From contig CM039003.1 of the NCBI GenBank assembly GCA_017499595.2, positions 3,038,001 to 3,102,000 on the forward strand: a stretch of DNA of 64,000 bases, written 5' to 3'. Position 1 is the first letter of the stretch; each line of letters opens with the position of its first letter. A program made the position numbers and the translations under genes. The notes under the pieces were generated by a model that did not search any database, had not been told where the DNA came from, and saw nothing but the letters and a program-made list of their open reading frames with translations. This DNA is from Psilocybe cubensis (taxonomy: Eukaryota). Below are positions 1-64,000 of the stretch, piece by piece.

Positions 1-1774
1 AATGTTATGTTCTGTGTATGGAGGCAACACTTACCATAACGAGAATCTCGTGGTAAACTTTGGACAGCGCCCGTTGGTCCGGCCGGCACTGAATTAACCC
101 AATCGACTGCAGAAGAACCACAGTTAAGATTAGATTCATATGATCTTTGAGAGTGCAAGTTGGCTTCGACTGGCAGCGAAACAATGAAGAGAGGAAAAAA
201 GTAGAACCGCGGTGTCAATGACGAAATAATTTGATGAAAGATCAAATACTTACATATTCCATGATTAGCGTATCCCGCGACGTAGTTAGAACTTTGCCAA
301 TGTATTCAATTGATGTAGGAGTTTTGGCAAACAAGGCGCCGCAAGCTTGCATTGCGCTCAACAGAAGAGGAGGGACTGTCTCCATTCTCCATGATGGGTG
401 GTGGCAGAGCGGAATCTGGTGATTGAACTCTGAGAAAAAGAGGAAGACTACCATGGATAGATAACAATTAGGAAACGTCCACTGTAATGAAATAATCATG
501 AACAAATAACATACGGTACTGGTTCAACTCCTCGGTGGTCGGATCCGTTTGCGCCGAGGAATGAGCAAAGGGAGAGGGCGTGGTTTGACTTGCTTGTGGA
601 ATTGTGGAGAAAGTATGTCTCAAAAAGGGCGATTTTCCAGATGAGGCAGGATTCAGGTTCGCGGAGTTATTGACAAAGTCCATATTTGTCGGTAGACAAT
701 GCGACTGCGAGTACAGGGACGGGTCGCTATTGCCGTATACGGCACTAGTCCGGTTTGTTTCGAACCAACCTGACAGATCTGTTTCGGTTTGGACTCGAGG
801 GACACACGGGGAATAGCCGTCCTCCACGAACGGGTCGACCGTGTTTGGGAAGTAGTCGTTGTTGTAGTCTGCTTCGAGTTCCAGCGCCTCGAAACTCATA
901 TTGAATGAGTTGGAAAGCTTGCGACCATCGAAGTAGTCCAGTTGCGGAGATGACCGAGAAGAGCAGGCAGATGAAGAACAAGCAGAAGAAGAACAATCAG
1001 AAGTCTGGAGACCAAATGAAGATCCCGGTAGTAATTGGCCTGTAGGAGGCGGAGAAACAAGATACGAAAGGTTATCTTGTTGGCCATGTGAGCCAAAGGA
1101 AAACGTCGAGGATGGACTGGATGGTCCCAGAGAGTCCAAGCTTGTCGTTGATTCCGAGAAGTCGCCTTCACTGGATACCACGGATGGGGCGGGTTTGCCC
1201 GCCTTTTTGGCGATTTTTCTATTGCGGGATGCCTCGGGATCGTTGATGAATACGCATTCCCTGCCTCGCGACGAGCATTTGGAACAAGGTTGCTGGAGAT
1301 TGCATTTAACTTTGGACTCTGCGCATGCCTTTTGGTCCTCGTGAGTTATCCTTCTGATGAATCAAAATGCGCAAGCGGGCATACCTGACACGACTTTCTT
1401 CTGGATCGATTCACATTTCTGCTTCACGATAGCATGGTTAGCCAAAGCTCTCGATGAAGATACACTGAACACATACGAGTCCCCACAGGTTCGCTTATGT
1501 CGCGTTAATAAATCGCTACGAGTAAACTCGGCATTGCATATCTGTTAATTGACGTCAAAACGGAGAAGTGGGGGTGGGTCTCCTGAGAGAATTCTTACAT
1601 TGCACCGATGTGCACGTTCGTTGGTGTCTATTAGACATTGCTCATGAGGTGCAAGATAGAAGAACTTTTGATAGTGAAAAGCATACGTGAACGAAGGTGT
1701 CTATTAAGATGCGTTGTTCGCGTGAATTTGGCAGGGCACAACGCGCAATATTTGGTTTGCGGTAGTGAAGGCAT
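1..1774 (-). CDS. Fungal transcription factor with two C2H2/C2HC zinc fingers, a Zn(II)2Cys6 cluster and a fungal TF middle region; 3' end runs off the window
   Basis: ATG at 1774. Spliced exons give CALCPAKFTRTTHLNRHLRS, CNICNAEFTRSDLLTRHKRTC and CQACAESKVKCNLQQPCSKCSSRGREC (C-x2-C-x6-C-x5-C-x2-C-x6-C). A Ser-rich linker (ORF 468-1181) is followed by the FSEFNHQIPLCHHPSW...AMQACGALF middle-homology-like region. Confidence 0.9.
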
Positions 1775-4165
1775 GTTACCTAATGACGAGTGCCACTTTG
1801 AAGAATAGACCATGCTGATAATAACATTTACGGACCTTTATGACTTCGCATTCTACTGACTTCGCCATTCGCTTTCAAGTCGATACTGTTTTTAATCGTA
1901 GTTTCGGTCAAGGGCAAGTGTGGCATGATGGTTGGAGGTTGTTGAGTAGGGGCAAAACGTTCCTTGTTATATAAGCCCTCTAGGTCACATATTAGTATTT
2001 TCTGTTAGCCCTGAGCTTCGCAAGCACCATTTACGGCGCAACCATCATAATCTCTGTCCCTTAAGCGAGGCATTCCATGGACATAATAACATCTTTACAC
2101 AGATCTCTCTCCAACAAACCATATCCCCGGTCCAACGAGATTCCCACAAAATTTCTAAACCAGCCTGTTCTTGACCGAGTTAAAAATATAAAGAGGCACA
2201 GAAACGGACATATTTGGCACTGCCCGGATGAATCGTGCGATCATATCTGCCGTCGGGTAGACTTGGGGTCGATACTGCAAGGGAGAGACTGTGTCTATGT
2301 TTGCATGTCAATATCATTCTGATCAATGCCCCTTGGTATATTTGCAACTTCGCGCCGTGACGCGGTATAGCACGGTAGATACCGTCGGTCTGAATCGCCC
2401 AGGAGGAATGACGCAGCCTCCGAATTCCGCATATCCCAATACGACAGTCATCTCTCCAAGTTAAAGCTTTAGAAGCCGAAGACACATAACTTACCAGTGA
2501 ATGGGAACAGGTGCAAAAAACACTCGAGCCAGCCAAGCGGATAAAAGTGACGAACTCAGATGCACTGCAACGGGCACAATGCACGCTGCATAATCGCTTG
2601 TGCTTCAGTTGAAATCTAGTAAGCTGTTGGCAAATCCGGTTCCAGGAAACCTGACGGATAAGGTGACAAATCAAAAATGACCATTATAAATGTCAAAACA
2701 GAGACTCGACAAGCGCACTCCCGATTGGTAAGACACCGGATGTGTAGGCGCCTGCTAGAACAAAGCGAGGGTTTGGAGAAAACAGTTTCATGGCATTGAA
2801 TCTACCTAATTTTTCTCAGCACAATAAACACAGATCAGTCATCGACAGCCTGTCTGCTTGAACTTGAGGATGAATCGGCTGGTGATTGGACAAGATCGTA
2901 AATGTGCGGTTGTATATATTCATACCCGCGATGGTTTACTAGCCGAAAAGGTGCACCTTAGGTTTATAGATTAATTTTGATACAGAGACACCAATAGCAA
3001 TGTCATGCACTTGAGTGTTACTTGAGTATTAAAAGCTATTGGTATTCGGTCGAACTAACGTCTTATCAGAAGCGGATTCATTCTCAATGATGATTATATA
3101 GTAAAGCACTTATCTCAAGCTTGATATCTTCAGGAATATAGACTCGGGTCTATGCAGGGCAAATATCGAGATCACCACATTGTGAAGCGGTTGGTAAATT
3201 GAACACGACGTAGAAAGATCATTCAAGTCGATGAATTGATATGATGATAGGGTTTACAATAATGGCGTTTCCGAGGAGGACCAACGCAGTTAGAATCTAA
3301 TCGAAATAGCATGTTTTCGGGGTTATGAACTTAACATCGGATAGTCCCACCGCTTGGGGGATCGCAACGGTCAAGCACTGGCAGTGACTGTGATCACTGA
3401 TGGAGTTGAAGAAACCCGTTGTGGGCGGGGTGATCACCTGATTTAAAAGCAAACACGTCCAAAGCCGTTGCCAATCTTCAGCAAATATGCGTCATCAACC
3501 CAAGCTCAGGGACGTTTCAGGGTCGCATTGCATCTCTGAATTTGACTTCGACCATCTTTGACATCTTCCTCGCAGGAGGCCAAGACGCAGCGCTTGCTTC
3601 ACTGGTTTTATAGTGGGTGTGGATGAAAGCATAAGTCTGTTTTTCTATCGCTACAATGTTTTCATATTCTCATCTCATCTTTAGAAAATTCACGTCTCCT
3701 GATTGATCATCACGATATCCGGCCTTGCATTCAGAACTTTTGAAGATACTCCTGATTACTTGTAGCTCCGTCAAATTTTATAGAAAATATTGAGGTGGGT
3801 AACTTACTATCGTGGACCTTTTTGGTTCAACTCTTTTTTGGTAGCAAAATATCTTAAATGATATAGCAGCACCATTAATTCGACTGACAACCTTTGTTAG
3901 TGTCAACCCCTAAGGCAAACGTACGATAAGGTATGCATCCTCCTCAGAAATCTTCTTGGATATGCGCAGGACGGATCATACACGAACGTTGAGTGTCTCA
4001 TCCACGTGCTAGTGCCACGCGTACACCTTGTTCTCTATATATGCTTGTTCGACTTTCAGTTTCTTGCCCAAGCTTCCAGAAGCCCTGTCTTTGCCTTCTC
4101 GTCGATTTCATTTGATTATGGTGCTACTCTCTTATATAAAGGCGCTCTGGAATTTCTAGGCAGGT

Positions 4166-7100
4166 ATGGCATCCAAATGCTCTAATCCCATCTTCTTGCC
4201 CGCTTTCGGGGGTCAAGGAACGTTGTATCAGGATTTGTTTGGTTACAAGACCGACCTGACCTCGCTCTCGTCCTTCGGAATAACACTGCTTTCTGCCTGC
4301 CATGCTGCCTTTCTGTCCGACCTTGCAGCGCTGGAGGTTCAAGAACTTGCTACTGTGGGTATATGCGCATCCGAATTTACGGAAAGGGAATCGCTTTTAC
4401 GCCCTCGTAATAATCTGTTATTCAACAACCCAGCATTCTGCGGTCCCCATTTATTGCTCAGTCAGACCCTCTTATACCTTTCATTTTCTGAACGTCATGC
4501 CGCGGCTTCGAGACCGATCCCATTTTTGGATATTCTAGGGTCTAACTCTCATTATGGCGTTGGAATTCTTGGGTTTTCATCTGGTATTATTGCTGCTTGC
4601 GTGGTTGCGTCGTCCTCGAACATTCTTCAATTCATAACCCACGCTGTCGACGCCTATCGTTTTGCATTTTGGATAGGAGTTCGATCCCAGCTTTACCGCT
4701 CAAGCCTTGTCGAAATAAGCGACGTTGCTCCGCATCCTTGGGCAATCGTATTAATGGGAACTAGCCGGGAGTGTCTACTAAGGTCTATCGAACATTTTAA
4801 TAAGGTATTTCATTCACAGGCAACAACAAAATTACTTGACGTTGAGCAGAAACTGTTCAAAGGATAGTGATATGGATCGCATTTTCTTAACAGCTGTACT
4901 GGACGATGGTCGTTATACTGTTTCAGGGCACCCTCGAGATCTCAATCTGTTTGTCCAAACGTTACCCAATGGCGTCGCTTCTCATGTTACCGCAATCAAC
5001 ACCCTTTATCATTGCCCTTCACTTCTCCGAGGCGTTCGTGATGCCGTTCTCCATGACGTTATGTCGAAGCAGATTAAATTTCCTACCTTCTTGGATTTGC
5101 TGGCGCCTATACGCTCTTCATTTTCTGGGGAACGTTTGTCCAACACCACGCCTGGATCTTTGGTCGAAACGGTAACTGATTTGATTTTAATGAAGCCTGT
5201 TCTTTGGGACGCAGTTCTTCATCAAACTGTGTCAGCTTTGCCGCCGGATAATCGTGTCGTTCTAATCGATATAGAACTGGGGCCAAGTCTTGTCCGAGGC
5301 TTTCAACTCACAGCTTGCCGTAATGGCATCCAGGACTTCCATACGGTATATCCGAAAGAAGAAGCTATGCCGACATGCGAACATAAGCAAGACCTAGTAG
5401 CTATAATTGGTATGGCTGTTAATATGCCGGGTGCCCCGTCAACAAGAGAACTTTGGGAAATTATAAAGGATGGCCACAACACTGTGGAAAAGGTTAGTGA
5501 TCATCTTATCTTTATTCTATTATGTATCCTGATAGATCTGTCTAATTACGCATACGCGCATAAGATTCCTCCAAATAGATTCTTATTTGAAGAAGGAGGC
5601 CGTACAATGCGGGCGAGAACGGGTAACTTCATCCATGATGTCGATCACTTCGATAATAGGTTTGTGACTTGAGATTTATTGCACGATTCATTGTAATTTT
5701 TTTTTGCTGGCGCAAGGTTTTTCAATATCAGTCCACGAGAGGCAAAAAGTATGGATCCACAACAAAGAATTTTGCTACACGCTGCATATGAAGCACTGGA
5801 AAATGCTGGCTATGTTCCATATGGTAGTCCAACTTTTAATCCAGCTACGATCGGTTGTTACGTTGGCGCTGCTACGCATGATTATGCCTTAAATTTAAGA
5901 AATAACATCGATGTTTACTACGCTACTGGTAAGTTCGATCAATGTTGTACTTCTTCAATTCATCTAACCAGTTATAAGGAACCTTGAACGCTTTCATCAG
6001 TGGACGCGTATCATATTGTCTTGGATTGAGCGGCCCCTCCATTGTTTTCGACACAGCATGTTCTTCTTCCTTTGTTGCGATCCACCAGGCGTGTCGTGCT
6101 CTCATGAATAGGGACTGTCATGTTGCTCTAGCTGGTGGTGTCAATGTCATCTCCAGCCCTGACGTATGTTCTCCGAGTAACCTAATACTGATCATGCGTT
6201 AACCTTGAACCTGATATTTATTTTGGTTATAGATGTTCATCGGTCTGGACCGAGGTCATTTTCTCAATTCGTCCGGGCAATGTAAGCCTTTTGATGCATC
6301 TGCAGACGGGTACTCTCGTGGAGAGGGATGCGGGATATTTGTCCTCAAACGCCTTACTGATGCGGTCCGCGAAAACGATCAAATCTTGGGAGTGATTAGG
6401 GGTGTCGAAGTCAACCAAAGTGGCAAAGGTTCATCCATTACCCATCCGCATTCTCCAACACAAGAGGAACTCCTCAAAAGACTTCTCATGAAATCGGATG
6501 TCGACTTTAATTCCGTCAACGTCGTTGAAGTTCATGGGACTGGCACTCAGGCAGGAGATACGGCTGAGATGGAAAGTATTCGGCGTCTTTTGCTAGCCGA
6601 TAATCGCGCGCCCGACAATCCCCTTTATATCACCTCAATCAAATCCAACATTGGCCATCTGGAGGCAGCGTCGGGATGTGCCAGTTTAGCGAAGATTTTG
6701 CTGATGCTCAGACATGAGATGATACCGCGACAAATTCCCTTATCAGCTTTGAACCCCCAAATCACACGTCTATTTTCCGATAAATGTATTCTCCCTACCC
6801 GAAACGTTCCTTGGATGCCGCCCAAACGCAAAACGCCGCGGATGGCAATTGTCAATAATTTCGGGGCAGCTGGATCAAACACGGCTCTTTTACTCCAGGA
6901 ATATGTCCCCCAAGAGTCAACAAGACCTGACGCAAGGGTATCCTCATACGTCTTTGGAATATCGGCAAAGGACGAGGATGCATTGGAGGCATTGCGCTCA
7001 AAATATCTATCGTGGTTACAGCGCCCAAGTACCCACGATATTTCGATTTTGGACATCGCATATACGTCAACGGCGCGAAGGCAACTTTTCTCGTATCGCC

Positions 7101-10100
7101 TGGCCACCTCTGCGGGCAGTATTGAACAACTTGTACAGAAGTTGGAAAAGGAATTGATCGTGCATGTGCCTTGTAACGAAGTCGGTCCTGAGGTCGTCTT
7201 CGTGTTTTCCGGTCAAGGTCACAAATCTAACGAGATGGCGCGTTCCTTATATAAAACATCAGCAGTTTTTAGACGCCATATCGATGAGTGCAATTCAGTT
7301 CTAATATCAAACGGATTTGCCCCAATCGTTCCCGTAATAGTTGGAAGTGGTGACGATCAGCATTTGGTGCCGGCGGTACAAAGAGAGGAAGTGATCCCAA
7401 CAGCAACATTTGCATTGCAATATGCCCTTTCGAAACTTTGGATTACGTGGGGCATCATGCCCGTCGCGGCCGTGGGCCATAGGTCCGTATTCCGACATAA
7501 TATCAATAGACTTGAGACTAAGGTGGCTAAACGTAGTCTGGGAGAGTATGCCGCTCTCGTAACGGCTGGCGTTTTGCGACTTGAAGATGCTATTATAATC
7601 GTTGCTACGAGGGCGCGTCTGGTGCTAGAACGATGCCCGCCGATGGCGACTGGAATGGTTGCCATTTCACTTGAACCTACCAAGCTACAGCACATTCTAG
7701 ACTCAAGCCAAAGCTTCGCAAACACATCGATTGCGTGCTATAACTCACCTGGAGACTGCGTAGTCTCTGGTCCTCTCCACGAACTTGAGGGCCTTATATC
7801 ATATTTACAAAAAGAAGGTTCTGGAAGGTTTACTCGACTAGATGTTCCCTATGGTCATCATTCTCCTTTGATGTCGCATCTGACAGGTGATCTTGTCGAA
7901 CTTGCAGGGAAGGCTATGATTTTTCCGCCACGCATTCCTTTCCTTTCCACTGTTCTAGGGCGTGTAATCATTCCAGGAGACCGGACATTCCTTTCTCAGG
8001 ACTATTTTGCTCGTCAATGCGTCGAACCTGTCAAATTTACGGAGGCGATTGGGTCTTACTTATCCAACTACTCAGGGAAGCGCATTTGGCTAGAAATCAG
8101 CCCGCATCCCATTATCTTGCCCATGCTGAGATCCTTTCCAGTCTTATCCGATTCTCCACTTTTAGCTTCGCTGCGCGCATGCGAAGATTCTTGGACATCC
8201 TTATCTAAAAGCCTTACCTCCTTTTACTGTCTTGGGGGGGAAACCGTACGTTGGCGAAGCGTTTTCGGCGAGATAGGACCTGCTAAATGCATTGGCCTAC
8301 CTTCTTACCCATTCAATAAGACTAGTTTCTGGGTTCCATACGTCGGCGGAATAGACCAGGATGGAAAAACGGCGCGAGGCGCACATTCCTCATTGATCAA
8401 AGAGTGTGTTCAGTTCCCAGGCGGTGGCAACAATAAAGAGGCTATTTTTCGAACTCCAATTAGTCAATTCAAACACTTCATCAAAAGTCATCTTGTGGGG
8501 GGAGTTCCTCTTTGTCCGGCATCAGTCTATCTTAAGATGATATCTGGAGCAATCAACCTAACTGCCGGCTACGCACTTCAGCATGTGGAAGACACTGAAA
8601 CTGTTATGTGTCAGCTCAGCTTCCCAAATCCTCTCATTTCGAACGACACATATTCCGACGAGGCTTCGATAGCGATTACTATAGACCTCTCAAACAAGTC
8701 CTTGTCTCTGGGGTCACGGGCAGCACTGGTAGAACCGCCTGTTACTCACGCGTCTGGAAAATATTACACTCAACCAATTATGGAAATAACTCGCCAGTTT
8801 GCTCAGATTTTTCCTTCGATTGTCGAGCGTGTACACACGATCGTAAGACTTGCCCGCCACCGAGGTTTGGAAACTTTTTCAGCTCGAACAATATATCGAG
8901 TTATATTCCCACGTGTGGTGGAATATTCACCAAATTTTCATACCATTCAGTCCCTTACAATGTTAGATGGTGGCATGGAGGCAGCTGGATCGATGGCCTT
9001 ACCGTCCGCTGAATACAATGCAGTTACCTCTCATATCGTCTTTCTGGATACTTTGATTCACGCGGCTGGCTTTCTATGCAATCTTCGATCTGGACAAAAC
9101 GATGCCTATGTCTGTGTTGGTATTGGTTCTCTGGAAGTTCTCTCTAATGCTATTCGAGAAGGAGTACCTTATACGGTCTACTGCAGAATCACGCCCTTCG
9201 AAACTGAAGAACTGGACGTGATGATAGGAGAGACCTGTATAATATCAGCTCCTCACTCTACTTTCCTGATCGCCCATTGCAAAGCCATCAAATTCCAACG
9301 CGTACGTATCAGCAGTTTAAAACGCAATCTCGGAAGCAAGCAGCGTGTTTCTGCTCTACCTTTAGACCATCATGGGTGCCCTTCCTTTTCTTCTGGCATC
9401 GTGGAGGTCGTTATAAACATGGTGTCTAAAGCATGTGACGTCCTGCCAGGAGATATATCTGTTAGCGCCGACCTCAAAAGCCTTGGTGTCGACTCTTTAA
9501 TGAGAATAGAGCTATCCTATAGTCTTTCGACAATGTTTCCAGGATATGGATTTAGACCTCAGGAGCTTTCATTATGCAAGACAGTTGCTGACGTTGTTGA
9601 ATCAGTGATATCAGCGCTTACGACCAAGGTTAACTTGGACGGCCTTGGGGAGAGGTCTTCAAACGTCTCGTCAAGTGGTCCTTCAACACCACGATCTATT
9701 GTGAGCTCAGATATTACGGGTCCCTCGGTGAAAAAGATCATAGCTCGTGCATTAGAAATCCATGAAGACAATATAAAGGATTACACCAAACTTTCCAGCT
9801 TAGGACTCGACTCTCTTACTTCCATTGAAATTGCCAATTCTCTCCGTCAGGAATGGAAAGTAAATGTTCCTGCAAATTTGTTCAACTCCTGTGACACGAT
9901 TTTGGATATCAAAACCCAGATTCCAGAACTTCAGCAATCAGTACCTTCAACATTAGTATGTCGATTTCCGCTCACCATTGAACGCCGTAATAACGATAGC
10001 TTGACATCACAGACATATTTTTCATTGTTGCAAACAGGGAACCCGGAGCATGTACCCTTAGTCTTAGTGCACGATGGAACTGGCTTGACAGGGCCTTATA

Positions 10101-10864
10101 CTCGACTTTCGAATTTAGGTCGTCCAGTATGGACGATTTCCAACCCATCCGGGCTGTCATCTCATATTTGGAGCTCTTTAGAGGAGATGGCTGAGTCATA
10201 TTCACGAACTGTGCTTCATAAAATACACGGTCCTGTAATCCTAGGAGGTATGTGACGGAGTTACAGCTATTTGATGTTAGATGACCTATCTGCAGGATGG
10301 TCATTTGGTGGAGTGGTTGCTTTCGAGATGGCGAGACAGATTCGAGAAAAATCTTTAGATGTTCTCGGTCTAGTCCTCATAGACTCCCCTTCACCTCTCG
10401 TCAGCGCGCAGCTCTCATCAGGCCTCATCGACAAAATAGTGAAACACTTGGAACCCAATGCGCAAGATTTTTGCAAATCGCAGCTGATGACAAATTCAGA
10501 ATTACTGAGAAAATACTCGCCATGGGATTTCACGCATAAGTATCCGTTGGTTTTCCTGATGTCAGAACAACCATACCCCACGTTTGACGATTTCGACATT
10601 CCAGCATGGCTGTCCGACCGTAGCAGTAAATCATCCGCAACCTTTGGATGGGAAATATTGTCCGAAGGACCCATTGAGACTTTCAGTATCCCTGGACATC
10701 ACTTTCAAGCGTTTGATCCGCAAAACGTCAGCATATCATCTTTCCTTTCTTCCCAGAGCCGCTGATAAACTCTTCTGGCACAGGTAAAGGCAGTATCGGA
10801 GTGCATTTCCAGAGCATGCGAAAACCTTGTGAAAAAATCGTTTTCGGTCATTAAACATGAGTAA
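4166..10864 (+). CDS. Non-reducing iterative type I polyketide synthase, SAT-KS-AT-PT-ACP-ACP-TE
   Basis: SAT: FGGQG and GFSSG. KS: DPQQR, DTACSSS, HGTGT, NIGH. AT: GQG, GHSLG after splicing, [19 protein letters not shown] and LDTLIH. Two ACPs: LGVDSL and LGLDSL. TE: HDGTG, GWSFGG, GHHF. Last exon 10784-10864 ends in TAA. Confidence 0.95.
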
Positions 10865-10962
10865 AAGTACGTCAAAGTCATAAGTTATGAGTAAAGCAAT
10901 GGTCAAGATCAAATATACTACTGCAAATCGTGGGTCATTTCGTAAATCATCATCCAAATTTC

Positions 10963-13463
10963 TTAATCCACCCATATGGGTTCAAAATTGAACAGAGGTC
11001 TTGGTTTATATTTCTTGCCTTTCTTCCGCCTTTTTTCGTCCTCGAATTCGGCCTCCATTCTTATCTTGACACTTCTATGGACCTTGAAACCATGTTTTTG
11101 TTTCGGGATGAATCGCGGGCGTGCCATATTAGATCTGGACGTCGTCTTTAGCAAATAACAAGGAGACATAAGAGCATGAACCGACGAACCCGAAATATGT
11201 CACCCATTGGTTGTCGCCTCTTTGATATCGTAGCGTTAATGGTATAATCTCCAGTGCCCACCAAGCTTTCTTAATCTTTAGTTGATCGTATGCGGGCGAT
11301 AGGATATCATGAAGTTCCTCTTCCTCCTCCGATCCCAGGAATGGCTTGCGAGGCTGCTTTAGGAGTGCCGTAATCTCGGCATGAGACAACTTGTTACCCA
11401 GCAAAGAGGAGGCAGGAGGACGTATAGGAAGATCACTTTTTGGACGGCTTTTAATGGTGTGCTGTTGGCCAATGGGCAGGGGAGGAGGTCTGGGAACGAT
11501 GTACGGATAGAGTGTGGATGGATCCAAACCAATATCATACAGGGCGGCGGAATTGAACATGATCCCAGTGTTGGCTTTGAAGCACTCGCGGACCATCCAT
11601 CGCAATGGAATTCTAGCCAAAGAATGTCGTGTCCTGTTGCTGACAGAACCGCCACCGACGTCTAGAGAAATTTGCCTGAGATTCCGAGTTGCGTTAAAAC
11701 ATTAAATATAGCTGGTATACTTACCACAGTGACAACCCTACATGGATGAGAAAAATTGATGCTTAAGTACAACTGACCACCCGGCTGGATAAAAGAGTAT
11801 AATGAAAACTCACCGCGAACCAGACTTCCTCCACATCTGTTGTCTTCTCATGCTTCTCTGAGTATATTCTCTCCAAGGTAGTAAGTACACGATCATCCTC
11901 GTCCTCTTTCTTCACACTCGTCTTCAGCAATGTGATCTTCTCGCTTAAGATACCGCTTTTAGATAGCGCTGGATCGTCGACACTGTCTTGTTTATCTGGC
12001 GGTGTAGTTTTAATGACGGGCGGGGGTCGTAGAGGCTCGGAATCTACGCCGGAGCTGAAAGTTGCAGTGTCAGACTCGAGACTCGCCTTCACCTTTGTCG
12101 TAGTCGTCGTCGTCGCAGTGGTATTTGACGTCGTAGAGTTCCTGCAGTGTGCATTATTTTGCACTTTGCTGGACGGTGTACGGTTCCATAGGTTGGCCTT
12201 GAATTTTGCCCGCCGCTCGTCTAGCGACACAGCATGCCGGAAGGTGCGAACAATTGTATTGGATGTCGTGAATGGCAATCGCTTGGGGATAAGACCAACA
12301 GAATCTACTGTATCCCTATTTGCAAAAGAAGAGGTTCAAACTCCTATTAGGCCATTCATTTGTATCAAAATACCATAGAGAAACCGACTTACCAGACCCC
12401 AATAAACTCGATGGACACATCAACAGAGAAAGCCTTTTTGAATTCTGTGGATTGTTGCCAGCCTTCATCGTCCGCTCTGGTATACATCTTGTATGCGAAT
12501 GGTACTTGTTGGAAATTTCCAGAGGGCAACAAACCAACTTTGTGGAGCATGCCTGCGAGACTGGAGGGATTGGATACATCAGGTTAAAGCAATTGATAAA
12601 GCAAGGAATCTCACCTTCGAGCTGTGTATGCCCCACGAGAAAATCCTGATTTACAATGTCAGAACGTACCACATCATGCAATGGCAAATGTAATTCAGTA
12701 CCGAATATACAGATTTTGTCTCCTGCCACATCTGGTGTGCAAATTAGTATCTCTCAAGCACTCTGTTTAAATAAATTCATACAGTTTTCCATGAGAAATT
12801 CATAACCGCCTATAAATGTGCTTGGATCAGCAAGTGGCTTTGAAAACCCAAACCTGGAATCATGATGCACGTACTCATGACATGTGAATCTAAGTTCAAT
12901 GCCAAAGCTCCGTCGAGGGCCTTTTGAAAGTGAGAAAAATTTAGGGATTTCAACAATGAACGACTTTACCTTCCTCAGCTGGGACAAGATTGGTGATGCT
13001 ATGTAAGGAGCAGTGTTATATGTCCCAATTCCTGTCTAAATTTCGTCCGCTCAGCGCTAGAAATGTTTAGAACGCAAAGGAAGACTGTGCTCACTTGATA
13101 ATACACCAATTGTTTCGTTTTATCATCCTTCTTTAGCAGAGAGACAAGTTTCACTATGTTCGAATTATCGTTGTCGAATTGATCACCAGTCCCATCGAAG
13201 CAAAGAATCAGAGTGCGGCTCGAGTGTTCCGGGGGGATCACATCCGGAATACGCTGGGGGCCTATCGTTCCTTCTCGTCGTACTGGTACGCGTTTCTCTT
13301 CGTGCAGTTGTGTGGGACTTGATCCTCTCGGTGGATGGGGGGATAGGTGGCTGTTATCATCCTCAAGAAACTGCCTGTAATCCGTCGGCGATGTCTCTGC
13401 CACTACCACAGTATCTGTAAGCGAAACACCCGTGGGCTCTTGTATGTGTTGATCCTGGGGCAT
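10963..13463 (-). CDS. DUF2235 (Tle1-like alpha/beta-hydrolase) protein, copy 1
   Basis: Motifs across exons: LILCFDGTG, FGFSRGAYTAR, GVWDTV, RHAVSLDERR, EVWFAGCHCDVGGG, LARIPLRWM. Confidence 0.9.
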
Positions 13464-13942
13464 GTTGGTTATGCTGGTATTAAGGAGGGTATATATTCCT
13501 GGGGGATTAAAAGAGGACCGCCGTCCCAGTTTCCAACTGTTTTTAAGCGCTGTGCGTGCCTCGGAATAGCATTATTATAGCATCTGACACGGAAATAATG
13601 GAGCCTGGGCGGAGGCGGGTGGGGTGCCAACTTACACTAACCCTTCTTGTCCAGCTACAGACCGATATGTCAGGGAATTGTAGCCTTTTGAGGGAGTGCC
13701 GATTACAAGTAAGAGGGCCCATTGGTTTCAGCCTGTCAAAATCTGATGCCAGGTGATCCCAAGTCTCCGAGAGGACTGATACCGAAGTGCAACGTCTTGG
13801 CACCGATGTGCATTTGTTGGAACAAAAGGAGCAAAATACGCTGATGCGCTCAGATGCGCTGTGTATAGATCCTGCCGTGTCGTGTATAGATGATGCCGGC
13901 TGGGCGCAGTGTTACTGTACGTTCAGGTTCATGGTTCTACTA

Positions 13943-16900
13943 TAGTTGGGGACACGCGAAGACATCAACTTTTTTCTGCTACCATGTATTATAGATAGAA
14001 ACGTGCAGAATGAGAATGCGAATCAGAATATGCAATTAGTTTTTTGTTTGCATAAAAACTTCCCTCGGAAATCTGGTTCTAAGTTTAGATAGGCCCAAAA
14101 ATTTCGCCAAATCCAAAACAATTCGCTAAAATCTCGGAAATATCATTTTTGGATAGTTCTCAAAGAGCTACATCTGATTCTAAATTTTCAAAAACTTTTA
14201 TCGAGCCGTTTCCTCAAAAAAAATTCGACAAAATGCCACCTAAAGGAAGGCCAGCAAAGAAGAAAAGAAATATATCAGGTCTACGGAATCAAGGATCCAG
14301 TGAATCAAAGCCTACAGATAGCAATCCTCCAAGTACATCATCTACATCACAGTCTTATCAATGGGATCGGACAACCATCAACAAAAAGAAACCCCTATAC
14401 GAGCTCAAAGAGGAAGCTAGTAGTGAGAAGGGCCTGTCTGACTCGGAATCTGAATCCGATCTCGAATTGGATGATGAAAATGATGGAATTGATACAGACT
14501 GGAAGGGGTTCATGAATGCCGAGTTCAAAAAGCGATTGGCCAAGCAATATTGGGACATCAAAGAAAAGGAGGATGATATGGAGTGGCTACCATACAAACT
14601 TCGTGTTATGGTTCAAGGAAAACAAGCGGTGAAAAAAGGTGTGTGGAAAGGTTACAATCGCTATAACATATTAATTTAACAATGGTCAATATTCAATAGG
14701 TCGACCGAAGGTTTACCAAAAGGGGCCTGATATTATGAGCAAGCCTGCTCGTACTCAGAGAGACCATAAAGAATTAATACGGAATCAGTCAAATCTTGAT
14801 CAATATCTCAATATGCCAATTCACTCACCTGGTCCCAGCACGCCAATTGTACCCCAAATGCGAAAGGCATCCGAGCGCAGTACTTCATCTCATGAAACAA
14901 TCGAGCCTGATTTAAGGTCCAACTCGTCAATTGAGATTTTGGAAACATCTGGGTTGCCGTTGCAAGAAGATACACCTGTACCGGAGTCCGAAATCTATGA
15001 AGAAACAGTCGATGACGAAAACAACAACAGTATATTTGATCAACAAATAGAAACAGAAATATCTAATCCGATTTCAGATCCAGAATCAGACTCAGAAAAC
15101 TACAATCCGCCGCCAGATTCTGATGATCAAATAGAGGATTGGGAAGAGGAACTGGCCGAGACTATTCAACCTGTCGAGATTAGGGATTGGAAGGTTCTTC
15201 GAGCCCAGATTCAGGAGGACATCAAGAAGGGTACAGACTCAAAACGTCTTTCATTATCTCAAATCAACAAACTCCTCATTATTTGCAACTTTGCCACACT
15301 TCGAATCAAAGGCTATCGTCGTATTGAAGCAAGCGAAATGCTGGCATTACAATGGCACTCTGGAGATGGTGTTTGGTTTGCTAGGAAAGTACGGAAGCTT
15401 GCGCACCACTACCAATTATTTGAACAGCTTCCTATTGAGCGGCGGGGTGGATACGGAAATGCACGCACATTGCTAAAGGATGAGATTGTCAAAAAAAGGA
15501 TACTGGATTATCTTCACTCGATAAAGACCGGAGAAGTAACACCAAAGAAGCTGCAGGTTGCCGTCAATACCCAAATCCTTCCCGAGCTTGATATCAAACC
15601 AAAAAAACCTATCAGCATTCGAACAATTCGTCGATGGTTAATCAAACTTGGTTGGCGTCACACCCAGATTAAGAAAGGGGTATATATGGATGGTCACGAG
15701 CGTCCGGATGTTGTCGATTATAGGCAAAACGTTTTCCTTCCACTAATGGCTCAATATGAAAAACGAATGGCAAAATATGAACCTAGTTCTGATGGTTCAG
15801 GCTTGATACGAGTGCCACCTACACTTCTCCCCAGAGAAAAGGAAATCATTCCTAATTTTCACAACGAGAGCACTTTCCATGGAAATGATATGGCAAACAG
15901 TGCATGGCTTTGTTCGGGAGAGCAGCCACTGCGAAAAAAAGGACGTGGCCGCTTGATTCATGTCTCTGCTTTTATCAATCCCGAGACTGGGCGCCTAATT
16001 CTTTTTGATTTGGATGGTAATGTTGTACGTGATTCTACTAAAATTATTTATCCTGGCACAGGCGGCGATGCATGGTGGGACTGCAATCAACTGCTAATGC
16101 AGATGAAAGATGCTGTTGACGTTTTTGAAGCTGCACATCCAGGCAAACAGGCGCTTTTCATTTTTGATCAATCTTCTGCACATGCATCCCTACCCGATGA
16201 CGCACTCAAAGCGTTTGAAATGAACAAGACAAACGGTGGTAAACAACGTGTTCAGCGGGACACAATTATTCCTGACACCAATCCTGTGGTCAATCTTCGT
16301 GGAAAATTACAAAAAATGACATTATCTAATGGGCAACCAAAAGGGCTTCAGCAAGTATTGGAGGAGCGGGGATTTGAAGTTGCTAATCTACGTGCCAAAT
16401 GCTCTCCAGTGTGTTCAATTGATAGCACAAATTGCTGCATGGCACGGCTTCTCAGTCAACAGGATGACTTCAAAAATCAACCTTCACGGCTAGAGACATT
16501 TATCAAGGAGCGGGGGCACGAGTGCATCTTCCTTCCTAAATTTCATTGTGAACTTAATCCTATTGAAATGGTGTGTACCAAATTTTTATATCATTCAAAG
16601 TTTTGTATTGACTCTTCTAGTACTGGGGGTGGTGCAAATATCGTTACCGTGAAATAGAAAAGAAAAACTTCCAGGAGGCAAAAGATGCTGTGAAAACCTA
16701 TTTGGCATCTTGTCCAACTGATGTTATTCGACGGTTCATCAACAGATCATGGAGATTTATGAGTGCGTACCGCCTGGGACTGACCGGACAGGCAGCCATA
16801 TGGGCTGTGAAAAAGCAGAAACAACATCGCCAGGTATCCCAGCGGGCAATGATGTCAATTGACGCGGTTCTCAACACGTGAATGCTCTTATCGATGATTA

Positions 16901-17097
16901 GATAACTCCAATACATAGCCATAAATGTCAAAAATTTGGGCCAAAAATTTCGCCATTTTTTCCGCTCGTGGGAACTTCACGAAAACACCATTTTTGAACT
17001 CCTTTCAATGGTCTGAGTTCAAATCTGTCATCAGTTTTCTCCAGAAAATTCGCGTTCAGAAGATATAAAAATTGATGTCTTCGCGTGTCCCCAACCG
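13943..17097 (+). mobile_element. Full-length IS630/Tc1/mariner-like DNA transposon (3155 bp)
   Basis: 26-bp TIRs at 13943-13968 and 17072-17097 (xxGTTGGGGACACGCGAAGACATCAA), flanked by TA at 13941-13942 and 17098-17099. Encloses a transposase gene. Confidence 0.92.
14233..16881 (+). CDS. Tc1/mariner-like DDE transposase, 3 exons; first catalytic Asp apparently replaced by Asn
   Basis: HTH-like SIRTIRRWLIKLGW, KGVYMDGHER, FHNESTF, FDQSSAH, LPKFHCELNPIE, then YWGWCK after the intron at 16571-16620. First intron at about 14639-14699. Confidence 0.88.
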
Positions 17098-17681
17098 TAC
17101 TCAAAAAGATCCATATTCGAAGGTCTGTCACTGTGGCGCGTCGAAGATACTAGCAAATCAAGAATAAGTACAATGACGTCTAGATTGGCACAGTAAGAAT
17201 TCTTATTTGTTTCCAACCCACCAATGGCGATGCGAGACTCTCCAGCGTTCCCTCGGCTTAACCTAAGCACGGGGTACATCCGGTATCCACGGCAGTATTC
17301 CCTTGTGTTCCAAGCTTAGTGGGTGTTCGTAAGCCTCCAAAGCATACCTGTAAGAAAGGGCTATGCTGTGTATAGATTAGTACGGTTGGGATTAGCGCTC
17401 AATGTGAGTCATGGTGTCGCCTGTATTGCAAATACAGCTATGTAGCCAACTTTGATTAAGTGGTATGTAGTTCGTACCTTGAGCGTACGTAGTCTTTAAA
17501 TCCAGAAATACAAAGAAAGAATTTGGAGGTTTTAAAGTCCTACATACTCACGACTCTTTAGAAAGAATTAAACGTATCATCATGCATACTGACTGCAACT
17601 GAAAACACGGAACAAATAAATGTACAGTAAAGCATCGGTACCGGAATACTTAAAATGTAAATGGAAGGAGAACTTAGAGCA

Positions 17682-20042
17682 TCAGTCAACCCAGGTAATG
17701 TAGCTCTCATTGAGATCTGCCTTGGGGATATACGGGCTCCCATCTGGATATTTGGCATCCAACCGAATTTTGACGCTTCGGTGAACGCGTACCCCTTTCT
17801 TCTTTTGCTTAGGAACATGGCGGCCTCGTCCCAAATTCCAGTAGAACCAAGACGTCCAAGATCCGTCATCGCTCTCCTGCGTACGATGCCTGAGAGGGAG
17901 AAGCTCCAAGATCCACCATCCCCAGGCTAGACTGAGCTGATCGTAGATAGGTGCTAAGGCATCCTTGAGCTCAGCCTCTTCTTCCGTTTCAGCCATAACA
18001 TCGGACGCGACGTAGTCGTCATCGTTCGCCGCTACCTCTGGCTCCTTTGGTGTGGGTTTAATGTACGCTGTCGGACCAGTTGTCCCAGCGGATAATGGGG
18101 GAGGTCGGGGGCGGACAACGGGATACAGCATGTCAGGGTCCAAGTTGATTCCCTTCAGACCATCCGTATGGAACATGATTCCACTGTTTGTCTTGAAGCA
18201 TTCTCGAATCATCCATCTGATAGGAATGCGAGCCAAGTTGGGCTTGACGCCTGTCGCAACAGACCCTCCGCCAATATCTAGCAAAGAAAATCATCACTTA
18301 GCCTTTTAGGCCTCTTACAAGAGCTATAAATCATACCGCAATGACATCCCGCAAACCAAACCTGATGTTTTTTGGTTAGATTTTTCCAATGCGGACGAGG
18401 AGAAAGAGCGCATGCTATAGCCACTCACTTCGTCGATGTCCGTTTCCGCATTCTTATCCTTAGCGTATTGATTCTCCAACGACTTCAGCGAGTTCTTCCC
18501 ATTCCCGTCCTTTTTTTTCTTATGCGCACCACCTTCATGTTCCTTTTTCGCCTTCTTGTCGGTGATACTGAGGGTTGCCTCAGTTTTGTTTGGCTTGTTC
18601 CAGTGGTTTGCTTTGAACTTTGCCCTACGCTCATCCAGTGACACTGCATGTCTGAACGTCTTTACAACCGTATTGGAGGTTGTGAAGGGCAGGCGTCTGG
18701 GAATCAGACCAACCGAGCTGACAGTATCCCTTAAGAAGACGTAAACATAATTATGAAGGATCCAGGGGTTATAGGACACTCACCACACGCCCAAGAATTC
18801 GATATCAACATCGATGGAGAACGTCTTCTTGAAAGCGTTCGACTGTTTCCATCCGACGTCGTCCGCTTGAGTGTACATCTTGTACGCAAATGGCACCTGT
18901 TGGTGGTTACATGTTGGAAGGAGGCCGACCTTGTGGATCATGCCGGCCAGGCTGTAAAGATAGAGAGTAATAATTAGCTTCTGCCAGATACGTAGTTGAT
19001 GCAGTGTGTTCTAAACGCACCATCGAGCTGTGTAAGCGCCACGGGAGAATCCTATAAATAGTGTATGTTAGTCGTTATATCGATAACTGGGACGCCACCA
19101 CGACTTCTATATCCTCCATCCCCTCTCCACTGCCACCTTGTACTCACCAAAGATACAAATTCTGTCCCCAGCGCGGTCTTTTGCGAAATGAATTAGTACC
19201 TTGTGACATGTGGTGTGGGGATGCGAGAAGTAACGTACAATTTTGCATCAGAAACTCGTAACCGCCTGTTTATAGTATAGTGCAAAATTAGATCGATTCG
19301 ATTCTGGAGATAGCGAAGGAGTGGTAGGATATAATCGAGAACGTACCCATGATATGGGCATCAAGGTTCCACGCAATCATCATGTCCAAAGTCTGAAGTA
19401 GAACGGAAGACAATGAGCTCTAATATTGACAAACGTTTTTGCACAATGTTCATACCTGACTAATCTTCGACATGAAAGGGGTGGCGATCTGTGGGGTAGT
19501 ATACGTCCCAATTCCGGCCTGGAGGGAGTGTTACAGCTGTATTTTTCTTGAATCCTGAGGGTATTTACAACAGACATACCTGATAGTAGACAAGCTGTTT
19601 CTCTGGATCATCTTTCTTCAGCATCGCGAAGAATTCGACAATATTTGAGTTCTAGAGATGGAAAAGCATAACATGAGGAACTACCCCTTTCGCTGATTTA
19701 TTCCTCAACTTCAACTTACATCGGCGTCGAATCTAAGATAATAAAATATGTCAATGATTTATTTAGCTCCTCCATAAAATCATAGAAACTCACTGGTCTC
19801 CTGTCCCATCGAAGCACAGAACCAAGGTTCGAAAGGGATGCACAGGAGGGATTGTATCAGTATAGGGTACATACGCCGGCCCTGCTTCAAGGGGGACCTT
19901 GGGAGCCTGCTGAAAACCAGAAGAGGAGGGTGTCTGGACAAAGGTCCCATTCGATGTATACGTCGTCTGACTTGAGAACGTCTCTGTGCGCGTATGCGAC
20001 TCCGACTGGCTGCTCTCTGTTCTGATCATGGGGGATGCCATG
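17682..20042 (-). CDS. DUF2235 (Tle1-like alpha/beta-hydrolase) protein, copy 2
   Basis: LVLCFDGTG, GFSRGAYTAR, LGVWDTV, RHAVSLDERRAKF, VWFAGCHCDIGGG and LARIPIRWM. C-terminus ends in WVD as in copy 1. Confidence 0.9.
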
Positions 20043-20333
20043 CTCTTCAGCTACTTTGTGGGCGGTTGATCGATGCTTCAAGGGCACCAACAAGTGAGGG
20101 GATAATATGATAACAGACCGAACCTTCCTCGTTGACCGTTTATGTATAAACGCGCTATAGATATGTCAGTCGCTGTTCTTCTGACCCGAATTGCTTATGA
20201 ACCTATTGGCAGCTGGAATGTTCAGTGTCATTTTTAAACAACAGCTTTGACAGGGCTGGCAGAGGATGATCGTTCGCGGCCCTTTTCGGGTCCAGGGTCC
20301 TCCGGTCGTTCAAATCACTTCAGTCCTTTCGAT

Positions 20334-21320
20334 CAGTGGTGGCATAGTCGGCGACTTAGTCGGAATAGTCGCATGACTATGCGGCTTAGTCGGATTTCCG
20401 ACTAGACTAGACTAAGTTCCCAAATATAGGTCGATATGAAGTCATAGTCGGGACTTTCCCACGTTCAAATGTGCACTTCGTCACAGATTCATAGTCTGCA
20501 TACATTTTGTCTTTGGTACAGTAGCAGAGGAATAAATACCTTTGAGTGCACATAAATTGTAAATATACTATCAATGTTATCCTCAACACCATAATCAACA
20601 TATTCATTTCACCATGTGCATCAAGATCAAATAGGTCATACAATTCTAATTCTTCATGCAAGCTTCCAACTTCACTTTGCTTTGCATGTGGGATCCAAAT
20701 AGCATCCTGTAAAAAATTAAACCAGCTCATAGTTAGCCTACTTTTAGGTGTTCCCAGGTCTTCCGGAATATTTTCTGGGTCTCCTCATTGATTAGGCAAG
20801 AGGTTAGTTGAGTAAGATGAATAAGATTGGACTGTGACTGGCCTGATTGAGTTTGCACCTCCGTAGTTAAATACAGTCCGGATTTCAGATCGATGTTTGG
20901 GCTGATATAAAGAAGAAGTAAAAATGTTGGAGGTTGTTTGGGGTGGGACATCACCTCGCCGTGGATGTGATTCGCCGTCGGGCCGCTTACTTGATCCACA
21001 ATCAAACTCCGACACGTCTCAAGATGGCGCACAAACTGCTGTAGTACTTATCACACGCAAAATGTAAGTAAAATAGATTTGAATCGTCTGGCATACACTG
21101 TAGGGATTGTTTTTGGAGTGTACACAATTATTAAAATTGTCAACGCAGACTTGCCGTGCCTCTGTCTAGTTGAAACCCAGATTGATCAAAGTTTTATTTT
21201 ACACGTGATACTTAGTCTGGAAAAATTTCCATTTTTGGTGATAGTCGACGACTTAGTCGGACTTAGTCGACTTAGTCGGGTCCCGACTATCGACTAAAGT
21301 CGCCGACTATGCCACCACTG
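20334..21320. mobile_element. Non-autonomous hAT-superfamily element (987 bp)
   Basis: TIR CAGTGGTGGCATAGTCGGCGACT at both ends. Perfect 8-bp TSD CTTTCGAT at 20326-20333 and 21321-21328. Many subterminal (GACT)TAGTCG repeats. Confidence 0.92.
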
Positions 21321-22301
21321 CTTTCGATGTCTTCCAAAATGGCTGGCTGGAAGATAAGACAATGGTAGAACCACGCTAGTCTTCACTGTATCTTGAAACA
21401 GAGCTTAGACGTCCATCTTCTTCAACTGTACGAACCTGTCGTATAAGCTTTGGATTCGGAGAGTAGACAGCGGAAGCACCGGCATTCGAAGACCAACTGT
21501 GACTTGTCGGTGTATGTCTGTATCCAGAGATCCTGGGATGCTTCTGTAATGATATGAATACGTTAATTAAAACGAAAATGGGGTCGGACATACATGCCTC
21601 CGTGTACAAGAGATAAATATAAGTAAAACCGATTTTGGTTTGCCGAAAAACTCCCAGGGAAGTCTCTTTACAGTCTTCAGTCTTGTATTGAGAAATTTAC
21701 AACCAGTGATCCTTTGCGACTATATTTCAACCCCAAAGCTATTATGTTGAGGCAGGATAGCAGATAAATGGATTTGCCAGAAGGAAGGGGTCCAAGTTCG
21801 GGCACCAGGCAGCAGCTATATCGTTGGTAAAACTATTAGTAGCACGCCGCAACAACTTTCATGTGAAGTTGTGACTGATGCATATGAATGCCAAGAAGGA
21901 ACAGGAACTCAATAGAAGAAACAGATAAAACGCATAGATGTTGACTAGACAAGTCATGGTTGCAGAGAATAAGTCGGACAGGAAAAGTCAGGTTTGTCCA
22001 CATGCAAAGTCTTGCCAAGCTTAACCAAACAATAATTTGGTGCAAATATTTTAAAGATTATGTGCCAAAGTCTCACATTTAAATAAGAATTACCGAGATA
22101 AAGTCAACTACATATCTACAAAAATGCAATCTTGCTTGCATTCACAATTCACCACAAAGTACTTCAAGCTGCGTCTAGTTGATAGTGGAGGTAATCACCT
22201 GGCACTCTCTGCAAATAAAATCGACAACTTGGGACCAAAAAATCACTATATCGAAATCTTCTCCTGCAAATACAGTGAGTCAGAAAGAACAGACTGCATT
22301 T

Positions 22302-23737
22302 TTAATTTGAAGGAAAAGTGATGGCCAATTCGCTACTGTTTAACTTCAAGATACCCTTCCTGATTAACATTTCGAGATGTTGATTATCCTCCAACATAGT
22401 GAGAATCTCCTGCACATCATGGGTCACTGTCTCTCCATGGAAATGCTGGTGTGAAGAGGTCATCAGCCTAATCTCGACGGAACGGAGACTATAGCGTCGA
22501 GCGAGCAACCATATAATATCCGTCAACGGCTTCCAATCCATCTTTCCCAGCAGGAGCACCGCATCGATGCTCAATGGCAACGTAAGGACGATAACTACAC
22601 TTCTGAGCTGAATGAGGGGCAGTGATGGCTTTTCGAGGAGACGGGTGATCCATGGTATGGGCGAGTAGAGCACGTAGGATGCGTTTAGTATCGTCGAGCC
22701 GTACCGGGACACCACCCGGGCAAAATCGATGCTTGCGGATATTTCGATGGTTTGCAGGCTGGTGAGCGAAGAAAGGTCCCAGATCTGCTCGTTGCTTGGA
22801 GATGATGTCCTATGCAGTTCATTGTAGGCATTTGCATGAAAAACAGTACGAACTTCGGGTGGTCCAAATGTGTTAGGTTAGAAGTTGTGAAAGGAAGACA
22901 GGTTTAAGCTACAAGCATACCTTGAGAGTTAACATTCATGTATAAGCTCTTTACTGAATCGGCTGGCTTTGAGTTCAGAAGGAGCTGAATGAGCGGGGCA
23001 TCATACAGATGTGTTAGGTGTATATGCAGAGCCTTCAAAGAGATTGTAGATGGGGTCTTTGGGGATATAAACCAGAAGATTAATGGTCCTAAATCTGCGC
23101 CAACCCCTTTAGACAGCTCAAGTGTGAGCAGGTTGGATAGTCCCTGGGCGGGAGGAGAAGGCAAGGCCAACGGTGAATGTAAACCCAACATTGCTGCCTG
23201 AACCCTGAGAAGCCTCAGAGTCTTAAGCGACGTGCAATAATCAAGAAGGTGCAGCGGAAATTGTCGCATGTCCTGGATCGTGAGGGTTTCTAGCGTTGGA
23301 AGACGGAGGATATGAGCAAACGATTTCTGAAATTCCCCGTGGAATATGATCCACGAGGCCATAATGTGATGACATCCACTCAACGATATCTCGGTAAGCT
23401 TCGGGAAAAGAGATATAGTATGCCCCAGGACCTTTTCACTTCGGATCCGAATCGATGTGTCGAAAATATATGTTTCAATGTTGAGTGACCGGACGTAAGA
23501 TGAAATGTGCGGCTTGTTTTGCAACAGTTTGGCCATCTGCTCTGCCGAGTAGGCCTCTGGGTATGCACGTAGCCCCCCGTGGTTGGTTATGGTGACTTTC
23601 CGGTAGAGATACTTTTCAACCAGCTCAGAGAATTGCTTGTTGACCCCTGCGCAAGATCGAAGACTCGCAGGACGATCGTCGTATAAGAACGAGAAGATGG
23701 AATCCCATAGTTCAGGTGGGAGCGTTTGAGGCTGCAT
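22302..23737 (-). CDS. F-box / LRR-like (RNI-like) protein, paralog A
   Basis: N-terminal F-box-like LPPELWDSIFSFL...LRSCAGVNKQF...LY, then LxxLxL repeats. One phase-1 intron after NSQG joins in frame to ORF 22302-22715. Confidence 0.8.
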
Positions 23738-24078
23738 TCGATGTAGAAAATGAGTCGGATGAGCCAGACGAAGAAAAACGTAATGTAGCACGAAGATTGT
23801 AGCTGAGAGTAAATCGCAATGACGCGGAAGCCAGTGTGACACGGGGAAACATGTGGGTGGAGTACGAAAATAACTCCCAAGCTTCGCCTCATGTTATCAG
23901 AGAAACCTCATAAACTTTTAAGTACGATTTACACTTTTTAACGAGCCCGTAAGTCAACCGAATTCTAGCCCTTGCTAATTATATATTACTCAAAAAATCT
24001 GGTGGGTATGCTACTACACAAATAAATACTATATCCAGGTTATACCGACAAGACATTTTAACGCCATACCTTGACAAC

Positions 24079-25839
24079 TTAATCCCTGCACGTAAGCTCT
24101 CCTCCAACCATTTCAATCGTCGCGCCCAAACACCATCCTAACTCGGTGCCTCTAATTTGTTTGCCAATATCGACAGGCCGCTTGTCTGCAAACTCGTACC
24201 CGAGCTGAAGCAGCGCGTGCATGAACGTCAAATCCAAGCACCACTCTGGGCGGCCCTCAAGCTCCTCCATTAGCTCCTTGTCTTTGCCCCAGGGCAGCGA
24301 GCGCCATTTCGTCGGGCCAAGGCACACGTCACGAGCGGTCGATGCGATGGTAGATACAGTTAGTGGAGTGCCGGATGGGATGAGAGGAGAAAGGCGGTCA
24401 TAGAAGTAGGAGAGGAGGAGGACTTTGCCGTGAGGGAAAGAGTCAAGCAACGATGGCTGATATACGCCGTTAAATGAACATGGTTTCATTTCGCAGATCC
24501 TATGTGATACGTTGTCAGGAATTCTTTTAAAAAACAATAGGAAAAGAATGAAAGAACTTACGAGTCTTTGGCAAGAACAAGTTGTACGATCCGGTCGCAG
24601 GCTTCAAAGGAACCGATTTCCTCGCCATCCATGGTAACGTTCTTCGTTACCTGGGTCACTTCATCTGTCACTTCCACCACACGCCTCGTTCCACGGCCCA
24701 GACACGGGTTGCCAATGATTTTCTCCTTCTTCTCCTTTTCCGACGGCGTTCTGATCGACGCCATAAAGTTAACAAGACTGTGCACATGCATCCTTGCACG
24801 CATGAGACCATAGCCGAGGTAGGAATGCTGGTACAGAGTGTGCGTCCTGCCACCAAATTTGAGTTCGTATTTATGCTCGCCCTCTTCAAGACGCTTGTCC
24901 GGCGACGTAAAAACAGGCTCGAATACGATCTGCGTCGACGCACCGCCGAGGTCGAGCACCGCGTGCGTTGTCATGTCCTTCGGAGCATCCGCCTTAATCG
25001 TCCCGAGCAGGTAGTTTGCAGTGATCCATGCGTACACGCCCTCATCTTTGCCATCCATGATAACCACACCATCCTTCGCGGCCAACTGAAACGGGTATTG
25101 GGCACGCAGTCGCTTCTCAATGGCATGTAGGATATCCGCGCTCTTCGATCCAGGAAGCAGACGAAGACCTGCCGTCGCTTTCACCGCTACAGGGGTGCAC
25201 TTGCGCAACGAGAGTGGGACGACTCTCAGCGCCTCGTCGAGCAGCACATCGAGGCTGCGAGCGGCCTCCTCCGGGTCATCTTTGTAGCTCGACAGCCCAG
25301 GTTGAGTCATCTTGAACGTCTCGTACTCGTATTCAGGAGATGGCCCGCAGTTGTTGAATTTGTAGACGTGGATGCGCGAGCCTGTGGACCCGGCGTCGAT
25401 CATGAGAGCGTACTGCACGATGGGGTCGTTTGGCGAGTGCGGCGATGTGCAATGTGTCGTCCGCGCAGGGTCATGGTCTGTCTCGAAGCTCGTTGGGTGC
25501 ACGAGTTCGGTCGGTTTGGGCTTTTCAATGATCTTTGGTGGCACTGCGATTGGCTCCGGGTCTGCTTTCACATCGTCCTCGTATGGATACGTGGATGAAT
25601 CTAATCCCATGAATAAGTGAAGGCTCTAGCGAACTACGAAACTTCGCACCTGTCGGCGTCGTTTTTGACTTCCAGGGTAGATTCTTCGTCTCCCGAGGCC
25701 CAAACAGGTATACTATGCCTATGAGCACAGCTGCAGCGATGGCAAATTTCTTCCATGCAAATCTCTTGGGTGACCCCGTCCTCGAGGGGCCATGCCCACC
25801 CTCCAAGCGCTCGTAGTTACTGCTCCTAGGCGAAAGCAT
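24079..25839 (-). CDS. GDA1: Golgi guanosine diphosphatase (GDA1/CD39 NTPDase family)
   Basis: All five apyrase conserved regions are present: IDAGSTGSR, ATAGLRLL, DGKDEG, DLGGASTQ, GWCLG. N-terminal signal anchor FAIAAAVLIGIVYLF. Confidence 0.9.
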
Positions 25840-26742
25840 GTTTATATATCTTGAACGAACCTTCTGTGTAAAGACCGTATTTGTTGGTGTCTGGAGACCG
25901 CTGGAATGCGCAGGTGATGACGTTGATGTTTCTGAAGGCGGATTGTGTATCTTGACCCTGAATGAAGCCTTTTTGTTCTCCCTCTTTACTTTTGTTGAAA
26001 GAGGGTCTCCATTCACCATGAAATTGAGCACAGTATAAAGGAAGGATAGGTGTAAGTAACAGCAGGAGAAGCGCAGAATTAAATTATTTTGTTACAAATT
26101 ATGTAAATCCACTTAATTGGTTTTGGTACAAAATATGCATAAATGAACGGAAAGACCATTATGGCTTCAATTTATTCATAACAATCTGGTAAAATTTGGC
26201 CATGCAAATATCCCTATATGTTTGCAACTGTTATCAACCATACTATCATTGACCAGACGTTTGGTTTGACCACTGCTTCGGTTTACCTACCTTCCCGTGC
26301 TCCGTTTCTTCTGAAAATTGAAATGTAAGCTTTAGTGTATGAGCTATGCATGATCGTATTTTTTTTTGACCAGAAACAATGCAGAAATGAACAAAACGAA
26401 TGAGTGTTAGAAATTGATCGTTTTGCAATGCCGACCATGCCATCCAAACGAATGAAAGGGCGGCATGTCGGCACATTGTATTTTGCGTGCAATCAACAGG
26501 TCGCGTTGCGTTCGGTGTTGAAAATATTATTGATGATCAGCCACCAAAACGAAGAGACATTTGAGCCATGAGAAGCAGTGTTAAAAATTTTAAACGAGTA
26601 GGATTGGATTTGACGATACGTTTAAGAACTAGATGTCTTGGTCGAAAATTTTCTTGGCGAGAAATCGACAAGCAATGCGATTTCTCGAAGGATTACTTCT
26701 CAGGCTGACCGAAGTTGTCGAGAGGCGAAGCAAACTTATATT

Positions 26743-27462
26743 CACTGCGGGCTCCGATAAATGTTTGATGTCAAACATCGACAATCAAACAGATATTATG
26801 TAGGATATAGATGTTTGATGTCACGCACATATTGTGTTTGACAACAAACATGCTTCAAACATAAATTGTGTTTGAACTCTGTGTGACATCAAACACCAAA
26901 TATGTTTGAGCACTGTTTGTTAAAAAATATTAGCCTGACATAATTCCTGTTTGAATAGCTGTATGATAAGGTTCTGTAAGAGATCAACCATAAAATCCGT
27001 ATCTTATCTAACATGAATATCAAACATATTTTATGTAAGCATTCAACCAGAATATTTGTCCAAAATCAAACAATTATCAAACATCCATTTTTTCTCGAAT
27101 CTGATTGGTTCATACATATCTGTTTGGCAATCTGTTTGATTTCGGACAAATATTCTGGTTGAATGCTTACCTAAAATATGTTTGATATTCATGTTAGATG
27201 AGATACGGATTTTATGGTTGATCTCTTACAGAACCTTATCATACAGCTATTCAAACAGGAATTATGTCAGGCTAATATTTTTTAACAAACAGTGCTCAAA
27301 CATATTTGGTGTTTGATGTCACAAAGAGTTCAAACACAATTTATGTTTGAAGCATGTTTGTTGTCAAACACAATATGTGCGTGACATCAAACATCTATAT
27401 CCTACATAATATCTGTTTGATTGTTGATGTTTGACATCAAACATGTATCGGAGCCTGCAGTG
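26743..27462. mobile_element. Foldback MITE with CACTG termini (CACTA/CMC-EnSpm-like), 720 bp
   Basis: Arms 26743-27072 and 27133-27462 (330 bp each) are near-perfect inverted repeats around a 60-bp spacer. Ends are CACTG...CAGTG with a 3-bp TSD ATT. Dense TCAAACA/TGTTTGA repeats inside. Confidence 0.9.
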
Positions 27463-27840
27463 ATTCCTATTCCACAAAGTAAATCTTTTTATAAAATAGT
27501 ATAATTCTGTCACTTCCGCCTATATCCCTTTTTTTATCTAACTTTCTATTCTCCTTATAAAAACGTTATTAAACCTAGTAGATATCTTAGCGTTTGAAAG
27601 GTGAGGGTCACTCACCCGCGCTTAGCACATCGATTGCTTGCTGCTCGATAATAAATAGATTACAAAAAAAAAACAAACTTACAAATTCGCTCAGCCGTGA
27701 CATAGACCGAGTTCTGTGTCACGTTTGTTACTACACTCAGACTCAACCAACTCAAAACAAGAAAGCATCGCCAATACCACCACTGCTGGAAGCTTTATAG
27801 GTTCCATAACCGCTAACATACTGTGCATTAAAGTCAAAAA

Positions 27841-29245
27841 ATGCAGCCCAATCTCCCTCCTGAGCTCCTGGACTACATCTTCACATTCATGAGGGATGAT
27901 CACCCTTCACTCCGAAACTGCGCATTGGTCAACCACAAATTCTCCAAGCTGGTAGAACGGCACCTCTACTATCACATAACACTTAACAATAGTGAAAATT
28001 ACGTTGGCCTTGGCGAGTTGTCTCCAGCCCAAATCTCCCAGATGTTTACGGAAAAAGTGCACCTGGTCTCGCATGTCAAGTCTCTGCGGATCGTCATGGC
28101 CTCGTTAGGTATACTTCGCTGGTTTACATTGCGCTCAATGGAGGACGAGGATATGGGGAAAGCGATGCTAGTTCTATCCCAGTTAACCAAATTGTCGTTG
28201 TCTGGCCGCCAGCATGGCATTATATCCTGGAACCGATTCCACCACCTCTTTCAGTCGTCCTTTGCAAGACTGCTACTGCTGCCATCTATGACTTCGGTTT
28301 CAATACACGGAATTGAAGATTTCCCACTTCCACTGCTCAGTCAATGTAAAAACCTCAAATCTCTATCCCTGCGTGTAGTGGATGACCCAACCTTGCCTCT
28401 CCCAACAATTCCTACCTCCGAAGCAGACATTCCTAGGCTTGAGTATCTGGAGATTCTCGAGTGCACATACGCCCTGCCATTAATACTGATATGGCTTCGG
28501 TCGCAAGGGTCACCCAAGCTGTGTGACCTGAGGGTGCTACGCATTATGATCCAACGCCTCGGAGATATCTCCTACATTCAAGATTTTCTGTCCGCAGATT
28601 GTGCCCAATCTCTGAAGTGCTTGTATGTAGGTGCCAACGATATAGGTACGTTTCAGCCTTAACTAATACTCAGTCCCATGCAATCTTATTTTCCTGTCAG
28701 CGCGCACAACATACAATGCCATCGGTGAAATCATATACCCACCTGACTCTGCCCCTCATCGAATTCTTGATCTTTCCTGCCTGCCCAATCTCCGCTCCCT
28801 AACACTTGAAGCAAGCGTCAAATCTACAGCCACGTACTGGATAAGCAGCAATGGGGAAGAAGACACGGAGACTTACAACTTACAAACACCCATACCGTGG
28901 ATTGTGGAGCACCTCCGCACGCTGTTCTCCGGATCTTCTCATCATGCGCAGAGCCTGGAGCGCATCATCCTCGAGCTTTCATTCGAGGTCGACAAACACG
29001 CGCTGACGAGGCTGGATTGGGGCCCCTTGGCGAGCGTGCTAAAGGCGTCGCAAATGTGGTCGCTACGCACAGTGCAGATCCAGGTTGTTGGATGCGAGCC
29101 CACGGGCGTGACGTTGGAGACGTTGGAATTTGGATTGCGCCAGGACAAATATCTTTCAGAGATGGTCAAAAGTGGGCTTTTGGCGATCGATACGACGCAC
29201 TGTCCTAAAGAGGCGGCACCAGTCAAGGCGTGGTGGGGAGTTTGA
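27841..29245 (+). CDS. F-box / LRR-like protein, paralog B
   Basis: MQPNLPPELLDYIFTFM...LRNCALVNHKFSKLVERHLY. Collinear with paralog A, including the single phase-1 intron. Confidence 0.8.
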
Positions 29246-30067
29246 GGTGTGTTTGTGCATCTTGATTTTAGAGCTCAATATCTTTATTACCAACACATTC
29301 AATGTATCTACCTTGCAACTCAAGTGTTCTAGGGAACTACAGCTGAATATGTTAATCCAATCATAACAGTCGACTGACATGACAGACTGCCGGTTGCGCC
29401 GTAATTGGGCGCTCAGAGTCAGACATCCGTCCGGTGACATCGTGACCCATCCAAAGTCGTCGCCGGTTGGCGGATAGGCGCTGCACTCATATAGACAGCC
29501 ACCCCGTGATATTCTTATGCCACTCATGGGAGATCTCAGTAAGCGACCTCTATTATCACGCTGTAATCCAAGGTCTGATGCGCCCATTGAAGAAGACATC
29601 TCGAACATTCAATATTCATCGCCGAGCAATGATAATCAGCACCGCGAACGTCTTAGTTGGCAGCGTTTATCAGTTACTTGTCATCTATGCCGTGTGTTAG
29701 CACTGCACTCAGATATGCCTAGCTCCATTCATTTTAGAGGAAAATCAAGAGCTGCTTAACGCTATGATTTTGGGTGCCGCAAATCGCGACTTTTGTGCTC
29801 TGGAGCCATCCCATGAGATGGTGAAAGCAAAAATCTGCATCGCCTCTAGGATTTGATGTTCTCTGCTCATGACGTATCCATGATGTCTGGAAGAGCGATT
29901 AGCAGCCGCCAACGTCCACGCCAACCTTTGCGTCAAAATTCTGTCTATCTAATTTTAGATCGTGTTCGTTGCTTATTACAAAAACTGGAGCCCAACTTCG
30001 ATGCCCAGTTTTCACCCTCAGCTCCCTTATATATTTCTTTACTGGCTTGACCACCTAGTGGCTTAAG

Positions 30068-31208
30068 ATGAGTTACTTTTATGTGTACCGAAACATAATT
30101 TTGGGTGAGTCTGCAATCATCTCGCCTCTTTTGACCTGTATCTTTTCTTACATTCTCTTGATAGGACTATGCCTTCTATTGACCATTCCCGTGCTTGGTT
30201 TGACTGCGCATTGGACACAGGGATCAAACCTCGATCACACCGCGTATTCATTTGAAGGAATGAGTCTCTTTATTAGCGCCTTTTCGTTCATCATCATGCC
30301 GGTCATGTAAACCTAAACCACGTTCTATGCCGTGGATTTCATCTTACTTTACCCATCTCGCCCAGGCTGATCTTACCTGAGTTTCGGAAGAATGCTTTCT
30401 TTTTGTACATTGTTTCCGAGATGGTCATTGTTCGTAAGTTTGTAATGGACCATTGTATGGCTTTTAAATGCTTATAAGTTCTCTTGTAGTTTTACTTTGG
30501 GTTCTTTGGATGACGGCTGCAATCCTGGTGATAGAACAAAGACAGGACTTCTATCCTCTCGATAACTGCCAATTCCTCGCTCGTGAGTACCTTCTCTTCA
30601 ATATTTAATTGTACTTCAATAACATAAAGTAAAATCTTTCAGCTAATCAGTTGCACTGGTGTAACGAGTTGTTTGCAATTCAAGGGCTCACTATCACGAT
30701 CTTTGTGCTTCGTATGTTTGATCATCCTGCTTACTGGATTGTGCTGAACATGGTCGGAACAGTGATTAAATACCTCCTCATACTATTGATTTTCTCTTTC
30801 GTCAACCATTCTCGGGGTGTTTATGTCTGGACGAGCTCAGTCAAAGACCTGCAGCTTACACTTCCCAAGATCCAGATGACGCACAGCTCCGATGTTGATG
30901 CAATGGGAAACCCCATCAAAAAGGAGGCCTCTTTATTCGGTGCCCCAGCGACATACCCTCCTGCGCCACAGAACACCTATCCGCCACCTTCCACCACCGC
31001 TCCTTATAATCAACCACAATATTCTGGCTCATCTGCGCAGCTGACGCCACAGAGGACAGGGGAACCCAATCAGCTGAATCAGTCCGTCAGTTATTCACGA
31101 CCCCAGCCGAACACTGGAAGACCAGTGGTCGCTCCTGCCCAGCAGTCTATGTACGCTCATTACAACCCTCCTTCTACCACTACGGTCCCCTCGGCCCCTC
31201 AGGTTTGA
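30068..31208 (+). CDS. MARVEL-like four-TM membrane protein with a Pro/Gln-rich C-terminal tail
   Basis: Multi-exon, with four hydrophobic segments (LCLLLTIPVLGLTAHW, MSLFISAFSFII, LLWVLWMTAA, LTITIFVL...LLILLIFSF) and a low-complexity tail ending PQV. Confidence 0.6.
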
Positions 31209-32041
31209 GTCGGCTTCTAGAGAAGGTGTACCGATTACTCCAAATTATTTATTATCACTAGACTGTAATCGCCAGTTAATAGCATGTGTAAACTATCTTC
31301 AAGTTTACTTTTTCAGTTTCTGCTTTACCACCGCAATGGGAATTTAAAGAATCAAGCTCAAGCTCTAGTTTATCTGAAATAATACGTTCACCTTTGCAGT
31401 AACAATCTAAAAGCACTTTGATTTTTAGGGGCAGTCTCTGCCCGAAGAATCGGTGCAGTCAAAGTTTATGACGTCACCCAGTTGACAAAGTTACAAAATA
31501 CAAACCATGCCAAGGAAAGGAAGATCTCTCACTGGGAAGTTGCTTGTGCCTTGGCGTCTAACTTGTTCTTGACTCTTATGCTGAATGGCGATCCTGCCCT
31601 ACAGACTCTTTCTTACCTTCATATACGTTGTATGTTGAATCAAAATAGTTCGTGTTCCACCTTTCCATTATAATAAAACTCAAGTTGACTTACGAACACC
31701 ACTGATATGTCACCAAGGAAAAGTTCACAATTCGACTCCTTGAGTGTCCTTGGTAGAGTCTGCCAAGGTCGAACTGTGTTTATCATATTCCCCCTTCAAT
31801 AAGCGCAGTCGTAATCACAGTTTCATAACAACGATACAGAGTAACATAATAGACTTACCGCCCCAATGACAATATGGTTGGTCCCAGCTCTACCTCCTCT
31901 TACCCCCTCGTTAACGTTCATCTTCACTCATTTTAATTTTTCATTTTTTTAGATACACTGACCCTCTTTTATTAATATCTTTCTTACTATCTTTGCAATA
32001 CATACTTTTTTCTTCCCTTCTTGTCCCCTATCTCGAGTTCC

Positions 32042-33234
32042 ATGAGATTTTTTTTTCTTTCACTGCTGCTGGCATCAGCTGTTCGAGCGGGATTGGCACA
32101 AAACTACACGTACGTCTGGCATTCATTGGTGCTCCTGGGATGCTTGCTGAATTCTTATACTCAGTAACTATAATCCATGTGGCACGATAGTAACGGAAAC
32201 CGACATATCTAACGCGGAAGTGGCACTGTCGAGGCTGAACAAATTTCCACGCCAAAGTACAGATACAGAGTACACCTTTGATGTCCATTTTCATATCATT
32301 GCAGCAAACATGACAGAAAGAGGCGGTTGGGTACCGTATGTATTGGTTCTAGCCTCTTGTTTCCATGCCTTTAATCTGACGAATCAACCTCCCTTTAGAC
32401 AAAAACAAATTGACAATCAAATGACGTTTCTCAACGATCGCTATGAGGGAACTGGAATCCGTTTTCAGATGGTCGGTGTTACTCGTGTATTGAACCGGCA
32501 TTGGTTTGAGACCGTCGACATTGGTCTGTGAGTTATTTATCGTCGTTCAATCGTCTGAGTAGTTTTTAATTACGTACATTAGAGAAGAAACTGCTCATAT
32601 GCATAGGGTATTTCGTCGAGGACGTTCAACAGTTCTTAATGTGTACACAGTCGGGTTTGTTGAATTATCATCTTTCTCGCGATGCATTATTCTAAATCCC
32701 ATCCACCGCTCTAGATTCTATGGCGCTGGATTGAATGGATACGCGACACTACCGGTAAACTATCGCTTTTATCCAAAGGAGGACGGCGTTGTGCTCCTCT
32801 ATGCTACCCTTCCAGGCGGCGCTAGCCGTGAACGACAGGGAGGAACTCTTGTGCATGAAGTTGGACATTGGCTTGGCCTCAGACACACCTTCCAGGTGAA
32901 CCAATGAAATTTCTGCTGCTTGAAGATTATTGAAGATATCTTTCTGCTCCTTCCAGGGCGGTTGCACAGGAGACGGGGATGGAGTAGACGATACACCGGC
33001 ACAAGCAGAGCCGCATTTCGGATGCCCACGAGGCGTGGATTCGTGCCCTGGAGGTGGCGAGGATCCCATACGTGAGTTCCATCCAGAATTTTCTGTAACA
33101 CCTCACTCATTCTTTGATTTATAGATAATTATATGGGTTACACCAGTGAAGCATGCCGTACGGAGTTCACGGCGGGACAGATATCTTTGATGCACAAAGC
33201 TATTGAGGTCTGGCGCAGAGACCCATCTATATGA
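32042..33234 (+). CDS. Secreted M43B (ulilysin/pappalysin-like) zinc metalloprotease
   Basis: Signal-like MRFFFLSLLLASAV, metzincin motif HEVGHWLGLRHTFQGGC, GDGVDDTP, DSCPG, and Met-turn NYMGY...FTAGQ. Confidence 0.88.
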
Positions 33235-33608
33235 TGTATGATGTTGCCTAAGTTCCATCTACGATATCACTCGCGTATGTATGATATATAGTACCACGAT
33301 AAGTAAGTTCACATCTTGTCTGGCCCCTATCTCGGTTCCCAAGTTGTGTATTTTCATTCATTCCTCTATTGCAGAATTGCGAACATCAATGTGGCTCCCG
33401 AAATAGAGGCATAACTTTATGTGTAGCTAAGTCAGGATCTCAACATGCGCTACAGATTTTGAAGACACCTGGTCGATCTGCCAAGTATATTTCAATCCAC
33501 CTCAATATCGAAAGAACATCACTTCCATTAGCTGAATTGAGTTGCCGCCGCATAACTCAGCTTTAAAAGCTTGTCCTTGTTGGACGGTGGATTCTGGACT
33601 ACCGTAAA

Positions 33609-34826
33609 CTACAGAGTCAGGCAAGCAACCATCACTGCGAAGGCAGCTAACATCCCTTTTGCGTTTACCTTGAAGTCAACAAACCCTGCTGATCCCATGG
33701 TTGCGTTGGCCGAGGAATTTGGAGAGCTGTTCGTGCCTGAACTCGGTCCTGCCATGGAAGGCGATGATCCATTGGACCCAATTGTTGGTCCGGTGGAGGA
33801 TCCTGTGTTATTTCCTCCAGGGAGTGATAATACGCTGTTATACCGTTAATGTAAGCAGATTCCCAACGGCCTGAAATTTATTCTTTACTCACGTATCAAT
33901 GACGTGGACGACCCCGTTCCCTACGATAACATCTGCCATGACGACGTTGGCATTGTTCACCTTGACAGAACCCCCATCAACCACAACATTCACTTGTTGG
34001 CCCTCCAACGTTGGCAAATTCCCGGTTTTAAGAGCGCTGCTATATCCCAGTGCTGGAACCACGTGGTATTCCAGGATTGACGCAAGTTGATTGGTGGTTA
34101 GGCCTTTAACAGTATCAGCGATAGCCGCAAAGGCCGCGTCGGTAGGTGCAAATACAGTTATGTTGGGAGTGCTATCAACAGCTGAGAGCAATCCTGCCGA
34201 AGTTACAGCAGATGCAAGCTGTGAAAGGTTACTGGCCATAGCCGTAGTGGAGATATTTGGAGGGATTGTCAGAACCGTATCAATTACATGGATAAAACCT
34301 CCGTTGAACTGCAAGTCCTAAAGTTCGTGGTAGAACGGTTAGAAAAACGAAGAAGATCCCGAACTTGACGCAGACTTACAGGAGTAGTGACGGTGGATTT
34401 ACTTTTCAGCCCGCTGAAAACATTGACTGCTCCATTCTGTGCGACAACCTCGACGACCTGGCCACCAGTAACACCCGTGTATGTTGTATTGGTCAAAAAA
34501 GTGTTCGGAAAGACCGGTGTCGAAGTGAAAGACGACGAATGGAACGCCCCGTTTATAACATGGTATTCCAACAAAGCAGCCACGACATCTAGCTGCGCTG
34601 ATGCTTGCATTCCACCAGGGGTGCTGAGGAACTGATTAAAAGCATCGTTGTGAGGAGCAAGCAAAGTGATGTTCTGAGCGCTGCTCAGTGTGCTGACCAA
34701 ACCTGGCTGAGCATTGAGAAGAAGAGCCAGCATGCTAAGCTGTGCCTGCCCACCCACAGCATCGATGATGCTTTGGGCAGAGACAGAGACGCCAAGAAGA
34801 ATAGGAACAGCTAAACTAATGTGCAT
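33609..34826 (-). CDS. Secreted, probably GPI-anchored, two-domain fasciclin (FAS1) protein
   Basis: Signal peptide. Two FAS1 repeats (ITLLAPHNDAF...LLEYHVI...GFIHVIDTVL and ITVFAPTDAAF...ILEYHVV...GVVHVID). Ser/Gly linker and a hydrophobic C-terminus. Confidence 0.9.
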
Positions 34827-35550
34827 GATCTTGTTGGGCAATGAAGTCGATGGCACAATTAAGGTCGAGTACTCAGTACTACGATTTTGGCCAAGGAGGT
34901 GACGAGAGCGTACAGAACAAAAGGAATCTCCAAGGTTTTATACCAAGAAAGCAAGCAAGCCACATTTCAAATAAGAATACCGTTGCTCACCATACTATGT
35001 TGTAGTTTCACAGCAACGTTGGTCTCCTGGTAATCCTACTCGGAAACGAAATTGTGCTGTGGCATCCAGCTCCTGAAGTAGATACAAGTTTCCCATCAAG
35101 GTAAACACACGCTTTCAACTTTGAGCAAGGCGATGCCAAATCACGAAGAATCTAAGAAGACTCAGAGATCGAGTCCCTTCCACGACTGGAAACAGAAAAT
35201 AGCGGTTGTGGTTGGAGAACAGCCGCAGTACTCGTCACCGTAATAATCTATTTCAAGCTTCTCTGGGTAGCAGTTCCTGCCATGGCAGTCAATAAAAAAC
35301 CATTTTTGACACTGTGATGCTGGTATCGAAGTAGGCTCTATTCTCCACATCTGGTTTCCGTTTGGGATATAATTAATTAACTGGCAAAAGGATGACATTG
35401 TAATAGTAGAAACATGCGATTCTAGCTGATATACTTGGTTAACAATTAGTTGGTCCCGAACGATGATTACAAAAACGAAATCATGCTATGTATGATACAC
35501 TGGGAATGCTGAAAAAATGGGGATATAGAGATGGTATCCAGACCAATGGT

Positions 35551-37395
35551 TCAATGAGGCCTAAGAATTAGATTGCTAACCTGTTTCTGGAGAAGTGCCG
35601 CACTGCTGTAGGGCCCTTTAAGGTTTGAGGGGCTTGAAATCGACAAAGTGTCCAATGCCTGGCAGAATTTTGCTCTCCTGGCTAGACTGGCACAAAAGGC
35701 CTGGTCTGATATACATGTCCGGTAATTATTTGACACATGGAGGAAACAGAGCTGCGGGAACAAGGAAGTCGGAGGAGATTCGGCCGCCATTCTCTTCCTC
35801 TTGACCTGAGCTTCATCTATCGGTGGACTCAAGTTCCGCAAAAGAGACTCCAACACGGGTGGATTCGTATACAGTTTTTGTAACAGAGGCTGCTGCCCGA
35901 AAACATCGAGAAAATACGTGTCCCCGACTGTGAACAAACTTGAGATGTTTCCGTCGTCCCGAACTCGCAGAGTCAATACAGACAGTCTCATGTGGCGTTG
36001 AAAGATATGGCATATGTCAGAAAGAAAGGCGGGTGCATCCCGGCAAACGCTTTCCAAAGGCTTATTGTATGGAAACCATGGAAGTTCAATGTTTATCAGA
36101 CTATCGTTCATGTTCACTGGATCATTATCGGATGCGAATTTCGGACAAGTAATTGGCGTGTCAGCGTATATTTGGAGCTTCAGGGAATGGGCATAGACAC
36201 TCCCTGAACCATCATGGTTGAGAAATTGACGACTAGAGAATTCCATTACCATGGTGTGGATACTAAGCTCGGCATCCAGTAGAAGTGTATTGAATGGCCA
36301 ACAGATATGCTTGAGGCGCGAGATGATCATTACCAGATATGGTATGTTGGTACGCTCTGGACATCTAGAGCTCCTAAGCCGAATCTGAGTCTTCTGTGGG
36401 ACGGTAATGTTGTCCAGCAAGAAGTGGAGAGAATCAACACCAGAGTCAAGTATAAGAACGCGCAACGTGTCGGCAAGACAGGTCCGTTGACGTTCCAAGT
36501 GAGAAAATGCCACAGGGGGGTCGCCAACGCGACGTGGAAGAGCATCTCCTACTAGATGCAGAAGTTGTAAGGTTTCTAAAGAGGCAATAGCCTGAAAGAA
36601 TTCTGAAGCCAATGGTTTGCTGATATGGTCGCCATGCATGATTTTGAGGTGAGTCAAACCAGCCAGTTTGAGATCAGGAGCATTCCATTTAAGAGGAAAA
36701 TCAATTTCAAGGACTTTCAGATCCGGCGTACGAGATAGAAATGCTGCAAGAAGGTCAACATCCGCAAGAGCGGATAAACCAGAGACCGAACAAGCAAGTC
36801 GCAGACAACACAAATTAGACGGCAAAGTTGTTGCAGGAATGACGTGAGGATTAAGTACCCGGGACAGAATATCGTATCCAGAAACATCGATCTCCCTGAG
36901 ACGATGTAAGTGTTCGTAGAAGAAAAGGCCGCACAGTGCTATGCTTTCATCTCCGATGGAGTCGCGGAAGACAAGGTTTCGTCCATCTGAGCGTGCCATT
37001 ATCAGGTCTCTTTCCAGCAAAAAGTACCTGAAAGAGAAATGGGACCAGAGCTCCTTTAGATTTTTGCCTACTTCTCTCCATCTCTTCGAAACGTGTATCA
37101 GCTTTATCCACTCTAGTGGCATGAGGTAGTCCCTTGGGGGCTTTGGATGGTCGATGCACGTCTGCTCGTATAGGTCTGTCTCCGGCCCTTGAATGCTTCT
37201 TTGATAAAGCAAAAAGATTTTGCTCAGAAGCTCTGGAGGAAGATAAGCTATGGGTGACGAATTTATGCTGTAGATTTTCAATCCTTGTGGCACTTCCTCG
37301 GAATCTTGAAACCTTGCAACGTCTCGCAAACTTTCGTCCGCGTCGTAAAGCCCTGGGCAAAGTAGCACAGGAGTGGGGTTCATTTTGTGGATCAT
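35551..37395 (-). CDS. F-box / LRR-like protein of the basidiomycete-expanded type
   Basis: Uninterrupted 614-aa ORF with SPIAYLPPELLSKIF...WIKLIHVSKRWREV...LWS followed by LxxLxL repeats. Confidence 0.8.
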   Translation of the reverse strand: MIHKMNPTPVLLCPGLYDADESLRDVARFQDSEEVPQGLKIYSINSSPIAYLPPELLSKIFLLYQRSIQGPETDLYEQTCIDHPKPPRDYLMPLEWIKLIHVSKRWREVGKNLKELWSHFSFRYFLLERDLIMARSDGRNLVFRDSIGDESIALCGLFFYEHLHRLREIDVSGYDILSRVLNPHVIPATTLPSNLCCLRLACSVSGLSALADVDLLAAFLSRTPDLKVLEIDFPLKWNAPDLKLAGLTHLKIMHGDHISKPLASEFFQAIASLETLQLLHLVGDALPRRVGDPPVAFSHLERQRTCLADTLRVLILDSGVDSLHFLLDNITVPQKTQIRLRSSRCPERTNIPYLVMIISRLKHICWPFNTLLLDAELSIHTMVMEFSSRQFLNHDGSGSVYAHSLKLQIYADTPITCPKFASDNDPVNMNDSLINIELPWFPYNKPLESVCRDAPAFLSDICHIFQRHMRLSVLTLRVRDDGNISSLFTVGDTYFLDVFGQQPLLQKLYTNPPVLESLLRNLSPPIDEAQVKRKRMAAESPPTSLFPQLCFLHVSNNYRTCISDQAFCASLARRAKFCQALDTLSISSPSNLKGPYSSAALLQKQVSNLILRPH

Positions 37396-38649
37396 GACAG
37401 CCAGCTATGCCGTGAATCAGCATCACTCCTCAATTACAATTGTCTATTTCCTACCTGTCGAATGTCCAGTGCAAACGTTGGTGAAAGTTGAATGAAAGAA
37501 CAATTGGACTGAAAGAAACAAAGAAAGATGTGCAATTGATCTCCGCTTCAATGATTTATATAGACATGTATGATCGGCATGCATCGGAGTTATAAATCGG
37601 CCAAATCTTCCCAGGACTCCAGTCTCCGAGGCTCCATACGCCGTACGGTATACCAAACCAGCATCGATTGTCCGCTGGACTTTTCGCCAGAAGTTAGAAC
37701 TTGCCATAAAGCAACTCTCGTAAACGAGTTTCTGAAGGCCGCAAGTCAAAAATAGCAAATACGAATATTTTTAGAATGGTCGCCAACGTATTACTCTCAA
37801 CTAACAATCACAGATCAGGAGCTGGTCAGAACTCCAAAAAGTGAAGGATACGATGATGGTTGTGTTGCATGGCATTCAGGACCAGGCTGACTCCATCAAT
37901 GGGGAGGAATTTGAGAATTCTCACGTCGTACTTTGTCAGAGGGCGTTTAATCTTGTTTATTCCTTTGTGAAATTCAGAGTATGATGCAAATCCACGTAAG
38001 TACTAGCAGCGTTGAAAGTCTGGGGTCTGAATTGAATTTGGGGTGACTGACCGGATGGATACGTTCTTTTGAAATGTCATGGTTTCGAATTACTTATCGC
38101 TGCCTTCTCTGTGTTATGGGGCTCTAGTGGCAAAAAATGATCTGAATGACAGCCCCTGTCGCCGTCATGAACAAATCGTGAACCATGTAACAAGATGGCA
38201 GAGAACACTCATTTTCGACGTTCAACAGCGTTCAACTGACGAAAGCTTTCAGGAAAATAAACATGAAGGATCAAAGAATTTGGGTTGATCAGGAGACCGC
38301 TTAATCTGTCGCCAGCCGGCTCGTCGTTGATCAAATCGCGCCACACGTGGTACCCTCTCTCACAGTCTTGGGACCAAGTTATATCATTTCAATTCATTAC
38401 CTTCTTTACAGTCGTTTGTGGTTTCTGGTGTTCGCGTTTTTCCCCGTTCTCTCTTTCGCTCCCCCTTTCTTCTGTGGTCTCTCGCTAGTTTTGAACGCCG
38501 TCAATCACCAGCACTAACCTTGACAAAATTCCATTCCTTTCAAATTCACATTCTTTCTTTCTCTATATACCCCTTCAACCGCATTAACCAGTAGCACCCA
38601 CACTTCCCTCCTATTACAAAAGGAATATTCTTGATTTCACGCATTCACA

Positions 38650-40094
38650 ATGTCAAAGCCCCCGCTAGCAGGCAAACCACCGTTCGCAACAGACGAACCC
38701 GACTCGTTCTACGAAACCCCTCCGATAACCCCTCCCCAACGTATTCGTGCACAAATGGTCCAACCAGCGACCACTGCCAACAGCGCGGAGCGAAACAAGC
38801 GCACGTCTGCTTATGACATGTGAGTTGCTTGATATCACCCTCAAACAGAAGTACTGACCCCGGTAGCAGATACGAGGACTACATTCCGGGATCCAGCTCT
38901 TCTGGCACAGACAAAGCGAAATCGAATTCTGACCTCAATCCCTTTGCAACGCCCCAGGACGCAGCAGCGAACCGCAATTCAAGCGTTGGCGCTATGCTTA
39001 TGAATATGGATGACATGGACGACGACTCGGACGATGAAGATTTTGGGAGGAGACCTGCGCCGTCTGCGCTTTCCAGTAGTAATAGCGATATGAGCAAGAA
39101 CGCTGCTTTAGCTGCCGCCGTGACAACAAGTGCAAAAGTGCGGGTAGGGCCGAGTCAGCCTACACCTGCTCCTCCTCCTCCTGCCTCCCCTCCTCAATCT
39201 CAGCAACCGCAAAGAGGTCCACACCCAATAGCCGCTCCTCAGCCTGGATACCCTGCTCCTATTGCTGCCCTTAACCTCGCAGAATCCTTCGCAGAAAAGC
39301 AGAACCCACCTCAAATGCGTCAAATACCCATTCCTCCTCCCCTGCGCATCAACCCCAACATACAGAACCCATTTGAGCCACAGAATCCGTTCAGCGGTGG
39401 TATGCCGTCTCCATTTGTTCGGCCAGAGTCCACGTCCCCCCACCCTCTCTTGCCTCCCGTGACACCCATTACCCCTGTCTTTATCCGACCCAAAGCAGTT
39501 GTTCCGCCGCCTGCAGCGATCAAATTTGACGAATCATCGCTACATGATCCGGCAGGTGTTCGCGGGATGCCACGCCCACCGAAGGCTATCATGCGCAGTG
39601 ATGCAGAAGAGACGCCGCTTCGCTCACGTGGAGAGAAAGGCGACGACTTCTGGAGGCGCTTCTCGATGGTCGCCAAGCTTGAGCAGACAAAAAACGGCCC
39701 TGGCCAACGCAAAAGCTCCTGGTTGTCGCGTACCCAGAGCCAAAAAGACCAGTACTCGCGCTGGGTGTGGATTGTTGGCATCACGCTGCTGCTTATCATC
39801 ATCGGCGCTGTTGGATGCGGTGTATACTTTACGCGGAACAGCCCCGACCATCAACAACCAAAGGTGTTTGGCGGCTCGGCGGACCAGGCGGCAACGTACA
39901 CGACCAGCGCGACAGGCAAAGTGACAGTTGGGCCTGGAGGGACGAGCACGATTTTGCATGTCAGCCCGACGCACGTTGTGGACAGGAGAGGTCCTGAGCC
40001 GACCTTGGCGCCAGTAGTTTCGACTGTGGGGAAGAGGATGCACATCGGCACCAACGCCAACGCGAAGCGACGGTTGGATAGCAGCATCTGGTAA
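38650..40094 (+). CDS. Proline-rich single-pass membrane protein of unknown function
   Basis: ATG at 38650 (MSKPPLAGKPPFATDEPD), one intron near 38820-38869, DDFWRRFSMV motif and a TM segment WVWIVGITLLLIIIGAVGCGVYF. Confidence 0.75.
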
Positions 40095-40702
40095 AAAATG
40101 AATTCTGCTCAAATAGCTTTTCGTGGTTTCGAATCTCTTCGTTGTTGTTTTTCAAATTTTCGAGTTTTGCTTGGTTCGTCTATCCAACCCTTTTTCATTG
40201 AATTTGACTGTGGATACCCTTCGCGCACTTTTTTCGCTTTCTTTTGCAACCTTGGACCCTTCAACACCCGTGATTGCAACATCAGTCAGACCAATTGTAA
40301 TGTTACACCTCCCGCCTCCTCGTTCGATATCTAGCACACACCACTATTCCTGGATCCACCTAACTACCATATATCCGTCAAGCACTCGCAGCATCCCATA
40401 CCAATTCTTTCTAACTATTGAACATCTTCAATTTCAATCCACCACATACTCATTCACATGGAACTTGCGGAACATCGTTTTTCTTCATTGTTTTTGCACA
40501 ATTCGTTTCTTACAATACCTGTCTCACTAGTTTTCATTGTTGATCCTTTTTTCAGTTCTCAGGTAGTTCGCTTAGGTAGTCAGTAGCAGTATGGGCGTTC
40601 AAAAATGCATTCATCTTATAATGTTGATAATTAATAAAAGAAGAGAAGCTTAATTAAATAAAAAGTAACCGAATCGCTGTTCAATCTATTTTACTGTGTT
40701 CT

Positions 40703-47339
<6,637 letters not shown>

Positions 47340-47994
47340 GGCGTCAGACTCGGACTGCCACAAGAAATGCTGGACAGATGGTGGTTCAAGTTCAACGGAT
47401 CCTTGTAAAATGGCCCGTACCATCTGGGCACGTCTAAAGATAGACCCTTGTCAATCAACGAGAAACGCGAGCAACCGTTTCTCCATGTGCACTGCTGATG
47501 TGATGGGAAGACTTCATTGGCTAGAAAGATAACTTGCCGCATGCTATGTTATGGAGCGGTTCCGGTGTTCAATTGATATTCAACTGCGAGTCATTTTTGA
47601 CAGTGAACTCAAAAGCAAAGTTAAAATGAGGTTTGCTTCTAGTTTGATTAATACACTCACAGGGAGAAAGTCTGGGTGTTGCGCCATGACCCAAATTCCA
47701 AGTGAATTTCAAATCGGACTCTCTCAACGCTGTGTAATAGGCTGTACTAGGATTTGCCTCAGTATCATATCTACTTTGCACTATATTCTGTATACGTACC
47801 TCTTATCTACGCCATCCAGCAGCTCATAGCAGTAAAGGGTGTCCCGATGGAGTTGAAAGATGATATTGATGAGCAAAAGCGCGGAATAATCATCAAACAC
47901 GGTAAATATTCCCACAACTTGAAGTAGAAAGTGGATTTTCCAAGGGTTTTCTATATTCGACGAAATAAAATTGGACATTCACCCGTTTACTTCA

Positions 47995-48524
47995 TTTTAA
48001 AACATAATTGAAATAGGACCCGGTTTTCGCGGATTTGAGGCCAAAAAATGGCAATTTCTTTGTCCAGTTCTCGCGGATTTGAGGGCGCCGCAGCCAAAAT
48101 TTTGGCCAAACAAAGTCCGGTTTGGCGGATTTGAGGCCCATATTTTTAAAAAACTTCTGTAGTAATTGTTGAAAGGCGGCATGCCGCAACCATTTTTTCT
48201 AAGATGCAGCTAATTGTTGGCCAAATTTGGGGCCGGGATCCCGCTTAGATTGCAATGATTGGCCAGCGTCTATTATCTAAGAGCGGTAGACGATGGAAAT
48301 CAACGGAAACGCACAGTAGTAAATCGAAGCAAGGTTACATTTCCTATATACAGCATAGTGGTGAAACTTGAAGACGTCATTTCTCTGCTACCCCCTAATC
48401 GGGAAAGCCCCTATCGGGCATTGTCCAGTTTTGCGGATTTGAGCCCCAAAATCTCGCAGATTTGAGGGCAAAAATTGGGATCCCAGGCGGACATGCTTAT
48501 AGGGGAGCTTCCCGGGTCCTAGTG
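47995..48524. mobile_element. Probable one-ended CACTA transposon remnant
   Basis: Five copies of GC(G/A)GATTTGAG near 48029, 48075, 48125, 48433 and 48456. The segment ends in ...CCTAGTG at 48524, which reads CACTAGG on the minus strand. No partner end or TSD was seen. Confidence 0.45.
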
Positions 48525-49054
48525 AAATTCAAGAGAATTTAAGCAGTGTACTCGACAGAAAATTGTGAGAAATTGGAGGTGAAAGATCGAGACGCCCCGG
48601 GAAGCACACCCTAATACCATGTCCGGGATAAACTCAATTTCTGGCTGGGCCTCTCTTAAGTTCAAAGTTGTCCACGGCATAGAGCAAGGCTAGTAGGTGA
48701 GTTAGACTTAGACGCCGATGGAAGCACCTAAACATCTGTGAGAAAGATTGATTCTCTCAATGTAAATGTATGACTCACCCTGGAATCGCTGCGCCGCAGC
48801 CTTCCCCCTTCTTGAACAGGTAATCTGACTCGGGATCCATTTTTCTTTAGCACTGGAACCTCGTCGTGGACAGGTCATGCGTCGGACCGATTATTCTGAC
48901 TGTAATCTATGCATCATTTGGCTATACATAGCACGTCAAAAAAGTGATCTGTAATCCGCCAGGTATTATAAAACGCATCATAGAAAAGATGGCATTAAAC
49001 ATAAAGCTGCATTGAAACCATCTATACGCTCTTTTTTTTGGTCACAACATTGAC

Positions 49055-49853
49055 ATGGCTATTGTTCTCTATGATCTTGCATCGACTTCTCCTGGTTACT
49101 CCATGTCCACCAATACATGGAAAATCAGGTGAGCTGAATGAATTTGATTCCATAATAATGTTTGACGAACAAGATGTGCTTTTCAGATATTGTTTGAACT
49201 ACAAAGGGATTCCCTTCTCCACAGAATGGGTTGAATTCCCTGATATTTCAGGTCTATATGAGAGACTTGGAGTAACCCCTACATTGAAACGATCAGATGG
49301 CACACCACTTTGCACAGTGCCTATGATTTACGACTCCACAACAAAGAAATACGTATCTGACTCGATCCGAATCGCGGAATATCTGGAGTCGCAATACCCT
49401 CAAACGCCATCTGTATTCCCAAGCAATACAGGCGGTCTCATCCAAGCATTTGCGGAGGCTACAAGATCGTACCTGACACTACCAGCCAGAGAACTTTTGA
49501 TTTGGACTATCTTTGTCAAATTGAATCCTCCCAGTGCGGCATACTTTCGCAACCAAACTGAAGTCGCTATTGGAAAGACGATGGAAGAGTTGGTCCCTGC
49601 AGCTGATATGAAAGACAAGATGAAATCGTTGGAGGAGGTTCTTGCAAAAATTGATGGGCTATACTCAAAAAATGGAGGGAAAGGCCCGTACATCATGGGG
49701 GAGGTATTATCATGGGCTGATATCATAATTGCCAGTTTTTTGATGTGCTTCAGAGTGTCTGGTGGAGTGGAAAGTGTGAGATGGATGGAGATAATGTCCT
49801 GGCATAACGGAAGATGGCACCTTCTGATGAACTGCATGAAGAATTATGAATAG
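49055..49853 (+). CDS. Glutathione S-transferase, fungal GSTFuA / etherase-like class, copy 1
   Basis: MAIVLYDLAS...STNTWKIR, intron at about 49129-49186, then YCLNYKGIPFSTEWVEFPDI, TVPMIYD, DSIRIAEYL, SWADII and WHNGRW. Confidence 0.88.
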
Positions 49854-50426
49854 TAGAAATTGAAGGTACCCTCAGGGACGGATCATGGACAGAATTTGAA
49901 TACCAACGATTTGAGTAGACACCGAGAGTGATGGCTCAGTATGATCTGGACGGACCAAATGTACTCCAGTATTAATCTTACGTATCTTACCTTACCCATG
50001 TTAACCTTGACGTAGTTCAGATCCAATGATCATTGGTAACTACTTACTCAATCGGTATTGGCGGACTATCAAACATTCTATTAGATAGACTGGTATGAGC
50101 AGTGAATGCTCCAGAGCAATTTCATGTAGCTGTCTGGCATTCGTCAGTATCCAGTTTTGCTAGTGGATTCATGGTACAACAATAACTGAGCGCTCTTCTC
50201 ACACAGGCACTGAATATGAACTTGAACATGAACATGAACAGATATTACGAAGCAGCACGGCCGGCCGCGACCGACTTCCACTATATAGTCACACCGATAT
50301 ATTCTGCATTTATCGATTATCCCTTATGGGGTTTCTTTTTAATTTCAATGATCAACCCTGGGGCCTGATTTGCGACTGAAAGTCTGTAACGAATCCTATT
50401 CCCCTGGATGGATATCTCGGATCACG

Positions 50427-51024
50427 CTAAGATTGGGCTCATCAGAAACCAGCACCCTTACGTAATCAATGGGCTTGGCGCCAAGAGCGGCCAAAATCCA
50501 GCTCGAAAAAAAAATCAAAAGTTATGTTGACGGAAAATGGTTTCAGACAAAAAGTTTAAAAAAAAAAAATTCATAAATGTGCATATACAATCCTTACTAC
50601 TAGCCTTTATGCCCACAATAATAGAATTACACCTCAGAGGTCAAATTGTAGTCTCTGGAAGTCCATAATGAGTCTGAGAGGTATTACTTAGGCGTGACTT
50701 ATTGTCACGTGTGGTCACGTGTACCATTATATAAGCGGCCAAAAGAACATTGTCAAATTTTCGAAAATCTCCCAAACTCGAGAAAACACCATTTCTGACG
50801 TGTTAGACTAAAAAAAAAGGAAAAAAATTAAAATCTTTATAACTTCTTGAGATCAAAATTTTTTTGAAAAAAAAAACCACAGATGTGTTCAAAGAAGCAT
50901 AACCTACATATCTGTGGTTCAAAAATGTAGAATAGTGTGAGTGCAGAAGGGTTGAAAAGGTTCGGAGGTAAGCCAACTTTTGCTTACCTAAGGGGGTGCT
51001 GGTTCCTGATGAGCCCAATCTTAG
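50427..51024. mobile_element. MITE-like non-autonomous TIR element (598 bp), superfamily unclear
   Basis: TIR of about 30-50 bp, CTAAGATTGGGCTCATCAG(A/G)AACCAGCACCC, at both ends. AT-rich, poly-A-rich non-coding interior. TA on the right flank but CG on the left, so no clean TSD. Confidence 0.75.
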
Positions 51025-51142
51025 TACAATGAATTTTTGTCAGAGCGCTTGTTATACGTAACTTTGTACCAATCAAAGCCGTAGCAACTCACGCCGCCCG
51101 GTGGGGCCCTGTTGACGGCAAAGATGTACATTTTAGGTGATA

Positions 51143-51245
51143 TCGTGAGTTAGTAACTCACGGCGTGAGCCTGTTAGGCCCTGCTCCTTTACGGAAGTCG
51201 TGAGTTATCAACTCACGACCGTGAGTTACTACCGAACAGGGCCTA
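51143..51245. repeat. Cluster of CGTGAGTT-N3-AACTCACG palindromes including a 67-bp mini element TA|GGCCCTG...CAGGGCC|TA
   Basis: Palindromes at about 51144-51162 and 51198-51220, half-sites near 51086 and 51220, and inverted ends at 51177 and 51243. Confidence 0.6.
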
Positions 51246-51314
51246 GTAAAGATTCAATTAGACTCTTATGCCCGACCACTTTCTCCTTTACTCCCAACTT
51301 GGTTGACGCGAAAG

Positions 51315-53094
51315 ATGCCCACTGGACTGCTCAATGTTACCATAGCCAGCGATTCTCCTACTGTCAAGTACTTACCGTTCAGCGATGGGGATCTTAACGG
51401 TGGATGGAATATGACATGCTCGAATTCGAATGACAAAACATACATCCCACAGTCGTTTTGCAACGGACAGGCTCAAAGACGAACTTCTTTTCCAGAAGCA
51501 AGTCTGTCCATTGATTTTTATGGGACTGCTGCGTGAGCTTTCCCGACTATTACCGTTTATTTTGTCTTATTGACATTTGTATTTTGAAGCTATATCTTTG
51601 GGAGCGCTGCGTCACCATCGTATCTTGTTCAAGTCGATGGTCAGACGCTCAGCGAAACCCTGAGTAGTTCATCGTCAGGATTGTTGGCCAAAATCGAAAA
51701 TCTGGACTACGGAAAGCACACAATAGCTCTAAATCTCACTGGCGCCTCCCTAGTGACGTTCACCCAGGCCATCTTTACAACCATTATCGGTGATGAAAAC
51801 AGGTGATGCAACAACCTATTAATTATTATTCGACACCTTACTCATTCCCTCTACTTTACAGTACCATTCAAAACCAGACAATGAGACCTTTTACCCAAAA
51901 TAGTGACGGCTCTCTTGCCGTACTCAACAACACATTCACGTACACTGGTCAATGGATAGCTGGGGCTCCAGGAAGCATAGGGGCAGCGGGGAACGCGGTG
52001 TATGCTAGAGAGAGTACGAGTCAGCTTGGGGCGTTTGTCACGTTTAATGTCGAAAGGGCATCCGCTTTCTTTATATACGGCATTGTCAACACCGATCTCA
52101 GCACATATAAAATCGACTTGACCAACTCGGGCGGTAACACTGTGTCGAATATTTATAATGCCTCTGGACGTTGGATTGACCTAGACGTTGTGATGTATTG
52201 GGCCGCAGGTTTGGATAGGAACGACACGTACTCGGTGAAAATGACAAATTTAGGTGGTGGGGACGCACCTTGGTGTGTTTTCTCCCGTGTTGATCTCCTT
52301 GACGGAACTCCAGTCTTGTTGAGTATCCTTGAATGTGACACTCTCGTCGAGTCTTCTCTAACCGGATATCGTTTTGTGCAGGTCCAGCAATAATACCGCA
52401 TCCTCTTCACCTACTGCTAGTCCCCACACGCACAATAAACCAATCGGTCCCATTGTGGGAGGAGTGGTGCGTTTTGCAAAACGTGAGATAGGGCGCTAAT
52501 CCAAACTCAATTAAATAGGTTGGCGGATTAGCGATCATCCTTTTAGGCACGCTCGCATGGCTATTACTTAGGCGAAGGTTAGTGAGCTCGCAAAAAAAAA
52601 CGTCATACCTCGGATCACTAACGAGCGCCTACACGAAAAGATCCCGACGCTTGGGCGAGTCCTCTTTGAATACAAGGCCTACTATTTTCGACACAAGCAG
52701 GCAGCCGAGTACCGTTCACGAGTCGGGATTACACTCTGAGATACATATGAGCGGAAACGGCCTCAATAGCATGTCGGCTGGGGCATCAGGTAACCAAAAT
52801 CCATGACATTGATATGATAACTGAGCACTTAACTCTGTATTCACAGTTGTAGCAAATCGATCATATTCTAATATACCGAACCCAAGTTCGAAGGCAGTCA
52901 TAATGGCTCCTCCCAGTACAACAGCTTCAAGCATGATCTTAGAATCAGGTTCACCATCTGTTGTTTTGTCTCCCGAGGGTAGGAATGCCTTATTCTACCA
53001 AGAAGAAGATGCTGGTTCTGTATCTGAGCGTATAGATTCGACAATTGTGAGGCTTCCTCCGGGTTATAAGGACACATGGGCATCATCGTCGTAG
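51315..53094 (+). CDS. Single-pass membrane protein with beta-rich (jelly-roll-like) N-terminal domains and a C-terminal PPxY motif
   Basis: NVTIASDSPTVKY...W, SIDFYGTA, VQVDG, GKHTI, TM IGPIVGGVVGGLAIILLGTLAWLLLRRR, tail EEDAG...LPPGY. Confidence 0.75.
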
Positions 53095-53631
53095 TTTAAG
53101 TACACTATTATGTCTTTAAATCGTAATGCAATCGCCCCGGCTAGCACTGCAGTTCCTCCGAAGAAAGATCACAAATCTAATTCCTGCAAAAACATTGGAT
53201 CTTATTTTGAGTCGCCATTTATCCGAAATGAACCTTCAATATTATAAAAACAGAAAAAGAAATGCAGCTACAAATACATTGTGGTGGTAAAAGAAAGCGT
53301 CATAGTAGAGATAGTATATGTGTATGTGACATGTAGCGAAAGCGAGCACTCGGAGTTGAGGGTATTGAGAAACCACGAGCGGAAGGTACGTGGATGGTGA
53401 TCGGCGAAAAAAGGATAAATGGGTACTCTGGGTAGGTGAGAGAGGAACCAGGGGATTAGCACGGGCACACGCGATCCGCACTCTTCGTGAGGAAGGGAGT
53501 GCCATTGCGATCGCGCACCAGCAACATGGTGCCGTTGACGCAGCCGAATTGCACTCCAACAGCAACGGCATCTAGAAAACTGCTATGCCGTAACAAGGGG
53601 AGTCGCGCCCTCTCCACAAAGTCATATAGAC

Positions 53632-55114
53632 TCATGACAGAAGTTTGTAGAGGAACATGAGGAACGTGACGGTGCTCATGAGCCGGCCCATGGCTCCCCA
53701 TGACGAAGCATATGGGGTCGTGCTGGCTGCGGCCAGGGTTTCGAGTTTGCCGTTGGAAGGGGAAGATGTTTTACGTTTCTCGACGGCGGTGCGTTCCTGG
53801 ACTTTGGTCGAGGGCACGCCCTTGTATTCGCGTGCAGGCAGCACTGGAGAGGGTAGACACGTGCACCCTGCATCCCCACCGCAAGGCTGTCGTTTTCCAT
53901 CTGCTTTCAAAGCGTCGTTGGGATTGATGTTGAGGTAAGAAAGGAGAGATGAGGAATAATAGCATAGCGGAATGGCATTACTCTGCTGCTTGCCTTTGGG
54001 AAGAGACGTTATGGATGTTTGTTTGGATCGTGAAATGGAAGATGGGATGAGGGTAGGTGTGGCGAGAGACAGGGTACCGCCCTCTAGCGAACAAGCGTTC
54101 TCGCAATTCGGACACCGACCCTCCGCATTGGGTCCATGCAACCACTGTAGTGGAAAACAAATCAGTATTTGTTAAAAACTAGGCATGCCATCGTTGAACC
54201 ATCAATACGCTTCCTGTGTGATTTCAGGTTTCCTAGGGCAGTCAAAGAAAATGGTTCGGATTGCTATAGCCGCGAAAGCAGCAAAACAGCAGCTTGGATA
54301 GCAAGTCAATCGTTCGGACGAACGAGGGACGCAGCAAATCAGAAGTTTGAACAGCAAATCAATCGTTCGGACGAACGAGCGACTATTAAACTATTAAGTA
54401 GCTGCGCAGCAAATTAATCGACAAGCTGCAAATGCAAAGAGCAATGCAAATGAAAAGCAGCAGTGCAAATGAAAAGCAGAAATACAAATGCAAAGCAGCA
54501 ATGCATAGTTTTCGAACCATATTTCTGTGAACGAGCCAAACTAGTAGGCGCAAAATGATACAAGAAGCATGCGTGGATTTCGATCGCGGAACTGACATGC
54601 CAATTGGGTGCAGCAGATAGAACTTACGTCTTCGAGATGCTCCTTGCAGAATATCTTTCCACAGCAAAACGTTCTCAACGGCTCGACCGCGTATTCGAAG
54701 CTAAACGAATATTAATTAAGCTAACCAACAACGTCACAAAATAAGCGCGACGTACCATATGCCACAATCACGATCAACCTCGTCTCTGAGGATCTTGGAC
54801 CTCTGGTGATCCCTGCTTCCAGCGGGATTTGCAGTGCGATACGACGGTTTCCGGACAAGCTTCGGAACCGCGATGCCAGCAGCTGCCCACCGTTCCACGA
54901 ACTCCGTGGTTTCAAACAGATTTGGTGGGGTGCTACAGGGCGTCTCCGCCCCAAGATTGACGTAGTATTCGGACGCTCCTGAAACACTATCCTCATCTAT
55001 ACTCTCTAGGAGGGTCAAAGGTGGTGGTTTGTGCCGTTTGCGAGATGATGTGTAAATCCGCGTGCGCGTCAAGTTGTCAGTCCGTCGGGAAGATATAGGT
55101 AAGGAAGAATTCAT
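53632..55114 (-). CDS. Atypical RING-finger protein with a C-terminal hydrophobic tail anchor (putative E3 ligase)
   Basis: Splicing two introns (about 54701-54755 and 54145-54627) gives CGIC-FEYAVEPLRTF-CCGKIFCKEH-LEDWLHGPNAEGR-CPNC. C-terminus LMSTVTFLMFLYKLLS. The RING is not visible in the ORF track. Confidence 0.75.
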
Positions 55115-55797
55115 GTTTAAGTCGTTTGGAAGATGGTACAAAGAAAAACAGATCCTGTGAGCAAGCTGAAGAAATAAAGGTCAAAATTAAGACTCACCGG
55201 AGGTCGATGAGGTCCCATCCCACCAGATTTCCTCCGGTTGTTCCACTTTGGGCACTTGAACGCGCAAGTTCGATTGGATTCTTGTCTTGGTGGCCATTGC
55301 ACAGTATTGGAAGACAATAACCCTGAGGCGCTGTATATAAACCAGAACAAAAAAAAACAGGAGCGTTTTGTGTTTCCCTTTTGGTCGAGACATGGGGGTA
55401 ATCTCACGTGACGACCCAGACCAGAGCCTACTTTGCTGACTAAGCTAGCACCCGGAGCACCAACTTCCACTAACTTCGAAAATTGTGCAGAGCGCCGAAC
55501 GATCCGTTTCTTTAGCGAAACCCTCCTCCCGGCCAGCCTCCGGGCATACTCACCACAATCACCCAGGTCCTTGAATAGTAACTACAGAAGTTGCTCTTAT
55601 CTCGAGCACTCTCCAGTCAAAATTGATCAGTCTTACCCGGGAACCGGTAGCATAATGGAATTGAATGAACGTGTAGCCAATGAGCAACTGGAATCCTGTG
55701 ATCATTTATTCGACGCAGCTCTGTACATCTGGGGGCACAGAACAGTTTACATATACTGATTGGCTGGTCATGCTCCGCCAAACTTCAAATCCCTTCA

Positions 55798-56811
55798 TTA
55801 TACAACGAACCCCTGAACAAGGACTGTCGTTAGTGCAGATCTTCTTGACAGCCTTCGACAGATACATACCCCGTTAACTCTGATGTTCTGTCCGTTTACC
55901 CACTGGGCGGCTTGGCTAGCTAGAAATCCTACGATCGGCGCAATATCATCAGGCTCTCCTAACCTGCGTAATGGATTTTGTTTCGCGATGGAGTCCAGTA
56001 CGCTTTGGGGTTTACCCTCTCGAAACATAGGTGTATCTACAGGCCCGGGAGAGACAGTATTTACCGTGATACCACGACTTCCAAGGTCTTTGGCCAACAC
56101 ACGAGATATTTGCTCAATTGCTCCTTTTGAAGCTAGATAGCACAGTGCGTTTGGAGTGACCGCTGCGCCAATGATGTCATATCTAGTATTAAACTCTTTC
56201 TGATGTGGGTTTTAACAAAGCTTACTGGATGCTGCAGTCAAACTAGAGGAGAAAAATATGATGCGCCCACCCGCTGGTATGATCATAACTCTACATATTA
56301 AAACTGGAGCTAGGAACCAGAAAATATAAAAAACTTACGCGTGGGAAGTATTGAAGCAGCTGCCTTGGCCATGAAGAGGGGGGCCTTGACATTAATATCA
56401 AAGTGTGAGTCAAAAAACGCCTCATCGATCTCCGACAGAGTTTTGCTGCCCATGACGCCTGCGTTGAGCACCAAAATGTCGACTTTTCCGAACGTCTTCA
56501 CCGCCTCGTCAAGCAGGAATTGCCCCCCTTCCAAGGTCGATGTGTCTGCCTTGACAGCGATGGCACCGCCCTTACCCTGTGAGCGGATGGCTTGTACGAC
56601 TTCGTCGGCCGCTGCTGCATCCTTGACATAGTTGACGACGACATTGGCTCCGTGGTCGCCTAAGCATTTCGCAATTGAGGCGCCTATCGATCGTGATGAC
56701 CCCGTTACAACAGCAACTTTGCCTGATCATCATTTTGACGGTTTAGTCTCTGCTCTATCGGTAGAAGATATACATTGTCATACCGTGGAGAGACGTTGTT
56801 GCAAGGAACAT
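55798..56811 (-). CDS. Classical short-chain dehydrogenase/reductase, THN-reductase-like subgroup
   Basis: GKVAVVTGSSRSIG, NVVVNY, DILVLNAG, GGRIIFFSSS, catalytic YLASK, GITVNTVSPGPVDT, WVNGQNIRVNGG. Confidence 0.88.
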
Positions 56812-57709
56812 TGAAGAGGAGGAGAATTGCTTGTTCATTTTCGATGGAACACCGAGGCGATTGTTGCTCGAATTTGGCCGTACTGCATTGAAGAAATTTG
56901 CGACAGTTCCGGGCATTGTTAGTTTTCTTGAAGGTCCCATTCTGCAATCGACTGAGGGTACACCTTTAAGTATCCGTTGAAAGGTGAAGCAACTGAGTCC
57001 GATCGAGGTGGTTATGAGGCTCGCAACTATGCAGGACCGCAAAGGTGCGACATGCGTATGTTTTACTTGCTTAATCCTCGTTTTACCAAGCCTTTGACTT
57101 TAGCAATAGCGTACTCATTGTAAACGCGAGTGCATGGGCTGGATTAACATTAACACTGGCCTGCATGTCCATCATTCTATTTTTAGAACAGTCTGTTTGA
57201 GACTTTTGAGTGGGGATTAGGACCATTGGATTTGCGAAAAACAGTGAAAAAATTTAATCATAGAAGTGCTCCAAGATTAAAAGAATCTTTCAATGTTATG
57301 ATGTAATAAAGGGATTGCTAGTTCATTATTAAGCGCCCGTTGTGCTTTAGCAAACTTTTATTACTTGATGCCGTGGATCCTCCCGAGGAGTCAGAGTGCG
57401 TCCTGGAACGTAAAATGGGGGGGGGTTAGCGGAAATAAGTCACTCAGATTGTTTAGAGAGACTAAAATCTTAGAATTCAAAGGAATAATTGAACTCGGTA
57501 AGCGAGTGATAACCATCAGTGAGCAAGTGTGGGGTAGCATGCTCACCTGGAGCCGGGACCACCATAGGAGTTGCATGTTATTGTAAACATGTATGTAAAA
57601 ACAGACCGAGACGACCGACTTGTTGCAGTAAATGAATCCTAGAATCTTTAAAATGCCGAGGTATTGGGTCATTTACATCAGTATATAGAACGACAGTGTA
57701 GTTTAACTG

Positions 57710-58740
57710 CTACGATGTAGTCCATGCTTCCTTATAGTCCGGTAGAAGCCTCAGAACCCTTGAAATGGCACGTTCTGATACAGCACCAGCATCTTCTTCC
57801 TGATAAAAGTGAGGGTTCATGACTACAGGAGAGAAAGCAACAGATGGTGGGATCGCATTCACTGGGTCTAGCGCGAAATCTGAAGCTGGGACGTTTGGAG
57901 GGACTGTTACGGTTGCTTTTAAACGTTCCTCTGCTGGTTTAAAATTTAGTGGATTCGGTATTTGGGTGTAGAAATCCGGCCTTTCAAGATTTTGGGAGTA
58001 GCTGAGGACAACTTTCAGTACAATGTTAAGCGATCAGTTATGAACACTGATAGCGTAAAATATGGTTACCTGACGCCCGAGGCATTATTGGATTCAACCC
58101 ACTATCTATCATAGGTAACTGAGAAGGACTGGTTTGAAAGCCCGAGTCGGAAGCAAAATTTGGAAGCATTGTTTCGTCGAATATAGCTGGCGTCGTGTCA
58201 AAAGAGGACTTGTCCAACCGACGGGATCTTTTTGTGTAACCCCGCATTAGCGATTCAGGTGCCAATCATTTAGGTTAGCGAGCTCACTAACCTTCGCCTA
58301 AGTAATATCGACATCAGTCTGCCAAAAATAATGATTGCTAATCCTCCAATCTATTTCATCGAGTTATGATTAATCCTGTTGATAGCTCTCTTAAAGTCTC
58401 GCTTACGGTTTGGCCATCGAGTTGAATGAGATACGAAGAGGGTGTAGCGCTACCAAAAACATAACTTTATAATCCAGATATCAACATAGACTATATCGAT
58501 AACAGTAACAAAAACTCCTCAGGCAGAAATTCCATGAAAATCAATGGACAGACTTGCTCCAGCAAAGGAAGTTCGCCTTTGTGCCTATCCGTTGCAAAAC
58601 GACTGTGGGGTGTATGTTCTATCATTCGAATTTGAACAGGTCATATTCCATCCACCGCCAAGAGCCCCATCGCTGAATGATAAGTAGCTGACAGTAGGAG
58701 AATCGCTGGCTATAGTAATATTGAGCAGCCCGGTGGCCAT
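57710..58740 (-). pseudogene. Inverted, internally deleted pseudogene copy of the 51315-53094 membrane protein
   Basis: Near-identical first exon (MATGLLNITIASDSPTV...PQSFCNG) with a premature TAG at 58585-58587 where the paralog has CAG. Middle exons are missing. The second half of the TM exon and the EEDAG tail are retained. Confidence 0.85.
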
Positions 58741-60331
58741 AGCTCCCCTGAACCGACAGTTAGAGTTCGCTTGAAGCTTTGACTGGTATGAAGGTACGTC
58801 TAACAGATGCTTTGATAAAATTTCCTTACAGTCGCGAATCAGGGCCGATATTTGGAAAGAAAGTATACGCACGCTAGAACATACCGGTGTGATATTGCAC
58901 AGCTAAAGTGCATCGGTGAGAACTAGCTCCGTGATGTTTCTGGAATCTCAATAACCAAATCAGTAGACAGCGGCCCAGTCCCTGTATCGTATGGTACGGG
59001 CGTCAGGAGAATTTAGGTACTTCCGATTAAAACTCGAACAAAGGGACGCTGAGCGGCTGAAAGAGAGCGCTCGACGTTGTTGTGCCATGGTTGTCATATA
59101 CAGACGATAGTTACACTTCGCGCTAAATTTTTACATGAAACCCGGATGAAATATCCTCATCGTTATTACCTGGTAAACTTTGGCCTGATGAACTGCGGAA
59201 TATTGGATGATCTGCATTACCACGTAGTCGCCCGCCACGTTAATGACAGGGGAGAGCCTATCTATTTATAGAACAGGCAGAGCGCCCTACAAACGTCAAG
59301 AGCAAAAGTAAGCTTCTCGGTTGTATGAAACGATTATAAGTGACAAATGTTACCTACTCATGTAAGCAAAAAATTCGTTAAACTGCCCCAGGTAGTGTTT
59401 TTACTGTTTCCCTATGTATCAAAATTGGTTAGAGTCAGAAACCCTTGCGATCGATTGTTGCTTCGACAAACCGAGTGGTTGTCCGGATCCTACCGAAAAA
59501 TGATCAACCCTTTCAAGCCTTTACTGGTGGTTTTTGAGGATGGTCAGTCACAAAATGGACCTGGTATTTCCATTTTTACCGCCAATGAACGATTTTGGTC
59601 ATGTACATTCACGACATCCGCTTCGATTACTAAGTGCTCCGATAAAGAAGGGTCTTGTATGAAGATTCATTTGATTTGGCAGAACGGAACCAAATGAGAA
59701 GATCCTTTGTCCTATATTTCTGCGCAAGTCTTTATACACACCGTCTTCTTTTCCAACTGAGATTCCCATGCATCAAGTATAGAGATTAGGTCAATGTTAT
59801 GGTCGCTATACATCATGATTCATCGCTTCACTTATGAGGTTTTTTTGGTTGATGCCTATTGTTAAGACCTATGTAGCTCTTTGTTATTAAGCGTGTCCAT
59901 ACCTAGTATTTCTCCTGTCTGATGTGCAGCAGCGAGCCAACAATATCTTCATCGTCTTTGTACTCTGCATCGGATTTTGGAAATGATTTGAACTTTGGGA
60001 ACAATGAAGCAATTTTGCGAAGAACACAGCAAATCCATTCTCCGCCCCAAAACACATACTATATATAGTAATTTCTATGCAAAATCATTGCGCCAAGCGG
60101 ATCACGGGGATACATATACACCAATTTCTACATAACTACCATTTTTAAACCGAAAGTACTCTAAGCGGAGCTGACAGAGGCATAACGGAAATAGCCTGCT
60201 CCCCAAGTGCTCCCCGATCAACGTCTCACTCATAAATACAGCATGCGAAGGCAGACAATGGGGCGTCCTCGAAGCTCGTGTATAGCATTACAGTAGGTTT
60301 ACTTCATATCGAAGGCAAATGCTTACTTATC

Positions 60332-61393
60332 ATGGCTAAATTAGATCTGGCTTGGCTATTTAACTGCCTTCTCCTCGTCGCCTCAGGCCTCTTCCTTAAC
60401 TTCGTTTTCCAGGATCCTCGAGTGGTCCAATTTTCAAAGATAGCTCTCTCTCGGATACGTCTAGCTCAGGTAGGATCTTCAGCCTTTGAACATGATGACA
60501 TGTACTGATCAACCACAACTACTTCTAGACCTTCAGGGCAGTTGGAACTCGCACCTCGTTCTCTACTTCCTCGGTGCAGCAAATCGCACAGAATAATATG
60601 TCGGAAATCATCTTCTACGATATCAAATCAAACGTTCCAGGATACTCTGTATCTCCTACTACCTGGAGGACAAGGTTCGTCATTGACAACTTACTTCAGC
60701 TCTGCGTCATCTAATGATGTTGGGAACAGATACTGCCTCAATCTCAAAGGCTTGAAATACAAAAGTCAATATGTCGAATTTCCCGAAATCGCACCTCTCT
60801 ACAAAAAGTTAGGCGTACCCGCCCCCGACACCAACTCCGATGGAAGTCCCCACTATACCCTCCCCATGATCTACGACCCATCCACCAACAAATATATTCC
60901 GGATTCCACTGACATCGCCATCTATCTTGATAAACAGTACCCGGACCTTCCCCGAATCTTCCCTCCCGGCACAGAGAGACTACAGATGCAGTTTTCCAAC
61001 GCCGCCATGTCAAGCATCCCAGCCGCGGGCAATCTCCTCACATGGCGGGTCTTCGCCAGGCTGAATCCGATCAGCCAGGAATACTACCGCAGAGTGCGGG
61101 AGACAGTATGGCGTGTCAAGTTGGAGCAGATGATCCCAGATGACCAAAATACTACCGGAATGGCTACGCTGAAGAAGGTCATGGGGAAGATCGACGCTTT
61201 GTATGTGCGTAATGGTGCGAAGGGGCCGTTCGTATTGGGGGAGACTCCATCATGGGCCGACATCACTATTTCAGCGATGCTTGTGATCTTGAAAGTATCT
61301 TGGGGAGAGGATAGCGACTATTGGAAGCAGGTCATTTCTTGGAATGACGGACGATGGGAACGGTTCTTTGCAGAAATGAAGAAATACGAGTAA
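60332..61393 (+). CDS. Glutathione S-transferase, GSTFuA-like, copy 2; core starts at ATG 60598, with a likely in-frame N-terminal extension from ATG 60332
   Basis: MSEIIFYDIKS...SPTTWRTR, intron, then YCLNLKGLKYKSQYVEFPEI, YTLPMIYD, DSTDIAIYLD, SWADI and WNDGRW. Confidence 0.85.
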
Positions 61394-61513
61394 ACTCCAA
61401 TATGTATAATTCACCAACGTACATGATAGTTATAGCTTAATAATTTCGATTCATTGTAACTCAAAAGCAATCACATTTGAATGTCGTCAAAATAAATCCA
61501 AGTCAATTCGCCT

Positions 61514-64000
61514 TCAAGAGGACGCCATCGTAGGAATCTCCCCGATTCTCAATTTAGCAGCAGCAAATGGAACTAATTTCACCTTGAACGTATCTCCAAC
61601 GCAGCTGTTTGGGCTCATGGGAGGCGCAGAGGCGGTTCCATCGACAAGGTCCCATTCGATTTGACATCCAGTGGCCGTCATCGAGACTGGTTGTGCTCCT
61701 GGAGCCCACGCATAATAAGGCATCGATGATGTGTGACTGGATTCATCGTTTACTTCAATCGTGTTTGGGTCGATCGCAATCCTCCATTCACTTGTGGGGA
61801 GGAGAGTATTATCAACAGTGTGGTTGTCGGTCTATTATAGGAACATTATACAGGTCAAATGAGAAATCAATTAGCAGGCAAATAAGGGCCTACAGGGGTT
61901 AAGTACGCGGGAGGAGCGTTAGGGTACAACCGCTTAACGTCACCTAGAGCCTGGCCACTCCTGAAGAGAAACCAAATGAATTGTTGTCTTTTAGCAGAGT
62001 TCAGAAATGGTGGAAATTAACCTCAATCCAGGGGCAGACGTTTGGTTATAGGATAGTTCCACGGCATAGTTCAATGCACCGCGCGTTATGGCTACTGCGT
62101 TGTTAGTGCGCACTTCAACCACTAGAGGTGCATAAAGGGTCATTTCAATGGTGGTTGTTCCCGTAGAGACCTACTCCCATTGTATTAGTGTGATAATCAG
62201 CCTCAAGGCTCATCTTTGAAAGCAGTTGCTGCTGACCTTCACGCTTTGCAAAGAAGTAGATGGATCTGGTTGGATAGCGGTTTGTTTCTTTCCGTTAACC
62301 GCTATAGTACTCTGCTGGCTCTTGGCCCAGTCAGGGATACGAATCTGGAAGGTGAACGGGTGTGACGTTGTAACAGAATATTTAAACGTTAAACCGAAGG
62401 GGTAGAGAGTATCGACAGAGACTACGATGTTTGTTAGTGCCCGCGGGACTTCGCTTGTTATTAAGAGACTGAAGCAATACCTTTGATGTCGTTCGCCTTC
62501 CCAACGCTCCCAGAGAAGGTAGCAGGTCCCAACAAGGCATGTATAAGGCTCCCACTTTTCTCATCGGTCATGAACGAGTGCGACCAGAATTTCGGGTACG
62601 CTTGAGGGTGATTGACAGTACAGCAAGGATAATTGCTGGACCGATAAAGAGTAGATCAGTATCAGATGCGTTGAGCGACAGGGGATACGCACGGTTCAAA
62701 ACCAAAAACATTCGAGTTTGGTCCGTTATTCACCCAAGGGGAAGGGTTCATGTTCTTGGCCCATATCTGATTTACTGAGTCACCACACATAACATAAGCA
62801 TACGAAGATAGTAAGAGAGAAGACACCATTACCCTCTTGATCGTATTGATGAGCTATGGTAGTGTAGAGAAGTCTGATAAGAAGAATAATATAGGAATTT
62901 CTGTTCAGGGCACATACACCACCAATCATGCATAATTCCTGCAGGAAGAGCATTATACGCTAAAGCAAATAAATAAGAATAAGACTTGGTTGATCAATAG
63001 ATTGAAGAGAACTCGCCAATTTTTTCAACCCTGTCAGCGACGGTGTTGTTTCCGAGGATAGAGTAAATTGTAGCCAGGGAAAATATTTGTTCCCTGATAA
63101 AAAATATCAGAACGACTAACGATGCTTTGGTACAACGATATCTGCTCACACAACTGCGCACAACTCCGTACTACGTTTAAATCAGCACAGGGGGTGATTA
63201 TACAGTCACAATCAGAAGGCAAGCTCACCCCCTGGAAGGATTGAGTCCAGCCATATGCTCATCCGCGGAGAATGTGCCTTTACATTTTCAGTCTTTGTCA
63301 GAGTAACAAGGAACACATGGGCTCACCAGACGCTCTTCCATGGTATGTGTAAATCATGTCCAATCTATCAAACGTACTTTGAATATCCGAGTCATCACCA
63401 GTAAATCGCCAGGCCAGAGCCTCGGATTTGAGTGCTGAAGGAAGACGGTTAATGAAAAAAATATAATAAACTTGTCGAAAAATGGTAAAAAATGGTACCT
63501 TCAGCGGTGTTAACTCCATGGCTAAGAATGGGGAAGAAATCATTAGATGGTAGGTGAAGACAAATAATGAGAACTCACGTTTGCATCGTAAGTTGGTTTG
63601 AGGGAACAGCCTGCTTCGGGAAGATGGAATCTACAAACCAATCGTTCTTCCACGAGTATCCAGAGTCCCGGACAAGTTGCATAGTCTCAAGAAGTTCTGC
63701 TTCCTTGCCTTGAAAAGATCGTCATTGTAGTACAATTTTCTTTGCGCAAAGATTGGGAGTACCTCTCGGTTCAGTATCATAGAGCCATTGGAGCGAGTAG
63801 ACTAACTGGTGAGACATGTATCTTAGAACATTCGTATGCACGCGTCGCAAGAGCTACGCACCTCTTCCCATCTGACGTACTGGTAGTCAAATTGGAAACC
63901 CTGGTCGGGAGTTCCCTGTTGATTGGTCTTCCAGAGCGTGTTTGCGAGCGACATAAACTTGTGCATTGCATCTATGATGCGCTCTGACTGGGATGGATCT
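61514..64000 (-). CDS. GH127-like (DUF1680, beta-L-arabinofuranosidase-like) glycoside hydrolase; 5' part lies beyond the window
   Basis: HGVNTAE, YHGRASGTFSADEH, TELCAVVE, YNALPA, NYPCCTVNHPQ, DTLYPFG, RGALNYA, LVPFAAAKLRIGE. Confidence 0.82.

Follow-up and report, generated by a model that had tools for sequence, protein, structure and literature searches.

Divergent pairs of a pathway-specific transcription factor (TF) and a core synthase are a general pattern of ascomycete biosynthetic gene clusters. Seibold 2024 (PMC11046786) describes the regulation of natural-product genes in basidiomycetes as unknown for the most part. [quoted passage not shown] Clade XII includes the Cortinarius hepta-/octaketide synthases CoPKS1/4 and CrPKS1-3, which share a common ancestor with clade VIII (Loehr 2023). 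Psilocybe genomes carry one NR-PKS each, related to ArmB-like orsellinic acid synthases and with its product given as unidentified (Doerner 2022). The accessible portions of Loehr 2023 and Doerner 2022 mention no linked TF for the characterised clade VIII enzymes, and our literature searches, covering main texts rather than supplements, found no report of a TF adjoining a basidiomycete NR-PKS. In ascomycetes, Cmr1p and Pig1p (Colletotrichum, Magnaporthe) as well as Amr1 each carry a pair of C2H2 fingers together with a Zn2Cys6 cluster; according to the available text of Shelest 2017, 140 of 191 fungal genomes encode this C2H2 and Zn2Cys6 architecture, with up to 23 genes per genome, and it is "ubiquitous in fungi".

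In the 64,000-nucleotide stretch of Psilocybe cubensis DNA analysed here (the window), an NR-PKS gene stands head-to-head with a TF gene that runs past the window edge (Table 1). Both match P. cubensis proteins in GenBank at 100% and both are intact, the part of the TF outside the window being read from its GenBank match, P0121. The two start codons are 2,239 bp apart; the divergent arrangement proposed by an earlier sequence-only reading is thus correct, with its estimate of about 2.4 kb revised downwards. The region between them, presumed to be a bidirectional promoter, contains six ORFs of at least 61 aa, none of which matched Pfam, and a search for repeats and enriched 8-mers gave nothing notable (short two-copy repeats only, 8-mers in at most three copies); a motif search of this single promoter region found a handful of CGG/CCG pairs. 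The survey of neighbouring genes covered the downstream side of the PKS, with the flank beyond the TF falling outside the window, and found no reductase, dehydratase, or other tailoring gene within 13 kb; the sole SDR lies 45 kb off, at 55798-56726. As in the ascomycete pairs, the two genes are head-to-head and share a promoter region. Unlike ascomycete clusters, the P. cubensis "cluster" appears to consist of just two genes, its pairing is kept in several orders of Agaricomycetes, and its TF has an unusually invariant DNA-binding region. Otherwise the locus is ordinary in kind, being a divergent TF-synthase pair with both genes in GenBank and the PKS in the literature.

On balance, we favour the explanation that this is the single NR-PKS locus of P. 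cubensis, in which a PKS of the clade VIII type is controlled by a divergent, dual-DNA-binding, pathway-specific activator and most likely makes orsellinic acid or a closely related tetraketide. Under this explanation, the TF would bind the shared intergenic region and switch on the PKS, and perhaps its own gene too; an acetate starter and malonyl extenders would be loaded by the AT or SAT; the PT would cyclise the chain; and the TE would release the product, a small aromatic acid. Tailoring genes, if there are any, would be located elsewhere in the genome.

Table 1. Features of the TF-PKS locus, in window coordinates. E-values of PKS domains were scored on GenBank protein P0001.
Feature	Position	Strand	Evidence and remarks
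TF gene, 5' two thirds (residues 1 to ~485 of 761)	1..1926	-	100% match to GenBank P0121; 8 exons in window
fungal_trans (middle homology) domain, start only	36..442	-	Pfam Fungal_trans E 1.1e-19, 71 bits vs cut-off 23; residues 378-588 of P0121; runs past window
Zn2Cys6 binuclear cluster, residues 102-135	1236..1393	-	Pfam Zn_clus 29.3 bits vs cut-off 21; one intron inside
Two C2H2-type fingers, split by introns	1488..1753	-	Residues 40-63 (1753-1623) and 68-89 (1610-1488)
Shared divergent intergenic region	1927..4165		Between both start codons; 2,239 bp
NR-PKS gene	4166..10765	+	8 exons, 7 introns of 48-72 nt; 100% match to GenBank P0001
SAT	4529..5012	+	Pfam SAT E 4.2e-20; GFSSG (GxSxG) motif
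Ketosynthase	5397..6739	+	KS-N E 1.8e-77, KS-C E 4e-33; DTACSSS, HGTGT, NIGH
Acyltransferase	7196..8125	+	E 5.6e-36; GHSLGE restored on splicing out 7483-7536
In-frame GT..AG intron, 54 nt	7483..7536	+	Retained in GenBank model; P0001 with 18 extra residues splitting the AT active-site motif
Product template (PT)	8423..9334	+	TIGR04532 PT_fungal_PKS E 3.5e-51, 174.5 bits vs cut-off 168; HxxxGxxxxP
Tandem ACPs	9494..9910	+	Pfam PP-binding, two stretches, E 3.6e-18
Thioesterase	10055..10522	+	Pfam Thioesterase E 5.9e-14; GWSFGG

The PKS gene is assembled from exons 4166-4804, 4863-5492, 5565-5659, 5717-5928, 5979-6163, 6233-7482, 7537-10247, and 10296-10765, which splice to a product of 2,063 aa. 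P0001, annotated as "Type I Iterative PKS [Psilocybe cubensis]", differs from this product only by 18 aa encoded by an in-frame intron kept in the GenBank model. We regard this intron as wrongly retained, because the extra residues break the GHSxGE motif, which is contiguous in 111 of 119 homologues. With the intron spliced out, the catalytic motifs are complete, up to and including the thioesterase motif. The GFSSG motif of the SAT is also present in 98 of 111 aligned sequences, and the phosphopantetheine serines of the two ACPs are encoded at 9494-9496 (GVDSL) and 9812-9814 (GLDSL). The PT call rests on TIGR04532, Pfam dehydratase-type matches in this domain falling under their cut-offs.

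The domain order is that of basidiomycete clade VIII, shared with the orsellinic acid synthases ArmB (Armillaria mellea), PKS1 and PKS2 (stereaceous BY1), PKS63787 (Antrodia), and CC1G_05377 (Coprinopsis). The sequence-only reading had taken the layout to suit orsellinic acid or anthraquinone-precursor synthases alike; the domain order supports the first assignment and not the second, since clade XII is defined as lacking the SAT (Loehr 2023), which is present here, and the layout therefore matches the orsellinic acid type only. The characterised BY1 PKS2 was among the PKS matches (39% identity) and, in the PKS tree, stands beside TF-linked PKSs of Russulales (SH-aLRT 99). The same tree, which is unrooted and built from neither clade XII nor ascomycete sequences, also includes an Armillaria protein of ArmB length and places the P. 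cubensis PKS within a separate, well-supported, long-branched clade of 12 Agaricineae sequences. By its layout, and in line with its published placement among ArmB-like synthases (Doerner 2022), the PKS probably belongs with the basidiomycete orsellinic-acid-synthase type, so that a tetraketide is the likeliest predicted product. The enzyme itself had already been noticed in Doerner 2022.

The TF gene was read from exons 1926-1836, 1779-1687, 1627-1599, 1541-1477, 1418-1385, 1328-515, 447-254, and 170-35, a chain that reproduces P0121, annotated as "Zinc finger protein klf1 [Psilocybe cubensis]"; the remaining residues lie beyond the window start. Of two candidate start codons, 1813 and 1926, the latter was adopted, because orthologues conserve the N-terminal segment read from it. 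The second finger is a C-x2-C-x12-H-x3-C variant recognised as zf-C2H2 (32.1 bits against a cut-off of 25.2), and the first is marginal by Pfam (zf-met, 21.5 against 21.2). In an alignment of 29 orthologues, the finger ligands C42, C45, H54, H58, C70, and H86 are invariant and the other two of the eight, C73 and C90, nearly so. Of the six cysteines of the Zn2Cys6 cluster, four (C106, C113, C119, and C122) are invariant and C103 nearly so; C129, which is close by and likewise invariant, may be the sixth. The anatomy described by the sequence-only reading, that of a TF with two C2H2 fingers and a Zn2Cys6 cluster divergent from an intact SAT-KS-AT-PT-ACP-ACP-TE synthase, is borne out by the Pfam and TIGR04532 domains, the motifs, and the exon chains.

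The main evidence for a functional tie is the co-location of the two genes in other mushrooms. Homologue searches returned both a PKS match and a TF match in 45 species, and in 29 of these the two matches lie on contigs of identical length, a proxy for a shared contig that carries no information on gene order, distance, or orientation; about 1.9 of the 45 would be expected by chance, assuming 40-Mb genomes. The linked species span Agaricales, Russulales, Gloeophyllales, and Jaapiales. Four of the shared contigs, those of Tephrocybe rancida, Tricholoma furcatifolium, Sphagnurus, and Pluteus, measure no more than 34.8-38.9 kb, and in two species the locus tags are adjacent (Tricholomella D9615_006798/006799 and Leucocoprinus NP233_g904/g905); adjacency together with divergent orientation was read in the P. 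cubensis window. All PKS-linked TFs fall within one orthogroup of a 113-sequence TF tree built without an ascomycete outgroup, and the other TF paralogue shares the PKS contig in none of the nine genomes that hold both paralogues. By this proxy, one TF orthogroup and one PKS family share a contig in species of four orders of Agaricomycetes. These results strengthen the proposal of a dedicated regulator-synthase module made from the sequence alone, which had named a lack of conserved adjacency in relatives as one of the observations that would speak against it; the survey found the opposite, at the level of the shared contig.

A TF that appears to have stayed with one PKS family across four orders is a good candidate for the switch of the PKS product. 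A wider reading makes this C2H2-C2H2-Zn2Cys6 orthogroup the ancestral switch dedicated to clade VIII PKSs throughout Agaricomycetes, one that has stayed next to its target from a time before Agaricales, Russulales, Gloeophyllales, and Jaapiales diverged. We put this forward tentatively, as a proposition somewhat short of an even chance. If true, mushroom natural products would gain their first known pathway-specific regulator of wide conservation, and with it a general handle on the activation of silent mushroom PKS genes.

Conservation of the TF itself raises a competing explanation, in which the linkage is genuine yet the TF acts broadly, on many targets in development, stress, or carbon use, and the PKS is one of these at most or just a long-standing neighbour. 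The DNA-binding region is almost invariant across the four orders, and identity to Galerina is 69-70% for the TF and 53-55% for the PKS; a narrow pathway regulator would not usually be more conserved than its PKS or have so invariant a DNA-binding region. The TF also persists without the linkage, because in 16 of the 45 species, including Armillaria, Amanita, Hohenbuehelia, and Gloeophyllum trabeum, TF and PKS lie on different contigs, although some of these misses involve contigs shorter than 35 kb, on which linkage could be masked by breaks in the assembly. In addition, LbCmr1 of Laccaria, a TF named by homology and a possible orthologue of the P. cubensis TF, is part of a core TF set induced in ectomycorrhiza, as given in the available part of Daguerre 2017. 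Against a broad role, the excess of co-location over chance and its restriction to one of the two paralogues are hard to explain without a functional tie between the two genes. We consider a broad regulator unlikely, though still to be taken seriously, and retain the pathway-specific activator as the preferred explanation.

The synthase may also have drifted from its relatives. Its terminal branch is 0.68, compared with 0.26 for Galerina, and of 362 columns that are near-invariant in the alignment it differs at 22 (rank 2 of 111; the median is 5). Of eight departures checked, five occur in P. cubensis alone (G351E, Y919S, G1321S, E1337K, and P1504I); Y919S falls within the GQGxxY motif of the AT, G1321S adjoins the PT histidine, and P1504I is near the PT aspartate. 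Unlike ArmB, BY1 PKS1/PKS2, PKS63787, and CC1G_05377, the P. cubensis enzyme is uncharacterised, carries unusual AT and PT substitutions, and sits in a separate long-branched clade. Because these near-invariant columns differ, including residues adjoining the PT catalytic histidine and within the AT motif, the product may be something other than orsellinic acid. The available portion of Doerner 2022 reports no orsellinic acid derivative from Psilocybe, which would fit a pair as described above whose PKS has changed function or come under relaxed constraint, yielding another product or only scant amounts. However, the reading frame is unbroken, no catalytic motif is lost, and the departures are mostly conservative; we regard such a change in P. 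cubensis as rather improbable compared with a working clade VIII-type synthase under its own activator.

Least probable, to the point of being a marginal option, is a pigment module in which the TF corresponds, on the basidiomycete side, to the DHN-melanin regulators of ascomycetes and the PKS supplies a pigment precursor, naphthalene-type or otherwise. The DNA-binding motifs of the TF run in the order known from Cmr1p/Pig1p (Shelest 2017 citing Tsuji 2000, as far as the consulted text goes), the tandem-ACP layout would fit, and the Laccaria TF was named after Cmr1 (Daguerre 2017, in its available part). The two N-terminal C2H2 fingers followed by Zn2Cys6 are indeed present in the P. cubensis TF, but this feature is not discriminating: it had been said to define Cmr1, Pig1, and Amr1, and neither its spread over 140 of the 191 genomes in the accessible text of Shelest 2017, nor a protein atlas, in which these three domains recur in many separate ascomycete clusters, is compatible with this; the accompanying caution that the architecture belongs to a wider fungal family proved well founded. 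Like Cmr1p, Pig1p, and Amr1, the TF is predicted to control a PKS pathway. In contrast to their setting, the neighbouring PKS is of the orsellinic acid type rather than the melanin type, and no naphthalene-type PKS, reductase, or scytalone dehydratase was found within 13 kb downstream, the only SDR being the one 45 kb away. The Cmr1/melanin framing is not supported, and nothing within this distance points to the pigment that had been suggested. The pair is also found in Lyophyllum, Hypsizygus, and Tricholomella, which are white-spored, pale genera. All named matches in two homologue searches with the TF belong to Agaricomycetes, and a search of representative proteins returned 196 at E-values up to 1e-30, with multi-finger proteins at the lower ranks.

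Gene models, domain searches and motif searches confirmed the anatomy described in the sequence-only reading, namely a transcription factor (TF) with two C2H2-type fingers and a Zn2Cys6 cluster, divergent from an intact non-reducing polyketide synthase (PKS) with the domain order SAT-KS-AT-PT-ACP-ACP-TE. We hold, with moderate confidence, that the pair most likely comprises a pathway-specific activator beside an orsellinic-acid-type synthase; regulation and product are both inferred, the TF being expected to activate the adjoining PKS and the PKS to make a tetraketide of this type.

The PKS gene was modeled with GT..AG introns chosen so that the reading frame stays open. The GenBank protein P0001 (Type I Iterative PKS [Psilocybe cubensis], 2081 aa), 100% identical to the translation of 6233-10247, agrees with our model apart from a 54-nt in-frame GT..AG intron (7483-7536, + strand), which the GenBank model reads through, adding 18 residues within the AT active-site motif; this motif is contiguous in 111 of 119 homologues. 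Pfam identified SAT, KS, AT, two PP-binding stretches and a thioesterase in P0001, and the PT domain was recognized by NCBIfam TIGR04532 (174.5 bits, cut-off 168), with dehydratase-type Pfam matches over the same region falling under the cut-off. All catalytic motifs are intact, and the solved structures closest by sequence include SAT-KS-MAT parts of norsolorinic acid synthase and CTB1.

According to the available text of Loehr et al. (2023), mushroom NR-PKSs form two clades: clade VIII, with a SAT-KS-AT-PT-ACPn-TE layout and five characterized members, all orsellinic acid producers, and clade XII, which lacks SAT and yields hepta- and octaketides. The SAT domain of the P. cubensis PKS is at odds with membership in clade XII. 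Doerner et al. (2022) report, in the text available, that each P. cubensis genome has one NR-PKS, a close relative of ArmB-like orsellinic acid synthases, without identifying its product; the terms "transcription factor", "regulator" and "zinc finger" are absent from their main text. Phylogenies were built with FastTree (111 full-length sequences, nine matches shorter than 1,900 aa having been dropped) and as an IQ-TREE quick tree (46 sequences, 2,058 columns). The P. cubensis PKS groups, with full support, in a 12-sequence clade shared with Galerina, Gymnopilus, Agrocybe, Flammula, Pholiota, Cyclocybe, Panaeolus, Crepidotus, Phlegmacium and Crassisporium; nine of the clade's sequences are TF-linked. 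The characterized BY1 PKS2 clusters with an Armillaria protein (SH-aLRT 94), and this pair adjoins TF-linked Russulales PKSs (SH-aLRT 99). The P. cubensis PKS is a likely clade VIII member, graded no higher because both trees are unrooted and contain neither clade XII nor ascomycete sequences.

The proposal of a dedicated regulator-synthase pair was strengthened because the co-location is conserved. Linkage was assessed by matching the species name and contig of each homologue, with contigs of identical length taken as a proxy for the same contig, which shows a shared contig and not gene orientation or distance in other species. From match lists limited to 120 entries each, 116 named PKS matches (BY1 PKS2, having no contig, and three unnamed ones left out) and 113 named TF matches (nine unnamed ones left out) were compared, and 45 species had both. 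By this proxy, TF and PKS share a contig in 29 of these 45 species (28 of 44 without P. cubensis, a member of the Agaricales in the NCBI taxonomy), compared with about 1.9 expected by chance for genomes taken as 40 Mb. Four shared contigs span merely 34.8-38.9 kb, and the locus tags are neighboring in Tricholomella constricta and Leucocoprinus birnbaumii. Linked species belong to the Agaricales, Russulales, Gloeophyllales and Jaapiales; no contig is shared in the other 16 species, among them Armillaria, Amanita, Hohenbuehelia, Gloeophyllum trabeum and several with highly fragmented assemblies. A FastTree phylogeny of the 113 TFs resolved two paralogous groups, with all linked TFs in one; as an internal control, the second paralogue was on the PKS contig in none of the nine genomes carrying both. 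No description of the pairing was found in the literature searched. Among the matches listed, the second group has the same domains, occurs in Agaricomycetes (e.g., Polyporales, Serpula, Amanita and Lyophyllum) and never lies on a PKS contig.

The two genes differ in conservation. Identity to Galerina marginata is 69-70% for the TF versus 53-55% for the PKS, and the TF DNA-binding region is near-invariant over four orders, which would be compatible with the TF having a broader role. Across 29 aligned orthologues, no substitution occurs at six of eight finger ligands or at four of six cluster cysteines, and most others are nearly invariant. The P. cubensis PKS has a long terminal branch, 0.68 versus 0.26 for Galerina (IQ-TREE), and at 22 of 362 near-invariant columns its residue differs from the consensus (rank 2 of 111, median 5). 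Of eight such differences checked, five occur in the P. cubensis PKS alone, among them G1321S beside the PT catalytic histidine and Y919S within the AT GQGxxY motif, which would be compatible with an altered product in Psilocybe.

The comparison with ascomycete Cmr1 is not supported, as the dual DNA-binding architecture, found in 140 of 191 fungal genomes with up to 23 such factors per genome (Shelest, 2017, available text) and in many separate ascomycete clusters of the protein atlas with the identical three domains, is not diagnostic of Cmr1; a Laccaria factor was named LbCmr1 on homology (Daguerre, 2017, available text). The melanin or pigment analogy is likewise unsupported: in the 13 kb that follow the PKS (the region past the TF falls outside the window), no reductase, dehydratase, methyltransferase, P450 or prenyltransferase was found, only two hydrolase genes and a 660-aa ORF.

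Features annotated in the window
Feature	Position	Strand	Remarks
TF gene	1926 to window start	-	Eight exons inside; extends past window start
PKS gene	4166-10765	+	Eight exons; 2,063 aa
Tle1-like/DUF2235 hydrolase gene	11129-13571	-	Convergent with PKS
Intronless 660-aa ORF	14675-16657	+	Between two hydrolase genes; no Pfam match
Second Tle1-like/DUF2235 hydrolase gene	17558-19010	-	Downstream of PKS
F-box protein	22904-23893		Pfam
GDA1/CD39 phosphatase	24079-25625		Pfam
F-box protein	27832-28662		Pfam
Fasciclin protein	33889-34937		Pfam
F-box protein	35551-37404		Pfam
ABC transporter fragment	41139-41501		Pfam
GST	49005-49853		Pfam
Short-chain dehydrogenase (single)	55798-56726		Pfam
GST	60509-61393		Pfam
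GH127 fragment	62210-62560		Pfam

In the protein atlas, the 660-aa ORF adjoins clusters with DDE_3 transposase domains in 31-42% of their members, and is placed at 0.97 beside a basidiomycete cluster with 31%; as a lead only, it may represent a DNA transposon.

The start codons of TF and PKS are 2,239 bp apart; the six intergenic ORFs of at least 61 aa gave no Pfam match, and no prominent repeats or enriched words were seen. About 485 of the 761 residues of the GenBank TF protein P0121 (Zinc finger protein klf1 [Psilocybe cubensis]), 100% identical to the translated 516-1328 (- strand), are encoded in the window, and the factor also contains a fungal_trans domain. No Psilocybe cyanescens PKS occurred among the 120 PKS matches listed (735-2342 aa); the P. 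cyanescens TF orthologue (P0122) is flagged "LOW QUALITY PROTEIN", with the second finger region scrambled in the alignment. At the acceptor of the fourth TF intron (1418-1421, - strand), two AGs stand in tandem (AG..AG) with a spacing of three bases; the GenBank model takes the downstream AG, which leaves its protein one residue short of most orthologues at this point.
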